In this document: in pieces, positions 1 through 55,282 of the stretch | Layout: the number at the start of each line of letters is the position of its first letter | How positions within the stretch are numbered: position 1 is the first letter of the stretch | DNA from: an uncultured Christensenella sp. | GTDB lineage: Bacteria; Bacillota; Clostridia; Christensenellales; UBA1242 | Direction of reading: 5' to 3' | DNA length: 55,282 nt | NCBI GenBank assembly: GCA_964411325.1 | Contig: CAYPKM010000001.1 | Span: 1-55,282 of the forward strand | Notes under the pieces: generated by a model | The model's input: only the letters and a program-made list of their open reading frames with translations | Told to the model about the DNA's origin: nothing | Database searches by the model: none | Made by a program: the position numbers and the translations under genes

Positions 1-2
1 CT

Positions 3-575
3 GATGATGATCAAGGACCAACTGACCCAAGCGATCCAACTGACCCAACTAATCCAAGTGATACAGACAATTCAAATAACCAAAACTTTCTAATGGGGAT
101 AACGGCTACTACTGGTACAGACAATATGCTTATTTCATTAAATTATGATAGTGAAAATAACGGATTTTTGGCTACTTCTGAAGCTGAAGATCAAAAGGTT
201 CAAGATTTGGAAGTTGTTACCGAATCAAGTAATATTCTTATCAAATGCAATTATATTGTTTATTCATTGGAATATTTTGAAGAGGGAAATACTGTAAATA
301 TTGCTATCGGTCTTTGTGATGAATGGACAAATGAGAGTGGCTGGAAGATACTTGTTAGTGGTGATGAATCTGATCCCAAAGATATTACATTTGAATCTGA
401 TCAAATAACACTAATAAATGCAAAACTTGCCATGTGTACAGATCCAGACTCTTTAAGTTCTGAAGATGAGAGCAATCAAAAACCATATTTTGCTTTTGTT
501 TTGAGTAATGAAACACTTGGTGTGTCTATAACATTCAATTGTATGTTTACAACATCAGATGATATTGAAATGTAA
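3..575 (+). CDS. C-terminal part of a larger secreted/surface protein (5' end lies outside the window)
   Basis: Frame 3 is open from base 3 (DDDQGPTDPSDPTDPTNPSDTDNSNNQNFL...) into the listed 93..575 ORF. An acidic D-P-[TS] linker repeat is followed by a Ser/Thr/Asp-rich domain. Stop at 573-575, then a hairpin terminator. No family recognised. Confidence 0.55.
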   Translation, partial: DDDQGPTDPSDPTDPTNPSDTDNSNNQNFLMGITATTGTDNMLISLNYDSENNGFLATSEAEDQKVQDLEVVTESSNILIKCNYIVYSLEYFEEGNTVNIAIGLCDEWTNESGWKILVSGDESDPKDITFESDQITLINAKLAMCTDPDSLSSEDESNQKPYFAFVLSNETLGVSITFNCMFTTSDDIEM

Positions 576-594
576 ATGTGTTTTATACAATAAC

Positions 595-624
595 GAAAAA
601 AGTCCACAACAGTGGACTTTTTTG
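595..624 (+). terminator. Rho-independent terminator
   Basis: Stem agtccac (601-607) / gtggact (612-618), loop aaca, followed by a T6 run (619-624). Confidence 0.8.
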
Positions 625-704
625 TGATTGTGTAAAACACTTGGGGGAGTGACGGCTTTTATGTTTTATTGCTCAAGACTTTGAGTTTTTATTTATTATA
701 GGTA

Positions 705-733
705 TTGACAATAGGATATGAAAATGTTAAAAT
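705..733 (+). promoter_or_regulatory. Consensus sigma-A-type promoter with no obvious downstream + strand gene
   Basis: TTGACA (705-710), 17-nt spacer ending in TGt, TAAAAT (728-733). It points into the 3' end of the minus-strand gene 742-1413. Confidence 0.45.
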
Positions 734-741
734 TTAATAAC

Positions 742-1413
742 TTAATTATTTGGACAAATTTTATCTATGTTTCCAAATTTGAATATTTCATTTGTTTTTC
801 TATTGATTACGATATAAGAATTGTTAGGAATGGTATATATGGAAATGTTTTTCTTATTAGCAAGCAATTGAATATTCTTTAAATACTCTATGTTGTCCTG
901 AGTATGCACATCTATCGAAAAATTGCAATTAATTGCTCCAAATCCATTATAAAAAGAATTGCATTCATAATAATTGTTTTGCATTGGCAATCCGTATATC
1001 GGAAACTGAAGTACACTACCAGCACTTTCTCCAATAAGTATTCCTGAATATTTTGTAAACAAATCTAGAACATTCAATCTTATTGCAAGGGTCATAAACA
1101 TTTCTGGATTTCCACCGGGTATAAAAATGCCATCACAATTATCTAAAATATTGATTATCTCGTTTCTTGATGTCTCATATGGATTTACAAATTGAATTTT
1201 CTCTCTAGCCATTCCTAAAATTTCCATTTGTGAAATGAATTTTTCATAGTGACGCCCACCTTCTTCTAAGAAGTCTTCTGATATGTTTGCAATTCTTTCA
1301 TCTGCAAATGTCCAAGGGAATATCGCCAATTTTTTAATATTAATATATTGAAAACATTGTTCTAAATTTTCTTTGCTAACTTCATTAATTTTACTAAACA
1401 AAATACTATACAT
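742..1413 (-). CDS. Peptidase S51 (dipeptidase E / cyanophycinase-like) family protein
   Basis: 223 aa. 'IFIPGGNPEMF' and the nucleophile-elbow-like 'LIGESAGSV' match the S51 pattern. GGAGA RBS before ATG 1413. Confidence 0.55.
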   Translation of the reverse strand: MYSILFSKINEVSKENLEQCFQYINIKKLAIFPWTFADERIANISEDFLEEGGRHYEKFISQMEILGMAREKIQFVNPYETSRNEIINILDNCDGIFIPGGNPEMFMTLAIRLNVLDLFTKYSGILIGESAGSVLQFPIYGLPMQNNYYECNSFYNGFGAINCNFSIDVHTQDNIEYLKNIQLLANKKNISIYTIPNNSYIVINRKTNEIFKFGNIDKICPNN

Positions 1414-1486
1414 ATATATATCTCCTATTATTTTAAATTAATTATATCAAAAGTTTTTGTGCAAAACAAATAAAAGTGAGGATAAA

Positions 1487-2566
1487 ATGAATAAAATAAT
1501 TACAACATTGCCAATAAAACCACAAAGCAATATGAAAACAGGATTAATATTAAGTCCATTGGTTTTAGATGTCTTGTCAAATTTAGTTGATTGTAAAAGT
1601 GTTTTAATGTTAAATCTTTTACATTCGTTTAAGGATTATACGATTCACAAACAAAATTTTATAGATGAACTTGAATCTAATGAGTTACACTTTGATAAAG
1701 TGGATTCGGATGTTAATAATATCCATAAGTATAAAAATATAATAAAAGACTTGTATGATTTAAATATATTAAAAAAGGAGGAGACAATAAATTATAAGTG
1801 TGAGTGTGGGAAAGTTGATATAAAAAAAGATCTTTTACATGAAATATTTAACAAGAAAATGATTGAACTTAAAGATGATGAATATGTTTGTACATCGTGT
1901 TTGTCGCCATTACATTTAATCCCAACAAAAAGTCTGGTGATGGGATGTTCGAAAATAACGGAATGTCCAATTAATGTGTTTCCTAGATTTATTGAAGAAA
2001 AAGCGAAAAGGGGATTAAAAACTTTAGAAGGTTCATCATTTGTTATAACCAAGAATAGAGATACTGGTGTTTCTGTTAATATAGAAGAAGATACATATAA
2101 TATTGACATTGATTTTCTATTGTATTTAACGCCACAACTATTTGATGAAGATGATATTACTATGGTTTGTTGTAATAGACATATTATCCATACATTATTA
2201 ACTAATTACATTAATCATATTTATGGACATAAAAAATTAACATTTATTGAGCATCCATACATTGTAAGTTCAAAGACTGACGATAGTTATTCAAGCCTCT
2301 TGCAATGTGAAAATAAAGATTTAATAAAAGCAAGTTTGATGGCAATGATTTCTTGGAATAATAATGATTGCAAATGGGATGAAGGAAAATATAAATATTT
2401 AAAGAAAAACCAACAATATATTAATTGTGTGTTGCAACAAAATGAGTGCAAAAAAGTAGACATTCAAGAAATAATCGAAAATACAAATAATTCTCTTACA
2501 AATTATTGCTCAGTAATAAACAATATCAAACAATACAAAAATATGGAGAATGAATGGCAAAAATAA
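1487..2566 (+). CDS. Hypothetical Cys-rich protein (two Cys pairs, possible zinc knuckle), first gene of a three-gene operon
   Basis: The ATG at 1487 has a GTGAGGA RBS. The track start at 1457 is a TTG without an RBS. CECG...(about 45 aa)...CTSC. No family motif recognised with confidence. Confidence 0.6.
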   Translation: MNKIITTLPIKPQSNMKTGLILSPLVLDVLSNLVDCKSVLMLNLLHSFKDYTIHKQNFIDELESNELHFDKVDSDVNNIHKYKNIIKDLYDLNILKKEETINYKCECGKVDIKKDLLHEIFNKKMIELKDDEYVCTSCLSPLHLIPTKSLVMGCSKITECPINVFPRFIEEKAKRGLKTLEGSSFVITKNRDTGVSVNIEEDTYNIDIDFLLYLTPQLFDEDDITMVCCNRHIIHTLLTNYINHIYGHKKLTFIEHPYIVSSKTDDSYSSLLQCENKDLIKASLMAMISWNNNDCKWDEGKYKYLKKNQQYINCVLQQNECKKVDIQEIIENTNNSLTNYCSVINNIKQYKNMENEWQK

Positions 2567-3315
2567 AATTAATTAAAAAAGAAAAAAGTCCAATCAAAAT
2601 GATTGTTTTAGATTATGACAACACATTAAGAATGGATGATAATCTTGTCAAGTATTTGACAAGATTTAAAGATATTAATGAATATGAATTGGAATTAAAA
2701 AACTTGTTGCGAAAAATCATAAACAATAACGTATTAATTGTTATTAATACAGGGAGAAGTTTTTATAGTTTTAAGGAATCAAATGTGTTTCCTTATAATT
2801 ATCTATGTTGTAATAATGGTTGTGAAATTTATGATTCAGATGATAATTTATTAGAATATCGTAGTATGGAGAAAGACGATATTGATAAAATTGAATCATT
2901 CAACTTTTCCACCGATTGCGAAATAAAAAAATATTATCCTAAAAGTATAAATAGTACATATTCATTAACGGCAGTTAGCATAAAAAATAAAAATGTTTCA
3001 GAATTTCAAAAAATCATTGAACATTTTAGTAAAAATCTTTTATCGGTAAAAACTTGTTTTTCTTATCCCAAAATTAGATTGATAAATGCTAAAACTAATA
3101 AATTTAAGATTTTGTCGTTTTTCATAAATAATTTAAATATAAATATTGATGAAATTAGGGCAATTGGAGATGATGATAATGATTATGAATTATTAAAAGG
3201 TTTGAAAAGTGCAAGTTTGGTATGGCAGAGTAAAAAAATTAAAAAATTAAAATTGAAAATTTATAACAGTGTGTTTGATTATATATTAAGTTTGGATAAG
3301 GAATATGAAAAATAA
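2554..3315 (+). CDS. HAD-IIB (Cof-type) phosphatase
   Basis: Motif I 'VLDYDNTL' (DxDxT), 'INTGR', motif IV 'GDDDNDYELL'. The start overlaps the upstream ORF by 13 nt. Confidence 0.7.
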   Translation: MAKIKLIKKEKSPIKMIVLDYDNTLRMDDNLVKYLTRFKDINEYELELKNLLRKIINNNVLIVINTGRSFYSFKESNVFPYNYLCCNNGCEIYDSDDNLLEYRSMEKDDIDKIESFNFSTDCEIKKYYPKSINSTYSLTAVSIKNKNVSEFQKIIEHFSKNLLSVKTCFSYPKIRLINAKTNKFKILSFFINNLNINIDEIRAIGDDDNDYELLKGLKSASLVWQSKKIKKLKLKIYNSVFDYILSLDKEYEK

Positions 3316-4393
3316 TTTGGTTTTACATTTTTTAGATGATGAAATAATTGAAAGTAATAGATTAATTTTAAAATACAGGAAGTTATATACGGAATACATA
3401 CGTAAAAATTGTGGTCTTAGTGAAAAAAGAATAATTGTTTTGAAAATTATTAAAGACATATTAGACGATTATTCTTATTTTAATGGTAATGCAATTGTCT
3501 TTTTTACTGGAAGTTATGCTAGAGGAATTCTAAAAGAATTAAGTGACTTTGACTTAAATGTAATATATTTGCGTGGTAGTGGTAAGAAATACAAAAAGTA
3601 TGAAGAATTGTTTTATTACATTGTATGTTCTGTTTTTGATATGAATAGAAAGTTGGTGCATCCAGTACTTGTTACATTTAATGATGATGATAATGCAAAG
3701 TATGTAAAAAATTTAATGGATCAAAAAGATTATAATATAACATTATTAAGTAATAGTTTTAATGTTAATTATATTGTTCCAGGAAGTTCTAAAAAAAGGA
3801 TGTATTTGCAATATTTAAATAATAAAAACTATAAAGTTATATTTAATAAACTGAAAAATAATCCTTTAAGAGAGTGGCAGTTTACTTTTAAATTTTTAAA
3901 TGAGAACAAAAAAATAAAAAATTATTATTCTTGTTTTAAAAACAATTTGGTCAAACAGGAAAGTTTAAGAGGAAAAATTGAAGAATTAAAAGATTATATA
4001 GGGAAACTTATTAGTAATAATTTTAATACGTCTCAAGATGTTGTAAATACGAAAGATATAAAACAATATTATCAACAAGATGCATTGCAATTGATTTATA
4101 ATTATATTTTGTTTAAAAAAATTATTAGTAAAGATTCATGTTTAGACTTGTCAGATTTGAATTGTCAAAATAATTATGAATCATCTATGATTATTGAATA
4201 TACAAACAACCTAGAATTGTTGAGGCGAGTATTTCAAGAAAATAAGTTAGAGTACAGTATTCACGAGTCAAATGTAGTCAATATTGGAGATAAGGACAAG
4301 AAAGAATTAAGAAAAGTTATTATAATGATAGATAATTGTTTATCAAAAATAAAGGAAAAAATACTAAAGGAATTAAAAAAAGAATTGATTTAA
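3305..4393 (+). CDS. Pol-beta superfamily nucleotidyltransferase with a long helical C-terminal region
   Basis: 'FFTGSYARGILKELSDFDLNVIY' is G-S-x(9-10)-D-x-D. 362 aa. The start overlaps the HAD ORF by 11 nt. Confidence 0.65.
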   Translation: MKNNLVLHFLDDEIIESNRLILKYRKLYTEYIRKNCGLSEKRIIVLKIIKDILDDYSYFNGNAIVFFTGSYARGILKELSDFDLNVIYLRGSGKKYKKYEELFYYIVCSVFDMNRKLVHPVLVTFNDDDNAKYVKNLMDQKDYNITLLSNSFNVNYIVPGSSKKRMYLQYLNNKNYKVIFNKLKNNPLREWQFTFKFLNENKKIKNYYSCFKNNLVKQESLRGKIEELKDYIGKLISNNFNTSQDVVNTKDIKQYYQQDALQLIYNYILFKKIISKDSCLDLSDLNCQNNYESSMIIEYTNNLELLRRVFQENKLEYSIHESNVVNIGDKDKKELRKVIIMIDNCLSKIKEKILKELKKELI

Positions 4394-4551
4394 ATTATTT
4401 CAAGGATTGTGTCTTTAGTATAAACACAAAAATTACCATAAAAAACGAAAACGGCAATACTTTCTGTGCTTTTTAGAAAGAAGTTTAAAGATGTTTGTCT
4501 CCTCCAGACGGTCCTTGGACTCTATTTGATATCAATCTTTAGCCATAGAAT

Positions 4552-4588
4552 CAAAAAGCATCACTAAAAATTTTAGCGATGCTTTTTT
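4552..4588. terminator. Bidirectional hairpin terminator between convergent genes
   Basis: Stem agcatcac (4557-4564) / gcgatgct (4576-4583) with one mismatch. An A-run lies upstream and a T-run (4583-4588) downstream. Confidence 0.6.
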
Positions 4589-4610
4589 CGTGCTATTGTA
4601 AAAAATAATA

Positions 4611-5111
4611 TTAAGTTATTCTTACCACATCTAGTTCGGCTTTGTTTACTGTTACTGTCGAGGAACTTCTATTGTAGATAGAAACAACTGTAGGGGATGA
4701 TGAAATGTTTAGATATATAGTGTGGCTAGTAGTGCCAACTGTTGCACCATCTGCAATTGTTACTACAAATGTGTAATCTGTGCCATCTACGGCGATTGCG
4801 AAATTGTACGAGCCTGTGTCGCCTGTTGCTTCCAAAGTGGTAGTTATTAGATATAGTCCTGTGCTATTTATCCTTACTGTGTTATTGACAAATAGCATAT
4901 CTGCATCATTTGTCAAAACATTGGTGCCGGTAATAGAAACAACTGAATTAGTTGCGACAGACTGGGTTGTGTCGTTTCTATTGGTACTAGCGCTAAGAGT
5001 AGCAGTTCCGTCTCTGCCAGCAGGACCTTGAGGGCCGGCTGGACCAGTAATATAGACATACCTAGTAATTGTTTGTGGTAGGTTTCCTCCACAACAACAA
5101 TTATTATTCAT
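4611..5111 (-). CDS. Short collagen-like protein with BclA/C1q-like C-terminal domain and Cys-rich N-terminus
   Basis: The ATG at 5111 has an AAGGAGA RBS. The track's longer start at 5192 lacks one. The protein begins MNNNCCCGGNLPQTITRYVYIT, then has five GXY triplets (GPAGPQGPAGRDGTA), then a Thr/Ser/Val-rich beta-type domain of about 125 aa. Confidence 0.65.
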   Translation of the reverse strand: MNNNCCCGGNLPQTITRYVYITGPAGPQGPAGRDGTATLSASTNRNDTTQSVATNSVVSITGTNVLTNDADMLFVNNTVRINSTGLYLITTTLEATGDTGSYNFAIAVDGTDYTFVVTIADGATVGTTSHTIYLNISSSPTVVSIYNRSSSTVTVNKAELDVVRIT

Positions 5112-5214
5112 AAAAGTCTCCTTGAGGGATATTTCCCAATTGTTTTTCGTGATGTTAAAATTTGTGCAAGTAGCAAGAGCCTTCAAAAGCAATTAAAATA
5201 TTAACATCACCTAA

Positions 5215-5261
5215 TGCATATTATGCACGGCACACTTTTTTTGTTTAAAAAAAGCAAACTT
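5215..5261. repeat. Intergenic repeat copy A
   Basis: Shares 'tttttttgtttaaaaaa(a)gcaaactt' and an upstream 'atatt(a/g)tgcac' with copy B at 6144-6188. Confidence 0.6.
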
Positions 5262-5296
5262 TTAAAAAGTCGAAAAACATTTTTCAAGTTTGCTTT
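5244..5296 (-). terminator. Terminator of the HD-domain gene
   Basis: Arms aagcaaactt (5252-5261) / aagtttgctt (5286-5295). On the minus strand the hairpin is followed by a T7 run. Confidence 0.6.
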
Positions 5297-5324
5297 GATT
5301 GAATATTTTTTGATGAAAAATATA

Positions 5325-5975
5325 TTATAATTGTTTGTCGTGAGTTTCGCTAATATTGTTGTTTAAAGCATAGTTGGAAATGGTTCTAAAATTATTATCA
5401 TAAGGATATGTTTGCTGTCCAAATTTCAACCACATAGTTGACCATGAGGTGTTAGTTTTGAGCAAGTCTTGAACCCTTTGGTCTTTTGCTGTGTTGTTAT
5501 TGTCTTGTTTTTCCAAATCAACGCAACCTTCTTCGTCGTATAGTTTACATTGCAAATCACATTCTAATTTGTCACATTGATAAGCGAATATAGCTTCTTT
5601 TGTTTTGCGAGCATCAAATTCCAAAAACAATTCTTCAATTTGTTTTCCGTCCATTAGTCCATTCAATATTTGATGAACGGCATTGTGTTCCAGATTTTCT
5701 TTTTCTTCTTTTGATATTTGAAATTGTGTTAGATCACCGATAATAGTTTCGCCAAGTTCGTGAATGGCTAGCATTGACAAGACTTTCTTAATGTCTACAT
5801 CATACTGATATTCAGATTTCATAGCAACAGCAAGCATTTGTACTCCAAAGATATGCTCCGCAACACTCTCAATTCTGTCTCTTTGGACATTCCAGTTTTT
5901 CCAACCAGTTCTAATAATATTTTTTAATCTATTGCAAATTACATAGTATTTAATTACTTCTTGTTCTTTTGACAT
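5325..5975 (-). CDS. HD-domain phosphohydrolase (YfbR-like 5'-deoxynucleotidase family)
   Basis: 'RIESVAEHIFGV', 'LAIHELGETIIGD', and a later 'D' motif match the HD_3-type pattern. AGGAG RBS. Confidence 0.65.
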   Translation of the reverse strand: MSKEQEVIKYYVICNRLKNIIRTGWKNWNVQRDRIESVAEHIFGVQMLAVAMKSEYQYDVDIKKVLSMLAIHELGETIIGDLTQFQISKEEKENLEHNAVHQILNGLMDGKQIEELFLEFDARKTKEAIFAYQCDKLECDLQCKLYDEEGCVDLEKQDNNNTAKDQRVQDLLKTNTSWSTMWLKFGQQTYPYDNNFRTISNYALNNNISETHDKQL

Positions 5976-6143
5976 GTATGCTCCTAATTACTTTAATTGT
6001 TATTTTATATTTCGATTTTAACACAGGGATTAATTTTTTGCAATATAGAAATATTATTTTTGCAATTTCTAGTGTGAATATTGTTTTTCTTTTTTTGGTC
6101 AACCTGACTTGATTTGTGTTTGCGAACAAAAACATCGCTTAAT

Positions 6144-6188
6144 TTATATTGTGCACAACTCAATTTTTTTGTTTAAAAAAGCAAACTT
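6144..6188. repeat. Intergenic repeat copy B
   Basis: See copy A. It lacks the complementary arm, so it is not a hairpin here. Confidence 0.6.
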
Positions 6189-6201
6189 CTACAAAAGGAT
6201 T

Positions 6202-6229
6202 TTGATTTTTTGGGGAAATATGTTAAAAT
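6202..6229 (+). promoter_or_regulatory. Candidate ugd promoter
   Basis: TTGATT, 16-nt spacer, TGtTAAAAT (-10 at 6224-6229). Confidence 0.4.
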
Positions 6230-6262
6230 CACAAAACTATTAGATACAAAAGGAGAAATTTA

Positions 6263-7459
6263 GTGAAAAATATTGTAGTGTTTGGAATGGGGTATGTCGG
6301 GCTTTCAAATTCACTTTTGTTAGCACAAAACAATAATGTTGTAGGCATAGAGATTGATAAGAAAAAGGTGGAATTATTAAATAACAAAATATCTCCTATC
6401 GAAGACAAAGAGATATCTGAATTTTTGAAAAACGAAGATTTGCATTTTGTTGCAAAAGTAGAAGATGATGAGATGGTGTCAAAGGCAGATTATGTTTTGG
6501 TTTGTACGCCAACTAATTATGATGAGATAAATGAGTATTTCAATGTGTCTTCTGTAAATAGTGTTATAGACAAGGTTGTCGCAATCAACAAAAATGCAGT
6601 AATTGTTGTCAAATCCACAATTCCAGTGGGTTTTGTAGATAGTGTGGTTAAAAAACACCCGGATATCAATATCTTGTTTTCGCCTGAGTTTTTGAGAGAG
6701 GGGCAGGCTTTGAAAGACAATCTTTATCCATCAAGAATTATTGTAGGAACGGATTTGAAAAACAAAAAGTTGTGCGAGTCTGCCGAAGAGTTTAGAGATA
6801 TAATGTTGCAATCGGCTATGGCTCAAGACGTGCCAACTTTTATAATGGCTTATCAAGAAGCAGAGAGCGTGAAGTTATTTTCAAATACATATCTAGCAAT
6901 GAGAGTTGCGTTCTTTAATGAATTGGATAGTTTCGCTTTGAACAAAAATTATAATTCCAAAGCCATTATCGAGGGTGTATGTGCAGACAAAAGAATCGGT
7001 GCGTATTACAATAATCCATCATTTGGATATGGTGGTTATTGCCTGCCAAAAGATACCAAACAATTATTTGCCGAATACGAAAGAACTTTCGTACCTAATG
7101 AATTGATGAAAGCCATAGTTGATTCCAATTCGTGTAGAAAGAAAGTTATTTTGAAAGATATTTTGGAAAGAACACAGCCAGAAGATGTAATTGGTGTGCA
7201 TAGACTTGCTATGAAGGCTAATTCGGATAATTGCAGGTCTAGTGCAATTGTTGATGTGGTGAAGATGTTGGCAAGATACAGAAAGGTGATTGTGTATGAA
7301 CCTACAATTGCAGATTTGGGAGTAGACAATGTGGAAATGGTGAATTCGCTTGAGACATTGAAGACTAGTTCGCAATTAATACTAGCAAATAGAATAACCA
7401 AAGATATTTCTGATGTGGTAGAAAAGGTGTACACAAGAGATATCTACAATCGCGATTAA
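6263..7459 (+). CDS. ugd: UDP-glucose 6-dehydrogenase
   Basis: N-terminal 'VFGMGYVGLS' Rossmann motif and catalytic 'GGYCLPKD'. GTG start with AAGGAGA RBS. Confidence 0.85.
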   Translation: MKNIVVFGMGYVGLSNSLLLAQNNNVVGIEIDKKKVELLNNKISPIEDKEISEFLKNEDLHFVAKVEDDEMVSKADYVLVCTPTNYDEINEYFNVSSVNSVIDKVVAINKNAVIVVKSTIPVGFVDSVVKKHPDINILFSPEFLREGQALKDNLYPSRIIVGTDLKNKKLCESAEEFRDIMLQSAMAQDVPTFIMAYQEAESVKLFSNTYLAMRVAFFNELDSFALNKNYNSKAIIEGVCADKRIGAYYNNPSFGYGGYCLPKDTKQLFAEYERTFVPNELMKAIVDSNSCRKKVILKDILERTQPEDVIGVHRLAMKANSDNCRSSAIVDVVKMLARYRKVIVYEPTIADLGVDNVEMVNSLETLKTSSQLILANRITKDISDVVEKVYTRDIYNRD

Positions 7460-7477
7460 TTTTAAAAAAAGGCTTAG

Positions 7478-7525
7478 AGATACTGCCAAGTAAGTTTGGC
7501 AGATATCCCCAAAGTCTTTTTTTTG
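7478..7525. terminator. Hairpin between convergent ugd and the 7548-8357 gene
   Basis: ctgccaa (7485-7491) / ttggcag (7497-7503), with A- and T-rich runs on both sides. Confidence 0.45.
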
Positions 7526-7547
7526 TTTCTTGGGAAGAATATGTGGG

Positions 7548-8357
7548 TCAAGACAATTGCTTGTTTTGCCAAGAAGTATATTCTTTTTGGAAATTTGTAG
7601 AATAAACTTTTGCTTTTGCTTTTTGAAACTTTTCATATTTGGTTGCAAAAGAAGATTGACTTTCGTTTGTAATCTTTTTCATATGGTTTGAGTATTTTTC
7701 GGTGTTTAAATTTGTTAATTTTTCTTTTAAATCAATTTCATTTTTGGTTGGAGAAAATTTATTTTCTATATGGTAATTATTTGTCAAATTAATTAGTTTT
7801 ACCTCGCTTAATTTTCCCAATTGCTTTAGTGAATACTCAGGTAGAGATTGGTGCAATGTTTGCATTAATTTAAACTTGTTTGCACAACAAATATTATTTT
7901 TCTTTTTTTCATCAAACATATTTCTGTCTTCGTAGTTTTCGGTGACGGCACATAGTATTTCTTTTTGCTTTAGATATTTATTGACACTTTGAACAATATG
8001 TACGTCCAAGGCTTGTGTAATGCCGTCTATTACCGTGATATTAATTGCGTTGTCTTCGCCGTCTACATCGATGTATCCAGTCCTAGCACAAAGGTCTATA
8101 AAGTCTGTGCTAACGTCGCTTATGTCTTTGCCTTTGTAATCGGTATTTGCAAGTACAATTCTAGCATCATCATTGAGTGGTCTGCAACTAACTACTTTGA
8201 AGTGCTTGTCGCAGAGAAATTCCACACGTGGATTTATTTCTAATTGTACATAATTGTAGTCTTGTGCAGTAATTCCCGAAAAAATAATAAATGCTATTGC
8301 ACTCAAGACTACAACTCCTACAAAGATTAAAGATAGTATTGTTCCTTTCTTTTCCAT
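7548..8357 (-). CDS. Membrane-anchored protein with an RsgI-middle-domain-like region and a Lys-rich C-terminus
   Basis: Start taken at 'MEKKGTILSLIFVGVVVLSAIAFIIF' (single TM). 'VQLEINPRVEF...VVSCRPLNDDA' resembles the RsgI middle domain. The track ORF (to 8783) extends antisense into folD and is rejected. Confidence 0.45.
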   Translation of the reverse strand: MEKKGTILSLIFVGVVVLSAIAFIIFSGITAQDYNYVQLEINPRVEFLCDKHFKVVSCRPLNDDARIVLANTDYKGKDISDVSTDFIDLCARTGYIDVDGEDNAINITVIDGITQALDVHIVQSVNKYLKQKEILCAVTENYEDRNMFDEKKKNNICCANKFKLMQTLHQSLPEYSLKQLGKLSEVKLINLTNNYHIENKFSPTKNEIDLKEKLTNLNTEKYSNHMKKITNESQSSFATKYEKFQKAKAKVYSTNFQKEYTSWQNKQLS

Positions 8358-8511
8358 AATCACCCGTAAATTTGCTTTTGGTTTATTTTTTGCAAACAAG
8401 AATTTTTTATGCAATAATGGCATTGGAGATTTCAAGATTGTTGGGCGTTTTTGTTTGTGAATTTTTGTAATTAATGCTAAATTAAATATAATGAAATTTG
8501 GAGGATGAAAT

Positions 8512-9351
8512 ATGGCGATAGTGATGAATGGCAAAGTAATTGCAAGTGAGTGCGAAGAGCAAATGAAAGAAAGGGTGGTGGTTTTGAAGGAAAAGCTAAA
8601 CTTTACACCAACGCTTGCTACAATAATTGTCGGCGATGATGTCGCTAGTGTGACATATGTAAATATGAAAGCCAAGGCGTGCGAGAGGGTAGGGCTGGGC
8701 TCAAAGATTATTAGGCTGAGTGAAGACTCTAATACAGAGGATTTACTAACTGAGATAAAAAGGCTAAATGAAGATAAGTCCATTTGTGGGATACTTCTTC
8801 AGCATCCCACTCCTAAGCACATTGATGAAAGGAAATGCTTTGATGCAATTGCAATAGAGAAAGATGTGGATGGGGTGAATAGTCAAACTTTTGGCAAAAT
8901 GGCATTGGGAGAAAAATCGTATTTGCCTGCTACACCATATGGCATAATGCGTTTGCTTGAGTATTACGGCATAGAACTTGAGGGCAAAAACGCTGTGGTT
9001 GTGGGCAGAAGCGCTATACTTGGCAAGCCTATTGCAATGCTTTTGCTAGCCTCTAATTGCACCGTCACCATTTGTCATTCAAAAACAAAAAATCTGCCAG
9101 AGATTTGCAAGACGGCAGATATAATAGTCGGTGCTGTGGGCAAACCGAAATTCATAAAGAAAGAATGGTTAAAAGAAGGTGTGGTCTTGATTGATGCTGG
9201 GTACAACGCCGGCAATGTGGGAGATATAGACCTAGAAAATTGTGTGGAAAAAGCATCTGCATATACTCCCGTTCCGGGTGGGGTAGGCCCAATGACCATT
9301 AATTCGCTAATTTTGCAGACTTTGGAAAGTGCCGAGAAAATGAGTAATTAA
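8512..9351 (+). CDS. folD: Bifunctional methylenetetrahydrofolate dehydrogenase / methenyl-THF cyclohydrolase
   Basis: 'LATIIVGDDVASVTYVNMKAKACERVG', 'GILLQHPTPKHID', 'KDVDG', 'VVVGRSAILGKP', 'TPVPGGVGPMT'. Confidence 0.9.
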   Translation: MAIVMNGKVIASECEEQMKERVVVLKEKLNFTPTLATIIVGDDVASVTYVNMKAKACERVGLGSKIIRLSEDSNTEDLLTEIKRLNEDKSICGILLQHPTPKHIDERKCFDAIAIEKDVDGVNSQTFGKMALGEKSYLPATPYGIMRLLEYYGIELEGKNAVVVGRSAILGKPIAMLLLASNCTVTICHSKTKNLPEICKTADIIVGAVGKPKFIKKEWLKEGVVLIDAGYNAGNVGDIDLENCVEKASAYTPVPGGVGPMTINSLILQTLESAEKMSN

Positions 9352-9674
9352 ATATCTTTTAATTTGTATTTAAGCGATACTTTGTCTAAAGTCTCGCTTA
9401 TTTTTGTCTTCATTTGGTTCATTTTGGAAAATTCGCAAGGAATGTAGTATGGGTTGACGACTCGCAACCCTTCTTCTAGACTTTTTTGAAGGACAAGAAA
9501 GGATGTATCGTCAATTTTCAGTTTTTGGAAGCATCTTTCGTATTTGCTTTTTAATTTTTCTATCTCGACACATAGATTGGAAGTAGATTCTCCTTTTTGA
9601 GCGTTGCAAGCATACAAAAGTTTGTAGATATCTACATAATTATTGATGAGTAGCATTTTGGTCTTTGTTCGCAT
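9348..9674 (-). CDS. Hypothetical protein
   Basis: 108 aa. AAGGAG RBS 7 nt before ATG 9674. The 3' ends overlap folD convergently by 4 nt. No motif recognised. Confidence 0.5.
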   Translation of the reverse strand: MRTKTKMLLINNYVDIYKLLYACNAQKGESTSNLCVEIEKLKSKYERCFQKLKIDDTSFLVLQKSLEEGLRVVNPYYIPCEFSKMNQMKTKISETLDKVSLKYKLKDI

Positions 9675-9832
9675 TATGGGGCTCCTTGTAATGAAATTTT
9701 GTTGCTTTTTTCATTATTTTTGTCTTTTTTTGGATATTTAAACTTGATGTATTATATGTTTTTTTCGCTATTTTATTCTATTATTGTAGAAAATTTGTAT
9801 TTTTTGGAAAATTAAAATATCATTTTATTCAA

Positions 9833-9861
9833 TTGACGACTTTGCTTTTGTATGTTATACT
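9833..9861 (+). promoter_or_regulatory. Sigma-A-type promoter of the glycan operon
   Basis: TTGACG (9833-9838), 17 nt, TATACT (9856-9861). Confidence 0.6.
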
Positions 9862-9938
9862 TCTCGTATATAGACGTGTCGCTATTTTGTTTCGGGAGTT
9901 AGACGAACAAAAGATTTTTTGGCGAAAATGAGGGAGTT

Positions 9939-10655
9939 ATGAAGAAAAAATGTAGAATATATGAAAAATTCTTTAAAAGATTTTTCGACCTAATTATATC
10001 TTTTTTGGCGATAATTATTTTGTCACCATTCTTTTTGTTGACATATATTTTGTCGCTAATTTTTTTGGGTGGCAATCCAATCTTTAAACAATATCGTCCG
10101 GGCAAGAATGGCAAAATCTTTGCTCTATACAAATTTCGCTCGATGACCAACAAAAAGGACAAGGATGGCAATCTGCTTCCAGACAAAGATAGAATCACTT
10201 GGTGGGGCAAAGTGCTAAGAAAGACCTCTCTTGACGAACTTCCACAACTTTTTAATATCCTCAAGGGGGATATGTCCATAATAGGCCCAAGACCGAGAAT
10301 GGTGGAAGAATGTGTTTTCCTAGATGAAACTCAACAAGATAGATTTGCTGTTCGCCCGGGAATTACTGGCTGGGCACAGGTAAATGGTAGAAACTCAATA
10401 ACACTAGACAAAGTTGTACAGTTTGACAAAGAATATGTAGAAAAAATCTCTTTGGGGATGGATATCAAAATATTTTTCAAAACTATCGGTTATGTGCTAG
10501 GCAAGGGTAAAAAAGATATAAACAAAGAGGGAACGGTATCAAATGAATTTCACGGTGATTACCTTCTTCGTACAAAACAAATCACACAAGAATATTATGA
10601 CGAAAAAATATCTCTTGCCAAACATATGATAAAAGAAGCAAAGGAGAAAAGGTGA
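9939..10655 (+). CDS. Undecaprenyl-phosphate sugar-phosphate transferase (small PglC/WbaP-C-type initiating transferase)
   Basis: 'KRFFDLIISFLAIIILSPFF', 'KFRSM', 'DELPQLFNILKGDMSIIGPRP' is the bacterial sugar transferase signature. Confidence 0.85.
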   Translation: MKKKCRIYEKFFKRFFDLIISFLAIIILSPFFLLTYILSLIFLGGNPIFKQYRPGKNGKIFALYKFRSMTNKKDKDGNLLPDKDRITWWGKVLRKTSLDELPQLFNILKGDMSIIGPRPRMVEECVFLDETQQDRFAVRPGITGWAQVNGRNSITLDKVVQFDKEYVEKISLGMDIKIFFKTIGYVLGKGKKDINKEGTVSNEFHGDYLLRTKQITQEYYDEKISLAKHMIKEAKEKR

Positions 10656-11821
10656 TGAAAATATTAGTAGTCTCACAATATTTCTATCCTGAGCAGTTTA
10701 GGATTAATGATATCTGCAAAGAATTGGTGGATAGGGGGCACGATGTAACTGTTCTTACGGGAAGACCAAATTATCCACAAGGGAAAATATATTCTGGATA
10801 TGAAAAGTTTAATAGAGAGCCTGAACTAATTAATGGCATAAAAGTTATAAGGGTTAAGGCTAGACCTAGAAAGACTGGTGCAATTAATTTGTTTCTTAAT
10901 TATTATAGTTTCTCAAGCAAGTCAAAAAAGCAGGTTGTCAAACTTGATAAGGATTTTGATGTTGTATTTATAAATCAGACATCCCCAATAATGCAGGCAA
11001 GTGCGGGCTTGAAATATAAAAAAATGTATGGAACAAAAGTTGTATTGTATTGCTTGGATTTGTGGCCGGCTAGTTTAAGTGCTAGAGGAATTAAAGGTGG
11101 GCCTGTATATGGTTATTACAAAAAGGTTTCAAAGAAGATTTATAATTCTGCAGACAAAATTTTGATATCATCCAAAATGTTTGAAAAATATTTGTGTGAA
11201 GAATTAAAAATTGATAAATCAAAAATTACATATCTTCCACAATATGCCGAAGATATGTTTGGAACAATTAAACAAACAAACAAGCAAAAGAAGAATTTTG
11301 ATATCGTCTTTGCAGGAAATGTTGGGAAAATGCAATCTGCCGGAACCATAATTGAGAGTGCAAAATTGCTAAAAGATTATCCTGTAAAATTTCATATTAT
11401 TGGTGATGGCTCAGATTTGGATAATTGCAAGGCTTTGGCTGATGGAATGAAAAATATTAAATTTTATGGGCAATTGCCTTTGGAAGAAATGCCTAAATAT
11501 TACAAAATGGCAGATGCAATGCTTGTTACACTAAAAGATGACGATTTGATATCTTATACTTTGCCTGGCAAGGTTCAAACTATTATGTCTGCAAGCAAAC
11601 CAATAATAGCGTGTGGCAAAAATGAATTGAAAAATACGATTGAAGAGGCAAAATGTGGATATTGTGCAATGCCTGAAAATGCGGAAGATTTGAAAGATTG
11701 CATAATCAAGTTTATAGAGTGCAAAAACAAAGAAAAGTTATCGCAGAATTCAAGAAAATATTACGAAAAGAATTTTGACAAAGAAAAAGTTACAAATAAA
11801 CTAATAAAGGAATTGAGGTAA
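10655..11821 (+). CDS. GT4 glycosyltransferase, WbuB-like (candidate L-FucNAc transferase)
   Basis: 'MKILVVSQYFYPEQFRINDICKELVDRGHDVTVLTGRPNYP' is typical of WbuB-type enzymes next to fnlABC. The ATG overlaps the upstream TGA. Confidence 0.7.
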   Translation: MKILVVSQYFYPEQFRINDICKELVDRGHDVTVLTGRPNYPQGKIYSGYEKFNREPELINGIKVIRVKARPRKTGAINLFLNYYSFSSKSKKQVVKLDKDFDVVFINQTSPIMQASAGLKYKKMYGTKVVLYCLDLWPASLSARGIKGGPVYGYYKKVSKKIYNSADKILISSKMFEKYLCEELKIDKSKITYLPQYAEDMFGTIKQTNKQKKNFDIVFAGNVGKMQSAGTIIESAKLLKDYPVKFHIIGDGSDLDNCKALADGMKNIKFYGQLPLEEMPKYYKMADAMLVTLKDDDLISYTLPGKVQTIMSASKPIIACGKNELKNTIEEAKCGYCAMPENAEDLKDCIIKFIECKNKEKLSQNSRKYYEKNFDKEKVTNKLIKELR

Positions 11822-11823
11822 AT

Positions 11824-12849
11824 ATGGGATTATTTAAAGACAAAGTTTTGATGGTTACAGGAGGTACTGGCTCATTTGGAAATGCTGTTGTTAGGAGATT
11901 TTTGGAGTCAGACATCAAAGAAATTAGAATACTTAGTAGAGATGAAAAGAAACAAGATGATATGCGTCACGAATTGCAAGTAAAACATCCTGATGTGGCT
12001 GAAAAGGTTAAATTTTATATTGGCGATGTTAGAGACTACAGTTCAATTTGTGATCATTTCAAAGGTGTTGATTATGTTTTTCACGCAGCAGCACTTAAAC
12101 AAGTGCCAAGTTGTGAGTTCTTTCCATTAGAGGCAGTTAAGACTAATGTTTTGGGCAGTAATAATGTTATAACTGCTTGTGTAAATAATGGTGTCAAAAA
12201 AGCAATATTTTTGTCAACAGACAAAGCCGCATATCCTATTAATGCTATGGGGATGAGTAAGGCTATGATGGAAAAAAATGTGGTTGCTAGAAGTAGACAA
12301 CTTAACGATAATGATACCATACTTTGTTTGACTAGATATGGAAATGTAATGGCATCAAGAGGTAGCGTAATTCCTTTGTTTTGCGATCAAATTGCAGAAG
12401 GCAAACAATTGACGATTACCAATCCAGAAATGACTAGATTTATGATGACATTGGAAGATGCTGTAGATTTGGTTCTTTATGCTTTTGAGAATGGAAAACA
12501 AGGCGATTTGTTTGTTCAAAAAGCACCAGCGGCAACTATTCAGACATTGGCAGAAGCAGTTCTTGATTTGAAAAAATCTGATGTTGGATACAAAGTTATT
12601 GGAACTAGACATGGAGAAAAGTTGTATGAGGTTTTGGTAACTTCTGAAGAAATGTTGAGAGCGGAAGATTTAGGTGGATTCTACAGAATACATGCTGATA
12701 ATAGAAATTTGAATTATGATAATTACTTTAGCAAAGGCAATGAGGATTTGAATTCAATTGACCAATACAATTCACACAATACAAAGAGACTTGACAAAGA
12801 AGGTATGAAAAAGTTGCTACTTAAATTAGACTTATTCGATGAGGAATAA
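11824..12849 (+). CDS. fnlA: UDP-GlcNAc 4,6-dehydratase/5-epimerase (FnlA/CapE/WbjB)
   Basis: 'KVLMVTGGTGSFGNAVVRRFLESDIKEIRILSRDEKKQDDMRHEL' is a near-canonical CapE/FnlA N-terminus. Confidence 0.9.
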   Translation: MGLFKDKVLMVTGGTGSFGNAVVRRFLESDIKEIRILSRDEKKQDDMRHELQVKHPDVAEKVKFYIGDVRDYSSICDHFKGVDYVFHAAALKQVPSCEFFPLEAVKTNVLGSNNVITACVNNGVKKAIFLSTDKAAYPINAMGMSKAMMEKNVVARSRQLNDNDTILCLTRYGNVMASRGSVIPLFCDQIAEGKQLTITNPEMTRFMMTLEDAVDLVLYAFENGKQGDLFVQKAPAATIQTLAEAVLDLKKSDVGYKVIGTRHGEKLYEVLVTSEEMLRAEDLGGFYRIHADNRNLNYDNYFSKGNEDLNSIDQYNSHNTKRLDKEGMKKLLLKLDLFDEE

Positions 12850-12852
12850 AAT

Positions 12853-13962
12853 ATGAAAATATTGGTAACTGGGGCAAAGGGATTTGTAGGCAAAAATTTG
12901 GTTTGTCAATTGAGAAATTTGGGATATGAAGATATATATGAATTTGACCAAGACAATCTTGTGTCGGATTTGGATAAATACACCAAAGATTGTGAATTTG
13001 TTTTTCATTTGGCAGGGGTGAATAGACCCCAAAATGCAGATGAATTTATGACGGGCAACTTTGGACTAACATCTGACCTACTTGCATATTTGCAAAAGAA
13101 TAATAATTCTTGCCCAATTATGTTGTCATCGTCTATACAAGCGTCTTTGGATAATCCTTATGGAAAATCCAAAAAAGCAGGAGAAGACTTGTTGTTTGAT
13201 TATTCCAAAAACAACAATGTTCAAGTGTATATATATAGATTTCCTAATTTGTATGGCAAATGGAGTAGACCAAATTATAATAGTGTAATTGCGACTTTTT
13301 GTTATAATATTGCTAGAGATTTTCCTATAACAATTAATGACCGTCAAGCAACTTTGCATCTATGTTATATAGATGATGTAGTGGAAGAACTTATCAATTG
13401 TTTGAATGGTAAGCCTTATAGAGATGGCGAGTTTTGTAGGGTGCAAAAAGAAGACGAGTCTACTTTGGGCAAAATTGCAGATACTATTCAGTCTTTTAGA
13501 GACAATAGAGAAAGTAAAGATGTGCCTAATGTTGGTGATCACTTAGAGAAATGTTTGTATTCCACATATTTATCATTCTTGCCAGAAGACGGGTTTTCTT
13601 ATCCTTTGAAAATGAATGTGGATAACCGTGGTTCGTTTACTGAGATTATCAAAACAATGGATAGAGGACAATTTTCAGTTAATATTTCTAAGCCGGGGAT
13701 TACCAAAGGAAATCATTGGCACAATACCAAAAACGAAAAATTCTTGGTTGTTTCGGGGCATTGCCTTATTAGATTTAGAAAAATTGGCGAAGACAAAATC
13801 ATTACATATGATGTGAGTGGAGAAAAATTAGAGGTGGTAGATATTCCGTGTGGATACACACACAATATCACAAATATCGGAGAGAATGACTCCGTCACCT
13901 TTATGTGGTGCAATGAATGCTTTGACCCAGAAAACCCTGATACTTATTATTTAGAGGTATAA
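12853..13962 (+). CDS. fnlB: UDP-2-acetamido-2,6-dideoxy-hexulose reductase/epimerase (FnlB/CapF/WbjC)
   Basis: An SDR N-domain ('MKILVTGAKGFVGKNL') plus a C-terminal cupin-like domain. Position between fnlA and fnlC. Confidence 0.8.
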   Translation: MKILVTGAKGFVGKNLVCQLRNLGYEDIYEFDQDNLVSDLDKYTKDCEFVFHLAGVNRPQNADEFMTGNFGLTSDLLAYLQKNNNSCPIMLSSSIQASLDNPYGKSKKAGEDLLFDYSKNNNVQVYIYRFPNLYGKWSRPNYNSVIATFCYNIARDFPITINDRQATLHLCYIDDVVEELINCLNGKPYRDGEFCRVQKEDESTLGKIADTIQSFRDNRESKDVPNVGDHLEKCLYSTYLSFLPEDGFSYPLKMNVDNRGSFTEIIKTMDRGQFSVNISKPGITKGNHWHNTKNEKFLVVSGHCLIRFRKIGEDKIITYDVSGEKLEVVDIPCGYTHNITNIGENDSVTFMWCNECFDPENPDTYYLEV

Positions 13963-13965
13963 GAG

Positions 13966-15108
13966 ATGCAAAAATTAAAATTGATGACAATAATTGGTAC
14001 TAGACCAGAAATAATTAGACTTTCGGAAACAATTAAATGTGCAGACAAGTATTTTGATCAAATACTTGTGCATACAGGACAAAATTATGATTACAACCTA
14101 AATCAAGTGTTCTTTGAGGATTTGGGACTAAGAGAACCAAATTATTATTTGAATGCTGTAGGCAAAGATTTGGGAGAAACTATAGGAAATATCATTGCCA
14201 AATCTTATGAATTGATGGTTAAAGAAAAACCAGATGCACTACTTATTTTAGGGGATACTAATTCCTGTTTGTCAGCAATATCTGCCAAAAGATTACACAT
14301 TCCAATCTTTCATATGGAAGCGGGAAATCGTTGTTTTGATGAATGTCTTCCTGAGGAAACCAATAGAAGAATTGTAGACCATATAGCAGATGTCAATATT
14401 TGTTATTCAGAGCACGCTAGAAGATATCTAAATAGTGAGGGGACTGCCGAAGAACGTACTTACGTCAGTGGTTCTCCAATGGCTGAAGTTTTGAGGGTAA
14501 ATTTCGACAAAATTAAATCTAGCGATATTTTGAAGAAATTAAACCTTGAAAAAGGTAAATACATATTGCTTTCGGCACATAGAGAAGAAAATATAGATAC
14601 CGAAAAGAATTTCTTGAGTTTGATGACAGCAGTCAATCAGATGGCAGAAACATATAATATGCCAATTTTGTATTCTTGTCATCCTAGGAGCAAAAAATTT
14701 ATTGAACTTAGAAACTTTAAATTTGACGATAGAGTTATTCAACATGAACCATTGGGCTTCCATGATTACAACAATCTGCAAATGAATGCTTTTTGCGTAG
14801 TTTCGGATAGTGGAACATTGCCAGAAGAAAGTAGTTTTTATCTATCTGTTGGCGCTCCCATTCCAGCAGTATGCATTCGTACATCTACCGAAAGACCTGA
14901 GGCTTTGGATGCCGGCGACTTTGTACTTGCAGGCATTAATACCGATGAAATTTTGCAATCGGTAGATATGGCTGTCAAAATGGTTCAAGAGAAAGATTTG
15001 GGCAAACCTTGTAAAGATTATACAGACGAGAATGTCTCTATCAAAGTTATTAGGCTTATTCAATCTTACACTACAATAGTAAATAAAATGGTTTGGAGAA
15101 AAAATTAG
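13966..15108 (+). CDS. fnlC: UDP-N-acetylglucosamine-type 2-epimerase, non-hydrolysing (FnlC/CapG/WbjD)
   Basis: 'IIGTRPEIIRLS', 'HTGQNYD', 'LGDTNS', 'HMEAGNR'. Confidence 0.85.
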   Translation: MQKLKLMTIIGTRPEIIRLSETIKCADKYFDQILVHTGQNYDYNLNQVFFEDLGLREPNYYLNAVGKDLGETIGNIIAKSYELMVKEKPDALLILGDTNSCLSAISAKRLHIPIFHMEAGNRCFDECLPEETNRRIVDHIADVNICYSEHARRYLNSEGTAEERTYVSGSPMAEVLRVNFDKIKSSDILKKLNLEKGKYILLSAHREENIDTEKNFLSLMTAVNQMAETYNMPILYSCHPRSKKFIELRNFKFDDRVIQHEPLGFHDYNNLQMNAFCVVSDSGTLPEESSFYLSVGAPIPAVCIRTSTERPEALDAGDFVLAGINTDEILQSVDMAVKMVQEKDLGKPCKDYTDENVSIKVIRLIQSYTTIVNKMVWRKN

Positions 15109-16298
15109 TGAAAATATTATTTGTTAATTCAGTATTGGGTATAGGTAGTACAGGAAGAATTGTTGAAACCTTGTATAATTACTTCAAAAGCGAAGGTCAT
15201 GATGTCAAAGTCGCTTATGGAAGAAATAAGTATACTGGCATTCCTCAAGAAGACCAATATTGTTTCTTTAGTAAATGGAATATCAATACTCACGGATTGC
15301 TTGCTAGAATCAATGATAATGCAGGACTTGCTTATTCCAAAAAATCAACCCAAAAATTGATAAATTTCATTGCAGACTATAAACCCGATGTAGTAAATTT
15401 GCACAATTTGCATGGGTATTATCTCAATGTACCAATGCTACTAAAATATTTGGGCGAAAATAATATTAAGTGCGTTTTTACTCTTCACGATTGTTGGTTG
15501 TTTACTGGACATTGTGCATATTTCTATTATAACAATTGTGATGGATATACTAGAGATTGTGCTAATTGCAAATTCAAAGGTGTTTATCCCAAATCTTATC
15601 TTTGCAATCGTGCAAAAAGAAACTTACAACTAAAGAAAGATTTGCTTGATGGAATAAAAAACAAATCGTTCATTTGTCCATCAAATTGGTTGAAAAAATT
15701 TGCTAAAAAATCTATACTAAAAAATGAAAAAATTGATGTGGTGTATAATGCTATAGACTTTTCAGTTTTTAATCTAAAAGCAAAGAATTATTTCGAAAAA
15801 GAAAAACTACCTGCAGACAAATATATAATTTGTATTGCTAATTATTGGAATGAAGCCAAAGGATTAAATAAAGTTGTGGAATTGTCAAAAGTTTTAGACG
15901 ACGGGTACAAAATTGTGCTTATTGGATATTTGCAAGACAAATCAATTCTAAATGAAAATATAGTTTACATTCCACATACAAATGATACAAAAGAATTAGC
16001 GTTTTATTATGCTAATGCTACTGCATTTTACAATCCAACATTAGAGGATAATTTCCCAACAGTAAATATCGAATCTCTTGCTTGTGGAACACCAGTAATA
16101 CTTTTCAAAGATTGCAGTGGTGGGGAAGAAATTATTGATGAAACCAATGGACTTGTGATAGACAAAAATGCTAGTCCTAATGATATTTGGCAAAATATAA
16201 AAAATCTAAAAATAAAAAACAAAAAACAAATGTCAGAAAGCGTGCAAAGCGAATGTAGCAAACAAAAGTTTTGCGAAGGATATAAGGAGAAGTTTTAA
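15108..16298 (+). CDS. GT4 glycosyltransferase
   Basis: 'EDNFPTVNIESLACGTPVI' (E-x7-E region). The GTG at 15108 has a GGAGA RBS and overlaps the fnlC stop. An alternative TTG start lies at 15093. Confidence 0.7.
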   Translation: MKILFVNSVLGIGSTGRIVETLYNYFKSEGHDVKVAYGRNKYTGIPQEDQYCFFSKWNINTHGLLARINDNAGLAYSKKSTQKLINFIADYKPDVVNLHNLHGYYLNVPMLLKYLGENNIKCVFTLHDCWLFTGHCAYFYYNNCDGYTRDCANCKFKGVYPKSYLCNRAKRNLQLKKDLLDGIKNKSFICPSNWLKKFAKKSILKNEKIDVVYNAIDFSVFNLKAKNYFEKEKLPADKYIICIANYWNEAKGLNKVVELSKVLDDGYKIVLIGYLQDKSILNENIVYIPHTNDTKELAFYYANATAFYNPTLEDNFPTVNIESLACGTPVILFKDCSGGEEIIDETNGLVIDKNASPNDIWQNIKNLKIKNKKQMSESVQSECSKQKFCEGYKEKF

Positions 16299-16304
16299 AA
16301 TTGT

Positions 16305-17417
16305 ATGAATAATATTGAGCCAATTTATGTTGTTTTTGCTATTTTCTTAGCGTCATTAGGTTTAATAAAAAATAAAAAAGTACAATTTTGGGGTGTATTT
16401 TTCTCTTTTGTTATAATCTTTGTTATGGCAGAGGTTGGTCCTGATTATTCAGGATATAAAATGATATATGAAAGTAATGCACAAGGAGAGATGGCTCACG
16501 GAGAACTGATGTATTCGTATCTAAACAAATTTTGTGCTAGTCTAGGAATTAGTTACAATCTTTTTAGAGTTGGTTTTTTATCCTTGTTTATCTTTTTGCT
16601 TATATATTCTATTAATAAAATAACAAACAAAACGACTATTTGTTTTTTGATGTATTATTTCGCTTTTATTGTTTATTTGATTTCTGCATATAGGCAACTT
16701 GCAATTATTTCTGTTTTCATTTTCTCAATATATGTGATGTTTTACAAATCTAAGAAAAACAATATTGTTTGGAATTGCTTAGTTTTGGGTATTAACTTCT
16801 TGGCTATTTTTATTCATACTGCTGCGATTTTTCAGTTTTTAATTGTTTGCATATGTGTATTATTTGAGTTTGTAAAAATAAACAAATTAAAAATTATTAA
16901 TGATAAAATAATTAACAATTTATCTTTGGTTTTATTATTATGTTTGTCTATTAGATTCATTATATGTGGATTATTTATGGTGTTTCCTTCATTACAGCAT
17001 CTAATATTAAACATACCATATGGCAATGAGTGGGAAACTTTTGGGTTTGGACAAATGTCTAGACTAATTATTTTATTGAGTTTGTATGAAATGTATAATA
17101 ATAAAAAACAGAGTAAACAAACTCAGTCATTATTTGTTATTTATACATATTCAATGTTATTATATTTTGTTTTGCCGTTTGATTTGTTATTAGGAAGACT
17201 TATTAATACAATAAGATTCTTGGAACCGATATTATTTTTAAATATGTTAGATCAATATAACGATTTTGAAAATTATCAATTATTTAAATTCGAAGTATCG
17301 AAAAGAAATGTGTATATAACAATAATGATAAGTGCTTATATTTTAATATTTATGTCTCAAATGATTTTACAAACGGGATATGAAGAATATAAACACATGT
17401 TCTTTAAAGTAAATTAA
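16305..17417 (+). CDS. EpsG-family polytopic membrane protein (Wzy-type repeat-unit polymerase)
   Basis: About 10 hydrophobic segments, 'GPDYSGYKMIY' as the EpsG-type N-terminal motif, very AT-rich. Confidence 0.6.
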   Translation: MNNIEPIYVVFAIFLASLGLIKNKKVQFWGVFFSFVIIFVMAEVGPDYSGYKMIYESNAQGEMAHGELMYSYLNKFCASLGISYNLFRVGFLSLFIFLLIYSINKITNKTTICFLMYYFAFIVYLISAYRQLAIISVFIFSIYVMFYKSKKNNIVWNCLVLGINFLAIFIHTAAIFQFLIVCICVLFEFVKINKLKIINDKIINNLSLVLLLCLSIRFIICGLFMVFPSLQHLILNIPYGNEWETFGFGQMSRLIILLSLYEMYNNKKQSKQTQSLFVIYTYSMLLYFVLPFDLLLGRLINTIRFLEPILFLNMLDQYNDFENYQLFKFEVSKRNVYITIMISAYILIFMSQMILQTGYEEYKHMFFKVN

Positions 17418-17430
17418 GGAGAATGATTTT

Positions 17431-18441
17431 ATGAAAAATCCATTAATCTCAATAATAGTTCCGGTGTATAAAGTGGAATAATATTTGCCAAGGTGTATAG
17501 ATAGCATTTTGGCGCAGACATATACTAATTTTGAATTGATTTTAGTAGATGATGGCAGTCCAGATAATTGCCCACAAATATGTGATGACTATGCTAAGAA
17601 AGATAAAAGAATAAAAGTTATACATAAAGAAAATGCTGGAGTATCTGAGGCTAGGAATACTGGTCTTGATATTGCAAAAGGTGATTATATTGGTTTTGTA
17701 GATAGTGATGATTATATTGAAAAAGATATGTATGAAAAAATGCTCACAAAAATAGAAAAAACAAATGCAGATGTTGCTATGTGCAAGTTAAATTTTGTTT
17801 ATGATAATGGTGTTAATAAATTTTTAGACGAAGTGGATTTAAAAAGAATAAACAAAGATAATATAATAAGTTTTTTTCTACAAAATAATTGTATATATTT
17901 TGATAATAGAATTGAAATGAAAGGTGTTACTTGGGCAGTATGGAGATGTTTATATTCTAATAAACTTATTGGAAAGACAAGATTTATAAATATAATTTCT
18001 GAAGACTTTTTGTTTAATATTGAATTTCTTTCTAGAGCAAACAGATTTGCAATAGTAGACAAAGGATATTATAATTACTTTCAAAGAATGGGAAGCATAA
18101 CCAAGGCCTTTAATTTAAAGAAAATTGAGCAAAGAATGGAGTTTACAAAAGTTTCTTTAAATTTTATTTTGGGGAAAGTAACCAATGAGGAATTTGCTGC
18201 TTTTAGTTTTTATTTATATGAATCTATAGTCATAGAATGTTTAAACGCGAGGGATTATAAAGAACTACTAAAGGAAATAAAAAATGATAATTTCTTAAAG
18301 TCTTTAAATAACTTAAAGAATTGTAAAGCAAGAATGAAGAACTTAACAAATAAAAAGAAAAAACTATCTTGTATTTTGATTTATCTAAAATGGTTTTGGT
18401 TGTATAGAAAATTGTATTTTAAACATAGAAATACGAAATAA
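17431..18441 (+). pseudogene. GT2 glycosyltransferase interrupted by an in-frame TAA at codon 17
   Basis: ATG 17431 (AAGGAGA RBS) gives MKNPLISIIVPVYKVE, then TAA (17479-17481), then the same frame continues YLPRCIDSILAQTYTNFELILVDDGSPDN... ('DSDD' later). Intact GT2 enzymes usually read ...VYNVEKYL.... Confidence 0.75.
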
Positions 18442-18467
18442 AAATATTATAACAAGGCGAAAATGTT

Positions 18468-20084
18468 ATGACTAGAACAAAAAACATTAAAAAAAACTTA
18501 ACATTTTATATTATTAGGTATGCTACAAACCTTGTTTTGCAGTTTGTTTTGCGTACAGTTCTCATTTATTATATGGGGGCTGAGTACTTAGGTCTTAATG
18601 GTTTATTTTCCAATATATTTAGTTTTCTTAATTTAGCAGAATTAGGAATTGGTAGTGCCATTGTCTTTAGTATGTACAAGCCTATTGCAGATAATGACAT
18701 AGAAAAAGTTAAATCCTTAGAGCATTTGTACAAGAAATTTTATTTAATAATATCTCTTGTAGTTGGTGTAGTAGGATTGGCGATTATTCCTGCTCTTCCA
18801 TATCTTATGAATGGTGGTGTAAGTGTAGATATTAATATTTACATATTATACATTATGTATTTGGTGTATACATTGGTTGGATATTTGTGTGCACACAAAA
18901 GGTCTTTGCTTTTTGCTTACCAAAGAAGTGATGTAGAGAACAAAATAAGGACTCTTTGCATTATTGGAATGACAATTATTCAAATAGTTGTTTTAATTGT
19001 TTTTAAAAATTATTATTTATATTTTTCAATTAGTATTTTGTTTACAATAATTGAATGTATTCTAATTCAAGTTTGTGCCAATAAGTTATTTCCAGAAATT
19101 AATGGGAAAGCAGAATCAATTGATGAGAAAACAAAGAAAGAAATTACAAAAAATGTTACTGCTCTTAGTATGCACAAAATTGGTGGTGCGATAGTATTTT
19201 CCACTGACAATATATTGATATCTGCTTTTTTGGGAGTTGTTGTTCTTGGTGCTTATTCAAACTATAGTATGATCACGGCATCAATAGTCTCCGTCTTTTC
19301 TTTGATCAATAATGCGATACAAGCGAGTGCTGGAAATTTGGTTGCTAGTGCAGATAAAGAGTATGTTTATTCCAAGTACAAAATGATTAATTTTATGTTC
19401 TCATTTTTAAGTGCTTTTTGCATAATTTGTTTGGTGACATTATTTCAACCTTTTATTGCTAAGTGGACGGGTGGTGGAGAATATATGCTTGAATTTTCCA
19501 CTGTACTTATTATTGTCTTGAGTTTTTACCTTACAAGAATGAGGACTGCCACTAATTTGTTCAAAGATGCTGCGGGGATTTATTGGCAAAACAAATGGCA
19601 ACCAATAGTTGAGTCTGTGGTTAATTTAGTTACTTCGATTGTTTTGGTAAAATTAATTGGAATCAATGGAATATTTATTGGAACTATAATTAGCACTCTT
19701 GTTGCGCCATTTTGGTGGGAACCATATGTTTTATACAAACATTACTTCAAACGAAGTGTAAAAGAGTATTTTGGTAGATATTTATTAGATTTCGTTATAA
19801 TGGTTGTATGTTGTGGAATTACTTATTTTGTTTGTTCCTTTATACCAGACGGAAGTTGGCTATTACTCATTGCCAAATTCGCCGTTTGTATTATATTAAG
19901 TTTGGCTTTGCTTGTAATTGCGTATTTGCCAAATAAAGAATTCAAAGAATTGTTTAATATGGGCAAAAATATGTTGAAAGGTATTTTCCATCGCAAAAAG
20001 GCTGTGGCTGTTGTTGAGTCGGGCGAGGCGAGTGAGCAAGTGGCAAAGGTTGATGAAAAGATAGAGGATTCAAACAAGGAATAG
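18468..20084 (+). CDS. wzx: Wzx-type polysaccharide flippase (MOP superfamily)
   Basis: 538 aa with about 12-14 TM segments. Position in the glycan locus. The N-terminus 'NLTFYIIRYATNLVLQFVLRTVLIYYMGAEYLGLNGLF' is typical. Confidence 0.75.
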   Translation: MTRTKNIKKNLTFYIIRYATNLVLQFVLRTVLIYYMGAEYLGLNGLFSNIFSFLNLAELGIGSAIVFSMYKPIADNDIEKVKSLEHLYKKFYLIISLVVGVVGLAIIPALPYLMNGGVSVDINIYILYIMYLVYTLVGYLCAHKRSLLFAYQRSDVENKIRTLCIIGMTIIQIVVLIVFKNYYLYFSISILFTIIECILIQVCANKLFPEINGKAESIDEKTKKEITKNVTALSMHKIGGAIVFSTDNILISAFLGVVVLGAYSNYSMITASIVSVFSLINNAIQASAGNLVASADKEYVYSKYKMINFMFSFLSAFCIICLVTLFQPFIAKWTGGGEYMLEFSTVLIIVLSFYLTRMRTATNLFKDAAGIYWQNKWQPIVESVVNLVTSIVLVKLIGINGIFIGTIISTLVAPFWWEPYVLYKHYFKRSVKEYFGRYLLDFVIMVVCCGITYFVCSFIPDGSWLLLIAKFAVCIILSLALLVIAYLPNKEFKELFNMGKNMLKGIFHRKKAVAVVESGEASEQVAKVDEKIEDSNKE

Positions 20085-20157
20085 TGGATGTTTTATATTG
20101 CTTAGCAATTGCATTTCAAGGAAAATAATGGTTGTTATTTAACATTCCACGATATCC

Positions 20158-20186
20158 TTGACATAAATTATATTAATTGTTAAAAT
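20158..20186 (+). promoter_or_regulatory. Sigma-A-type promoter upstream of uppS
   Basis: TTGACA (20158-20163), 17 nt ending TGt, TAAAAT (20181-20186). Confidence 0.6.
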
Positions 20187-20231
20187 GTTTTTGCTGGTAT
20201 GCAAAAATACAAAAGTTTAAGTGGGTTATTT

Positions 20232-20930
20232 ATGAAAGAAGATTTGAAAAAACTGCCGGGGCACTTGGCGATTATTATTGATGGCAATGGCAGATGGGCG
20301 AAACTAAGAGGGCTTACCCGTATGATGGGACACGATGCCGGGTTTAAAAATTTGAAGAAAATTACTCGTGAGTGTTTTTATGATTACGATATTCCTATTG
20401 TTAGTATCTACGCTTTTTCTACAGAAAACTGGAATAGACCAGAAAAAGAAGTCAATCACTTGATGAATATATTTAGAAAATATTTGGATGGAAGTTTTTT
20501 GAAAGACTATCCTGATGTTAGTTTTAATCTAATGGGGGATCCAAATGGTTTGCCAAAAGATATTGCAGACAAAGCACTTGACTTGATGGAGAAAACCAAG
20601 GGTAGGAAATATATTTTGAATATTGGCATTAATTACTCTGGACAAGACGAATTGGTGATAGCGGTCAACAAGATAATTTCTGAAGGGATAGCGAAAGTGG
20701 GCAGAGAGGAAATATCTAATCATCTATTCACTGCCGGTCAACCACCTGTTGATTTGATGATTAGGACTAGTGGCGAACTTAGACTTAGCAATTTTATGCT
20801 ATGGCAATTGGCTTATGCAGAGTTTTATTTTCCAAAGTGTCACTGGCCTGCTTTTGATAGCAATGAATTGTACAATGCGTTGTTTGAGTACCAAAGTCGA
20901 GATAGAAGGTTTGGGGCGATTAAAGAATAA
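20232..20930 (+). CDS. uppS: Undecaprenyl-diphosphate synthase (isoprenyl transferase)
   Basis: 'GHLAIIIDGNGRWA', 'FSTENWNRP', 'IRTSGELRLSNFMLWQLAYAEFYF'. The ATG at 20199 is only about 6-13 nt from the predicted transcription start, so 20232 is preferred. Confidence 0.85.
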   Translation: MKEDLKKLPGHLAIIIDGNGRWAKLRGLTRMMGHDAGFKNLKKITRECFYDYDIPIVSIYAFSTENWNRPEKEVNHLMNIFRKYLDGSFLKDYPDVSFNLMGDPNGLPKDIADKALDLMEKTKGRKYILNIGINYSGQDELVIAVNKIISEGIAKVGREEISNHLFTAGQPPVDLMIRTSGELRLSNFMLWQLAYAEFYFPKCHWPAFDSNELYNALFEYQSRDRRFGAIKE

Positions 20931-22186
20931 TGAATTTTGAAAAAATAAAAAAGTATTATTTGGAAAACAGACTGCTATGCGATTGTATAATGCTTGCAGT
21001 GTTGTTTTTAGTTAATTGCTTTGTTCAGTACTTTGGTTATGCTATTGCTGTAATTGTTGCAACACTTATGATTGTTGAAAACCGAAAAAACGGATTCTCT
21101 ATTCTTTTATTTTGTGTGCCATTTGTGGGCATTATGTATTATGAGGGATTTTATTGCTTGGCAGTATGCTTTGTTGTTTATTTAATTAAAAATTACATAG
21201 TGTTATTCGCCATTGAAAAAAACAAAATTAATTGGCCTGTTTTTATTGCCTTTATGGCTTATGTCGTTTATGCATTACTTCCAATAGGCGACTATAACGT
21301 ACAGTTCTTTATTAAATTTGCGTCAATTGTATTGCTTTTCTTGTTGTTAAATTTATTTGTGCGATATACTGATGTTTTAAATTTGAAATTTAATTTGAAT
21401 TTGCTCGCATTTGCTTTGATAACTTCTTGTTTTTTCTTTTTGACATATTTCATTTCTCCTTTCTTAAAGAACTATAGAATATGGGATTACGGCGACTTTA
21501 TTCGTTTCACTGCATTCTTTACTATGAATCCAAATGTGCTATCTATGACTTGTGAAATATGTTTGAGCTTGCTGACATTTTATATTCTTCAAGACAAAGT
21601 TGTGTGGACGGATATTCTTGCATATATAATTTTTGCAGTAATTGGGCTTACTACGCTTTCAAAAACATTTCTATTGCTATTTAGCATAATGTTTGTGATT
21701 TTGATAATTTATTTATTAAAGAAATTCAAGATGAAGGCGTGTTGGTGGCTTTTGGGTATATTTTCTGTAGTTGCAGCTGTGTTCTTTATTAACAAAGATT
21801 TCTTTATGACATATTTGGGAAGATTTGTTAGTGGCTGGAGTTCGGATATGGAGAGTTATGAGCAAGTAATAGATGTAGCGACTACTGGTAGATACAAATT
21901 GTGGACAACTGTACTAGATTATACATTTACCCATCCTGCGGTATTATTCTTTGGAAATGGATTGGGAGCACCGCTTGTTGCGTCTATGTCTGCACATAAT
22001 TTTTATATATCTATTTTGTATCAAATGGGAATTGTTGGCGGATTGCTATTTGTAGGTATGTTTGTAACTTTGATTATAGAATACTTTAAGAAAAATCCCC
22101 ATAAGGTTAGCAAAGCAATACTTGTGCCAATTACCATTATGGGACTTCTTCTTTGTGCTGAAGATTTATTCTTGTATATTTACTAA
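20930..22186 (+). CDS. O-antigen ligase / Wzy_C-family polytopic membrane protein
   Basis: Multi-TM with the loop 'TGRYKLWTTVLDYTFTHPAVLFFGNGLGA', which is typical of the family. The ATG overlaps the uppS TAA by 1 nt. Confidence 0.65.
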   Translation: MNFEKIKKYYLENRLLCDCIMLAVLFLVNCFVQYFGYAIAVIVATLMIVENRKNGFSILLFCVPFVGIMYYEGFYCLAVCFVVYLIKNYIVLFAIEKNKINWPVFIAFMAYVVYALLPIGDYNVQFFIKFASIVLLFLLLNLFVRYTDVLNLKFNLNLLAFALITSCFFFLTYFISPFLKNYRIWDYGDFIRFTAFFTMNPNVLSMTCEICLSLLTFYILQDKVVWTDILAYIIFAVIGLTTLSKTFLLLFSIMFVILIIYLLKKFKMKACWWLLGIFSVVAAVFFINKDFFMTYLGRFVSGWSSDMESYEQVIDVATTGRYKLWTTVLDYTFTHPAVLFFGNGLGAPLVASMSAHNFYISILYQMGIVGGLLFVGMFVTLIIEYFKKNPHKVSKAILVPITIMGLLLCAEDLFLYIY

Positions 22187-22191
22187 AAGTG

Positions 22192-22223
22192 AAAGATTGT
22201 GGCGATTTCCACAATCTTTTTTG
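22192..22223 (+). terminator. Rho-independent terminator
   Basis: aaagattgtgg (22192-22202) / ccacaatcttt (22209-22219) plus a T-run. Confidence 0.85.
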
Positions 22224-22231
22224 CATATAAT

Positions 22232-22260
22232 TTGACTATTATGCTTGAATAATATATACT
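22232..22260 (+). promoter_or_regulatory. Sigma-A-type promoter of the GT4/heptose operon
   Basis: TTGACT (22232-22237), 17 nt, TATACT (22255-22260). Confidence 0.55.
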
Positions 22261-22320
22261 ACCCAAAAGGATATCTTGACTTTTAAATAATATCCGTCGG
22301 TGTGTTTGATGTAAGGAGAA

Positions 22321-23493
22321 ATGATGGAAAAATTAAAAATTTTGGAAACAATGGATGTGTATTTGCCAGACGTGGATGGAGTCATTAATTGTATGCATAA
22401 TTATTGTTTAAATTTAAATGATATTTCAGATGTAACAGCGATGGTGCCCAAGAATAAAAAAGGCTATGTGGATAATTTCCCTTACAAAATTAAAAGATGT
22501 AAGTCTATACATATTCCAATACTAAACCAGTATTATGGATTGCCTAAGTTTGATAGAAAATTGAAGAAGTTTATTAAAGAAAGTGATTTTGATATTATTC
22601 ACGTTCACTCGCCATTTGGTATGAGCAAATTTGCATTGAAGATAGCCAAAAAAAAGAAGATTCCTATTGTTGCAACATTCCATTCAAATATGCGACCAAT
22701 ATTTAGAGACGTGGTAAAGTCCAAATTTATTGCCGAAAGGATGGTTCGAAGTTTAGGGAGAAGATATAATAAATTTGATGAGGTCTTTGTATGTTCTCCG
22801 CTCGTTGCAGAGCAAGCTCGCTCTTTTGGATACAAAGGAAAGATAACATATCTCCCATTTGGTACAGATTTTGAGAGATGTACTGATATTGAAAGCTTGT
22901 CTAAGCAGGCAGAAGATAATTTTCAATTAAAGAAAGATGACCTTGTCTTTGTGTATGTCGGAAGGGTGACCAAATTAAAAAGAATAGACTTTATCCTTAG
23001 AAGTCTAAAAATTGTTAAAGATAGAGGAATTAATTTCAAGTTCTACATTATTGGCAAAGGTTTTGAGATGGACGCTCTGAAAAAACTTACACAAAATTTG
23101 GGTCTTGAAAATGAAGTTGTTTTTACAGGTTTTTTAAAAAGAGAATTGTTCCCACAAATTCTTTCAAGGGCGGATTTGTTATTATTCCCATCTACTTATG
23201 ATAATTTTGGTTTGGTAAAAGTCGAAAGTGCAGCATATGAGATACCGGGAATATTTATAGAGAATTCGTGTGCGGGATTTGATGTAAAAGATGGCGTTAA
23301 TGGATTCTTGAGCAAAGATAGTGAAGAAGATTTTGCAAATAAAATTTGTGAAGCGGTAAAAGATTACAAAAAGTTAAAGGAAATTGGAAAAAACGCTAGT
23401 AGAGATTTGTATATTTCTTGGAAAGAATGCACGGAAATCTTGCACAAAAGACTAGCAGAAATTGTGGAGGAAAAGCATGGAGATAAGAAGTAG
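22321..23493 (+). CDS. GT4 glycosyltransferase
   Basis: 'DVYLPDVDGV' N-terminus, 'STYDNFGLVKVESAAYEIPGI' E-x7-E region. AAGGAGA RBS. Confidence 0.75.
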   Translation: MMEKLKILETMDVYLPDVDGVINCMHNYCLNLNDISDVTAMVPKNKKGYVDNFPYKIKRCKSIHIPILNQYYGLPKFDRKLKKFIKESDFDIIHVHSPFGMSKFALKIAKKKKIPIVATFHSNMRPIFRDVVKSKFIAERMVRSLGRRYNKFDEVFVCSPLVAEQARSFGYKGKITYLPFGTDFERCTDIESLSKQAEDNFQLKKDDLVFVYVGRVTKLKRIDFILRSLKIVKDRGINFKFYIIGKGFEMDALKKLTQNLGLENEVVFTGFLKRELFPQILSRADLLLFPSTYDNFGLVKVESAAYEIPGIFIENSCAGFDVKDGVNGFLSKDSEEDFANKICEAVKDYKKLKEIGKNASRDLYISWKECTEILHKRLAEIVEEKHGDKK

Positions 23494-24535
23494 AGCACCA
23501 CTTAGAATAGGACTTGCAGGTGGTGGCACTGATTTGCCGTCTTATAGTAATCAATTTGGTGGAGTTGTTTTTAATGCAACAATTGGAATGTATGCATATT
23601 GTACAATTATCCCAACTAACGACAATAGAATTAAGATTATTTCTTATGATAATAAAAATAATTTGGATACGGAAAGTGTTTCGCATTTGGATATAACTGA
23701 TGACAATACTCTAATACTACACAAAGGGGTGTATAATAGGATTGTTAAAGACTACAATAATGGAGAGCCTTTGAGTTTTATTATGAGTACAAGCAATGAT
23801 GCTCCAATCGGTTCGGGGTTGGGCACGTCATCGACTATGGTTGTAGCAATATTGGAAGCATATAATAGATGGCTAGCTTTGGGATTAAATGATTACCAAA
23901 AGGCTGAACTTGCATATAAAATAGAGAGAGAAGATTTGCAACTTGCGGGTGGAAAACAAGACCAATATGCCGCAATCTTTGGTGGATTTAATTTAATGGA
24001 ATTCAAAATGGATGGGGCAACTGTCGTAAATAGCTTGCGTTTGGACAAATCTAGAATAAATGAACTTGAATGTTCTATTCTTCTTTATTATAATGGCACG
24101 AGTAGAAAATCTGCCGAAGTTCAGAAAGAGCTTTCCAAAAACATTATTAATGACCAGTCTAATAACGTTACAGAGAAAAAGACAACAACTATTGATGCTA
24201 TGAAAGCATTGAAAGAATCTGCTTATCAAATGAAAGATTATGTATTGCTTGGAAATTTTGATGGCTTTGCAGATTGCTTAAGAAAGGCTTGGGAGAATAA
24301 AAAGAAAACTTCAAGCATTGTTTCAAATAAAAAATTGGAAGAAGACATTAATTATGCTATGGCAAATGGTGCTGAGGCGGTCAAGGTTTCAGGGGCTGGT
24401 GGTGGTGGATTCCTTATGATCTACTGCAAGCCTATAAATAGACAAAGATTAATTTATGCAATGGAGCAATTGCCGGGCAAAATATATACTGCCAAATTTT
24501 CTGAAAATGGTGCTGAGAGTTGGGTGGTTGAATAA
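23477..24535 (+). CDS. hddA: GHMP kinase, D-glycero-alpha-D-manno-heptose 7-phosphate kinase type
   Basis: 'SRAPLRIGLAGGGTDLPSY', 'PIGSGLGTSSTMVVA' (GHMP motif II), 'KVSGAGGGGFL'. The ATG at 23477 has a GGAGGA RBS. Confidence 0.75.
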   Translation: MEIRSRAPLRIGLAGGGTDLPSYSNQFGGVVFNATIGMYAYCTIIPTNDNRIKIISYDNKNNLDTESVSHLDITDDNTLILHKGVYNRIVKDYNNGEPLSFIMSTSNDAPIGSGLGTSSTMVVAILEAYNRWLALGLNDYQKAELAYKIEREDLQLAGGKQDQYAAIFGGFNLMEFKMDGATVVNSLRLDKSRINELECSILLYYNGTSRKSAEVQKELSKNIINDQSNNVTEKKTTTIDAMKALKESAYQMKDYVLLGNFDGFADCLRKAWENKKKTSSIVSNKKLEEDINYAMANGAEAVKVSGAGGGGFLMIYCKPINRQRLIYAMEQLPGKIYTAKFSENGAESWVVE

Positions 24536-25839
24536 TGGGATTAAAAGCGTTTATAATGGCTGGCGGAAAAGGAACAAGACTTAGAGAAATAACTCACGAT
24601 GATTTACCAAAGCCGATGGTGAGAATTTTGGATAAGCCTTTGCTGGAATATGCTATAGAAAGCCTGAAAAAATATGGCGTGGACGAAGTGTATATTTCTG
24701 TTAGTTACTTGTACGAGAAAATTATTGAATATTTTGGCAATGGCGAGAAATGGGGAATAAAAATACATTATTTGATTGAGGATGAGCCGTTGGGCTCTGG
24801 TGGAGCATTGTATTATATCAAAGACAAAGTTGACGACGACTTTATCGTTTGTACGGGAGACGCACTTTTCGAAATTGATATAGAAAAAATGCTTAAGTTT
24901 CATAAAGATAATAATGCTATGGCTACTTTGCTCACTCACCCCAATTGCCATCCATATGATAGCGATTTAATAATTACAGACGATAATAATATTGTAAAAG
25001 AGATTAATAAAAAAAGCGTAGAAAGAAAGTTTTATTACAAAAATAATGTGAATGCTGGTTTTTTTATTCTTAATCCATCTAGTCTTTATTATTTTCAAAG
25101 ACCAGGAAAAGCTTCTATGGAGAGTGATTTTTTAAATACGCTTATTTTGGATGGAAAGAAAGTTCTTGCTTACAAAACTTCTGAGTATATAAAAGATGTG
25201 GGGACTCCAGATAGATATTATGGTGCTTTGAAAGATTTGGAAAGTAATCTAATAGAAATAAAATGTAGAAGAAACAAGCAAAAAGCAATCTTTTTGGATA
25301 GAGATGGTACAATTAATAAATATGTGGGATTTCTAAAATCTGCCGATCAGTTTAATTTGATTGATGGCGTGGAGTCTGCTATTTTGAAGATAAACAAGAG
25401 CGAATATTTGGCTATTGTGATATCCAATCAGCCGGTAATTTCTAGGGGAGAATGTACATTTGAAGAGCAAAATAATATTATGAACAAAATGGAAACGTTA
25501 CTAGGAGAAAGCGGTGCATATCTAGACGGAATTTATTATTGCCCACACCATCCTCATAGCGGATTTGATGGCGAAGTTAAGGAATTAAAAATTAAGTGTA
25601 ATTGTAGGAAACCAAATATTGGACTTATCGAAAAAGCTGTTGAAGATTTTAATTTGGACTTGAGCAAATGTTATATTGTGGGAGATTCAAATGTTGATAT
25701 TCAGACAGGCAAAAATGCAGGGATTCGTACAGTGCGTGTAATGTCTGACTTGGTTGAAAGCAAGCATGAAGAATGTGATTTCGAAGCAGATGATTTGAAC
25801 GAAGCTATTGATTATATTTTAAAAGGGAGAGAACTATGA
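24535..25839 (+). CDS. Fusion of heptose-1-phosphate nucleotidyltransferase (HddC-like) and D,D-heptose 1,7-bisphosphate phosphatase (GmhB-like)
   Basis: N-terminal: 'AFIMAGGKGTRLREIT...PKPMV'. C-terminal: 'AIFLDRDGTINK', 'CPHHP...CNCRKPNIG', 'VGDSNVDIQTGKNAG'. Confidence 0.8.
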   Translation: MGLKAFIMAGGKGTRLREITHDDLPKPMVRILDKPLLEYAIESLKKYGVDEVYISVSYLYEKIIEYFGNGEKWGIKIHYLIEDEPLGSGGALYYIKDKVDDDFIVCTGDALFEIDIEKMLKFHKDNNAMATLLTHPNCHPYDSDLIITDDNNIVKEINKKSVERKFYYKNNVNAGFFILNPSSLYYFQRPGKASMESDFLNTLILDGKKVLAYKTSEYIKDVGTPDRYYGALKDLESNLIEIKCRRNKQKAIFLDRDGTINKYVGFLKSADQFNLIDGVESAILKINKSEYLAIVISNQPVISRGECTFEEQNNIMNKMETLLGESGAYLDGIYYCPHHPHSGFDGEVKELKIKCNCRKPNIGLIEKAVEDFNLDLSKCYIVGDSNVDIQTGKNAGIRTVRVMSDLVESKHEECDFEADDLNEAIDYILKGREL

Positions 25840-26480
25840 AAAAAATTACTGAGGAGTATATTGAGAATTTTTTTGAAGAAAAGAAAGATTTGGCGTTTTT
25901 GAAGGACAATGTAACAAAGGCGATTGAAATCCTTGTGGAGAGTGCCAAAAATGGGAAAATCCTAGCTTGTGGAAATGGCGGGAGTGCTTCCGATAGTGAA
26001 CATATTGCTGGGGAATTGCTAAAGTCGTTTATATTAAAGAGAAAAGTTGACAAGGATTTGAAAGATAGTTTGATAGATGCTTATGGCGAAGATGGTGCGT
26101 TTATAGCAGATAATATTCAAGGAGGAATTAAATGCATTCCGTTAACTTCCTTTTGTGCATTCAATACTGCTTTTTTAAATGATTGTAATGAAAAACTGCT
26201 TTTTGCCCAACAAGTAAATGCTTTGGGTGATGCGGGGGATACATTAATAGCAATATCTACTAGTGGAAATTCCAAGAATGTTTGCTATGCTGTCAAGCTT
26301 GCCAAAGTCAAAGGATTAAAGGTTGTATCCCTTACTGGAGACAGTGGCGGAATGTTAAAAGAATTGTCTGATGTGTGTATATGTGCACCTAGCAATATTG
26401 TATACAAAGTGCAAGAATATCATATCCAAATATATCATTTGATTTGTATGGCAATTGAAAGTGAATTTTTTGATATTTAG
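25836..26480 (+). CDS. gmhA: Sedoheptulose-7-phosphate isomerase (SIS domain)
   Basis: 'ILACGNGGSASDSEHIAGEL', 'AISTSGNSKN'. ATGA overlap with the upstream gene. Confidence 0.8.
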   Translation: MKKITEEYIENFFEEKKDLAFLKDNVTKAIEILVESAKNGKILACGNGGSASDSEHIAGELLKSFILKRKVDKDLKDSLIDAYGEDGAFIADNIQGGIKCIPLTSFCAFNTAFLNDCNEKLLFAQQVNALGDAGDTLIAISTSGNSKNVCYAVKLAKVKGLKVVSLTGDSGGMLKELSDVCICAPSNIVYKVQEYHIQIYHLICMAIESEFFDI

Positions 26481-26490
26481 AAATTAAATA

Positions 26491-26531
26491 AAAAAACTCG
26501 AAGAAATATATTAATTCTTCGAGTTTTTTTT
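26491..26531. terminator. Bidirectional rho-independent terminator
   Basis: actcgaagaa (26496-26505) / ttcttcgagt (26515-26524), flanked by an A6 run and a T8 run. Confidence 0.85.
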
Positions 26532-26534
26532 GAA

Positions 26535-26747
26535 TTATGCCAAAATTGTAATATCTCTAGCAATAATCATTGTGATTAAATCCAAGATGTAGAATAGTGG
26601 GCAAAGGATGATATTTAGGATAACTCCCAAAATATTGCCTCTTTGTGCTCTTGTGATAATACCACAGATGATATTTGTTGGAGTGATGATTGCCAAAATT
26701 AAGCAAACAATCCAACTAAGACCAAAATATCTTTTTGTACTTGCCAT
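26535..26747 (-). CDS. Small hydrophobic membrane protein (70 aa, 2-3 TM)
   Basis: AAGGAGA RBS 8 nt before ATG 26747. Almost entirely hydrophobic. Family not recognised. Confidence 0.55.
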   Translation of the reverse strand: MASTKRYFGLSWIVCLILAIITPTNIICGIITRAQRGNILGVILNIILCPLFYILDLITMIIARDITILA

Positions 26748-26906
26748 AAATTCATTCTCCTTTTTTTATATTCAAATTTCTATTTATGCAAATTTATTAT
26801 ATAAAACTTGTCGAAATTTGTCAACATTATTATTTATACTTTATAAATTTGTGGTGTATAAAAGTATATATGATAAATATTGGTGTTTTATTACACATAC
26901 TCAAAA

Positions 26907-27506
26907 TTATTCTTGTTTTTCATTCTTTTTGATGTTTTTGATAAAGCTATTCAAAACTACAACTGCTTGCACAGGCGCTCCTACAAAGAATATTAGCCAT
27001 AGATTGTATCTGACAAATTGACAATATATTCCTGCGATAAACGACCATATGAATATTGAAGATATGTATATGGAATACTTTTTGCTCCCCCAAATTCTAT
27101 TGAAGTAAGTGAGTACCAATGCGCTCGATGGTATTGCCCAAATAAATATTTGCCAACAAACGATATCGTTGTATATATTCAAATACAAAAATATAAGCAG
27201 TGCGGTTAGCCATACAATTAGCACAGATAGTGCAACGCACACAATCTTGTTGATAGACTGCTGTTTGCTAGACGATGGGATGATTGGTGTGGAAGAATGT
27301 TCTTTGAAAAGATAACCTGTTTCCACCTCAAATAATTCAGCCAATTTCTGCAGAGTCTCTATGTCTGGCAGAGATTCGCCTTTTTCCCACCTAGAGACTG
27401 CTTTGTCTGAATAATGAACTGCCTCTCCCACTTCTGATTGGGTGAGCTTTCTATTTTTCCTTAATGTTTGCAAATTGTTTGCAATTATTTCTTTTATGTT
27501 TTCCAT
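26907..27506 (-). CDS. XRE-family HTH regulator fused to a 4-TM membrane domain
   Basis: 'LRKNRKLTQSEVGEAVHYSDKAVSRWEKGESLPDIETLQKLAELF', then four hydrophobic helices. Confidence 0.8.
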   Translation of the reverse strand: MENIKEIIANNLQTLRKNRKLTQSEVGEAVHYSDKAVSRWEKGESLPDIETLQKLAELFEVETGYLFKEHSSTPIIPSSSKQQSINKIVCVALSVLIVWLTALLIFLYLNIYNDIVCWQIFIWAIPSSALVLTYFNRIWGSKKYSIYISSIFIWSFIAGIYCQFVRYNLWLIFFVGAPVQAVVVLNSFIKNIKKNEKQE

Positions 27507-27710
27507 ACTTGGATTTTAGCACAAAAAAATTAAGGCTACAATCAAAATAAGTCATTTTTGTGCAAAAAAATACAAAATTCTCGCTGGGAGAGAGTGCTTG
27601 CGAGAAATTCTCTTTTGATGATTTCAAGATTAGAGAAGAGCATACATTCTTTAGTTTGTAAGAGATTGATGGGCTGTAATATAATTAAAATATCCAAGGA
27701 GGAAATTGTA

Positions 27711-29063
27711 ATGAAAAATGATTACCAATTATATGAAACTACTTTGTCTCAAGATTTGCCAATACTTCAGACCAAGTATACTCTATACAAAAGGATTATT
27801 AATATAACTATGTCTGCCATAACCCAAAGACATCTTGATTATGATATTATGTTAAAAGCATTAAATAAGACTGTCGAGAGAAATGATTGTGCTAGACTTA
27901 GATTTGTAAAAAAGAAGGGCAAGATAATGCAATACTTTTTGCCCAAGTTTGAATATGAGAATATGACTTATAGACATTTTGATGATAAGGTGGCTCAAGA
28001 GAAGTTTATCTCAAAGGAAGTTCATACTGCAGTCAAGTATATGAAAGGCGAAGTTTTGAAACCATACTTTATAGAGACTTATGACAATAAATTTATGATT
28101 ATCCTAAAGGTCTGTCATATTAATTTTGATTTGTATGGCTTAAATATATTTTTCAAAGATTTGTTTGATGTGTATGAATGCTTGGAAAAGGGAAAAGAAT
28201 TGCCAAAAAGTCCTCTTCCTTTTGAGAATGTCATAAAGAAAGATTTGGAGCACAAAAACGATAAGGAATATTTCGCGAAAAACGAGAAGTTCTTTGATGA
28301 ATATTTACGGGCGAGGAGTCAGCCATATTATGCTGGACTTCACGGCAAGAAAGGCAAACATTATGAAAAGATGATTGACAAGGGCAAGCATTCTATGCGA
28401 ATGTTTTTCTTGAAAAACGATACAAAGGGATATATGCACGATATACCAGACGCTGTGACTGCCAAGTTGCTTGAATACTGCCAAGAAAACAAAATATCCC
28501 CAGCCAATTATTTGCTTTTCGCTTTTAGTGTAGTTCAAGCAAAAATGAATGATGTATACAATCTAATGCCTTTGGAACTTTGCAATTGCAGAGGAACTAT
28601 TAGTGAAAAACTCTCAGCAGGAACCAAAGTTCAAAGTTTGGCTTGCTATACGACTATTCATCCCGAAATGGATTTCGATGAAAATTTGAAACAATTCTGC
28701 GAAAACCAAATGCTACTGTATAAGCACATCGGATTCTCAGATACAGCCTTTCAAATGATGAGTCACAAAATTTATAATAGTTCGCTTTTGGGAACATTCT
28801 ATTCTTTGACCTTTTCATTTATCCCAATGGATATACCGGATGGCATAGAATTTGGGGTGTTTAGCAATGGCAAATGTGCATTGCCAGCATATATAGCCGT
28901 TGTCTTTGATATCAAGAAAAAGAGTATGAAAATAGTTTACGATTGTCAAACGCAATTGATGGATGATGAAGATATTAGACATTTCCATAATGAACTTATG
29001 AAGACTTTGAAAGTGGTTTTGGAAAATCCAAAGACCAAGATAGAAAAACTAAAGATTAAATAA
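27711..29063 (+). CDS. Standalone NRPS-type condensation-domain protein
   Basis: The ATG at 27711 has an AAGGAGG RBS. 'VCHINFDLYG' fits the HHxxxDG-type core. About 450 aa, the size of a C domain. Confidence 0.6.
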   Translation: MKNDYQLYETTLSQDLPILQTKYTLYKRIINITMSAITQRHLDYDIMLKALNKTVERNDCARLRFVKKKGKIMQYFLPKFEYENMTYRHFDDKVAQEKFISKEVHTAVKYMKGEVLKPYFIETYDNKFMIILKVCHINFDLYGLNIFFKDLFDVYECLEKGKELPKSPLPFENVIKKDLEHKNDKEYFAKNEKFFDEYLRARSQPYYAGLHGKKGKHYEKMIDKGKHSMRMFFLKNDTKGYMHDIPDAVTAKLLEYCQENKISPANYLLFAFSVVQAKMNDVYNLMPLELCNCRGTISEKLSAGTKVQSLACYTTIHPEMDFDENLKQFCENQMLLYKHIGFSDTAFQMMSHKIYNSSLLGTFYSLTFSFIPMDIPDGIEFGVFSNGKCALPAYIAVVFDIKKKSMKIVYDCQTQLMDDEDIRHFHNELMKTLKVVLENPKTKIEKLKIK

Positions 29064-29075
29064 GAGAGGTTTTTT

Positions 29076-30800
29076 ATGTACAAAACAGAAAGACAAATGA
29101 ATAAAAATAGATTATTAAAAGATGGCGATTATGAAAATTTGCGTCAAATATTTGAGCGAGTTGCGACTTTTATGCCAGAAACAAATATTTTGGCAGAATT
29201 AAATGACAAAAAAGAAATTGTCTATCATAATGCCAAAGAGATGTCTGAAACATTCTTTGCAATAGGCGAGGGATTAATTTGTAATGGCTTTGAGGGCAAA
29301 CATATAGCCATTGTTGCTACTAATTCTTATAGATATGTATTGACAGATGTTGCTATCGCTAGTGGCGTGGGCGTAGTGACTCCTATAGATAGAGATGCAA
29401 ATGGTGAATTGCTTGCAACACTTCTTGCCAAAGTGGATGCTGAAGTTGCAATTGTTTCTAGTGATGTTTTGGAAAAAATTGTAAATGTCCAAAAGAATTA
29501 CAAAAAATTAAAAAAGATTATAGTTATAGACAAAGTAATTGATGGATATTTGTCTTTGGACAAAATTATAGAAGATGGCAAAAATGTAGAAAAACGAGTT
29601 TTTGCCAATAAAAAACTAAAATTAAATGACCCTTGCGAGATTCTTTTGACATCGGGGACAACTGGTGCAAACAAATGTGTAATAATGACACAAAAGAATA
29701 TGACAGCCAATGTGCTTAATTGTATGAATACCATTAAAGGAACAGACAAGAAAAACACATCTATGTCAATTTTGCCTATGCACCACGCAACCGAGATTAA
29801 TACACACATTTTGCCAAGAATTGCTAGTGGACGACTAACTTATATTAGTAGTTCTATGAAAGATATGATGAATAATATCAAGATATTCAAACCATACGTT
29901 ATAACTGTTGTTCCAATGATTGCCAATGCTTTCTACAAAAATATTTGGTTAAATGCCAAAAAAGCAGGCAAGGCAGAAAAATTGCAAAAGGGCATTAAAC
30001 TTTGTAATCTTCTCAATAAATTTGGCATAGATATTACTCACAAATTATTCAAAGACGTTTTCACTCCATTTGGTGGCAATTTGTGTCAAATAGTTTGCGG
30101 AGGTGCACCACTAAATCCAGAAGTTGTATCGGGGCTCAAAGATTTGGGAATTTATATAGTCAATGGCTTTGGCATTACCGAGTGTGGACCTTTGGTTTCT
30201 ATGAATACAGAAACGGACAAAGAAGTGTATTCTATAGGCAAGCCTTGTAATGGACTAAAAATAAAAATTGCAGACGCCGACGAAGATGGCGTGGGCGAAT
30301 TGTGTGTGAAAGGTGACAGCGTATCAAAGGCTTATTACAAAGATGAAAAAGGCACAAAGGAAGTACACGATAGTGATGGATTTTTCCATACAGGAGATTT
30401 GGTTAGAATGGACAAAAAGGGTAGATTGTTCATCGCTGGTCGAAAGAAAAATTTGATAGTGCTAAGCAATGGCAAAAATGTATTCCCAGAAGAATTGGAA
30501 ACTGGAATTGTCAATAGTTTCCCTTATATCAAAGATGTAGTTGTGTTCGAGGGGGATTATCTCAAGAACAAAGAAAAAATTCAAACCATTGTTGCTATGT
30601 TTAATATTGATGAAAAAGAAAAAGTAACAGCAGAAAAGATATTGGAAGACTTCCGCGAATTCAACAAAACCTTGCCAGCGTACAAAAGAATAGGTTATTT
30701 GGAGATTATCAATGAGGAATTTGAAAAGAATGCTACCAAGAAAATTATTCGTGCAGAGGCAATCAAAAAACACGATACACAAAAAGGAATAATTGTATAG
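29076..30800 (+). CDS. Acyl-AMP/acyl-CoA ligase (ANL superfamily, long-chain fatty-acid ligase-like)
   Basis: 'LLTSGTTGANKCV', 'NGFGITECGP', 'FHTGDLVRMDKKGRLFIAGRKKNLIVLSNGKNVFPEELE'. Confidence 0.8.
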   Translation: MYKTERQMNKNRLLKDGDYENLRQIFERVATFMPETNILAELNDKKEIVYHNAKEMSETFFAIGEGLICNGFEGKHIAIVATNSYRYVLTDVAIASGVGVVTPIDRDANGELLATLLAKVDAEVAIVSSDVLEKIVNVQKNYKKLKKIIVIDKVIDGYLSLDKIIEDGKNVEKRVFANKKLKLNDPCEILLTSGTTGANKCVIMTQKNMTANVLNCMNTIKGTDKKNTSMSILPMHHATEINTHILPRIASGRLTYISSSMKDMMNNIKIFKPYVITVVPMIANAFYKNIWLNAKKAGKAEKLQKGIKLCNLLNKFGIDITHKLFKDVFTPFGGNLCQIVCGGAPLNPEVVSGLKDLGIYIVNGFGITECGPLVSMNTETDKEVYSIGKPCNGLKIKIADADEDGVGELCVKGDSVSKAYYKDEKGTKEVHDSDGFFHTGDLVRMDKKGRLFIAGRKKNLIVLSNGKNVFPEELETGIVNSFPYIKDVVVFEGDYLKNKEKIQTIVAMFNIDEKEKVTAEKILEDFREFNKTLPAYKRIGYLEIINEEFEKNATKKIIRAEAIKKHDTQKGIIV

Positions 30801-30810
30801 GAGAAAGACT

Positions 30811-31032
30811 ATGGATAAATTGAAAGAGATTATTAGTTTGTATACAGGCGTATCGCCTATGGATATCGATGACAAAATGAGTTTGTCTGGAGACATAGGG
30901 TTGGATTCGTTTAGCATTATATCAATGATTTGTGATATAGAAGAAAGTTTTGATATAAGCATTCCAGAGAGTGAGATTACCAAATTTCAGACTTTGGATG
31001 ATTTGTACAATTACATAAATAAGGTTGCATAA
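30811..31032 (+). CDS. Acyl/peptidyl carrier protein
   Basis: 73 aa. 'DIGLDSFSIISMI' is a phosphopantetheine-Ser motif. AGGAGA RBS. The track start at 30793 is rejected. Confidence 0.7.
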   Translation: MDKLKEIISLYTGVSPMDIDDKMSLSGDIGLDSFSIISMICDIEESFDISIPESEITKFQTLDDLYNYINKVA

Positions 31033-31066
31033 AAAATCCCCAACCAAATAATTGGATGGGGTTAAA
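31031..31066. terminator. Bidirectional terminator shared by the carrier-protein gene and the micro-ORF
   Basis: ccccaaccaa (31037-31046) / ttggatgggg (31051-31060) with one mismatch. An A-run lies before it and T/A-rich sequence after. Confidence 0.6.
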
Positions 31067-31067
31067 A

Positions 31068-31205
31068 CTAGGTTGTAGATATTGAATTGGTTGTGTTTAA
31101 ATATACAGTTGATATTGTTCTTCTATTAATTATTACAAAGGGATTTGAGCAACAACAAGTATTTGTATTGCAACCACTACATCTATTTCGCGAAAAACAA
31201 CACAT
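31068..31205 (-). CDS. Unlisted 45-aa Cys-rich micro-ORF
   Basis: Hand translation gives MCCFSRNRCSGCNTNTCCCSNPFVIINRRTISTVYLNTTNSISTT, then a stop. An AAGGAG RBS lies 7 nt upstream of ATG 31205. A terminator follows immediately. It is below the 60-aa cutoff of the track. Confidence 0.5.
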   Translation of the reverse strand: MCCFSRNRCSGCNTNTCCCSNPFVIINRRTISTVYLNTTNSISTT

Positions 31206-31344
31206 ACACCACTCCTTGAAAATATTGGGGCATAATTATCCCCACTTTATATTATGCTAGGGGAGAGTCAATTAGTGTTAATTAATTGCTAAATAATTGT
31301 ATTTGTGCTAAGATATTAAAAGTTTTGAAAGGAGAGGTTTGTAG

Positions 31345-31989
31345 ATGAAAATTATCAAGATTGTAGGTGGTGGCGAGATTAGGCGTTTTGGTCAAAATAC
31401 ATATCTTATAGCAGATGGCGAGGATGCTATTTTGATTGACGGCAGTGCTAGCGTTAATGAAGTTCAAAAAAATTTAAGTATGTTTAATCCCAAACCAAAA
31501 CTAAAAGCAATCTTTTTGACTCATTCGCATTTTGACCATATTTATCAATTGTCGCAATTGGTGGAGAAATTTGAGTGTGTGGTTTATACCAATAAGTTTG
31601 GTCAAGATATTTTGAAAGACAAAGACAAAAATCTTTCTATTTTCCTCAAAAATCCTTTTGAGTTCAAAGAGAAGAATTGCATTAGGATATTTGGTGATGA
31701 TGAAGAAATTTGCATTGGAGATATCAAAGTTCATTGTTATCTAACGCCGGGACATTCATTGGATAGTGCTTGCTTTGAGATAAAGGGCAATATGTTTACA
31801 GGCGATACTATCCACAAAAATTGCATTGGAAGAGTTGATTTGATAGGTGGGGATGCTCACCAAATGAAAATTAGTTTGCAAAGGCTTAGGAATGTTTTGG
31901 GCAAAGATATTGATACATTCTATCCCGGTCACGGCGAAAACTTTGATAATTCCATATTAAATTCTGTAGTTGATTATTATGTCAAATAA
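31345..31989 (+). CDS. Metallo-beta-lactamase-fold hydrolase (glyoxalase II-like)
   Basis: 'IFLTHSHFDHI' (HxHxDH), 'TPGHS', 'GDTI', 'PGHG'. Confidence 0.75.
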   Translation: MKIIKIVGGGEIRRFGQNTYLIADGEDAILIDGSASVNEVQKNLSMFNPKPKLKAIFLTHSHFDHIYQLSQLVEKFECVVYTNKFGQDILKDKDKNLSIFLKNPFEFKEKNCIRIFGDDEEICIGDIKVHCYLTPGHSLDSACFEIKGNMFTGDTIHKNCIGRVDLIGGDAHQMKISLQRLRNVLGKDIDTFYPGHGENFDNSILNSVVDYYVK

Positions 31990-31994
31990 TTTTA

Positions 31995-32023
31995 TTGACA
32001 ATAATTGTCTTCTGTGTTAAAAT
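31995..32023 (+). promoter_or_regulatory. Sigma-A promoter of the pheST leader
   Basis: TTGACA (31995-32000), 17 nt ending TGt, TAAAAT (32018-32023). Confidence 0.7.
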
Positions 32024-32039
32024 TTGAGTGTTCAAAAAG

Positions 32040-32287
32040 ACGAAGATTATGTTTTTAGTAGTGTAATGAGTTCGCCATATCAGAGAGAAATTGCCATAGG
32101 CTGAGAGCAATTTCGCGATTAAACTTTACACGAATTTCGCACATAGGAGTTGCTGGTAGGAAATGATCAGACGGGGTGATTTGCCGTAATACAAATTTAA
32201 GAGGAAAAGAATATTTCTTTTTGAAATAGGGTGGTACCACGGTTAATTCGTCCCTATGGTGTGCAAATACACCATAGGGATTTTTTT
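32040..32287 (+). promoter_or_regulatory. T-box leader (Phe) with terminator/antiterminator
   Basis: AGAGAG bulge (~32083), GCTGAGAG distal loop (~32100), F-box-like GCCGTAA (~32182), T-box 'AATAGGGTGGTACCACGG' (32225-32242). Terminator tccctatggtgt / acaccataggga (32251-32280) plus T7. UUC triplets at 32112-32114 and 32136-32138 are candidate specifiers. Confidence 0.85.
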
Positions 32288-32306
32288 GAAAATAGGAGAG
32301 GGTTTT

Positions 32307-33332
32307 ATGAGTAAATTAGATGATATTTTAATTGCATTTCAAGCAAAAGAAAAAGATGTAAAAAATGAAGAACAATTAAATGCTTTGCGAGCAGAATTTT
32401 TAGGCAAAAGTGGCGTTTTGACCGATGCTTTGAAAGGAATTAAAGATATTCCAAATCAAGAGAAAAAGGCATATGGCGAAGCCGTTAACAAATTGAAATT
32501 GCAAATAGAGGATGGAATCAAGGCTCTAGGTGATAGTATTCAAATGGAGATTTTGAATGAAAAATTGAAGAATACCAAAAAGATGGATTTGACTATTCCT
32601 TATTCCAAAGACAAAGGTAGTTTGCATCCAGTAACTATTGCTTCCAAAAAGGTGATAGAAGTCTTTAGGTCAATGGGTTTTGTGGTAGAAGATGGTGTGG
32701 AAGTAGAAACGGAATTCAATAATTTCGAGGCTGTTAATATTCCCAAAGACCATCCAGCGAGAGATACCCAAGATACTTTTTGGCTAAACAATGGGCAGGT
32801 GCTTAGAACTCATACTTCTGCCAACCAAAATAGAGTGATGAAAAAATATGGTGCTCCTCTTAGGGCGATTTTCCCGGGAAGATGCTATAGAAATGAGGCA
32901 ATGGACGCTAGTCACGATACGACTTTTTGGCAATGCGAAGGGATGGTGATAGACGAGAATATCAATATAGCCAATCTTATATTCTTTATGAAAACTATGC
33001 TTACCAAAGTTTTTGGCAAAGAGATTAATGTTCGTCTTAGACCGGGATTTTTCCCATTCACTGAGCCTAGTTTTGAATTGGATTGTACTTGTCCTTATTG
33101 TGATGGCGAGGGTTGTAGGGTATGCAAACAAGGTGGATGGATAGAACTTTGCCCTTGTGGAATGATTCACCCAGAGGTTTTGAGACTTGGTGGCATAGAT
33201 ACCGAAAAATATCAGGGCTTTGCCTTTGGACTAGGTCTTAGCAGACTAGCGATGATGAATAAAAATATTAGTAATATCAAAGTTATGAATGGTTGCAAAC
33301 TAAAAGAATTGCAACAGTCAAAAATTAAGTAA
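32307..33332 (+). CDS. pheS: Phenylalanine--tRNA ligase alpha subunit
   Basis: The ATG at 32307 follows AGGAGAGG. 'HPARDTQDTFW', 'LRTHTS', 'GRCYRNE', 'FPFTEPS', 'GFAFGLGLSRLAM'. The track start at 32256 lies inside the terminator. Confidence 0.95.
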   Translation: MSKLDDILIAFQAKEKDVKNEEQLNALRAEFLGKSGVLTDALKGIKDIPNQEKKAYGEAVNKLKLQIEDGIKALGDSIQMEILNEKLKNTKKMDLTIPYSKDKGSLHPVTIASKKVIEVFRSMGFVVEDGVEVETEFNNFEAVNIPKDHPARDTQDTFWLNNGQVLRTHTSANQNRVMKKYGAPLRAIFPGRCYRNEAMDASHDTTFWQCEGMVIDENINIANLIFFMKTMLTKVFGKEINVRLRPGFFPFTEPSFELDCTCPYCDGEGCRVCKQGGWIELCPCGMIHPEVLRLGGIDTEKYQGFAFGLGLSRLAMMNKNISNIKVMNGCKLKELQQSKIK

Positions 33333-33343
33333 AGGAGAAAGAT

Positions 33344-35707
33344 ATGTATATTTCGCTTAATTGGATTAAAGATTTCGTCGATTTGGATGGAATTGATGTG
33401 ATGAAATTAATCAAAGAGACTTTCACTCTCGCCGTTGCCGAGATTGAGGGTGTGGAAGAAATGGGCAAGGATTTGTCAGGCGTTGTTACTGCCAAGATTT
33501 TGTCAGTAGAGAATCATCCCAATTCTAATAAATTGCATATATTAAAAGTTGATAAGGGTGATGAAATTGTTGATATAGTTTGTGGTGCTCCTAATGTAAG
33601 AGAGGGGATGATTGTGCCACTTGCAACCATTGGTGCACGCGTTGCAGGGATGACTATTGCTTCGGCTAGTTTGGCAGGAGTGGAGTCTAATGGAATGTGT
33701 TGTAGCGCTAGAGAATTAGGAATATCGGATGACCATAGTGGACTTTTCCAATTTGATAGTAATACTAAACTTGGCGTGGATGTTAAAAGGTTGCTTCCTA
33801 TAGAGGATATTGTATTCGAAATTGACAATAAGAGTTTGACCAATAGACCAGACCTTTGGGGACATTATGGAATTGCTAGAGAGATATCTGCTTTGACAGG
33901 TAGACCACTCAAGAAATTGCCACTTTGTGAAGACCAAACTAGTTCAATGCCAAAATTGGATGTCAAAGTGAGCAGTCCAACTTGTTATAGATATACTTCT
34001 GCGACTATGGGAAATATTACCCAAAATGTTTCTCCTATGGAAATGCAAATACGTTTGTATTATACGGGGATGAGAGCCATCAATATGTTAGCCGATGTTA
34101 CAAATTATGTAATGCTTGAGTTGGGTCAACCTATGCACGCATTCAATAACGATTTGGTCAAGTCTGTAGAAGTGAAAGACATTGCAAGCGATACAGAGTT
34201 TGTAACTCTTGATGGCGAAAAGAGGGTTTTGCCCAAAGATACTATGGTAATTATGGGCAGTGGTGAATTGTCTGCTATTGCAGGAGTAATGGGTGGACTT
34301 GATAGCGAAATCAAAGAGGGTACAAATAGCGTACTTATTGAGAGTGCTTGTTTCAATTCTGCCAAAGTTAGAAGAACTGCAACAAGTTTGGGTTTGAGGA
34401 CGGAGGCTAGTGCTAGATACGAAAAATCTCTAGACCCTGAACTTACTATGACAGCACTTAAAAGATATATGTATTTAATTAAATCTATTGATAGTGGCGC
34501 TACAATTACTAGCGACATTACAGATGTATACAATTATCATTACGACCCAAAAACTATAGATGTTACATTGGATTACATTAATAATTATATTGGAAAAGAT
34601 ATTCCAAAAGATTTCGTAATTAAGACTTTGAATGCTTTGGAATTTGGTGTAGAAGAAAAAGATGGGAATTTAAAAATTCAAGTACCAACATTTAGGGCTA
34701 CCAAAGATATTCAAGGTAGACCAGATATTATAGAAGAAGTGGCTAGAATATATGGCTATGACAATATCCAGCCAAAGAGTTGTTTGATGGATGTAATTCC
34801 TGTAGATTTGCAGAGAAAAATCGCTGACGAATATGATATTAAATATACTCTTGCGACCAAATTTAATTTGAGCGAAATACATACTTATTTGTGGTATGAT
34901 TACGAGACCAATAAGTATTTGGGTATTAGTCCAAAAAGTTATTTGAGAGTAATTAATTCTCTTCAAAAATACAATGATGAATTAAGAAGTACGCTAGTGC
35001 CATCGCAATTAAAGGCTGTAATAGACAACAAAGAAGACTTCGCTAAGTTTGGACTTTTTGAAATAGGCAGTGCAATTGTTGGACTAGACGAGAAAGGAAA
35101 TAGTGTAGAACACAAAAAGTTGTGTGTGACTTTGTATGATAAAAATGAAAATATTGATAGACTTCTTGATTTGAAAGAGATGATAGAATATACCTGCAAC
35201 GAGGTTATCCAAACACCTATCAAGTTTGCTATTGGAGAATGTTCTATTGATTATATCTCTCCTGTCAATTATTATGATATTTTCGCTGGAGACAAAAAGA
35301 TTGGATTTATAGGACTTGTACACCCTCAAAAAAGTGTGCTAATAGACAAAAAGTGTAGTATATGCGTATGCGAGATTGACTTTAACGAACTAATATCTGT
35401 GCCAAAAGTCAATGTGCTTTATGAAAATGTATCCAAATATCCAACTAGCGAAATGGATTTTAATTTCTTGATAAATAGAGACAAAAGATACAATCAAATA
35501 GAGGAAATTGCTACATCTATCAAAACAGATATTAATTACAAAGTATCCTTGCTAGATATCTTTGATAATGGCGACGACACTATTAGTTATACCCTTCATT
35601 ATTGCTTGAGCAGAGATGATAGGACAATGACTGGGGAAGAAATAGAAGCCTTCCATACATTGGTAATAGATACATTTGCCAAAAATAATATCAGTTTGAA
35701 GTTGTAA
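33344..35707 (+). CDS. pheT: Phenylalanine--tRNA ligase beta subunit
   Basis: 'MYISLNWIKDFVDL', a tRNA-binding domain ('HPNSNKLHILKVD'), and B3/4, B5 and FDX-ACB order. 787 aa. Confidence 0.95.
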   Translation: MYISLNWIKDFVDLDGIDVMKLIKETFTLAVAEIEGVEEMGKDLSGVVTAKILSVENHPNSNKLHILKVDKGDEIVDIVCGAPNVREGMIVPLATIGARVAGMTIASASLAGVESNGMCCSARELGISDDHSGLFQFDSNTKLGVDVKRLLPIEDIVFEIDNKSLTNRPDLWGHYGIAREISALTGRPLKKLPLCEDQTSSMPKLDVKVSSPTCYRYTSATMGNITQNVSPMEMQIRLYYTGMRAINMLADVTNYVMLELGQPMHAFNNDLVKSVEVKDIASDTEFVTLDGEKRVLPKDTMVIMGSGELSAIAGVMGGLDSEIKEGTNSVLIESACFNSAKVRRTATSLGLRTEASARYEKSLDPELTMTALKRYMYLIKSIDSGATITSDITDVYNYHYDPKTIDVTLDYINNYIGKDIPKDFVIKTLNALEFGVEEKDGNLKIQVPTFRATKDIQGRPDIIEEVARIYGYDNIQPKSCLMDVIPVDLQRKIADEYDIKYTLATKFNLSEIHTYLWYDYETNKYLGISPKSYLRVINSLQKYNDELRSTLVPSQLKAVIDNKEDFAKFGLFEIGSAIVGLDEKGNSVEHKKLCVTLYDKNENIDRLLDLKEMIEYTCNEVIQTPIKFAIGECSIDYISPVNYYDIFAGDKKIGFIGLVHPQKSVLIDKKCSICVCEIDFNELISVPKVNVLYENVSKYPTSEMDFNFLINRDKRYNQIEEIATSIKTDINYKVSLLDIFDNGDDTISYTLHYCLSRDDRTMTGEEIEAFHTLVIDTFAKNNISLKL

Positions 35708-35721
35708 TTAGGGATAAGTGC

Positions 35722-35764
35722 AAAAAAAAGATTGGATTAGTGTTTTAATCCAATCTTTTTTTTG
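35722..35764. terminator. Bidirectional terminator
   Basis: aagattggatt (35729-35739) / aatccaatctt (35747-35757), flanked by A8 and T9 runs. Confidence 0.85.
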
Positions 35765-35770
35765 CATTTA

Positions 35771-36676
35771 TTAAGGCATTCTTTTTAGGGTTGAGAAATA
35801 TACTTTCTTTAGTCCTTTGACATCCATACTTGTAGCAACTAGCGAATTTGGCTCTCTGTCTGTGTAGAAATCCAACAAAGAATTGTTGACTTTCTTGACA
35901 TAAGTTATTTGAGTATTCATCTTTTCAATTCTGAATATTTTAGGATTGGTAATCATTGCTACTGCGACAGCATCGTGAAGTGCAATGCCTACAGTTACGT
36001 GGGTATCTTTGTAACTTTTGTAGATTTCATATAGCATCTCACCGGTTTTGCCCATTTTTCTAGTCTTCTCAATTTCCTCTTTGGTTAGATACCCATAATG
36101 TCCGTGGTCACTAGGACAAACAACCAATTTAAGACCACTTTGCCAAACCATTTGTGCAGCCTCAGGGTCTTGTTGAATATTAAATCCATAATATCTACTG
36201 CTTTGGTTATCCAAAAGCAATCCACCACTAAATAGCACGTAATCTATTTTTTCTTTTACTTCGGGATATTTGGATATTAGGGTTGCTATATTTGTAAGTG
36301 GCCCTAGTGCTACAATAATAATCTTTTGGTCAGAAGACATCAAAACTTCACGCATCTTTTCTACAGCAGGTGTTTTGATAGGTTTCAATTCACACTTAGG
36401 AAATTTCCAGTCGCCTAGCCCAGATTTGCCGTGTGCTTGAATGGAATTATCCTTTTTCCTAGCAATTGGACTCTCTGCCCCAATAGCCACAGGAATATCT
36501 CTAACGTCTATTGCTTGCAAAAAATTAAGTGTGTTTTTGGTTATTTTGTCAATAGTTACATTGCCACAAACGGTTGTTATTAGTTTGATATCCAAGTTTT
36601 TGGAATAAGTAGCAAGAGCCAAGGCAATAGCGTCATCAATGCCCGGGTCGGCATCTATAATAACTTGTTTTTTCAT
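35771..36676 (-). CDS. Nucleoside hydrolase (inosine/uridine-preferring family)
   Basis: N-terminal 'VIIDADPGIDDAIALALA' (DxDxxxDD). Confidence 0.85.
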   Translation of the reverse strand: MKKQVIIDADPGIDDAIALALATYSKNLDIKLITTVCGNVTIDKITKNTLNFLQAIDVRDIPVAIGAESPIARKKDNSIQAHGKSGLGDWKFPKCELKPIKTPAVEKMREVLMSSDQKIIIVALGPLTNIATLISKYPEVKEKIDYVLFSGGLLLDNQSSRYYGFNIQQDPEAAQMVWQSGLKLVVCPSDHGHYGYLTKEEIEKTRKMGKTGEMLYEIYKSYKDTHVTVGIALHDAVAVAMITNPKIFRIEKMNTQITYVKKVNNSLLDFYTDREPNSLVATSMDVKGLKKVYFSTLKRMP

Positions 36677-36928
36677 AATGTGTACCTCGCAGATAATATA
36701 TTTTATATGAATTTAAACACTTTTTTGTGTGATTAAGTCTAGTTAGTATACATTTTTTTTTGATAATTTCAAAATAAAATTGATTAACTTTGTCAAATTT
36801 GTATTCAAATTAAAAAGATTATTTTTGTTTGGTCGCTTGAAAACAATGCTTAATAAAATTTTAGCAAACAAATTGTATGTGTTTGACAAATTCTGAAAAA
36901 TCTATAAAAATATAAATGGAGGAAAACA

Positions 36929-38110
36929 ATGTCTAAGAAATTAACAAAAGCACAAAAAAAGAAAATTCACAAATGGGCAAATAAAAATATCTATCTAGTA
37001 ACAATCTTGATAATGGTTATTGTTGGGATATTGATATTTGGTTATTTTCGTGGCTGGTTTGATGAGTATTTCAAAAAGGGAGAAGGTTCAACATATCCAT
37101 CAACTGCAGGTGGATTTGAAACGGAAGTAACTACATTAAATGATTTGAAAATAAACTTTTTGGACGTAGGACAAGGAGATTGCATTATAATTCAGTTGCC
37201 AGATGGCAAAAATATGATTATAGATAGTGGACAATATGAAAAGGCGCAAGAGGCAATAACTCAGTTCACCACCAAAAACAAAATTAATACATTTGATTAT
37301 CTGCTTTTGACTCACGCAGATAGAGACCACGTAGATAGAATGAGTTGGGTAATAGATACTTACGACATTAAATATATATTTAGACCAAATAATTATAGCG
37401 ATAATACTATTAGCAAAGATTTGCCAAGTACTTTCAATACTAAAACAGAAGGTGGTCTTGTAGTTGACACCAAGGCATACGCCAATTTTATGGTGTCGGC
37501 ATACAATGAGGGGTGTACGGTAGAAGTGTTTAATAAAGATAGTGACTTTACAAATACTATCAAATACAATGGCGAGAGTTTGAAATATACCTTTGATTTT
37601 TTGACACCTGTGGCAGATAGAGACAAAATTGTATATGGCGATAGAAATAATTATTCTCCACTAATGATGCTTACATATGGGGATACCAAGATTATGTTTA
37701 CTGGTGATGCAGAAGAAGAAATGCTAGAGGAATACGTTTCTACTTATGGCAATCAAAATAATGTTGATATTTTGAAGGTTGGACATCACGGTAGTGAAAA
37801 TGCTACGACTACAGATTTCATACAAAGCGTCGACCCCGAATACGCGATTATTCAATGCGGGCTTGGTAATTCTTATGGACATCCACACGCTCAGACATTG
37901 TCAAGACTAAAAACTTATGATAGCAATATGCAAATATACAGAAATGACACTAATGGATTGATTACTTTTTCTATTGGCGAAGAGATAAAAATTGATTTGG
38001 AAAATGAAGATGATACTTACAATTTGACTGCAGGTGAGCAAATGCCTAAGACTTTGAATTTCACAAATTATAATGATTACATTAGCAATAGAAGTATTTT
38101 GGTGGCATAG
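36929..38110 (+). CDS. Membrane-anchored ComEC-C-terminal-type MBL-fold hydrolase
   Basis: N-terminal TM, 'INFLDVGQGDCIIIQLPDGKNMIIDSG', 'LLLTHADRDHV', 'FTGDAEEE', 'LKVGHHGS'. Confidence 0.75.
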   Translation: MSKKLTKAQKKKIHKWANKNIYLVTILIMVIVGILIFGYFRGWFDEYFKKGEGSTYPSTAGGFETEVTTLNDLKINFLDVGQGDCIIIQLPDGKNMIIDSGQYEKAQEAITQFTTKNKINTFDYLLLTHADRDHVDRMSWVIDTYDIKYIFRPNNYSDNTISKDLPSTFNTKTEGGLVVDTKAYANFMVSAYNEGCTVEVFNKDSDFTNTIKYNGESLKYTFDFLTPVADRDKIVYGDRNNYSPLMMLTYGDTKIMFTGDAEEEMLEEYVSTYGNQNNVDILKVGHHGSENATTTDFIQSVDPEYAIIQCGLGNSYGHPHAQTLSRLKTYDSNMQIYRNDTNGLITFSIGEEIKIDLENEDDTYNLTAGEQMPKTLNFTNYNDYISNRSILVA

Positions 38111-38119
38111 GAGGATTGT

Positions 38120-39013
38120 ATGTATTTGATAGGGATAGACGTCGGTGGCACAAATACCAAAGTGGGTTTCTTTGAGGGGGATAATCTAAAAGAAAAATGT
38201 GTAGTGCCAACACAAACAGAAGATGTAAAGAGTCAGATAGAAAGTATTGTCAAAGGGTTAATTGACAAATACAATATTATGGCTGGTGATATAGATAGAA
38301 TTGCTATTGGTTGTCCCGGTCTTGTAAACGATGGCGTGGTGCTTGCTAGTGCCAATCTAAACTTAAATAATGTAAATCTTGCAAAAGATTTGACACAGTC
38401 TTTGGGGATTAAAACATATGTGAAAAACGATGTGGATATGGCAACTCTAACAGAAATGAATTTGGGCGATGGAAAAGGTGTTTCCAACTTTGTAATGTTA
38501 ACAGTAGGCACAGGCATTGGGGGGAGCATTGTAATAGATGGCAAATTGTATGAGGGCAGAGGTGCCAGTGAATTTGGACATATGATATTCAAAAGAGATG
38601 GCAAGAAATGCAATTGTGGCAGACTTGGTTGCGTAGAGAAGTATCTATCTGCTATTGCTCTTATAGAAATGACAAAAGAGAAATTGCAGGGGTCTGATTC
38701 AATTTTGAAAAACCTTGAAGAATTAAAGGCAAGTGATATCGCTAGAGCATATATGGATGGCGACAAACTTGCTATAGAAATACTAGATAAATACACCGAA
38801 GACTTCTCAGAATACCTACTAGATATATGCAATTGCTTGCGTCCAGAGAGGATTTTGATAGGTGGTGGGCTTAGTTATGCTCCACTTATCGTGTCGCAAA
38901 TTGAAAAATTATGCAAAAAGAAAAATTTTGGATACAAAAATGCACCGCCAACTGACATAAGAGTTGCCAAATTCGGCAATGATGCTGGCATTTATGGGGT
39001 ACTTTTTGCTTAA
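38120..39013 (+). CDS. ROK-family sugar kinase (glucokinase-like)
   Basis: 'IGIDVGGTNTKVG', 'GTGIGGSIV', 'GHM...CNCGRLGCVEKYLS' zinc motif. Confidence 0.8.
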   Translation: MYLIGIDVGGTNTKVGFFEGDNLKEKCVVPTQTEDVKSQIESIVKGLIDKYNIMAGDIDRIAIGCPGLVNDGVVLASANLNLNNVNLAKDLTQSLGIKTYVKNDVDMATLTEMNLGDGKGVSNFVMLTVGTGIGGSIVIDGKLYEGRGASEFGHMIFKRDGKKCNCGRLGCVEKYLSAIALIEMTKEKLQGSDSILKNLEELKASDIARAYMDGDKLAIEILDKYTEDFSEYLLDICNCLRPERILIGGGLSYAPLIVSQIEKLCKKKNFGYKNAPPTDIRVAKFGNDAGIYGVLFA

Positions 39014-39155
39014 TAAAATTTGATATTTTGAAGTCTCAAATGTTTAAACTTTGGAAAATAGCCAATTTTTATAATTGACTATTTTTTTCTTATAATTATC
39101 AACCAAAATGAAAGAATATCCATTTTATTTTTTTGATAAAAATTGATTGACGAAA

Positions 39156-39171
39156 TACAACATCTAGTGTT
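39156..39171 (+). promoter_or_regulatory. NrdR box 1, overlapping a TTGACG (39147-39152) / TGtTATATT promoter
   Basis: tACAACATCTAGTGTt fits the palindromic NrdR consensus acaCwAtATaTwGtgt. Confidence 0.6.
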
Positions 39172-39186
39172 ATATTAAAACCATAA

Positions 39187-39202
39187 GCACAATATATATG
39201 TT
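39187..39202 (+). promoter_or_regulatory. NrdR box 2
   Basis: gCACAATATATATGTt. It lies 31 bp centre-to-centre from box 1, the usual tandem spacing. Confidence 0.6.
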
Positions 39203-39252
39203 TTGACAAATGTTGTGTCTTGAATAAAAAAATTAATATGAGAGGGAAAATT

Positions 39253-41616
39253 ATGATTACTAAAGTTAGAAAAAGAGATGGTCGTTTGGCTGACTATGAT
39301 ATTGGAAAGATTGAGAATGCAATAGCAAAAGCGATGATTTCTTTGGGTGATGGAGAAATTAAAGATTGTAAGAAGATGGCGAAAATTACCGAACTTAATT
39401 TGATGGAACAATATGAGGATAGAATTCCTAGTGTTGAAGAAATTCAAGACATTGTCGAAAAAGTTTTGATGACTAATGGCTACGAAGATGTGGCTAAGGC
39501 ATATATATTATATAGACGCGATCACGAGAAGGTAAGAAATATCCAAAATACAGTTATGGACTACAAACAAACTGTAGACAAATATTTGAATTTGGCAGAC
39601 TGGAGAGTCAAAGAAAATTCAACTGTTACATATTCTGTAGGTGGACTTATCCTTTCCAATTCGGGTGCAATCACTGCCAATTATTGGTTGAGCGAAGTTT
39701 ATGACAAGGAAATAGAACAAGCACACAAGAATGCAGATATACATATTCACGATTTGAGTATGCTTACTGGATATTGTGCAGGCTGGTCTTTGAAGCAATT
39801 AATAATGGAAGGACTTGGTGGAGTTTCGGGAAAAATTACTTCTAAACCTGCTAGTCACTTGTCTACACTTTGCAATCAAATGGTTAATTTCTTAGGAATA
39901 ATGCAAAATGAGTGGGCTGGTGCGCAAGCATTCTCTTCTTTTGATACCTATCTGGCTCCTTTTGTAAAAGTTGACAACCTATCTTACAAAGAAGTTAAAC
40001 AATGTATTCAAAGTTTCATATATGGTGTTAATACTCCATCTCGTTGGGGGACTCAAGCACCATTTACCAATGTTACACTTGATTGGGTTGTGCCTAATGA
40101 CTTGGCAGAACTTAATGCAATTGTTGGTGGCAAGGAAGTAGATTTCAAATACAAAGATTGCAAAAAAGAAATGGAAATGGTCAACAAAGCATTCATTGAG
40201 ATAATGGTTGAGGGCGATGCTAATGGCAGAGGTTTCCAATATCCTATTCCTACTTATTCTATTACAAGAGACTTCGATTGGTCAGAGACAGAGAATAACA
40301 AACTTTTGTTTGAAATGACAACTAAATATGGTACACCATATTTCTCAAATTACATCAATTCTGATATGGAACCTAGCGATGTTAGAAGTATGTGTTGTAG
40401 ACTTAGACTAGATTTGAGAGAATTAAGAAAGAAATCTGGTGGATACTTTGGCTCGGGCGAAAGCACAGGCAGTGTAGGCGTTGTTACAATCAATATGCCT
40501 AGAATTGCTTATCTTTCCAAAACTGAAGATGAGTTCTTTGATAGACTAGACAAAATGATGGATATTTCTGCTAGGTCTTTGAAAGTTAAGAGAGAGACTA
40601 TTACCAAACTTTTGGAGTATGGACTATATCCTTATACCAAAAGATATTTGGGCTCTTTCAATAATCACTTCTCTACAATTGGCTTGGTTGGAATGAATGA
40701 GGCTTGTCTAAATGCTATTTGGATTGGCGAAGATTTGACTAGCAAAAAGGCACAAGAGTTCACTCAAAAAGTGCTTAACCATATGAGAGATAGACTTAGT
40801 GATTATCAAGAGAAATACGGCGACTTGTACAATTTGGAAGCAACTCCTGCAGAGAGTACTTCGTTTAGACTAGCCAAACACGATAGAGAAAGATATCCAG
40901 ATATTATTACTGCATCTCAAGATGATAATGTTCCATATTACACCAATAGTTCACATTTGCCAGTTGGTTTCACTTCTGACATCTTTGAGGCTTTGGATGT
41001 GCAAGACAACCTTCAAACCCTTTATACATCAGGTACAGTATTCCACGCGTTCTTGGGCGAAAAATTGGAAAATTGGAAAGTTACTATGAATTTGGTTAGA
41101 AAAATTGCTGAGAATTATAGACTTCCATATTATACAATTTCTCCTACATATTCTGTTTGCAAAACTCACGGATATATAGCAGGCGAACACTTTGAATGTC
41201 CAGAGTGTGGTGCTCCTGCCGAAGTTTATAGTAGAATTACTGGATATTATAGACCTGTTCAAAATTGGAATGATGGCAAAACTCAAGAATTCAAAGAAAG
41301 AAAAAATTATGATATAGCAACTAGCAAAATGAAAGAGAAATGCTCGGATGGAGTTTGTTGTTGCGAAGAAAAAGAAAAGGCAGAATTAAAAGACATTACA
41401 TTATTTGCAACCAAGACTTGCCCTAATTGCAAAATGGCAAAAATGCTTTTGGACAAAGCAAAAATCAAATATGTAGTAGTTGATGCCGAAGAAAACAAAG
41501 AATTTACTGAGGCTTGTGGTGTCAAAAAAGCCCCAACACTATTAGTGCCAACCAAAGATGGTCTGCAGGTTTATGATAATGCTAGTGAAATTAGACGCTA
41601 CATCGAGGGAAAATAA
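39253..41616 (+). CDS. nrdD: Anaerobic (class III) ribonucleoside-triphosphate reductase with N-terminal ATP-cone and C-terminal fused glutaredoxin-like domain
   Basis: 'MITKVRKRDGRLADYDIGKIENAI' ATP-cone, 'VVTINMPRIAY', zinc site 'CKTHGY...CPECG', glycyl-radical 'SRITGYYRPVQNWNDGK'. An extra ~75 aa follows: 'ITLFATKTCPNCKMAKMLLDKAKIKYVVVDAEEN...APTLLVP'. Confidence 0.9.
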   Translation: MITKVRKRDGRLADYDIGKIENAIAKAMISLGDGEIKDCKKMAKITELNLMEQYEDRIPSVEEIQDIVEKVLMTNGYEDVAKAYILYRRDHEKVRNIQNTVMDYKQTVDKYLNLADWRVKENSTVTYSVGGLILSNSGAITANYWLSEVYDKEIEQAHKNADIHIHDLSMLTGYCAGWSLKQLIMEGLGGVSGKITSKPASHLSTLCNQMVNFLGIMQNEWAGAQAFSSFDTYLAPFVKVDNLSYKEVKQCIQSFIYGVNTPSRWGTQAPFTNVTLDWVVPNDLAELNAIVGGKEVDFKYKDCKKEMEMVNKAFIEIMVEGDANGRGFQYPIPTYSITRDFDWSETENNKLLFEMTTKYGTPYFSNYINSDMEPSDVRSMCCRLRLDLRELRKKSGGYFGSGESTGSVGVVTINMPRIAYLSKTEDEFFDRLDKMMDISARSLKVKRETITKLLEYGLYPYTKRYLGSFNNHFSTIGLVGMNEACLNAIWIGEDLTSKKAQEFTQKVLNHMRDRLSDYQEKYGDLYNLEATPAESTSFRLAKHDRERYPDIITASQDDNVPYYTNSSHLPVGFTSDIFEALDVQDNLQTLYTSGTVFHAFLGEKLENWKVTMNLVRKIAENYRLPYYTISPTYSVCKTHGYIAGEHFECPECGAPAEVYSRITGYYRPVQNWNDGKTQEFKERKNYDIATSKMKEKCSDGVCCCEEKEKAELKDITLFATKTCPNCKMAKMLLDKAKIKYVVVDAEENKEFTEACGVKKAPTLLVPTKDGLQVYDNASEIRRYIEGK

Positions 41617-42524
41617 TGTTTGATATAATAGTAATTGGTGGAGGTGTGGCAGGAATGACTGCCTGCCTCTATTCACTTAGAAATAACAAAAAGACTTTGC
41701 TAATAGAGGGTAGTAGTATAGGGGGGCAAATTGCACAATCTCCCAAGGTAGAAAATTATCCTACCCACAAACAAATTTCTGGTTTGCAACTCAGTGACCA
41801 ATTGTTTGAGCAGATACAGGCTTTGGGTGTGGAATTTGAATGTGATTACATCCAAAGTATTCAAAAGCAAGATAATGTCTTTACGCTTAAAGGTGAATTT
41901 GGTGAGTATCAAGGATATAGCGTAATAATTGCTAATGGCGTCAAGCATCGCAAATTAAATATTGAAAATGAAGACAAGTTTTTGGGCAAAGGTTTGTATT
42001 ATTGCGCAATATGTGATGGTCCATTCTATGCTGGTCAAGAGGTTACTCTTATTGGCGATGGCAATACGGCTTTGCAATATGCTTTGTATTTGAGTAGTGT
42101 TTGCTCCAAAGTTAATTTGGTTATAATGTTTGATAAGTTCTTTGGCGACGAAAACCTTGTAAAATTAGTAGAGGGCAAGGAAAATATTAATATTATTAGA
42201 AATGCCAAAACTGTAGCATTGGAAGGCGAAGACTCGCTAAACAAAATAGTTTTTGAGGATGTCAGTGGCAAGACTTTTGCGATAGAAAACACTCCGTTGT
42301 TTGTGGCAATTGGTCAAGTGGCAGACAACCAAAGGTTTGCCAATTTGGCAGACCTAGACTCGCAAGGATATTTCCTAGCAGACGAGACAACTCAGACCAA
42401 GACAGCAGGCTTGTTTGTCGCGGGGGATACTCGTAGTAAGGGTGTTAGACAGGTAACTACTGCTATGTGTGATGGTGCTGTTTCTGCAACATCTGCTTGC
42501 AATTATTTGCATACAATTAAATAA
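41616..42524 (+). CDS. Thioredoxin-reductase-fold flavoprotein lacking the NADPH HRRxxxR motif
   Basis: 'FDIIVIGGGVAGMTAC', redox 'CAICDG', 'GLFVAGD'. Where E. coli TrxB has 'VHLIHRRDGFRAE', this protein reads 'VNLVIMFDKFFGD'. The ATG overlaps the nrdD TAA. Confidence 0.75.
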   Translation: MFDIIVIGGGVAGMTACLYSLRNNKKTLLIEGSSIGGQIAQSPKVENYPTHKQISGLQLSDQLFEQIQALGVEFECDYIQSIQKQDNVFTLKGEFGEYQGYSVIIANGVKHRKLNIENEDKFLGKGLYYCAICDGPFYAGQEVTLIGDGNTALQYALYLSSVCSKVNLVIMFDKFFGDENLVKLVEGKENINIIRNAKTVALEGEDSLNKIVFEDVSGKTFAIENTPLFVAIGQVADNQRFANLADLDSQGYFLADETTQTKTAGLFVAGDTRSKGVRQVTTAMCDGAVSATSACNYLHTIK

Positions 42525-42526
42525 AA

Positions 42527-42607
42527 AAGAATTAAGAAGCGCTTTGAAGTGAATTTTTTAAAAGGTTTTTAACTTTTTGAAATCACTTCATTTTTTTTCT
42601 TAATTCC
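42527..42607. terminator. Long imperfect hairpin between convergent genes
   Basis: Outer arms gaattaagaa / ttcttaattc, inner arms tgaagtga / tcacttca, T8 run at ~42592-42599. Confidence 0.5.
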
Positions 42608-42612
42608 ATTTT

Positions 42613-43296
42613 TTAATATCCTCTAAGTTTGGTGTTGGGGATAGAGTCTCTTAAGTATCCCAAAAACATATTTGCATCATCTTTGGGTACTTCTGTCAAA
42701 TTGCTCTCCATACAATTGCCACTGTCTTCGAATTTTTGCAAGTAATATCTCTTGGCATTTCTTATCATTTTGGAGATTTTTTTGATGTCGTCAAAAGTAT
42801 GCAATTGGCTAACAAGTGTGGTTCTAAATTCGTAATCAATACCACAATTCATTATATATTGTATAGATTGCTGGATGATGTCTATGTCATAATTTTTGCC
42901 TATGGTTTTTGAATAGTTATCATAACAATTTTTGATATCCATTGCTATATAGTCTATTAGTTTGTTCTCCACTAGATATTTTATCATATCGGGATTGGTG
43001 CCGTTGGTATCCAATTTTATCTCATAACCCATTTGCTTGACTTTGACTATAAACTGTGGCAAGTCGGCGTACAGTGTTGGCTCACCTCCACTAATACAAA
43101 CACTATCCAAAAGTCCAAATCGGTGGCGTAGATATTCAAGTATTTCCTCTTGGTCAAGTTCGGGTTCGCTTCCTTTGACTAGTCCAGCATTGTGGCAGAA
43201 AGGACAAGCGAAATTGCAACCACTCACAAAAATTGTGGCACTTATGTGTCCGTCAAAGTCAACTAGGGATAATTTTTGAAATCCAGATATTTTCAT
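42613..43296 (-). CDS. nrdG: Anaerobic RNR activating enzyme (radical SAM)
   Basis: 'FQKLSLVDFDGHISATIFVSGCNFACPFCHN', 'GVCISGGEPTL'-type region. Confidence 0.9.
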   Translation of the reverse strand: MKISGFQKLSLVDFDGHISATIFVSGCNFACPFCHNAGLVKGSEPELDQEEILEYLRHRFGLLDSVCISGGEPTLYADLPQFIVKVKQMGYEIKLDTNGTNPDMIKYLVENKLIDYIAMDIKNCYDNYSKTIGKNYDIDIIQQSIQYIMNCGIDYEFRTTLVSQLHTFDDIKKISKMIRNAKRYYLQKFEDSGNCMESNLTEVPKDDANMFLGYLRDSIPNTKLRGY

Positions 43297-43503
43297 AATT
43301 GTTTTTCCTTTTTAGCAAATATAATTAATATACGCACCATAAATTATTATCTATAATTAATGATATCAAAAAAAATAAGAAAAGTCATATATTTGAAAGA
43401 GGGATGTTTTCAAAAGGTGAAAATAATTGCTCTTTTTTGTTTCACAAAAATTATATTGTTTGATAAAATGTTAAATGGAATTAAAATATAATAGGATATA
43501 GTA

Positions 43504-46236
43504 ATGAAAGAATATCACAATTGTTCAATTGAAGAAGTTTTGGAAAAGGTCAATTCTAGCGAAGAGGGCTTGATTCAAGAAGAAGTGGATGCTAGGCTTG
43601 CTAGATATGGCAAGAATACGCTTGATGAGGGAAAGTCCAAATCGTGGATGTCGAGATTTTGGTCGCAAATGAAAGACTTGATGATAATAGTTCTTTTGGT
43701 GGCAGCGGGAGTGTCGGCAATAATCGCTCTTATTGAGGGTGAGTATGTAGACCTTATAGACTCTGGCATAATACTGCTAATAGTAATAGTCAATGCTGTT
43801 ATTGGCACTATACAAGAATCCAAAGCCGACCAAGCAATGAAAGAACTCACAAAGATGAATAAACCTAATGCCAAAGTGCTTAGGAATGGCGAAATAACCA
43901 AAGTTAAATGTGAAGATATAGTAATAGGCGACGTGGTGGTTCTTGAGGCTGGAGATGTGGTGCCTGCCGACTTGAGACTTATCTCGTCCAAATCTTTGAA
44001 AATTCAAGAGTCTACTCTCACTGGTGAAAGTGTGCCTGCTGAGAAAGATTGCAATGTGGAACTATCCAATGATACTCCACTTGGCGATAGAAAGAATATG
44101 GCATATAGCACGGGAGTTGTGTCTTATGGCAGAGGCAGTGGCGTAGTTGTGGCTACTGGAATGCAGACAGAAGTAGGCAAGATTGCAGGAATGTTGAATA
44201 CCCAAGAAAAAAATGATACTCCACTCCAAAAGCAACTTGCCAAAACAGCCAAACTTTTGTCTATAATAGTTTTGGGAATAGCAGGAATAATTTTTGTCGC
44301 TGGTATTATCAATTCTCTTAGACTTGATTATTCTATACTAGATTCGATAGTAGATAGTTTTATGACGGCTGTAGCCATTGCAGTGGCTGCCATTCCAGAG
44401 GGGTTGCCGGCAGTAGTTACAATAGTGCTTGCAATTGGCGTCAAGAGAATGAGCGAAAGAAAGGCTATTGTCAAAAATTTGCCAGCAGTAGAGACACTTG
44501 GTTGTTGCGAAGTTATTTGTTCTGATAAGACGGGAACTTTGACACTAAACAAAATGACCGTCAAAGAATTTTATACTCCCTCAATGGGTTTATTTTACAA
44601 AGAAGAAAAAGTGCTTGACGATAGTGTCAATATGTTAATCGAGGGAATGGTTCTTTGTAATGACACCGAAGAAAAATTGGATGAAGAACTAATTGGTGAC
44701 CCTACCGAGACGGCACTTGTGGCATATGCCAAAAAGATTGGGATAAACGTCAAGGAATTGAAAGCATTTGACCAGAGGATAGATGAGATACCTTTTGATA
44801 GCAAACGAAAATTGATGACAACAGTGCATACCAATGGCGAGGGCAAAAAAATATCTTATACCAAGGGTGCATTTGATATGCTTCTTAATCGTTGTACAAA
44901 GATATTGATTTTGAATAAAGAAAGAGACATTACAGACGAGGATAGGGCAGAACTTCGAAAAGCAAACAAAGAGATGGGCTCTAATGCTTTGAGAGTTCTA
45001 GGGCTTGCATACAAAAAGCATTATCTAAATGACCACGAGCATTTGGAAGAAGACCTTGTGTTTGTGGGGTTAGTGGGAATGATTGACCCTCCTAGGAAAG
45101 AAGTTGAGGGGGCTGTGGCTACTTGCAAAAAGGCAGGAATGACTGCTATTATGATAACTGGTGACCACTTGGATACTGCCGTGGCTATTGCTACCCAAAT
45201 AGGAATTTATCGCAAAGGCGACAAAGCGATTACTGGTGCAGACCTAGACAAATTGACCGATGAGGAATTTTTGAGAGACCTAAGGTCGTACAAAGTATTC
45301 GCTAGAGTTAGTCCAGAAAACAAAGTAAGAATAGTCAATGCGTACAAGACCTTTAATATAATTGTGGCTATGACGGGAGATGGCGTCAATGACGCTCCGT
45401 CTATCAAGACAGCAGATATTGGAATAGGTATGGGAATTACTGGTACCGACGTTAGCAAAGGTGCTGCCGATATAGTGCTTGCCGATGACAATTTCGCGAC
45501 AATCATCGCTGCCGTCGAAGAGGGCAGAAAGGTGTATTCCAATATCAAAAAAGCTGTGCAGTATTTGCTTTCTGCCAATATTGCCGAAGTATTGTGTTTA
45601 TTTATCACCACAATATTCTTGAGAGTGGATTTCTTGAGTGCCGTTATGATACTATGGATTAATCTTGTTACAGATTCTTTGCCAGCACTGGCACTGGGTT
45701 GCGAAAAAGTGGAAAAAGATATAATGAACGACCCTCCTAGAAAGGCAAATTCGTCATTATTTGCAGGACATACGGGCAAAAATATTTTGATTCAGGGTAT
45801 CGCACAAACCATACTTACAATGCTATCATTTATAATAGGTGGATACATCTTGAGTGACGGTGTGGCTAATCACCAAGTGGCAATGACAATGGCGTTTGTT
45901 ACCCTTGCACTTATACAATTATTCCATTCATACAATAGCAGGTCGCAGAGACACTCATTATTCTCTTCCAATCCATTCAAAAACAAAGTCTTGAATTGGT
46001 CGTTTGTGGCAGGTGTAGCACTTACTGCTATCACATTCATCCCAGCATTCCAGACTTTCTTTGGCACAACTATGCTTAGTCTAGGCGAATTCGCTATTGC
46101 AATAGGTTGCGCTGTGGCAATAATTCCAGTGGTAGAAATTCAAAAAGGCATTGAACATATTGTCAAGAGGAAAAAGCAAAAAGAGATTGCTAAGTTCAAT
46201 AAAGAAGAAGATATAGAAGTGGAAGGACAAAATTAA
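43504..46236 (+). CDS. P-type ATPase, Ca2+-transporting (P2A-like)
   Basis: 'ICSDKTGTLTLN', 'TGES', 'MITGD', 'MTGDGVNDAPSIKTADIGIGMG', 10-TM layout, 910 aa. Confidence 0.85.
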   Translation: MKEYHNCSIEEVLEKVNSSEEGLIQEEVDARLARYGKNTLDEGKSKSWMSRFWSQMKDLMIIVLLVAAGVSAIIALIEGEYVDLIDSGIILLIVIVNAVIGTIQESKADQAMKELTKMNKPNAKVLRNGEITKVKCEDIVIGDVVVLEAGDVVPADLRLISSKSLKIQESTLTGESVPAEKDCNVELSNDTPLGDRKNMAYSTGVVSYGRGSGVVVATGMQTEVGKIAGMLNTQEKNDTPLQKQLAKTAKLLSIIVLGIAGIIFVAGIINSLRLDYSILDSIVDSFMTAVAIAVAAIPEGLPAVVTIVLAIGVKRMSERKAIVKNLPAVETLGCCEVICSDKTGTLTLNKMTVKEFYTPSMGLFYKEEKVLDDSVNMLIEGMVLCNDTEEKLDEELIGDPTETALVAYAKKIGINVKELKAFDQRIDEIPFDSKRKLMTTVHTNGEGKKISYTKGAFDMLLNRCTKILILNKERDITDEDRAELRKANKEMGSNALRVLGLAYKKHYLNDHEHLEEDLVFVGLVGMIDPPRKEVEGAVATCKKAGMTAIMITGDHLDTAVAIATQIGIYRKGDKAITGADLDKLTDEEFLRDLRSYKVFARVSPENKVRIVNAYKTFNIIVAMTGDGVNDAPSIKTADIGIGMGITGTDVSKGAADIVLADDNFATIIAAVEEGRKVYSNIKKAVQYLLSANIAEVLCLFITTIFLRVDFLSAVMILWINLVTDSLPALALGCEKVEKDIMNDPPRKANSSLFAGHTGKNILIQGIAQTILTMLSFIIGGYILSDGVANHQVAMTMAFVTLALIQLFHSYNSRSQRHSLFSSNPFKNKVLNWSFVAGVALTAITFIPAFQTFFGTTMLSLGEFAIAIGCAVAIIPVVEIQKGIEHIVKRKKQKEIAKFNKEEDIEVEGQN

Positions 46237-46374
46237 TTTTTGATAAGTTTGAATATAAATGTCAAAATTAAAGTTGATATAATATTCAAACTTTTTTTGA
46301 TGTGCAAATAGAGGTATTTATTTTGCAAATATCCTTGAGTGTGTTAAAATAGAGGAAGTATGAGGAGTAAGAAA

Positions 46375-47049
46375 ATGGGATATATAGTAGTAATTGAAGG
46401 CACAGATGGCTGTGGCAAACAAACACAAGCAGAGAAATTGAGGGATAGACTAGTGAGTGAGGGGTATAATGTAAGGAAAGTTAGTTTTCCCAATTACTCT
46501 AGCCCTAGCGCGTCACCTGTCAAAATGTATCTAGGTGGAGAGTTTGGTGATAGCGACCAATCGCTTGACGCTTATCAAGCAAGTGTGCTATTTTCGGTAG
46601 ATAGACTGTGTACTTATCAAAAGGACTTGAAAGAATTCTACGAAAACGGTGGCATTATAATATTCGATAGATATGTTGAGTCCAATATGCTCCATCAGGC
46701 TGGCAAATTGGCAAGGATAGATGAGATTAACGACTATTGCGATTGGCTTGATACGCTAGAATTCGACACTTTGAAATTGCCTAGACCCAATAGGGTAATA
46801 TTTCTAGATGTGCCAGTAGATGTCTCAATTAGACTTGCTCACGAGAGGGGGGAATTAAAGGCACAAACCAAACAAGACGTTCACGAAAACAATCCCAATC
46901 ACTTGCTTCACGCATATGAGTGTGGCAAATATATGATAGATAAGTATGGCTGGGATAGAGTAGATTGTGTAGAGGGCACAAGTTTGCGAAGTAGAGAAGA
47001 TATAGCCGAAGAAGTGTACGGGCTTATCATAGGAGATTTGAAAAAATAA
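46375..47049 (+). CDS. tmk: Thymidylate kinase
   Basis: The ATG at 46375 follows AGGAG. 'IVVIEGTDGCGKQTQ' P-loop, 'FDRY', LID-region Arg residues. Confidence 0.8.
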   Translation: MGYIVVIEGTDGCGKQTQAEKLRDRLVSEGYNVRKVSFPNYSSPSASPVKMYLGGEFGDSDQSLDAYQASVLFSVDRLCTYQKDLKEFYENGGIIIFDRYVESNMLHQAGKLARIDEINDYCDWLDTLEFDTLKLPRPNRVIFLDVPVDVSIRLAHERGELKAQTKQDVHENNPNHLLHAYECGKYMIDKYGWDRVDCVEGTSLRSREDIAEEVYGLIIGDLKK

Positions 47050-47091
47050 GACGTTGCATAAACAATGTAAATAATGTGGAGATTAAATAAT

Positions 47092-48252
47092 ATGGAAATA
47101 GAAATAATAGCAAGTACTCACGTGGGATATAATGCCGACAAAAATGATTTCGATATGTTCAGTGGCAAAATGGCAGGCATTTGCTATATGCCATCTACCT
47201 TTGATGATATCAAAAGGGAAGAAGAAGAGAAGACAAGAAAGAGAATGACGCTAACCAAAAATAACGGACACCATAGCGTGTACGACCACGAAAGCATTAC
47301 TATGTATATAGAAGATATTCCAAAAATTCTTGCGATGATTATCAATAACGAACATCAATATACTACTAGCGAAAAGTCTGCTAGATATACAAAAATGAAG
47401 ATGGGTGGCAAAGAAGAGACAATATACAATAAATGGCTAGAGATTTTCAAGTCTCGTATAGAAAAAAAGTACGCGAAAGACTACCCACAATTCTTCACAC
47501 CCAATAGGATAGGCAAGTTGGCACAAGAGAATGCTAGATATGTGCTATCGGTTTTCACTCCTACCTCTATGGCGTATACCACATCATATAGACAATTGAA
47601 TTATCTAATCGCTTTCTTAAATGACTTTGTGTCAAAGCCAAACAAAAATAGATTTGAAGAGAGATTAGCCGTAGATATAAGGGAACTTGTGGAGAAATTA
47701 AAAAACACCAAGTTTTATGACGAAAATCTATGTAAGAATGACAAAAATAGGCATTTGAGTTTGTTTGCAGATGGCGAGTGCGAAGAGTACTTTGGCGATG
47801 TGTATTCTACATCATATATGGCATCCTTTGCCGAACTTGCCCAAGCACAGAGACATCGCACAATCAATTATTCTATGCAGATGACTAGCGAATATTATGT
47901 GCCACAGATTATTGCAGATAATGAAGACCTAAAGGCTATTTGGCTAAGCGATTTGAATGCTCTAGCAGAGGGCTTCCCACAAGCCACAATGCTCAAAATT
48001 AACGAGATGGGTACAATGGATAATTTCATACTCAAGATGTATGAGAGGAAGTGCACATGTGCACAATTGGAAATAAATAAGATAACAGCCGAGACGGCGA
48101 AAAAGTACGAAAACGCTCTTAGAATCAAAGTCCACCCAAGAGCAGAAGAAATGAAAAAGTATATTGGTGGCAGTAGATGTACATTCCCCGCTTACAAATG
48201 TCCATCGCCTTGTGGCTTTCCACTAGGAATTAACGAAACTAGAGAAATATAA
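47092..48252 (+). CDS. thyX: FAD-dependent thymidylate synthase ThyX-like, tandem-duplicated (pseudo-dimeric) form
   Basis: Half 1: 'NGHHSVYDHE', 'TSEKSARY', 'ENARYVL...SYRQLNYLIAFL'. Half 2: 'LAQAQRHRTINYS', 'CTCAQLEI'. 386 aa, against about 220 aa for a single ThyX domain. Confidence 0.6.
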   Translation: MEIEIIASTHVGYNADKNDFDMFSGKMAGICYMPSTFDDIKREEEEKTRKRMTLTKNNGHHSVYDHESITMYIEDIPKILAMIINNEHQYTTSEKSARYTKMKMGGKEETIYNKWLEIFKSRIEKKYAKDYPQFFTPNRIGKLAQENARYVLSVFTPTSMAYTTSYRQLNYLIAFLNDFVSKPNKNRFEERLAVDIRELVEKLKNTKFYDENLCKNDKNRHLSLFADGECEEYFGDVYSTSYMASFAELAQAQRHRTINYSMQMTSEYYVPQIIADNEDLKAIWLSDLNALAEGFPQATMLKINEMGTMDNFILKMYERKCTCAQLEINKITAETAKKYENALRIKVHPRAEEMKKYIGGSRCTFPAYKCPSPCGFPLGINETREI

Positions 48253-48253
48253 A

Positions 48254-48302
48254 CAAAAAAACCTTAAACATTTGATAGTCTAAATTGTTTAAGGTTTTTT
48301 TG
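48254..48302 (+). terminator. Rho-independent terminator
   Basis: aaccttaaaca (48260-48270) / tgtttaaggtt (48286-48296) plus T8. Confidence 0.8.
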
Positions 48303-48370
48303 TTCGCTTTCGATAATTCAAATCTAGGCAATTAATTGTTTGTAATTTTCAAATTGTTTATCCGATATAC

Positions 48371-50446
48371 TTAGAAATCGAAAGGATTGCTTCCACTAGG
48401 CTTGTTATTTGCATTGTTGCTACTACCACCTTGTGGGGCAGTCTTTCTAAGTACTTTTTGATTACGGATATGAATGTCGTAGTAAACTTCGCTCTCGTTT
48501 AATTGTTTAGGTAATTCGTTATTGTGAGGAGCAGGGGTCATATCGTACACATCGCATTTGTAACTAGGTGTAAATATGGCTCTGATTGGATTCCTCTGTA
48601 GGATTGATACGATACATTCACCACTATTAGGTTTAAGTGAGCCTAATTCAGCTGGATATATAAGTGGACGGGTGTCAAGCTGTACATTGACAGACTTGCT
48701 CTCTTTGGCACCTTCTTCGCCACCCTTGCTAATAGATGTGGTCTCGGTCTCAACAGAGATGTTTCCGCAACGCTTACTAAATTCTTCTTTGGTATTATCA
48801 TCGTTACTAGCAATGAATATATGGATATTACAGTTGTCTTTGACAGTAGCACTTACTTCTTGACCATACTTAATAGTCAATTGCGCATATGATTGCAAAA
48901 TAAGTGTGAAATAAATTCTTCTAGAACGAGCGACGGTAATGATGGTATCAAAGTTCTCAATCTTAGGCATATTACCAAATTCATCTAGCAAGAAATATAC
49001 ATCTCTAGGTAGTGCTCCGCCACGCTTGTTGGCTACATCAACTAGTATCTTGTACAATTGCGATACAAACATTGTGGCAATAGGGTGACGAGTAGTTTTC
49101 TCATCAGGGATTTTGATAAATATAGCGGTAGGCTGGTCGGTGAAAGTCTTCAAATCCATCTCGTTGACAGATGTACAGTAACATACACCCATATCACTAA
49201 ACAAACCCATTCTATTGGCAACAATACCCATATAAGACATCTTGGTCTTGTCGGCGTTGGTGATTACTTGATTGGCAAGTTGTGTGGCTTTGCTATGCAC
49301 ATCTCTGCCTTGAAAGTATTCTGTAAGTGTCTTGAAAGGATTGTAAGGGTCGTTGTCTTTGAGTGCAAGTATTTGCGAAAGATTATAAAAATTAAATTTG
49401 TCTTTGGTCATCCCTAGCTCAGGATTCTCACTATCTTCTAGCATTGCAAGCATTGTGCCTAGCACTAGGTCTCTAGCACCTCTATCCCAAATAGGGTCGT
49501 TTTGAGACTCAATAGGGCATAGCACACTCGCCAAGTCTTTCAATTCATCAAAGGCATTGTCTTTGAGAATTTGCTTAAGCGACGCTTGGTGACTATTAAG
49601 AGTCTGTACATCGGCAAAGGCGAATCCGTCAAATTCGTACCACTCACCATAATATATCTGGCTGACACACTTTAGACTAAAGTCTCTAGGGTCGTCATTG
49701 TGGTGAATGATTACTTCGTCATTTAGATTCATCGCTCTTTGATTTAGTTCATACGCTCTAGTCATTGGGTTCCAACAAGCACTCTGAAAAGGCTCTTTTA
49801 GGTCGAATGTCAAAACTCTATAGCCGTTTTTCCTCAGTTTCTCACTATGTGCATCATAAATTTCGCCCTTAGGGTCAGTCACGACTAGACAAGGTTTGGC
49901 GTGCGACTCGCTAAGTATTTGCACAGTTGGGTTGATAAACTGAGTGGTTTTACCAGCACCAGTAGTACCTATTACTAGCGTGTGAATAGGCTTGTACATA
50001 TTGACATTTAGCTTGTTGCCAACAAGCTCGGCTCTAATAGGTATGCCCACATTGTCTGAGCGGTGCAAGTCGTCATAGTAATGAAATTTAAAGTCGGGAT
50101 TGCTCTTTAGCTCGTCAGTAGATATCCAATTGGTATCGTAATACTTCTTGATTCCGCCCTTGGTCTCTACTTTGGCTTTGGTCTCTCCATCCTTGAATTT
50201 GTGATTGCTTAGCGTTATTAGCATTGTGATTAGTGCTATGAAGAATACTAGCAAAAATACCGATTTAAAAGTCTCATTGTCAAACATCACTTCTATATCA
50301 TCTAGCTTGAGTGTGCCAAAAGCCATATAACTACCAGCTACATATGCCAAAACTACTACTAGTGCAAATCCTAGAATAAATATAAGCAATATCTTTTTAA
50401 ACTTTCCACCACCAGACGATTGTTTCTTTTCTTTTTTGTCTGCCAT
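48371..50446 (-). CDS. Type IV secretion coupling protein (VirD4/TraG family)
   Basis: Two N-terminal TM segments, Walker A 'VIGTTGAGKTTQF', Walker B 'YFLLDEFGNMP'. The ATG at 50446 has an AAGGAAGAG RBS. Confidence 0.8.
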   Translation of the reverse strand: MADKKEKKQSSGGGKFKKILLIFILGFALVVVLAYVAGSYMAFGTLKLDDIEVMFDNETFKSVFLLVFFIALITMLITLSNHKFKDGETKAKVETKGGIKKYYDTNWISTDELKSNPDFKFHYYDDLHRSDNVGIPIRAELVGNKLNVNMYKPIHTLVIGTTGAGKTTQFINPTVQILSESHAKPCLVVTDPKGEIYDAHSEKLRKNGYRVLTFDLKEPFQSACWNPMTRAYELNQRAMNLNDEVIIHHNDDPRDFSLKCVSQIYYGEWYEFDGFAFADVQTLNSHQASLKQILKDNAFDELKDLASVLCPIESQNDPIWDRGARDLVLGTMLAMLEDSENPELGMTKDKFNFYNLSQILALKDNDPYNPFKTLTEYFQGRDVHSKATQLANQVITNADKTKMSYMGIVANRMGLFSDMGVCYCTSVNEMDLKTFTDQPTAIFIKIPDEKTTRHPIATMFVSQLYKILVDVANKRGGALPRDVYFLLDEFGNMPKIENFDTIITVARSRRIYFTLILQSYAQLTIKYGQEVSATVKDNCNIHIFIASNDDNTKEEFSKRCGNISVETETTSISKGGEEGAKESKSVNVQLDTRPLIYPAELGSLKPNSGECIVSILQRNPIRAIFTPSYKCDVYDMTPAPHNNELPKQLNESEVYYDIHIRNQKVLRKTAPQGGSSNNANNKPSGSNPFDF

Positions 50447-50523
50447 TATTTCACTCTTCCTTTTGGTCAATTTTCCCTTACTTTTCTTTAAGTATAATAT
50501 ATAATAGACATAAATCTATTAGT

Positions 50524-50552
50524 AGTATATTAAATTTTTGCATTACTGTCAA
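50524..50552 (-). promoter_or_regulatory. Sigma-A-type promoter for the coupling-protein gene
   Basis: On the minus strand: TTGACA (50552-50547), 17 nt, TATACT (50529-50524). Confidence 0.55.
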
Positions 50553-50671
50553 AAAAAATAACCTATCAAAAATAAATTCTAAAAAATATATCCTCCCCAT
50601 TCTTTAGTTTTATCACTATTTGAGAAAAATCTAATATTTTTTATTTTTTTGCAAAAAATATAGTAATTTAG

Positions 50672-50700
50672 TTGACTAAAGTAATTTTTTCGACTAAACT
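50672..50700 (+). promoter_or_regulatory. Candidate promoter for the pilin-like/T4SS genes
   Basis: TTGACT (50672-50677), 17 nt, TAAACT (50695-50700). 'gactaaa' occurs twice in direct repeat. Confidence 0.45.
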
Positions 50701-50740
50701 TTGTGTAGTTAATAACTAAAAAATTAAAGGGGAAATAAGT

Positions 50741-51055
50741 ATGAAAAAATTGTTTACAAGATTGGAAACTTCAAATCTTAGTGATGTAGCTGGCGCTTTT
50801 TCTAAAGTAATAAAGAATATTTTGTCACCAGTTCTTGGTATTATCGGTGTTTTGCTAGTTGTTTATGTTGTTTATCTAGGCGTAATGTATGCCAAAGCTG
50901 AGAGTGCTGATAAGAGAAAAGAAATTCAAAGTAGACTAATTGCTTCTATCGTCGGTGCTGTTATCGTTATTGCAGGTGCAACACTTTGCTTGACTCTTGA
51001 TTGGACAAATATCTTTAAGAACTTTGCCAATGCTAATGATGCTAATATATCATAA
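50741..51055 (+). CDS. Small two-TM conjugation protein (VirB2/TrbC-pilin-like), copy 1
   Basis: 104 aa. A leader-like N-terminus, then two hydrophobic helices separated by the charged loop 'AKAESADKRKEIQSR'. Paralogous to 51245-51685. Confidence 0.55.
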   Translation: MKKLFTRLETSNLSDVAGAFSKVIKNILSPVLGIIGVLLVVYVVYLGVMYAKAESADKRKEIQSRLIASIVGAVIVIAGATLCLTLDWTNIFKNFANANDANIS

Positions 51056-51130
51056 ATCTAGAACGATTTGGAGCGATTATCAAATCGCTTTGTCTGCAAC
51101 TATTTTGTATATGGTTGTATGGAAGAGTAC

Positions 51131-51165
51131 AAAACTCGCAAAATTTTTGCGAGTTTTTTCTTTTC
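51131..51165 (+). terminator. Terminator/attenuator after pilin-like gene 1
   Basis: aaaactcgcaaaa / ttttgcgagtttt plus a T-run. Confidence 0.75.
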
Positions 51166-51244
51166 TGTAGTCAAATTTGCTTGTAAAGATGAGGGAATAT
51201 GTGTTAATATATTATATGAAAATGTAATTTTGAGGAGAAGTGGA

Positions 51245-51685
51245 ATGCTTTCTAAATTATTAAATATAGGGATGTTGTTGTCGGGCTCAGGCACTACGGA
51301 TAGGATTGTTGCTACTGCTGAGAAAGTCAACGAGGTTTTGAAGAGTATCGTAGCCCCTTGTTTGTCTGTGCTAGAGGGCTGTGCCGTTATATATATTGTT
51401 ATCCTCGCTGTACAGTATGTCAAGTCTGAGAATGCAGACAAGAGAACTGAGGCCAAAAAGAGGATTGTCAATCTAGCAATAGGTGCTGTGATAATTCTTG
51501 TAATGCTTACTATGTGTTACCTTATCAAGTGGGATAAGTTGGTTCCAGAATTGTTTGGATATTTGGGGTCTGGACAGGCCTCTGGCGGTGGCGGTGGCGG
51601 TAACGCTGGCGGTGGTGCCGATAGCAAACCTACCAACAATAGATATGACGCACTCAATGCAATAAGGGCACTTCTATTTAGATAA
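51245..51685 (+). CDS. Small two-TM conjugation protein (VirB2/TrbC-pilin-like), copy 2, with Gly-rich tail
   Basis: The ATG at 51245 follows GAGGAGA. 'VQYVKSENADKRTEAKKRIVNLAIGAVIILV' aligns with copy 1 'VMYAKAESADKRKEIQSRLIASIVGAVIVIA'. The tail is GSGQASGGGGGGNAGGG. The track start at 51068 is rejected. Confidence 0.55.
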   Translation: MLSKLLNIGMLLSGSGTTDRIVATAEKVNEVLKSIVAPCLSVLEGCAVIYIVILAVQYVKSENADKRTEAKKRIVNLAIGAVIILVMLTMCYLIKWDKLVPELFGYLGSGQASGGGGGGNAGGGADSKPTNNRYDALNAIRALLFR

Positions 51686-51762
51686 ATGGCGAAATCTCTA
51701 GGTTTTTTGTATGCCAAAGATTTTTGCCAAGTGAAAAATACAAAATTTGAAAATGTTTAAGA

Positions 51763-51799
51763 AAAACTCGCAAAGTAAATGCTATGGCGAGTTTTTTTG
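51763..51799 (+). terminator. Terminator after pilin-like gene 2
   Basis: aaaactcgc (51763-51771) / gcgagtttt (51788-51796) plus a T-run. The arms are nearly identical to those at 51131-51165. Confidence 0.7.
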
Positions 51800-52084
51800 C
51801 TTTTCAAAAATACTATTGTTGTTATATGTCCTTGTTATATTCCAAAAAACAATTAAAGTTATTTATCAGTAACTTCGATATATACAAACATAATCTCATT
51901 CTATACGAAAATATGATGCCATCGTGTAGTTGATTTTAAATTCCACTTTGCATTATACAGAAATAAACCCATTATATATATAAATATATATAAAAATAAT
52001 AAAATATATTAAATTATTTGTTTTTTTTGTCGAAATAGGTTAAGATAAGTATAGAATATTTAATTTTCTTTAGGAGAATGGAAA

Positions 52085-54730
52085 ATGGGCGTTAATTCTT
52101 TGTTGGGAATCCTTTCGGGCTTAGGCGATATTTTAGGTAGCGTTTTTACAAGTATTTTTACGTGGGTTATCAATGCTTTGGTTGTGCCAGTTGTTAAATG
52201 TGCTATTAGAGTTGTAATAGTTATTATTCAATACTTTGGAGCTACTATTTTTTACGAGGTTTCCAAATTTTTGTTGGGATTAATAGACTTTGTAGAAGTT
52301 TTGTTTAGAGCTCTTGCTGGTTTGCAAGTTATTGGTGAAAATAATACTGGCGAAATGACTATCAGTATGCAGGTCAATAATTCTATGGGAAGTTCTGACT
52401 TGCTACTTCAAATGCTTACTTCTTCCGATGTAATACAAGCCTTTTATGCTACAGCCATTGTTGGATTGTTTTTGTTAATGATTACAACTATTTTCCAAAT
52501 GATCAAGGTGGAATATACCACCGAAGGTGCTCAGAATAGCAAATCTGGCATTATTGGCAAATCTCTGAAATCTCTAAGCAATATGCTTATAATCCCACTA
52601 CTATGTATCATGGGTGTATTTATAGGCAATCAAGTGCTAGGACTAATAGACACAGCCACTGGTGGTGGAGAAGGTACCAAAATCTCTAGACAATTGTGGG
52701 TAACGGCCGCCTCCACGGCAACGACAGCGACGGTAGGTGGTTTTAGTACGGCAATAGGCAAAGATATTGAAGATGGAGGTTACGGAATTGATGTTGATCA
52801 TTTAGAAAATGAAGGAGGGATGTTAGGTACAGGTATGACAATCGCTTTGATCAAAGGCTTTAAAACAATAACTGATGATAAGGCGGCATCTACTCCTGTC
52901 TGTGCAATGTCGGATGCGGATAATGGTGCTGAGGCGGCATTTACGAGTGGTGATTGTAATTATGCTGAATTGAAGGACGTAATAGAATATTACAATCCAT
53001 TCGAAATTAATTACTTGGTTTTGATATTTGGTGCAGTTATTATTATCAAATGCTTATTTTATACCTGTTTTGGACTCATCGATAGATTGTATCAATGTGT
53101 AGCCCTCTTTATAGTAATGCCAATGGTTGTAGGTATGTCACCAGTCAAAGATAGTCTGGGCTCGTGGCGAGGCAAGTTTATGCAAAAGGCACTCTCTGCA
53201 TACGGCACGGTAATCTCACTCAACCTATTCTTTATTATTGTGAAAGTACTGCTTAATATTGATATTGTGATTACGAATAATACTTTGCCATTTCCAGATG
53301 TGCTTGTGAAAGGACTAATCAAATCCATAATGGTAATAGTAGGCTGTATGATGATAGAGAAACTTGCTGGTGACTTAGGTGGATACTTTGGTGCAGGCAA
53401 CGCAATGGCAGAGGGCAAAGGCTTAGCCAAAGAGGCAACAGCTGGCATAGCCAAAGCGGCTACAGTAGGTATGGGAGTCGCAACTATGGCTGGAGGACTA
53501 GCTGTAAAAGGTATCAAAGCTACTGGTGGTATAGCAGGAAAAATTGGAAGTGGTGCTCATAAACTTGGAGACAAAGTATCGGGAGGAAGATTAACAAAAT
53601 TTGAAGACAAAGCTAAATCTAAAGTTAAAGATGTTGCACATGCTGCAGGTGATAAAGTTTCCAATTTGAAGCCGGTTAAGGCTGTTACTGGTGTTGCCAA
53701 AGGGGTAGCCGGGGTAGCCAGTGGAGTAAAAAACTTTGTAGATGAAACAGCAGCTGGTGCAACTGGCGTCAACAAGGCCAAAAAGAATGCTGCAGAGAAA
53801 ACGGCAACTTATGAAACTGCTCAAGCTCGTGCAGATGCACTAAAAAAGGAATATGAGAAACTCGGTAGTCATGATAATTTGATGGCGTGGTCAAATGCAC
53901 AGAAAGATGCGAACGCGGCTAAAGAAGAGATGGATGCGGCAAATCAAGTAGTTAGCAATAATCAAAGCAAAGTAGATAAGCTTAGAGCTGATAGAAGTGA
54001 AAAAATACAACAAAAAACAGGAAACGCGGTTCGAAAAGTTGTTACTACCAAAAATGCTCTTGGACAATTGTATGAAAATAAATTTGGTGCAAAAGCAGTG
54101 TTTAATGCAGTTGCACCTAAAGGCGCACAAAACCTTCAAAAGGATTATCAGACCGCATTGAAAGAAGGTAATGATACTCCAGAAGGACAAGCAATGTTGG
54201 CTGCATTAGAGGAATCTAAAAAGAAGGCTAAAGAAGAATCTTATAATAAAAATGCACTTAATGCTCTTGGGATTGGAATGTTGAACTTGCAACAAACACA
54301 ATTGATTTTGAATACAGCTAATGCCAAGCTTGCTCAAACCAATGCCGAAACTAATAAAGATTTGGAAAAATTAAATGAGACATTGAGGGATTTGATTGCT
54401 AAGTATAATAATACAAGTGATCAATCAGCCAAAAATATGTATGCCAACCAAATAAGTGCTGTGCAATCTAGTATGCAAGCCAAAAATAGCAAGATTGAAT
54501 TTGGTGAGAACTTCGAAGTTAAGAATACTAGCGAATTGAAAGTTGACTTCAAGATGGATGGCGACTTTATGAAGAAAATGCAAGAGCAAATCAAAAAAGG
54601 CGTCAAGATGGACAAGATTATGGAGCAAATCAGCGAAGAATTCAAGAGAATGGGTATTACAGACAAAGATACTCTTGCCAAGATTTACAAAGCTTTGGAA
54701 GAACTTAAAAGTCAAACTGGCGGTAAATAA
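52085..54730 (+). CDS. VirB6/TrbL-like polytopic membrane protein with a long Ala/Lys-rich coiled-coil C-terminal half
   Basis: 881 aa. Residues ~1-450 hold at least 7 hydrophobic segments. Residues ~480-881 are low-complexity helical (AKxxA, KKEYEKL, etc.). It sits between the pilin-like genes and VirB4. Confidence 0.55.
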   Translation: MGVNSLLGILSGLGDILGSVFTSIFTWVINALVVPVVKCAIRVVIVIIQYFGATIFYEVSKFLLGLIDFVEVLFRALAGLQVIGENNTGEMTISMQVNNSMGSSDLLLQMLTSSDVIQAFYATAIVGLFLLMITTIFQMIKVEYTTEGAQNSKSGIIGKSLKSLSNMLIIPLLCIMGVFIGNQVLGLIDTATGGGEGTKISRQLWVTAASTATTATVGGFSTAIGKDIEDGGYGIDVDHLENEGGMLGTGMTIALIKGFKTITDDKAASTPVCAMSDADNGAEAAFTSGDCNYAELKDVIEYYNPFEINYLVLIFGAVIIIKCLFYTCFGLIDRLYQCVALFIVMPMVVGMSPVKDSLGSWRGKFMQKALSAYGTVISLNLFFIIVKVLLNIDIVITNNTLPFPDVLVKGLIKSIMVIVGCMMIEKLAGDLGGYFGAGNAMAEGKGLAKEATAGIAKAATVGMGVATMAGGLAVKGIKATGGIAGKIGSGAHKLGDKVSGGRLTKFEDKAKSKVKDVAHAAGDKVSNLKPVKAVTGVAKGVAGVASGVKNFVDETAAGATGVNKAKKNAAEKTATYETAQARADALKKEYEKLGSHDNLMAWSNAQKDANAAKEEMDAANQVVSNNQSKVDKLRADRSEKIQQKTGNAVRKVVTTKNALGQLYENKFGAKAVFNAVAPKGAQNLQKDYQTALKEGNDTPEGQAMLAALEESKKKAKEESYNKNALNALGIGMLNLQQTQLILNTANAKLAQTNAETNKDLEKLNETLRDLIAKYNNTSDQSAKNMYANQISAVQSSMQAKNSKIEFGENFEVKNTSELKVDFKMDGDFMKKMQEQIKKGVKMDKIMEQISEEFKRMGITDKDTLAKIYKALEELKSQTGGK

Positions 54731-54765
54731 TTAAAAAATATATTAAAAAAATAAGGTAATGAAAA

Positions 54766-55282
54766 ATGAGATTTATTCCAAGAAAAACTAAGGTAAAGAC
54801 CACCATATTTAGGAACTTTACTATATTAGATGTGGCAATAATATTGGTAGGATGTGTGATAGTAGTATTACTAGCCACATCCAACCTATTTAGCTATTGG
54901 ATGTACAATTTGTGGGTAGCGCTGGGCGTAGGCGTGCTCTGGGCAGTGCTATTATTTGAGATGAGCGATGGTGTGAGAGTGTATTTCGCACTGGTACTTA
55001 GTTTCAAATACCTCGCCTACCACAAGAAGTATTCCAAAAAGGATACAGGCAATACTAATATCAAAAACATTATGCCATTTGATGATCTGAATACAGACAA
55101 ATTCCTTAAGTTTGGTGAATATTATGGAATGGTTATAGAGATATTCCCAATGTCTTTTGGACTTCTTGCCGAAGACAGGCAGAATATGGTTATTAATTGC
55201 TTTAGCCAAGCGATACAGAGACTAAACTTGACACAACAGATGTCTATAGTCAAGACCAAGAAGCCAATGCTACTAGACAATA
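54766..55282 (+). CDS. VirB3-like TM segment fused to the N-terminus of a VirB4-type ATPase (3' end outside the window)
   Basis: The frame is open from ATG 54766 to the window end and is not in the track. Sequence: MRFIPRKTKVKTTIFRNFTILDVAIILVG... (two TM), then 'IMPFDDLNTDKFLKFGEYYGMVIEIFPMSFGLLAEDRQNMVINCFSQAIQRL'. That pattern is typical of Gram-positive VirB4 N-domains. Confidence 0.6.
   Translation, partial: MRFIPRKTKVKTTIFRNFTILDVAIILVGCVIVVLLATSNLFSYWMYNLWVALGVGVLWAVLLFEMSDGVRVYFALVLSFKYLAYHKKYSKKDTGNTNIKNIMPFDDLNTDKFLKFGEYYGMVIEIFPMSFGLLAEDRQNMVINCFSQAIQRLNLTQQMSIVKTKKPMLLDN

Follow-up and report, generated by a model that had tools for sequence, protein, structure and literature searches.

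A MetRS-like protein without HIGH and KMSKS in a horizontally spread enzyme cassette of gut bacteria

The MetRS-like domains of hydrazine synthetases act as tRNA-independent ligases (bioRxiv 10.1101/2025.08.22.671884; PMC2922099), and the MetRS paralogue of Aravind et al. (2010) is such a domain (PMC2922099). PyrN and the MetRS-like domain of Spb40/Tri28 are MetRS-derived, tRNA-independent small-molecule enzymes with zinc knuckles and are a counterpart to the protein, RSL, described here. PyrN keeps HLGH and KFSTG motifs, forms the aminoacyl-adenylate itself, and is marked by a cupin fusion and by linkage to a lysine N6-monooxygenase (bioRxiv 10.1101/2025.08.22.671884; PMC2922099). Cyclodipeptide synthases have a class-I aaRS-derived fold from which the ATP-binding signatures HIGH and KMSKS are missing, and use aminoacyl-tRNA (PMC2922099). 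In microcin C systems (MccB, MccC, MccE, MccF, MccG), S51 enzymes of the MccG type cleave an aminoacyl-nucleotide and protect against processed microcin C, and GNAT, S51 and MFS proteins serve as alternative immunity or export parts (PMC9239234).

We analysed a 55,282-nt stretch of DNA (the window), in which a compact cassette encodes RSL and three further enzymes. Its features are as follows.

596-623: terminator-like hairpin with a 12-bp stem, 3' of the S51-like gene and of ORF 93-575
742-1413, minus strand: S51-like hydrolase, 223 aa (PF03575, E 3e-7)
1414-1486: divergent intergenic region of 73 nt, with ribosome-binding sites for both flanking genes
1487-2566, plus strand: RSL, a MetRS-like class-Ia aaRS-fold protein, 359 aa (AlphaFold, Foldseek)
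2554-3315, plus strand: predicted HAD-IIB phosphatase, 253 aa (PF08282, E 4.5e-18; TIGR01484)
3305-4393, plus strand: predicted Pol-beta-superfamily nucleotidyltransferase (NTase), 362 aa (PF01909, E 8e-5)
4552-4588: terminator-like hairpin common to the NTase side and a convergent collagen-like gene (4611-5192, minus strand)

The four ORFs, the 73-nt divergent spacer and the overlaps of 13 nt between RSL and HAD (2554-2566) and 11 nt between HAD and NTase (3305-3315), all described in a first-pass annotation of this DNA, were recovered at the same positions, and a GAGG ribosome-binding site lies 8 nt 5' of the RSL start codon (1487). Both hairpins that it had placed at the borders are likewise present. 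The hairpin at 596-623 (-15.9 kcal/mol, z -5.5 by folding) was the sole terminator-like site in a scan across positions 1-6300; the scan overlooked the one at 4552-4588, the stem of which has one mismatch and which folds with -14.7 kcal/mol (z -4.5) on the plus strand and -18.7 kcal/mol (z -6.2) on the minus strand. Each lies between an A-run and a T-run and so can act bidirectionally. The second begins 160 nt past the NTase stop codon and may mainly be a property of the collagen-like gene. The low G+C content reported for the cassette also stood (24.3% for 742-4393, against a background of 34.4% and 33.7% for the whole window), whereas the 48% quoted for folD came from one sampled line and the full gene has 42%. 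Riboswitch scans gave no matches.

RSL is the most unusual member of the cassette. Its AlphaFold model is confident (pLDDT 87, pTM 0.85), and nearly all of the best 50 Foldseek matches in the PDB are MetRS (best E 3.7e-12; TM 0.6-0.72 normalised to the query, identity about 10%), with LeuRS and the MetRS-like domain of PyrN (PyrN-C, 9l8v) among the other top matches. The model has the core architecture of MetRS, namely a Rossmann fold interrupted by a CP insertion that carries a Cys4 zinc knuckle, and vestiges of the DWxISR, YVWxDA and GKD/H motifs are collinear. MetRS, however, possesses HIGH and KMSKS and exceeds 500 aa. In RSL the position aligned to HIGH reads K17-T-G-L20, in a column that is unconserved among 92 family members, and the KMSKS region, after H256-P-Y, differs among family members both in length and in sequence. 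Only four of the 14 cysteines (C105, C107, C135, C138) are conserved family-wide; they are kept in at least 90% of the 92 sequences and make the CP zinc knuckle the best-conserved feature of the protein. The remaining family-conserved set comprises N43, D75, S/T188-K/R-x-R191-T-G, D207xD209 and N230. About 100 helical residues follow the core, TM falls to 0.37-0.51 when normalised to target length, and a full anticodon-binding domain is probably lacking. No Pfam or NCBIfam model covers the family (323 cluster representatives at E<1e-3), and RSL does not match Pfam tRNA-synt_1g. The first-pass annotation had guessed, with hesitation, at a MetRS-like class-Ia core lacking HIGH and KMSKS; the model, the Foldseek matches and the 92-member alignment bear this out, and on structural grounds we regard RSL as MetRS-derived, with HIGH and KMSKS replaced by a different set of conserved residues.

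The domain assignments made earlier for the other three proteins were upheld by profile scores above the cut-offs for PF08282, TIGR01484 (53.1 bits against 41.8), PF01909 (23.4 against 21) and PF03575 (30.8 against a gathering cut-off of 23.9), and their predicted catalytic motifs are intact and family-conserved. In the HAD protein, motifs I-IV are D20xD22xT24, T66, K173/K183 and GD206xxND210. The S51-like protein is very divergent, reaching only E 0.03 by profile against Lmo0363 (3l4e), but its putative Ser nucleophile and His (G128-E-S130-A-G, D168-V-H170) are conserved together with GGNPEM in 33/34 module-family sequences; sequence alone assigned no invariant acidic residue to the third triad position (Glu). 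With a mean column identity of 60% over 22 orthologues, it is much better conserved than NTase or RSL. The NTase has G69-S70 ... D81-F-D83, which fits the G-S-x(9-10)-D-x-D motif and is kept in 35/37 sequences; E100/E101 and E190 are conserved as well and are candidates for the third catalytic carboxylate. Its model (pLDDT 90) has helical N- and C-terminal parts and shares a Pol-beta core, the G-S ... DxD signature and flanking helical domains with GlnE, DrrA and the aminoglycoside ANT enzymes, a weak similarity at 9-14% identity to the best structural matches (DrrA E 1.7e-4; GlnE, ANT and others E 0.01 or worse; TM <=0.44). Weak Foldseek scores also link it to ANT(9), ANT(4') and AadA. DrrA and GlnE, the closest structures, are protein AMPylases, an observation that runs against a small-molecule reading, with the match itself weak (TM 0.44).

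The expectation that these genes would co-occur elsewhere was borne out across phyla, with gene fusions. RSL adjoins the same NTase and S51-like hydrolase, often with the same HAD-IIB enzyme, in about 50 loci whose sources include Clostridia, Bacilli/Tenericutes, Muribaculaceae and other groups. NTase, RSL and S51 are direct neighbours on one strand in most metagenome loci and in about 30 of the 37 loci from genomes; in about 10 of them they are followed by a HAD protein of the same subfamily. The ancestral core is the NTase-RSL-S51 triad, with HAD optional, and the gene order of the window, found also in L002, L004, L010 and L011 with different flanks in each, is a rearranged Clostridia-specific version. 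The fusions comprise NTase::RSL, RSL::HAD (P0009, P0025), S51::RSL, RSL::PRTase and RSL::NTase. Variant operons bring in further small-molecule enzymes, namely NUDIX, PRTase-like, NT5C-like, SIS-like and GatZ-like proteins, GT2 and UDP-glucose dehydrogenase, or have a RimJ/RimL-type GNAT where S51 would stand; in Nicoletella an MFS exporter gene overlaps NT::RSL. In four lineages that diverged deeply (L018, L023, L029, L047), IleRS lies 0-1 genes from the module, and in L040 LeuRS is equally close; allowing for multiple testing, the IleRS association is only borderline. Genes for aaRS, Rel and RsgA are somewhat enriched among the neighbours; tRNA genes are not consistently adjacent.

The module spreads horizontally between gut bacteria of several phyla. 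Its distribution is patchy and gut-associated, its G+C content is below that of the flanks in 41/42 loci, the flanking genes differ between loci while being housekeeping in kind, and serine recombinase genes adjoin some copies. Searches of phage, IMG/VR and plasmid collections gave no module matches, and a census of 117 flanking genes contained no known defence genes. In PADLOC-DB 2.0, RSL, S51 and HAD had no significant match; there were only marginal hits of NTase to PDC-S09 (E 2e-3 to 2e-5, minimal NTase core) and of NUDIX to PDC-S07, both single-gene candidate models.

Our preferred reading, held tentatively, is that the cassette represents a small-molecule enzyme module, self-contained and passed on by horizontal transfer, with RSL as its hub, and we class it with the aaRS-paralog pathways. 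We infer that the pathway makes or processes an aminoacyl- or amino-sugar-nucleotide conjugate. The Pol-beta NTase would supply the nucleotidyl-transfer chemistry that RSL has lost; RSL would bind an aminoacyl- or amino-sugar-nucleotide-type intermediate in a pocket that descends from the aminoacyl-adenylate site, and would catalyse or scaffold the next step; the HAD-IIB enzyme would take off a phosphate; and the S51 Ser-His hydrolase would cut an amide or ester bond in product maturation or host protection, the GNAT of variant operons perhaps serving in maturation or detoxification instead. One of the initial suggestions, a possible aminoacyl-/peptidyl-nucleotide pathway in which the peptidase serves in processing or immunity, fits the comparative evidence and the MccG precedent. 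Some points weigh against our reading. To our knowledge, Pol-beta NTases nucleotidylate hydroxyl groups and not carboxylates, so that split aminoacyl-adenylate synthesis would be without precedent. Most loci, the window included, have no exporter or recognised precursor peptide, which speaks against a secreted antibiotic as the general product. Modules are located in very small genomes amid housekeeping genes, so that a housekeeping or salvage role would fit too.

Microcin C systems share with the module an S51 hydrolase, an alternative RimL-type GNAT, an MFS exporter (in one variant here) and a nucleotidyl-transferring enzyme (PMC9239234), but here the latter is of the Pol-beta type, the putative hub is MetRS-like and no precursor peptide is recognised; a ThiF-like (MccB-type) protein was absent from the window cassette and the flanking-gene census. 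Neither a cupin domain nor a lysine N6-monooxygenase is fused or adjacent to RSL in about 54 loci, HxGH and KFSTG are absent, and the partners are NTase, S51 enzyme and HAD phosphatase instead of those of PyrN. Cyclodipeptide synthases, similar in the loss of ATP-binding signatures, differ in their class Ic (TyrRS/TrpRS-like) origin, in having no CP zinc knuckle and in lacking NTase, S51 or HAD linkage, and have no sequence match to RSL.

A more specific version, which we consider doubtful, is a split aminoacyl-nucleotide synthetase in which an NTase-RSL complex would build a non-canonical class-Ia adenylate mimic, with S51 or GNAT as producer immunity. IleRS or LeuRS genes recur next to the module and hint at what such a mimic would act on. 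If true, the split synthetase would offer a new route, independent of the ribosome, to microcin-C/agrocin-like aaRS poisons, and such poisons would circulate among uncultured gut bacteria.

It may instead be, though we give this a low likelihood, that the module confers resistance to an aminoacyl-adenylate-mimicking antibiotic that hits a class-Ia synthetase. RSL would then be a decoy, a catalytically dead drug binder, with S51 hydrolysing the drug like MccG (PMC9239234), NTase adenylylating it like ANT/Lnu, and HAD and NUDIX disposing of the nucleotide fragments. The likeness of NTase to ANT(9), ANT(4') and AadA besides DrrA/GlnE, the GNAT and MFS partners, the IleRS and LeuRS neighbours, and the low G+C and patchy, gut-associated, transferred distribution would all agree with this. 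Yet conserved translational coupling and the RSL fusions favour sequential catalysis or a complex over three independent activities, the strongly conserved polar/acidic RSL pocket (D207xD209, R191, N230) looks catalytic, and the IleRS association is borderline. Resistance genes usually travel on plasmids, and the plasmid collection held no match.

Action on the 3' end of aminoacylated tRNA, in translation quality control or as a toxin-like regulator, is unlikely. The CP/zinc knuckle of RSL would bind the acceptor end, S51 would deacylate or GNAT acetylate aminoacyl-tRNA, and NTase would modify the 3' end like MenT/AbiEii-type enzymes. Both GNAT and NTase toxins are known to act on tRNA, cyclodipeptide synthases show that class-I folds without HIGH/KMSKS can use aminoacyl-tRNA, and both the conservation of the knuckle and the enrichment of aaRS, Rel and RsgA point the same way. 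Against this stand the small size of RSL, its probable lack of a full anticodon-binding domain and low MetRS-length-normalised TM (<=0.51), and the inconsistent adjacency of tRNA genes. Small molecules are also the more natural substrates to judge by the partner proteins (HAD-IIB, NUDIX, PRTase, UDP-glucose dehydrogenase, GT2 and MFS).

The mycothiol pathway (MshA, MshA2, MshB, MshC, MshD) combines a glycosyltransferase, a phosphatase, a deacetylase, an aaRS-like ligase and a GNAT, and by this logic the module might make an intracellular aminoacyl-amino-sugar metabolite, a low-molecular-weight thiol or compatible-solute analogue. The L005/L006-type operon is a single transcription unit with GT2, RSL::HAD, an Amidohydro_2 protein, GNAT and UDP-glucose dehydrogenase, so that aaRS-paralogue, phosphatase, GNAT, glycosyltransferase and amidohydrolase all have parallels; a UDP-glucose dehydrogenase gene (6263-7459) also lies close to RSL in the window, as one does in L023, and most loci lack an exporter. 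We nevertheless find this improbable: MshC is CysRS-like with the intact ATP motifs that RSL is missing, and the core triad has no glycosyltransferase and an additional NTase and S51 enzyme, which would be left unexplained.

Anti-phage defence was also proposed in the first-pass annotation. A system in which NTase makes a nucleotide signal or AMPylates a target, and S51 or RSL is effector or sensor, would suit the sporadic cross-phylum spread, low G+C, variable flanks, adjoining recombinases and an S51 far more conserved than NTase/RSL (as for a conserved effector with diversifying sensors), but is very unlikely given the marginal PADLOC matches, the housekeeping flanks, the nil return from phage, IMG/VR and plasmid collections and the lack of any evident effector, such as a nuclease, pore, TIR or SIR2 domain.

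The cassette at 742-4393 consists of four ORFs, which our ORF analysis placed exactly where the first-pass annotation had put them:

742-1413, minus strand, S51-like hydrolase gene (S51)
1487-2566, plus strand, 359-aa methionyl-tRNA synthetase (MetRS)-like protein without HIGH and KMSKS (RSL), with a GAGG ribosome-binding site 8 nt 5' of ATG 1487
2554-3315, plus strand, HAD-IIB phosphatase (HAD)
3305-4393, plus strand, Pol-beta nucleotidyltransferase (NTase)

The plus-strand genes overlap by 13 and 11 nt and the divergent spacer measures 73 nt, as had been stated, while Pfam and NCBIfam scores above the curated cut-offs uphold the S51, HAD-IIB and Pol-beta assignments. Both hairpins proposed to flank the cassette are real: compared with shuffled versions, they fold far more stably (z -4.5 to -6.2). 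An A-run and a T-run border each of them on opposite sides, so bidirectional action is possible, and the downstream hairpin is probably common to the cassette and a convergent collagen-like gene. The 193-aa product of this gene (4611-5192, minus strand) contains a short collagen-like G-x-y stretch (GPAGPQGPAGRDG), is rich in Thr, Ser and Val in its C-terminal part, resembles BclA-type exosporium/surface proteins and has no Pfam match. On the other side, an acidic 160-aa ORF without family match (93-575, plus strand) ends at the hairpin at 596-623, which also follows the S51-like gene. G+C is 24.3% in the cassette, 33.7% in the window and 42% in folD.

By sequence, RSL matched nothing in Pfam, NCBIfam, PADLOC (a search for defence systems) or the PDB, and its fold was revealed by structure search only. 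The AlphaFold model, built from a shallow alignment, is confident (pLDDT 87, pTM 0.85), and its Foldseek matches in the PDB are almost all methionyl-tRNA synthetases (E 3.7e-12, TM up to 0.72 by query length); the LeuRS of Mycoplasma mobile and a MetRS-like domain from the hydrazine synthetase PyrN were also matched. A word-indexed protein search yielded only nine relatives, one with a fused HAD domain, and a 92-sequence profile added no further members there; among 1.84 billion cluster representatives, a profile search recovered a family of 323, 213 of them with E <1e-10, mostly stand-alone proteins of 350-380 aa. Near-invariant in the 92-member alignment are P9, N43, D75, four knuckle cysteines, P166, D207xD209, P257 and a motif of S/T188 followed by K/R-x-R-T-G; N230 is invariant in the close 10-sequence alignment only, Asn being predominant there in the sampled wider family. 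The HIGH position corresponds to K17-T-G-L20 both in a profile match to GluRS (E 0.008) and in a local hhalign alignment to E. coli MetRS (sequence checked against PDB 1f4l), which is collinear but statistically weak (P 0.054) and was used for motif mapping only. In the latter, the ribose-binding aspartate of GKD aligns with N230, and the KMSKS loop falls where RSL is variable. No part of the family conserves HIGH or KMSKS; together with the structure matches, this shows that the tentative earlier reading of a MetRS-like core that has lost both signatures was correct. By predicted structure, RSL is thus a degenerate MetRS-like protein, for which canonical ATP-dependent amino-acid activation is unlikely, and residue conservation shows a new conserved polar pocket.

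The other three enzymes of the cassette have intact active-site motifs; NTase, HAD and S51 keep their catalytic motifs family-wide, and the mean column identity of S51 across phyla is strikingly high (60%, against about 25% for RSL). The NTase model is confident (pLDDT 90) and its structural neighbours are all distant (DrrA, E 1.7e-4, TM 0.44; GlnE; aminoglycoside ANTs; MntA), with nothing significant among viral structures searched with Foldseek; the model suggests an adenylyltransferase-like enzyme.

The first-pass annotation had proposed a check of gene co-occurrence, and the same four genes do recur in the same arrangement, with entirely different flanks, in other Clostridia assemblies (loci L002, L004, L010 and L011). 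Scanning GTDB species genomes by pattern, we located 37 loci, in uncultured Clostridia, gut Bacilli/Tenericutes (including CAG:884, CAG:609 and "Mycoplasma sp." CAG:776), Muribaculaceae, an alphaproteobacterial MAG, Nicoletella semolina and a Microgenomates MAG. In iterated HMM searches of the ORFs in these loci, the dominant architecture was NTase-RSL-S51 on one strand, with genes mostly abutting or overlapping (about 30 of the 37 loci), followed in about ten by the same HAD subfamily, and the NTase-RSL-S51 pattern is repeated in 17 metagenome loci. The window carries a Clostridia version of this module with its genes rearranged (S51 divergent, followed by RSL-HAD-NTase), and in a sister form RSL is fused to HAD within a ten-gene operon (L005-L009, L055). 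The association is conserved and ancient, and the obligate linkage of the module genes extends to fusions, every component being found fused to RSL: NTase at its N-terminal side (proteins P0066 and P0116, and locus L040) or C-terminal side (P0099), HAD (P0009, P0025) and S51 (P0081). A PRTase is also fused to RSL, in P0086.

Module G+C is below that of the flanks in 41/42 loci, even in Nicoletella (about 19-25% versus 37%), which supports horizontal spread of the module from an AT-rich pool through gut bacteria that are uncultured and have small genomes (Bacilli/Tenericutes, Clostridia, Muribaculaceae). Large serine recombinase genes adjoin the module in L024 and L042 and lie a few kb from RSL in L015 and L038, and a tRNA gene (L011:9100-9171) lies about 100 nt from an S51-like gene, consistent with carriage on integrative elements. 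RSL had no match in phage, plasmid or IMG/VR collections, nor the S51-like protein in the plasmid collection. Pfam assignments for 117 flanking genes showed housekeeping surroundings (Rel, acyl-CoA synthetase, pyruvate kinase, RsgA, aminoacyl-tRNA synthetases), NUDIX being the only recurrent extra partner (seven cases).

Several loci carry variant operons:

L023: GNAT, NTase::NUDIX fusion, HprK-like protein, RSL, UDP-glucose dehydrogenase
L040 (Nicoletella): NTase::RSL fusion overlapping an MFS exporter
L029: GatZ-like protein between S51 and HAD
L006 type (L005-L009, L055; for example L006:4250-14729): ten genes, on very AT-rich gut contigs

The L006-type operon comprises a 42-aa ORF, SIS-like and HAD-IA-like proteins, Amidohydro_2, a 525-aa PRTase-like protein and RSL::HAD, together with NTase, a RimJ/RimL/PseH-type GNAT, GT2, a xanthine-PRTase-like protein and UDP-glucose dehydrogenase. 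Its content resembles a nucleoside/amino-sugar natural-product pathway, with the same RSL-NTase pair at its centre. The partners in the variant operons all handle nucleotides, sugar phosphates or small-molecule amines. Just downstream of the window cassette lie an HD-domain YfbR-like 5'-deoxynucleotidase (5325-5975, minus strand) and a UDP-glucose 6-dehydrogenase (6263-7459, plus strand); the proximity of the latter may not be accidental, because this enzyme is also found beside RSL in L023 and the L006-type operon.

The synthetase that recurs 0-1 genes from the module is, by NCBIfam, IleRS in L018 (type 1) and in L023, L029 and L047 (type 2, about 1030 aa), and LeuRS only in Nicoletella. The four IleRS lineages have four different arrangements and a mutual RSL identity of only 26-40%; counting Nicoletella, five deeply divergent lineages have a class-Ia synthetase beside the module, in five arrangements. 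The IleRS/module association is borderline once multiple testing is allowed for. Candidate reasons for the synthetase proximity are co-regulation and a target or self-resistance relationship.

Aminoacyl-tRNA synthetase paralogues work in other chemistry as MshC, cyclodipeptide synthases and hydrazine synthetases, each of which opened a new area of enzymology. RSL differs from these known cases in lacking both class-I signatures and in being invariably coupled to a separate nucleotidyltransferase and S51 hydrolase, in some instances by fusion. As far as we found, it is a further, undescribed paralogue in non-translational chemistry, there being no Pfam/NCBIfam model, source annotation or paper on the family or the NTase-RSL-S51 association in the literature searched; its architecture and obligate partners are new, and its signatures are lost. 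The MetRS-like domains of hydrazine synthetases are tRNA-independent ligases with intact motifs (bioRxiv 10.1101/2025.08.22.671884; PMC2922099), whereas those of RSL are lost. Cyclodipeptide synthases have a class-I fold without ATP motifs and are still enzymes (PMC2922099). We also considered the MetRS paralogue of Aravind 2010 and rejected it, as that is the cupin-linked hydrazine-synthetase family. In microcin C systems the aminoacyl-nucleotide warhead is hydrolysed by S51 MccG enzymes, a RimL-type GNAT and an MFS pump being alternative immunity/export parts (PMC9239234); similarly, GNAT and MFS substitute for S51 in module variants.

We tentatively favour a small-molecule pathway, a reading on which the precedents of hydrazine synthetases, cyclodipeptide synthases and microcin C bear. 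In it, NTase would provide nucleotidyl transfer, RSL would bind or convert a nucleotide conjugate in what was once its aminoacyl-adenylate pocket, HAD would remove phosphate and S51 would cleave an amide or ester bond. That this pathway is a new route to aminoacyl-nucleotide toxins seems unlikely. A resistance module against synthetase-targeting aminoacyl-nucleotides, with the MccG likeness and the borderline IleRS association bearing on it, is likewise doubtful, and action on aminoacyl-tRNA ends is more doubtful still. The defence cassette suggested by the first-pass annotation fared poorly: PADLOC matches were marginal and to single-gene candidate models only, and none of the 117 flanking genes was a defence gene, making anti-phage defence improbable. 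A mycothiol-like intracellular metabolite is a similarly long shot. Should the module make or destroy an aminoacyl-nucleotide, it would matter for gut microbial competition and antibiotic discovery; if not, it would still be a compact, tractable three-enzyme system with chemistry to define. A cultivable host to start from is the Pasteurellaceae isolate Nicoletella semolina DSM 16380.

The window also holds a long polysaccharide-biosynthesis locus (9939-26480, plus strand) with a sugar transferase, GT4s, CapD/FnlA-like enzymes, UDP-GlcNAc 2-epimerase, EpsG-like polymerase, GT2, UppS, a Wzy_C protein and an NTP-transferase::HAD fusion, and a serotype-like low-G+C core at 16-19 kb (25-27% G+C). 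A link to the cassette was rejected, since five unrelated genes on mixed strands intervene and other cassette copies have no such neighbour. Just past this locus lie a stand-alone NRPS-type condensation-domain protein (501 aa) and an AMP-binding adenylation enzyme (574 aa; together 27558-30800, plus strand). Rfam scans of the window and 18 loci found no riboswitch or leader beside the module; elsewhere in the window, a T-box leader (32034-32258, plus strand, 101.7 bits) lies directly 5' of pheS/pheT (32256-35707).

Follow-up and report, generated by a model that had tools for sequence, protein, structure and literature searches.

A 45-codon open reading frame in the genome of an uncultured Christensenella sp. 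belongs, as judged from sequence, to a new small-protein family inside a known general kind, and this family is real yet almost never annotated. The frame (here the micro-ORF) lies on contig CAYPKM010000001.1 of assembly GCA_964411325.1, within a stretch of 55,282 nucleotides that is called the window throughout. Translation of its minus strand gives MCCFSRNRCSGCNTNTCCCSNPFVIINRRTISTVYLNTTNSISTT and then TAG. The family has 11 distinct members including this one, with lengths of 43-74 aa. Very likely the micro-ORF is a real gene, monocistronic and served by a predicted promoter, an inverted repeat, a strong ribosome-binding site and a terminator of its own (Table 1); its product would be a tiny, basic protein made in the cytoplasm. 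A conserved small-protein family that annotation pipelines had missed is thereby added, and an attractive but wrong link to the NRPS-like cassette next door is corrected.

Table 1. Features of the window that are discussed in the text (positions count from the first nucleotide of the window).
Feature	Position	Strand	Remarks
Micro-ORF coding sequence	31068..31205	-	45 aa; ATG 31205-31203, TAG 31070-31068; direct reading and 10 distinct homologues
Shine-Dalgarno sequence AAGGAG	31212..31217	-	6 nt 5' of the micro-ORF ATG
Inverted repeat TGGGG-N9-CCCCA	31226..31244	-	at or just after the predicted transcription start; 5' stem-loop or operator
Promoter-like element AC-N18-CATAATATA	31248..31276	-	-35 AC 31276-31275, -10 31256-31248; contains GCATAATAT
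Intrinsic terminator	31031..31061	-	stem-loop 31061-31038, U-run 31036-31031; -14.2 kcal/mol, z -2.65
MBL-fold hydrolase gene	31345..31989	+	Pfam Lactamase_B; divergent conserved neighbour of the micro-ORF
HTH regulator, condensation, acyl-ligase and carrier (C/A/T) module	26907..31032	.	insertion, outside the micro-ORF unit
Gene for 70-aa membrane protein with two TM segments	26535-26747	-	no family match
Collagen-like gene	4611-5111	-	about 4 GXY repeats, all-beta C-terminal domain, N-terminal Cys triplet

The family loci were gathered through homologues of the neighbouring MBL-fold protein, which are many (48-68% identity), and the contigs were then inspected. At every MBL locus that was fetched, an uncalled or seldom called ORF of 43-74 codons lies directly 5' of the MBL gene, on the other strand, and can be aligned with the window peptide. 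In other words, related metagenomic contigs hold homologues at the orthologous position, divergent from the MBL-fold gene. An exact-protein look-up of the MBL gene was uninformative, returning only L003, an identical contig. In the family alignment the initiator Met, three Cys and N-P-F never vary. Short members have ...C-x-C-(A/S/G)-NPF(V/I)I(I/V)... in common, and in four longer members the N-terminus is expanded by CxN/CRNN repeats. The CCC triplet belongs to the window copy only; its relatives have CPC, CGC, CSC and similar. When an HMM is built from the family minus the window member, it recovers the window ORF with an E value of 8.7e-12.

The protein has three parts. First comes an N-terminus that varies in length and is rich in Cys, Asn and Arg (CxC, CC, CxxC), then the invariant C-x-NPF motif (residues 19-23 of the window product) and finally a short, beta-prone, Thr-rich tail. 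Seven Cys fall within the first 19 residues, a count made in an earlier sequence-only reading of this DNA and confirmed here by direct reading. Family members in general are rich in Cys and Asn, and the short ones are basic, with 3-4 Arg and nearly no acidic residues. By direct reading, the family sequences show neither a signal peptide nor a membrane-spanning segment. Neither Pfam nor NCBIfam gives a match for the product (in NCBIfam, four family members searched at E up to 1 gave 0 families). An AlphaFold model of the peptide, made with 3 sequences, is uninformative, with a pLDDT of 47 and without secondary structure.

How thoroughly this family has escaped annotation is apparent from the protein databases. 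When 1.84 billion representatives are searched exhaustively with phmmer, one true member appears, P0057 (45 aa, E 7.9e-6). Three other hits (P0055, P0056, P0058), two of them scoring above it and one below, are spurious, being repetitive, low-complexity proteins. A profile search of 5.8 billion proteins finds two members that had been called as genes, P0057 and P0059. No named relative came from either the 5.8 or the 1.84 billion proteins searched. There was likewise no match in a word-indexed homologue search with the peptide alone, in a JGI metagenome scan with the family alignment or in tblastn searches of plasmid and phage collections. At two loci, L014 and L020, public gene calls on the wrong strand or in the wrong frame overlie the micro-ORF. 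These called ORFs (L014 2572-2904, +; L020 2677-2946, -) are of low complexity and cover the conserved micro-ORF, and they exemplify one way in which the family escapes annotation.

Is the micro-ORF translated? The pattern of substitution among its relatives argues that it is. A codon alignment guided by the protein was made for eight short members, two of them nearly identical. Pairwise dN/dS across these homologues, a check proposed in the sequence-only reading, is 0.13-0.51 and favours the micro-ORF frame; synonymous sites are near saturation, and third-position differences are the commonest. A frame-by-frame comparison of seven members gives a pooled pN/pS of 0.46 and 0 stops in the coding frame. 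The two other sense frames have values of 1.09 and 1.55 with 20-25 stops, and the three antisense frames 0.66-1.33 with 1-30 stops. Many in-frame length changes across the family leave the frame open. All 11 members have AGGAG 6-9 nt 5' of the ATG. In the window itself the AAGGAG, start codon, frame and stop codon are all as originally read, with the correction that the spacer measures 6 nt rather than 7. Conservation of the frame in related genomes, another check that had been proposed, was found at 10 other distinct loci. Because of this in-frame conservation the micro-ORF is more than a product of chance, and it merits the annotation that had been suggested for it.

One alternative is that the micro-ORF is untranslated, a chance ORF within a conserved non-coding RNA or promoter region. 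Gene callers have after all passed over it nearly everywhere, and AT-rich DNA commonly has ORFs of this length. However, a chance ORF would not be expected to stay open at 11 diverged loci that differ by in-frame indels, nor to have an excess of third-position differences and a low dN/dS limited to its own frame. The Shine-Dalgarno sequence and ATG are also kept across the family, and Rfam gives no family at the micro-ORF, its sole match within the window being the pheS T-box. The prospect of a chance ORF is therefore very remote.

The next clue comes from the DNA upstream. When the upstream regions of the 11 loci are anchored on CATA, the only conserved promoter blocks are cAC and CATAnnnT(G/A). 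The spacer from cAC to CATA is 17 in nine loci and 18 in the window and L018. The complete arrangement, cAC-N17/18-CATAnnnT(G/A), is kept in 10 of the 11 loci; L018 has AATATACTG instead. In nine of the 11, 42-43 nt separate the -10 element from the ATG. In Clostridium difficile, sigma-E and sigma-K promoters have very similar -10 elements of the CATA type, such as CATATTAT and CATATAAT, and differ in the -35 element, which is ATA in sigma-E promoters and AC in sigma-K promoters; the three bclA genes for collagen-like exosporium proteins depend on sigma-K (Saujet et al., PMC3789822). At the level of the motif, the micro-ORF element fits this C. difficile sigma-K consensus.

The sequence-only reading had remarked on GCATAATAT as a signal common to the upstream regions of the micro-ORF (31249-31257) and the collagen-like gene (5218-5226). 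It is indeed there in both, and it proves to be part of the conserved promoter-like element. A third copy lies at 28325-28333. This count of 3 against 1.39 expected is not significant by itself, since 11 of 100 shuffles reach 3. The best reading of GCATAATAT is that of a putative mother-cell-type -10 promoter element. Nevertheless, this AT-rich window has many patterns of the form AC-N16-18-CATA (13 matches, where about 18 are expected), so any significance of a single site was rejected and the promoter argument rests only on positional conservation. The micro-ORF -10 element also holds a sigma-A-like TAnnnT. The forespore sigma-G-type -10 consensus of Bacillus subtilis is CATxxTA; this was considered as well and set aside, as it fits four of the 11 members by eye and the -35 is a misfit. 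A third intergenic AC-N16-18-CATAnnnT(A/G) was seen in the window at 20142-20170 (+), just 5' of uppS (20199-20930).

Downstream of the promoter-like element is an inverted repeat that had been described as a GC-rich leader hairpin. The repeat is certainly present, but the hairpin (-7.2 kcal/mol, z -1.1) is not significant alone. What draws attention to it is that all 11 members have a repeat in the same place, beginning 3-5 nt past the -10 element, and that its sequence differs from locus to locus. Examples are TAGACAT-TTA-ATGTCTA, GACAAT/ATTGTC, GAATAC.../...GTATTC and TGGGG/CCCCA, and L019 and L016 have arms of 8-11 bp and loops of about 20 nt. Conservation of place without conservation of sequence speaks more for a 5' stem-loop in the RNA than for an operator that is recognised by its sequence. 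It may be, however, that the predicted start lies within the 5' arm, and in that case an operator would be the better reading.

At the other end of the gene, the terminator adjoins the stop codon of the convergent carrier-protein gene, and it had been taken to be bidirectional. The minus strand has AUUUUUU after the stem, and the plus strand UU only. Thus the hairpin terminator stands, whereas it is bidirectional only weakly and is essentially the micro-ORF's own. A consensus terminator scan missed this hairpin because of an internal mismatch. Hairpins with U-runs, unrelated in stem sequence, also lie behind seven other members.

What might such a protein do? The sequence-only reading had listed a small Cys-rich structural or metal-binding peptide among its possibilities. 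That class is compatible with all the findings and is the one finally favoured. Within it, our tentative reading is that the product may be a small Cys-rich protein of the coat or exosporium, made late in the mother cell; we consider this plausible, though not quite probable. The cAC-N17/18-CATAnnnT(G/A) element would then be a mother-cell promoter of the sigma-K type, so that the product would be made late in sporulation and would end up in the coat or exosporium, the outer layers of the spore. Its cysteines might cross-link to other Cys-rich surface proteins, as is thought for CdeC/CdeM or ExsY/CotY. The inverted repeat, as a 5' stem-loop, could stabilise the short mRNA. A possible partner is the BclA-like collagen protein of the window, which has the same type of promoter and a Cys-rich N-terminus. 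Against this must be set that no sporulation genes were recognised among the scanned genes of the 55-kb window and the flanking loci, and that Pfam and NCBIfam reveal no similarity to a known coat or exosporium protein. The Mycoplasma-ICE families matched by a T4SS protein of the window count against it too, as they make the lineage less certain. More doubtful is a fuller version of the reading, in which the ultra-small C-x-NPF family would serve a clade of uncultured gut Firmicutes as a late spore-surface cross-linker or anchor, possibly for BclA-like filaments, and would be kept together with the divergent MBL gene. Should the spore-surface reading be true, the outer spore layers of uncultured gut anaerobes would have in this family a new building block of very small size, and late mother-cell expression a convenient marker.

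The collagen-like gene most likely starts with the ATG at 5111 (MNNNCCCGGNLPQTITRYVYITGPAGPQGPAG...), and upstream of it is AC-N17-CATAATATG at 5244-5217. An AlphaFold model of the protein is of low confidence (pLDDT 41). Its best PDB matches are to the BclA C-terminal domain (26% identity, E about 8e-3) and the next, also weak, are to C1q/TNF-like domains, so these folds are taken as no more than a hint. A sequence search of the PDB with the collagen-like protein gave nothing meaningful. The BclA-like fold and the AC-N17-CATAATATG element agree with a spore-surface setting.

By sequence and by neighbourhood the micro-ORF family falls outside every known group with which it was compared, namely CdeC/CdeM, ExsY/CotY, SCIFF peptides and metallothioneins. 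It resembles CdeC and CdeM of C. difficile and ExsY/CotY of Bacillus in being Cys-rich without a signal peptide. Its promoter is, at motif level, of the late mother-cell (sigma-K) type, and its setting is similar in that the same genome encodes a BclA-like collagen protein behind the same type of promoter. However, its members have 43-74 aa as against about 150-400 aa, there is no detectable similarity, and the family has a C-x-NPF motif and an Asn-rich composition of its own. The N-terminal exosporium-targeting domain of BclA-type proteins is another short element that comes to mind, and the collagen-like protein of the window also begins with a Cys cluster. Pairwise and profile tests, however, give no significant similarity, the micro-ORF product is not followed by collagen repeats, and its family is conserved as a stand-alone protein.

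Perhaps the partner is not the spore but the enzyme next door. The product might be a metal-binding protein of the metallothionein or zinc-knuckle kind, a thiol-redox partner or a substrate of the divergent MBL hydrolase, with shared intergenic control and no sporulation link. MBL-fold enzymes are zinc enzymes, and the one in the window resembles thioesterases of the glyoxalase-II type. Metal-thiolate clusters typically have CxC, CC and CxxC motifs, and these and the small size recall bacterial metallothioneins of the SmtA/BmtA type. The divergent pairing of micro-ORF and MBL gene holds in 11 of 11 distinct loci, while the genes 3' of MBL vary (pheST or argS). Against this, nearly all of the loci were found through the MBL gene, which is an ascertainment bias. 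In addition, the gene for the 70-aa membrane protein on the other side is equally syntenic, so the neighbourhood (uppS, Wzy_C, the 70-aa gene, MBL, then pheST or argS) may simply be inherited. That gene is in fact better conserved among relatives than the MBL gene (59-90% against 48-68% identity). Nor does the protein look much like a metallothionein. It has no Pfam match to the bacterial families and no His ligands, only three Cys columns are invariant, the Cys region varies greatly in length, and the conserved core is the non-Cys NPF. Finally, the micro-ORF has a terminator of its own and a promoter element of a special type. Of the link to the MBL hydrolase made in the sequence-only reading, what stands is a conserved divergent neighbourhood only. 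An MBL-centred function, although the main rival, is unlikely. If the spore-surface reading is false, the family would remain a clear candidate for a micro-protein with metal or redox activity whose gene pairs with that of an MBL-fold enzyme.

The gene for the 70-aa protein raises another thought. In relatives it lies directly 3' of the micro-ORF, and at nine loci (eight distinct) a single strand carries the micro-ORF, a terminator, about 110-300 nt and then this gene. What if the micro-ORF is a leader peptide, whose translation controls read-through of the terminator into the membrane-protein gene? This seems decidedly improbable. The window has an insertion of 4.3 kb between the two, with genes mostly on the opposite strand, yet both are intact and conserved; a same-strand gene to be regulated is not found directly 3' of the micro-ORF there. 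Purifying selection along the whole peptide, including the invariant NPF, is also atypical for a leader peptide.

SCIFF peptides are small and Cys-rich and occur in Clostridia-like genomes. With its 45 aa, Cys richness and Clostridia-like setting, the micro-ORF product recalls them and could be imagined as the precursor of a modified Cys-rich ribosomal peptide (ranthipeptide/SCIFF-like), possibly processed by the MBL protein. The likeness extends to a length of about 45 residues with 5-7 or more Cys, the SCIFF model TIGR03973 being named for six cysteines in forty-five residues. In NCBIfam the MBL protein comes closest to SolJ, a natural-product hydrolase of the MBL fold, but at 63 bits, far short of the cut-off of 350. 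We nevertheless find a precursor role highly improbable. The four members scanned have no NCBIfam match, TIGR03973 included, and at no locus is there an adjoining radical-SAM/SPASM maturase, protease or exporter. The sole radical-SAM gene of the window (42613-43296) is 11 kb away beside nrdD and probably encodes its activase. The Cys cluster is N-terminal, not C-terminal as in SCIFF, and variable in length, whereas the conserved part of the protein is central and C-terminal.

Two ideas of the sequence-only reading are now hardly credible, namely that the peptide is an acceptor or precursor for the C/A/T proteins or a stand-alone copy of the Cys-rich N-terminal module of the collagen-like protein. 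Both started from observations that are correct: the micro-ORF is adjacent to the cassette in the window, and the micro-ORF product and the collagen-like protein both have a CCC triplet and a TIxxVY-like stretch. However, cassette and micro-ORF occur apart. The sequence-only reading had asked whether the peptide always neighbours the C/A/T trio, and the HTH and C/A/T genes turn out to be absent from nine of nine related loci with enough flank to judge (eight distinct, since L005 duplicates L004). Among the genomes of the collection, a single good homologue of the condensation protein turned up, 63% identical, in L001, a MAG of uncultured Clostridia. There the HTH-membrane regulator and the C, A and T genes are all present (5201-9328, 62-70% identity), what comes after the carrier-protein gene is different, and the micro-ORF is absent. 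Thus nine loci have the peptide without the cassette and L001 has the cassette without the peptide, which undoes the proposed acceptor or precursor role. As relatives without the cassette retain the micro-ORF and the 70-aa gene, the four genes represent an insertion in the present genome. They look to have moved horizontally as a cassette, and the L001 MAG, in which the module recurs in an unrelated context, is from the Hadza gut. A JGI metagenome scan with the acyl-ligase gene gave no match.

The resemblance to the collagen-like protein likewise does not hold up. BLASTP aligns NTCCC with NNCCC only, at an E value of 0.49. Smith-Waterman comparison with 5000 shuffles gives p of about 0.09 for the N-terminal 22 residues and >0.2 for the full protein, and the TIxxVY stretch lies outside the optimal alignment. 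The family HMM, run against 1094 reading frames of the window, does not match the collagen-like protein, and blastn and tblastn reveal no paralogues at the DNA level within the window. The family, moreover, does not conserve CCC. A stand-alone copy of the collagen module was rejected on these grounds, that is, non-significant pairwise and profile similarity and no DNA paralogy.

Some minor observations were made elsewhere in the window. The T-box leader ahead of pheS-pheT lies at 32034-32258 (+) and scores 101.7 bits with Rfam RF00230. Conjugation genes occupy 48371-54730, including those for a T4SS coupling protein, a pilin and an 881-aa membrane protein that matches the Mycoplasma-ICE families MMCAP2_0566 and Mbov_0396; this hints at an integrative conjugative element. 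Lastly, an ORF for an RsgI-like anti-sigma factor (7548-8783, -) and the FolD ORF (8512-9351, +) overlap by about 270 nt, and probably one start codon is mis-assigned.

Follow-up and report, generated by a model that had tools for sequence, protein, structure and literature searches.

The window analysed here is a stretch of 55,282 nucleotides from an uncultured Christensenella sp. It holds nrdD-grx, a gene for a thioredoxin-reductase-like (TrxR-like) flavoprotein and nrdG, with the following features:

39147–39176, plus strand: promoter-like site upstream of nrdD (TTGACG, 18-nt spacer, TGtTATATT; 10 of 12 consensus matches, with a TG extension)
39253–41616, plus strand: nrdD-grx, class III ribonucleoside-triphosphate reductase with a C-terminal glutaredoxin-fold domain, 787 aa (Pfam, NCBIfam)
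39262–39528, plus strand: ATP-cone, residues 4–92 (PF03477, 86 bits)
39775–39777, plus strand: Cys175 in GYCAGW, the beta-A (bottom-face) cysteine, aligned with E. coli C175
40390–40401, plus strand: finger-loop motif M380-C381-C382-R383, of the double-cysteine MCCR type (motif classes from PMC9669993)
40837–40839, plus strand: Glu529 in NLEATPAE (alignment with T. maritima and E. coli NrdD)
41233–41247, plus strand: glycyl-radical motif RITGY with Gly664 (sequence)
41311–41394, plus strand: flexible linker, residues 687–714, with the Cys cluster CSDGVCCC (orthologue comparison, low pLDDT)
41395–41613, plus strand: glutaredoxin/NrdH-like thioredoxin-fold (Grx) domain, residues 715–787 (Pfam, fold prediction)
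41616–42524, plus strand: dedicated low-Mr TrxR-like flavoprotein, 302 aa, with a start codon that shares a base with the stop codon of nrdD (TAATG)
42003–42014, plus strand: redox-active CAIC, residues 130–133 (BLASTP against E. coli K-12 TrxB)
42054–42071, plus strand: GDGNTA, residues 147–152, an altered second dinucleotide-binding motif (BLASTP against E. coli TrxB)
42123–42149, plus strand: IMFDKFFGD, residues 170–178, at the HRRxxxR position (HRRDGFRAE in E. coli; BLASTP)
42613–43296, minus strand: nrdG, for the radical-SAM enzyme that activates NrdD (215 bits to TIGR02495, cutoff 131)

The last A of the nrdD stop codon TAA (41614–41616) is also the first A of the ATG of the TrxR-like gene (41616), the overlap that a sequence-only reading of this DNA had pointed out, and the GAGGG Shine-Dalgarno sequence of the TrxR-like gene is embedded in the 3' end of nrdD. 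That reading had also placed nrdG in convergent orientation to the pair, as its strand confirms.

The NrdD-Grx protein and the distribution of the fusion

The NrdD-Grx polypeptide matched the Pfam families NRDD (residues 121–686, 645 bits) and Glutaredoxin (residues 715–754, 35.9 bits against a cutoff of 22.9), and it scored 1140 bits against NCBIfam NF006126 (cutoff 548). The succession first read by eye, in which the glycyl-radical motif (RITGYYRPV, residues 661–669) is followed by a Cys-rich linker (CSDGVCCCEE) and a thioredoxin-fold domain with CPNC, was borne out; the CPNC occupies residues 723–726 (41419–41430) and the cis-Pro of APTL is residue 761. For the Grx domain, which has a basic pI of 8.8, a beta-alpha-beta-alpha-beta-beta-alpha fold was predicted with confidence (pLDDT 89–94). 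The 28-residue linker was predicted to be disordered (pLDDT <50 at residues 697–709), and among NrdD-Grx orthologues it varies in both length (23–55 aa) and Cys content (0–4 Cys); its Cys-rich character is not conserved.

An alignment of 48 full-length orthologues showed that C175, M380, C381, C382, R383 and E529 are invariant, as are G664, C723, P724, C726 and P761. The counterpart of Glu529 in alignments is Glu495 in T. maritima NrdD but Tyr542 in the E. coli enzyme. The NrdD2 subclass is defined by a third Cys together with a Glu, and some of its members also possess the Met (PMC4493059); MCCR is the commonest double-Cys type of finger loop (PMC9669993). By sequence and comparison, NrdD-Grx carries the active-site set of the thiol-dependent class III enzymes (Cys175, Cys381-Cys382 and Glu529) plus Met380. 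The sequence-only reading had correctly seen the Met in the loop RSMCCRL and had considered the reductant undecidable by eye on that account; the first part stands, and the ambiguity over the Met is settled by the combination of MCCR and Glu529, which is the NrdD2 signature with Met.

The architecture of ATP-cone, NRDD and Glutaredoxin was found in 2,011 protein clusters. Of 250 genomes sampled from the class, all with a completeness of 90% or more, about 49 carried the fusion. When 80 loci were retrieved from independent assemblies with the TrxR-like protein as query, a fused NrdD-Grx ORF lay directly 5' of the TrxR-like gene in 67; in the other 13, the NrdD gene was absent despite ample upstream sequence or a contig end precluded assessment. 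The notion that an assembly or frameshift artefact had joined two genes was rejected and retains a negligible probability: no evidence in its favour was found, and the NrdD gene is a single fused ORF in all 67 loci that have one, besides its recurrence across clusters and genomes. The module of NrdD-Grx and TrxR-like protein is widespread in gut Clostridia yet unstudied; one grx::nrdD fusion, from Lachnospiraceae bacterium TWA4, is listed without study in PMC6187632.

Among loci with a TrxR-like gene of the window's type (type A, below), about half show either an overlap between the end of nrdD and the start of the TrxR-like gene or a distance of at most 5 nt. Flanking contexts were unrelated between loci, and the fetched loci contained no conserved neighbour besides nrdG. 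The view of the TrxR-like gene as a partner dedicated to nrdD-grx and coupled to it in translation is supported. A separate sample of 40 fused genes, picked through NrdD instead of TrxR, had a TrxR-like gene immediately 3' in 23 cases; 14 of these genes belonged to the QNL type and 3 to the window's type, and 6 had kept HRR. The remaining 17 had none directly downstream; a dedicated reductase is therefore not obligatory, which counts against a relay that relies on one.

The TrxR-like flavoprotein and its phylogeny

The FAD motifs, including GGGVAG, and the CAIC seen in the first reading (as CAICDG) are retained. Direct BLASTP aligned I170-M-F-D-K-F-F176 with H175-R-R-D-G-F-R181 of E. coli K-12 TrxB, and all four basic residues of HRRxxxR are hydrophobic in the window protein. 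The loss of this motif had been proposed by comparison with an E. coli string; the string was correct, and no alternative register of the protein holds HRRxxxR. Orthologues as distant as 54% identity all share F172, D173, K174, F175, F176, G177 and D178, and the wider type A clade keeps the motif nearly unchanged as T[LM]FDKFF[GA]D, with occasional substitutions. Such constraint on the replacement motif points to a new constrained site, rather than decay.

Placement relative to the NTR, FFTR and DDOR families, as the sequence-only reading had suggested, brought the protein nearer to NTRs both in sequence (188 bits, versus 100–112 for clostridial FFTRs) and in predicted fold. The model is an intact two-domain TrxR (pLDDT 92, TM 0.91–0.93 to NTRs), its top 50 fold matches included no FFTR, and the DDOR/DTR tail is absent. 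The intact fold, together with the label 'thioredoxin reductase (NADPH)' that JGI pipelines give to relatives, might suggest a protein for which NADPH remains the donor, bound at a non-canonical site, or a decaying non-functional paralogue. We hold this to be very improbable: besides the substitution of the four basic residues, the score against the NCBIfam TrxR equivalog (278) falls below the cutoff of 343, and hundreds of species conserve the FAD motifs and the CxxC as well as the replacement motif, which excludes decay.

The NrdD-linked TrxRs form one clade (support 100/99; SH-aLRT 99 in a second tree), which is specific to neighbours of NrdD-Grx genes and in which members retaining HRRxxxR make up a basal grade; one further HRR-retaining member (L082) falls inside the clade containing type B. 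Type A, T[LM]FDKFF[GA]D, is a single clade (support 99–100), and type B, Q[ND]L..TGE, is another (97–100), so that HRRxxxR was lost twice, separately. With HRRxxxR retained, the ancestral state was, on this phylogenetic evidence, presumably NADPH-dependent. A single NrdD-linked clade with the NADPH motif at its base is what a chain from TrxR through the Grx domain to NrdD predicts. In the window subclade, the H-R-R and the last Arg of the motif became a conserved T/I-L/M-F and Phe, and GGGNxA became GD(G/A)NxA; both changes disfavour NADPH, although the window protein still has G-x-G-x-x-A (GDGNTA), a point against a relay moved off NADPH.

That G-x-G-x-x-A and the intact, NTR-like second Rossmann domain would also suit a flavoprotein in the same disulfide relay that switched from NADPH to NADH by losing its 2'-phosphate-binding arginines. 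Clostridium pasteurianum offers a parallel in its NADH-dependent TrxR-like Cp34, which works with the Grx-like Cp9, and the sister type B has GGGNSA and, like NADH binders, often follows beta-2 directly with Asp or Asn (Q[ND]L). The TrxR of Thermoplasma acidophilum, which is without HRRxxxR, uses NADH (PMC6262447). We nevertheless consider NADH an unlikely donor in the window protein, since beta-2 of type A does not end in an acidic residue (the positions are I/T, M/L and F), an invariant Asp lies within the glycine motif, the central Gly is Ala (GDANTA) in many type A orthologues, which would hinder pyrophosphate binding, and three conserved Phe replace the Arg cluster.

Turnover reductant and proposed disulfide relay

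NrdD is the only RNR detected in the host genome, which is 80% complete and in which neither a class I or II RNR, a PFL-like enzyme nor a flavodoxin was found. It does encode pyruvate:ferredoxin oxidoreductase (PFOR), a 54-aa 2x[4Fe-4S] ferredoxin and formate-tetrahydrofolate ligase, the last implying that formate is a metabolite there. In two relatives with 100% completeness (G102 and G155), the TrxR homologues number only two, both without HRRxxxR; neither a canonical NTR nor PFL was found in these genomes.

The invariance of Met380 means that formate chemistry may still operate. Formate could then be the turnover reductant, through Met380 and Cys175, and the Grx domain and TrxR-like protein would serve maintenance, keeping the Cys of the C-terminal zinc site or of the active site reduced for radical installation by NrdG or repairing them after oxygen exposure. 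Attachment of the Grx domain beside the glycyl-radical and zinc region would fit this role, and in E. coli the reduction of C-terminal cysteines by thioredoxin reportedly activates NrdD. PFL was as frequent among fusion-bearing genomes (31 of 49) as among all 250 genomes sampled (156), so the module does not track loss of formate production; in these genomes PFL distribution gives no indication of formate independence, and like Met380 this speaks against a formate-free relay. We still judge the maintenance role rather improbable: thiol-based turnover requires the third Cys and Glu529, both of which are invariant, no PFL was found in the three genomes above, and a reductase dedicated to NrdD and coupled to it in translation suggests a stoichiometric flow of electrons over occasional repair.

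Our preferred reading, held with about even confidence, is that the locus may constitute a self-contained thiol relay for NrdD, moved off NADPH, with ferredoxin as the favoured donor. An active-site disulfide, Cys175-Cys381/382, would form at each turnover and be reduced by the tethered CPNC dithiol, perhaps assisted by a CxC/CC pair of the linker where present. The TrxR-like flavoprotein would then use its CAIC dithiol to return the oxidised Grx domain to the reduced form, and its FAD would be reduced by a donor other than NADPH. Among donors, reduced 2x[4Fe-4S] ferredoxin, made by PFOR, appears the likeliest, at somewhat below an even chance; it is favoured by the presence of both proteins and the lack of a canonical NTR in the complete relatives. 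Of the path from ferredoxin through the TrxB-like protein and Grx domain to NrdD that had been put forward, the relay gains support from the clade comparison, and ferredoxin is only one option for its source. The absence of HRRxxxR is shared with NADH- and F420-dependent TrxRs (PMC6262447) and is thus no guide to the donor; the higher score to NTRs than to FFTRs, the lack of a module-linked ferredoxin gene in the fetched loci and the acidity of both the ferredoxin and the TrxR-like protein (pI about 5 for the latter) also weigh against ferredoxin.

Comparison with known systems

Window NrdD resembles NrdD2 (Neisseria bacilliformis; T. maritima, 4coi and 4u3e) in its double-Cys finger loop, beta-A Cys and active-site Glu and in a presumed reduction via an active-site disulfide, at low sequence identity to the T. 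maritima enzyme (138 bits). It differs in retaining the Met (MCCR versus SCCR), in the covalent fusion of its redoxin and in its reductase, a dedicated paralogue without the NADPH motif, whereas N. bacilliformis NrdD2 is served by thioredoxin, TrxR and NADPH. According to PMC9176816 and PMC6262447, Methanosarcina barkeri NrdD3 is likewise a class III RNR served by a Grx/NrdH-like protein, and its reductant is ferredoxin-linked, not NADPH-linked (NrdH-like redoxin plus ferredoxin:disulfide reductase); there, the reductase is an Fe-S FTR-type enzyme instead of a flavoprotein and the redoxin a separate protein. Unlike NrdD3 (QCCR, without Met and Glu), window NrdD has both residues. In Facklamia ignava Grx::NrdB, too, an RNR subunit carries a fused glutaredoxin-fold domain, and this domain is a working RNR reductant (PMC6187632). 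That fusion, however, is class I, N-terminal to the radical subunit and GSH-dependent, whereas the one described here is C-terminal to a class III catalytic subunit with its own TrxR-like partner.

The TrxR-like protein shares the absence of HRRxxxR with the TrxRs of T. acidophilum (3cty) and M. jannaschii, which use NADH and F420, respectively, instead of NADPH (PMC6262447); unlike it, those are general thioredoxin reductases of another lineage with other replacement residues. Like clostridial FFTRs, it is a low-Mr TrxR homologue with CxxC and FAD, without HRRxxxR or a C-terminal tail, in an organism containing a 2x[4Fe-4S] ferredoxin; in contrast to them, it is paired with a fused Grx domain in place of a free thioredoxin, and it is nested in the NrdD-linked clade with NADPH-type basal members. 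Any ferredoxin dependence would thus be of independent origin, and the protein, if ferredoxin-dependent, would be functionally FFTR-like yet independently evolved.

The NrdD core and its tethered glutaredoxin domain

The following features (codon counts from the ORF listing) are considered here:

39253–41616, forward strand: nrdD-grx, 787 codons
41311–41394, forward strand: NrdD-Grx linker with the Cys cluster CSDGVCCC
41616–42524, forward strand: TrxR-like gene, 302 codons
42613–43296, reverse strand: nrdG, 227 codons

The catalytic core of NrdD passes the cutoffs of curated class III RNR families, with 1139.9 bits against NCBIfam NF006126 ('ribonucleoside triphosphate reductase'; cutoff 548) and 533 bits against TIGR02487 (cutoff 326). 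Pfam localized an ATP-cone to residues 4–92 and the NRDD core (PF13597, 645 bits) to residues 121–686, and the glycyl-radical motif RITGY, conforming to RxxGY, is found at residues 661–665. The adjoining nrdG codes for an NrdG2-type radical-SAM activase (TIGR02495, 215 bits against a cutoff of 131) and is convergent to nrdD, in agreement with the sequence-only reading of this DNA.

NrdD was aligned with its orthologues and with the fetched sequence of E. coli NrdD. Cys175 (context GYCAGW) corresponds to E. coli C175. The finger loop M380-C381-C382-R383 aligns with E. coli M382-G383-C384-R385 and with T. maritima SCCR (328–331), placing C381-C382 opposite E. coli G383-C384 in a double-Cys MCCR arrangement. 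Glu529 (context NLEATPAE) is opposite E. coli Tyr542 and T. maritima Glu495; the T. maritima Glu was taken from the phmmer match line and its residue number, E495, from PMC9669993. Residues C175, M380, C381, C382, E529, G664, C723, P724, C726 and P761 are invariant in 48/48 full-length orthologues, and the zinc-site residues C636, C649 and C652 are likewise invariant in the orthologue alignment.

We used the subclass definitions of PMC4493059 and PMC9669993, in which NrdD2 is defined by a third active-site Cys (PMC4493059). With this third Cys and Glu529, the window NrdD bears the sequence marks of, and is predicted to be, a thiol-dependent NrdD2. The formate-dependent NrdD1 (single-Cys MGCR, no active-site Glu) was ruled out by MCCR and E529, and NrdD3 (QCCR/A, without Met and Glu) by the presence of Met380 and Glu529. 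The sequence-only reading had called for an alignment scoring the Met against the Cys pair and the Glu, and all three proved to be present (Met380, C381-C382 and Glu529). Its caveat concerning the Met is thereby resolved. Met380 is retained, and use of formate is therefore still conceivable; the Met is, however, no argument against the thiol pathway, since MCCR is found in 83% of double-Cys class III enzymes (PMC9669993). The MCCR loop is that of most class III RNRs, and the NrdD-Grx module constitutes a natural experiment on the question of the MCCR reductant.

A Glutaredoxin domain (PF00462) was identified at NrdD residues 715–754, with 35.9 bits against a gathering score of 22.9 (Pfam). The marks of the glutaredoxin fold are present, as evidenced by CPNC and by the cis-Pro, Pro761 of APTL, both of which are invariant in the orthologues. 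An AlphaFold2 model of NrdD-Grx, built with the 48-sequence orthologue alignment, displayed the following features: (i) residues 716–787 form a confident thioredoxin fold (pLDDT 89–94) of the order beta-alpha-beta-alpha-beta-beta-alpha, (ii) linker residues 697–709 are disordered (pLDDT <50), and (iii) the finger loop is modelled at low confidence, as has been reported for other double-Cys enzymes. Against the NrdH, classical Grx, YruB and mycoredoxin families of NCBIfam the best scores were 19–24 bits, below the cutoffs of 66–90, and no GG..DD or WSGFRP-type motif was seen by eye at conserved positions of the Grx domain.

The linker is 23–55 residues long and acidic/basic, and usually possesses a CxC or CC dyad (CAC, CEC, CDC etc.) within a segment whose sequence otherwise varies. 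The Cys-rich linker of the sequence-only reading is indeed present in the window as CSDGVCCC; however, linker Cys residues are absent in 6/68 sequences, and CSDGVCCC is hence one version of a feature that is frequent yet can be dispensed with. The same 6 sequences rule out the linker cysteines as an obligatory shuttle. By analogy with the C-terminal tails of class I/II RNRs, the dyad could act as a shuttle dithiol.

Distribution of the fusion and organization of the module

A search restricted to the C-terminal region (NrdD residues 686–787), with candidate length set by the whole protein, matched 2,011 clusters. All 120 clusters among the matches listed carry NRDD and Glutaredoxin, and the full-length ones also carry the ATP-cone. 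Metagenome-assembled genomes of Clostridia, Christensenellales and Clostridiales are the source of the fusion clusters, and the only NCBI name for them is 'ribonucleoside triphosphate reductase'. When four aligned TrxR-like orthologues were used to scan species-representative genomes, 389 relatives were identified, from which 80 loci were fetched. A fused NrdD-Grx ORF is located directly upstream of the TrxR-like gene in 67 of the 80; CPNC occurs in all 67 save one CPRC and one CSNC, and RSMCCRL in every fused locus whose loop region is present. Among 250 genomes sampled evenly from the same class, each at least 90% complete, fused NrdD was found in approximately 49 (matches reaching query residue ~785 at 65–81% identity), a related unfused NrdD in approximately 45 (48–55% identity, ending near residue 690) and only a distant NrdD in approximately 20. 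The possibility, raised by the sequence-only reading, that an assembly or frameshift artefact had joined two genes can be set aside: the single ORF in the fetched loci, the number of clusters and the class sample demonstrate that the fusion is genuine. NrdD proteins with a covalently attached redoxin thus make up a large subfamily, present in about a fifth of sampled Clostridia genomes.

The trio of nrdD-grx, TrxR-like gene and downstream, opposite-strand nrdG was found on three contigs with different flanking genes. In roughly half of the loci of type A, the window's own TrxR-like subclade, nrdD and the TrxR-like gene overlap at stop and start or are no more than 5 nt apart. To remove the bias of the TrxR search pattern, 40 fused nrdD genes of the class sample were followed into their downstream sequence. 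A TrxR-like gene lies immediately 3' on the same strand in 23 (type A 3, the QNL-type sister group type B 14, HRR-retaining 6), and the remaining 17 have no TrxR-like gene within ~1.5 kb downstream. Clustering of the ORFs of the 67 NrdD-bearing loci showed no recurring ORF other than nrdD-grx, the TrxR-like gene, nrdG and shadow ORFs; no module-linked ferredoxin, flavodoxin, rubredoxin or other donor gene was found among these ORFs. These data show a conserved module of three genes, comprising a redoxin-tethered NrdD with the full set of thiol-pathway residues, a private TrxR and nrdG. Because the redoxin is attached, and often a private reductase is provided as well, the thiol pathway is directly testable with three genes.

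In type A loci nrdG is mostly downstream and on the opposite strand (convergent), as in the window, with loci L035 and L037 as exceptions; in type B loci (e.g. L051, L053, L056, L064 and L073) it is mostly upstream of nrdD on the same strand. This difference in position and strand indicates that the module was rearranged between the two types. Loci L053 (a Coriobacteriaceae MAG) and L054 (a Bacteroidaceae MAG) come from Actinomycetota/Bacteroidota bins, and their modules nest among Firmicutes sequences in the tree, a placement that points to horizontal transfer or mis-binned contigs. The window module is flanked upstream by an inosine-uridine nucleoside hydrolase gene (35771–36676, reverse strand) and downstream by a thymidylate kinase gene (46360–47049, forward strand). 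The same nucleotide-metabolism neighbours are found in the closest relatives, L001 and L002, and not in the more distant L003 and L004.

Thiol-dependent NrdD2, Grx fusions to RNR subunits and NADPH-independent TrxR homologues are each of an already-known kind. One grx::nrdD fusion, from Lachnospiraceae bacterium TWA4, has been listed and is unstudied (RefSeq 2018; PMC6187632); this one-line listing was the sole mention that our search returned, and none of the studies found deals with NrdD-Grx paired with a dedicated TrxR. The literature searched did not yield the combination of components, a record of how abundant it is in gut Clostridia and some Bacilli, or a client-specific TrxR lineage that lost its NADPH site more than once.

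The TrxR-like protein and loss of its NADPH site

The last base of the nrdD TAA is the first base of the TrxR-like ATG in the junction GAGGGAAAATAATGTTT, confirming that the second gene starts on the nrdD stop codon, and this start is preceded by a GAGGG ribosome-binding site within the 3'-terminal part of nrdD. The product is a low-Mr thioredoxin-reductase homologue (Pyr_redox_2, Pfam) with the FAD motif GGGVAG and a redox-active CAIC. Its score against TIGR01292, the equivalog of NADPH-thioredoxin reductase (NTR), is 278 bits, below the cutoff of 343.45. A BLASTP comparison with E. coli K-12 TrxB, whose sequence was taken from the annotated genome, paired CAIC with CATC and GDGNTA with GGGNTA, and placed I170-M-F-D-K-F-F176 opposite H175-R-R-D-G-F-R181. 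The sequence-only reading was hence right both about the loss of HRRxxxR and about the E. coli motif that it had quoted. No HRRxxxR-like site was found in another register of the protein. GDGNTA formally fits GxGxxA, holds an invariant Asp, and is GDANTA in many orthologues; in the window protein, which has the CxxC, HRRxxxR is absent and GxGxxA only altered.

The structural model is an intact two-domain TrxR (pLDDT 91.9). In fold it comes closest to NTRs in the flavin-oxidising conformation (TM 0.91–0.93), and no ferredoxin-dependent flavin TrxR (FFTR) occurs in the top 50 structural matches. Sequence scores follow the same order: 188 bits against NTRs (4zn0, 5mh4), 100–112 bits against clostridial FFTRs (6gna, 6gnc, 6gnd), 106 bits against the Gloeobacter FFTR/DTR (DTR being the cyanobacterial FFTR) and 50–57 bits against DDORs. 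Enzymes of the DTR/DDOR type have a C-terminal tail whose aromatic residue stacks on the FAD (PMC8154056); this type was ruled out, as the modelled protein has no such tail and ends at residue 302 directly after its last helix (H280–301).

An alignment of all fetched TrxR homologues separated four groups.

Table. Motifs and gene context of the four TrxR groups (group; glycine motif; HRRxxxR region; redox-active motif; context)
Type A (window's); GD[GA]N[ST]ALQYA; T[LM]FDKFF[GA]D; CA[IVL]CD; adjoins NrdD-Grx
Type B; GGGNSALQEA; Q[ND]L[DP]xxTGE; mostly CAVCD; adjoins NrdD-Grx
HRR-retaining; GGGxxA-type, variable; HRRxxFRGE-type; mostly CA[VI]CD; adjoins NrdD-Grx
Housekeeping TrxB; GGGNTALEDA; HRRDxFRGE; CATCD; not beside nrdD

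In a maximum-likelihood tree the NrdD-linked TrxRs form one clade (100/99), consisting of a type A subclade (100/99) and a sister subclade (97/90) that unites the HRR-retaining proteins with type B (100/98). A second tree, to which the TrxRs downstream of the sampled nrdD genes were added, kept the NrdD-linked clade (SH-aLRT 99) and left type A (99) and type B (97) as separate derived clades; seven HRR-type proteins formed an unresolved basal grade, and the protein of locus L082 fell inside the B-containing clade. The comparison with FFTR, DTR and DDOR sequences was made by bit scores and fold ranks. The tree positions of the HRR-retaining, type A and type B proteins indicate that HRRxxxR is ancestral in the NrdD-linked lineage and was lost at least two times; the private TrxR lineage is thereby shown to be ancestrally of the NADPH type. 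F172-D-K-F-F-G-D178 is invariant in orthologues down to 54% identity, and the wider type A clade keeps the replacement motif almost unchanged, substitutions being occasional. This conservation rules out decay of the type A site. At the former 2'-phosphate site, the type A replacements are conserved and non-basic. With at least two losses of the NADPH site, this lineage of private reductases provides a defined system for studying donor change in low-Mr TrxRs. The finding also corrects the public names of these relatives, 'FAD-dependent oxidoreductase' (NCBI) and 'thioredoxin reductase (NADPH)' (JGI).

Proposed electron path, candidate donors and genomic setting

We propose that electrons would pass from the CAIC of the TrxR-like protein to the CPNC of the Grx domain and on to the active-site disulfide of NrdD, and that the FAD of the TrxR-like protein would no longer be reduced by NADPH. 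With its pI of 8.8 the Grx domain is basic, which, set against an acidic TrxR-like protein, suits a TrxR-Grx pairing. Alternatively, the relay may serve in maintenance or activation while formate acts as the reductant in turnover. The invariance of Met380 speaks for that role, as does the fact that PFL is common among carriers of the fusion; the third Cys and Glu529 are the marks of the thiol pathway. PFL, scored by TIGR01255 and cross-tabulated by hand with the fusion, is present in 31/49 fusion genomes versus 156/250 overall, showing no association of the fusion with PFL absence among the 250 class-sample genomes. These counts rule out the fusion as a general substitute for lost formate production, and PFL was therefore dropped as an argument for formate independence, save in the window's own family (f1). 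In that family, the complete genomes G044 and G129 have PFL and no NrdD match at E<=1e-30, and G102 and G155 have the fused NrdD and no PFL.

The window's own assembly (0.97 Mb, 73 contigs, 80% complete) contains a single-chain PFOR, a 54-aa 2x[4Fe-4S] ferredoxin, one thioredoxin with WCMPC and a formate-tetrahydrofolate ligase; no PFL-like glycyl-radical enzyme, class I/II RNR large subunit or flavodoxin was detected at this completeness. G102 and G155, which are 100% complete (0.8–0.9 Mb), have only two TrxR homologues each: the NrdD-linked type A protein, and a second one (L097, L096) with CATC, GSGDSA and [CS]KYP[YK]LKLK instead of HRRxxxR. As both homologues lack HRRxxxR, the family seems to be without any canonical NADPH-thioredoxin reductase, which is consistent with another donor driving thiol metabolism.

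Loss of HRRxxxR alone does not name that donor, since known enzymes without the motif depend variously on NADH (T. acidophilum), on F420 (M. jannaschii) or on ferredoxin (PMC6262447; PMC8154056). We favour reduced ferredoxin, although this is the least certain point of the scheme, because (i) the Asp in the glycine motif and the frequent Gly-to-Ala change argue against any dinucleotide, (ii) three Phe residues occupy the former arginine positions, (iii) PFOR and ferredoxin are present, and (iv) the complete relatives lack a canonical NTR. The use of NADH, for which the T. acidophilum enzyme is a precedent, is a serious alternative, especially in the type B sister clade; the altered glycine motif of type A speaks against it there. 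The TrxR-like proteins (pI 4.6–5.0) and the ferredoxin (pI 4.4) are both acidic, and since all NrdD-linked TrxRs are acidic, net charge is uninformative or mildly negative for ferredoxin docking. Taking ferredoxin as the donor, it is conceivable, if rather doubtful, that the TrxR-like protein is a flavin disulfide reductase driven by ferredoxin and independent of pyridine nucleotides, the third to have evolved independently, with the NrdD-tethered Grx as its single client. In that case reduced-genome gut Clostridia would meet the cost of dNTP synthesis directly with low-potential electrons released by pyruvate oxidation, using neither formate nor NAD(P)H, and the parallel QNL-type loss of the NADPH site would point to an adaptive shift that happened repeatedly. 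The module bears on DNA-precursor synthesis in abundant uncultured gut Firmicutes with genomes of ~1 Mb.

Two further TrxR homologues are found in the window's own genome. One, truncated by the end of contig C65 (L007:1480-2256), retains CAIC; FTNNFSAGSA and VLDISSGY replace GxGxxA and HRRxxxR, and it contains an insertion of 20 residues. In the PDB it matches NTRs best and not FFTRs, which ruled it out as an FFTR proxy. The other (L005:1489-2433; contig C7, 28064-29008) directly follows the formate-tetrahydrofolate ligase gene and keeps GGGNTA and HRRNEFRA, with YSTLQD at the CxxC position; it is predicted to be an NADPH-binding protein of the TrxR fold without the disulfide.
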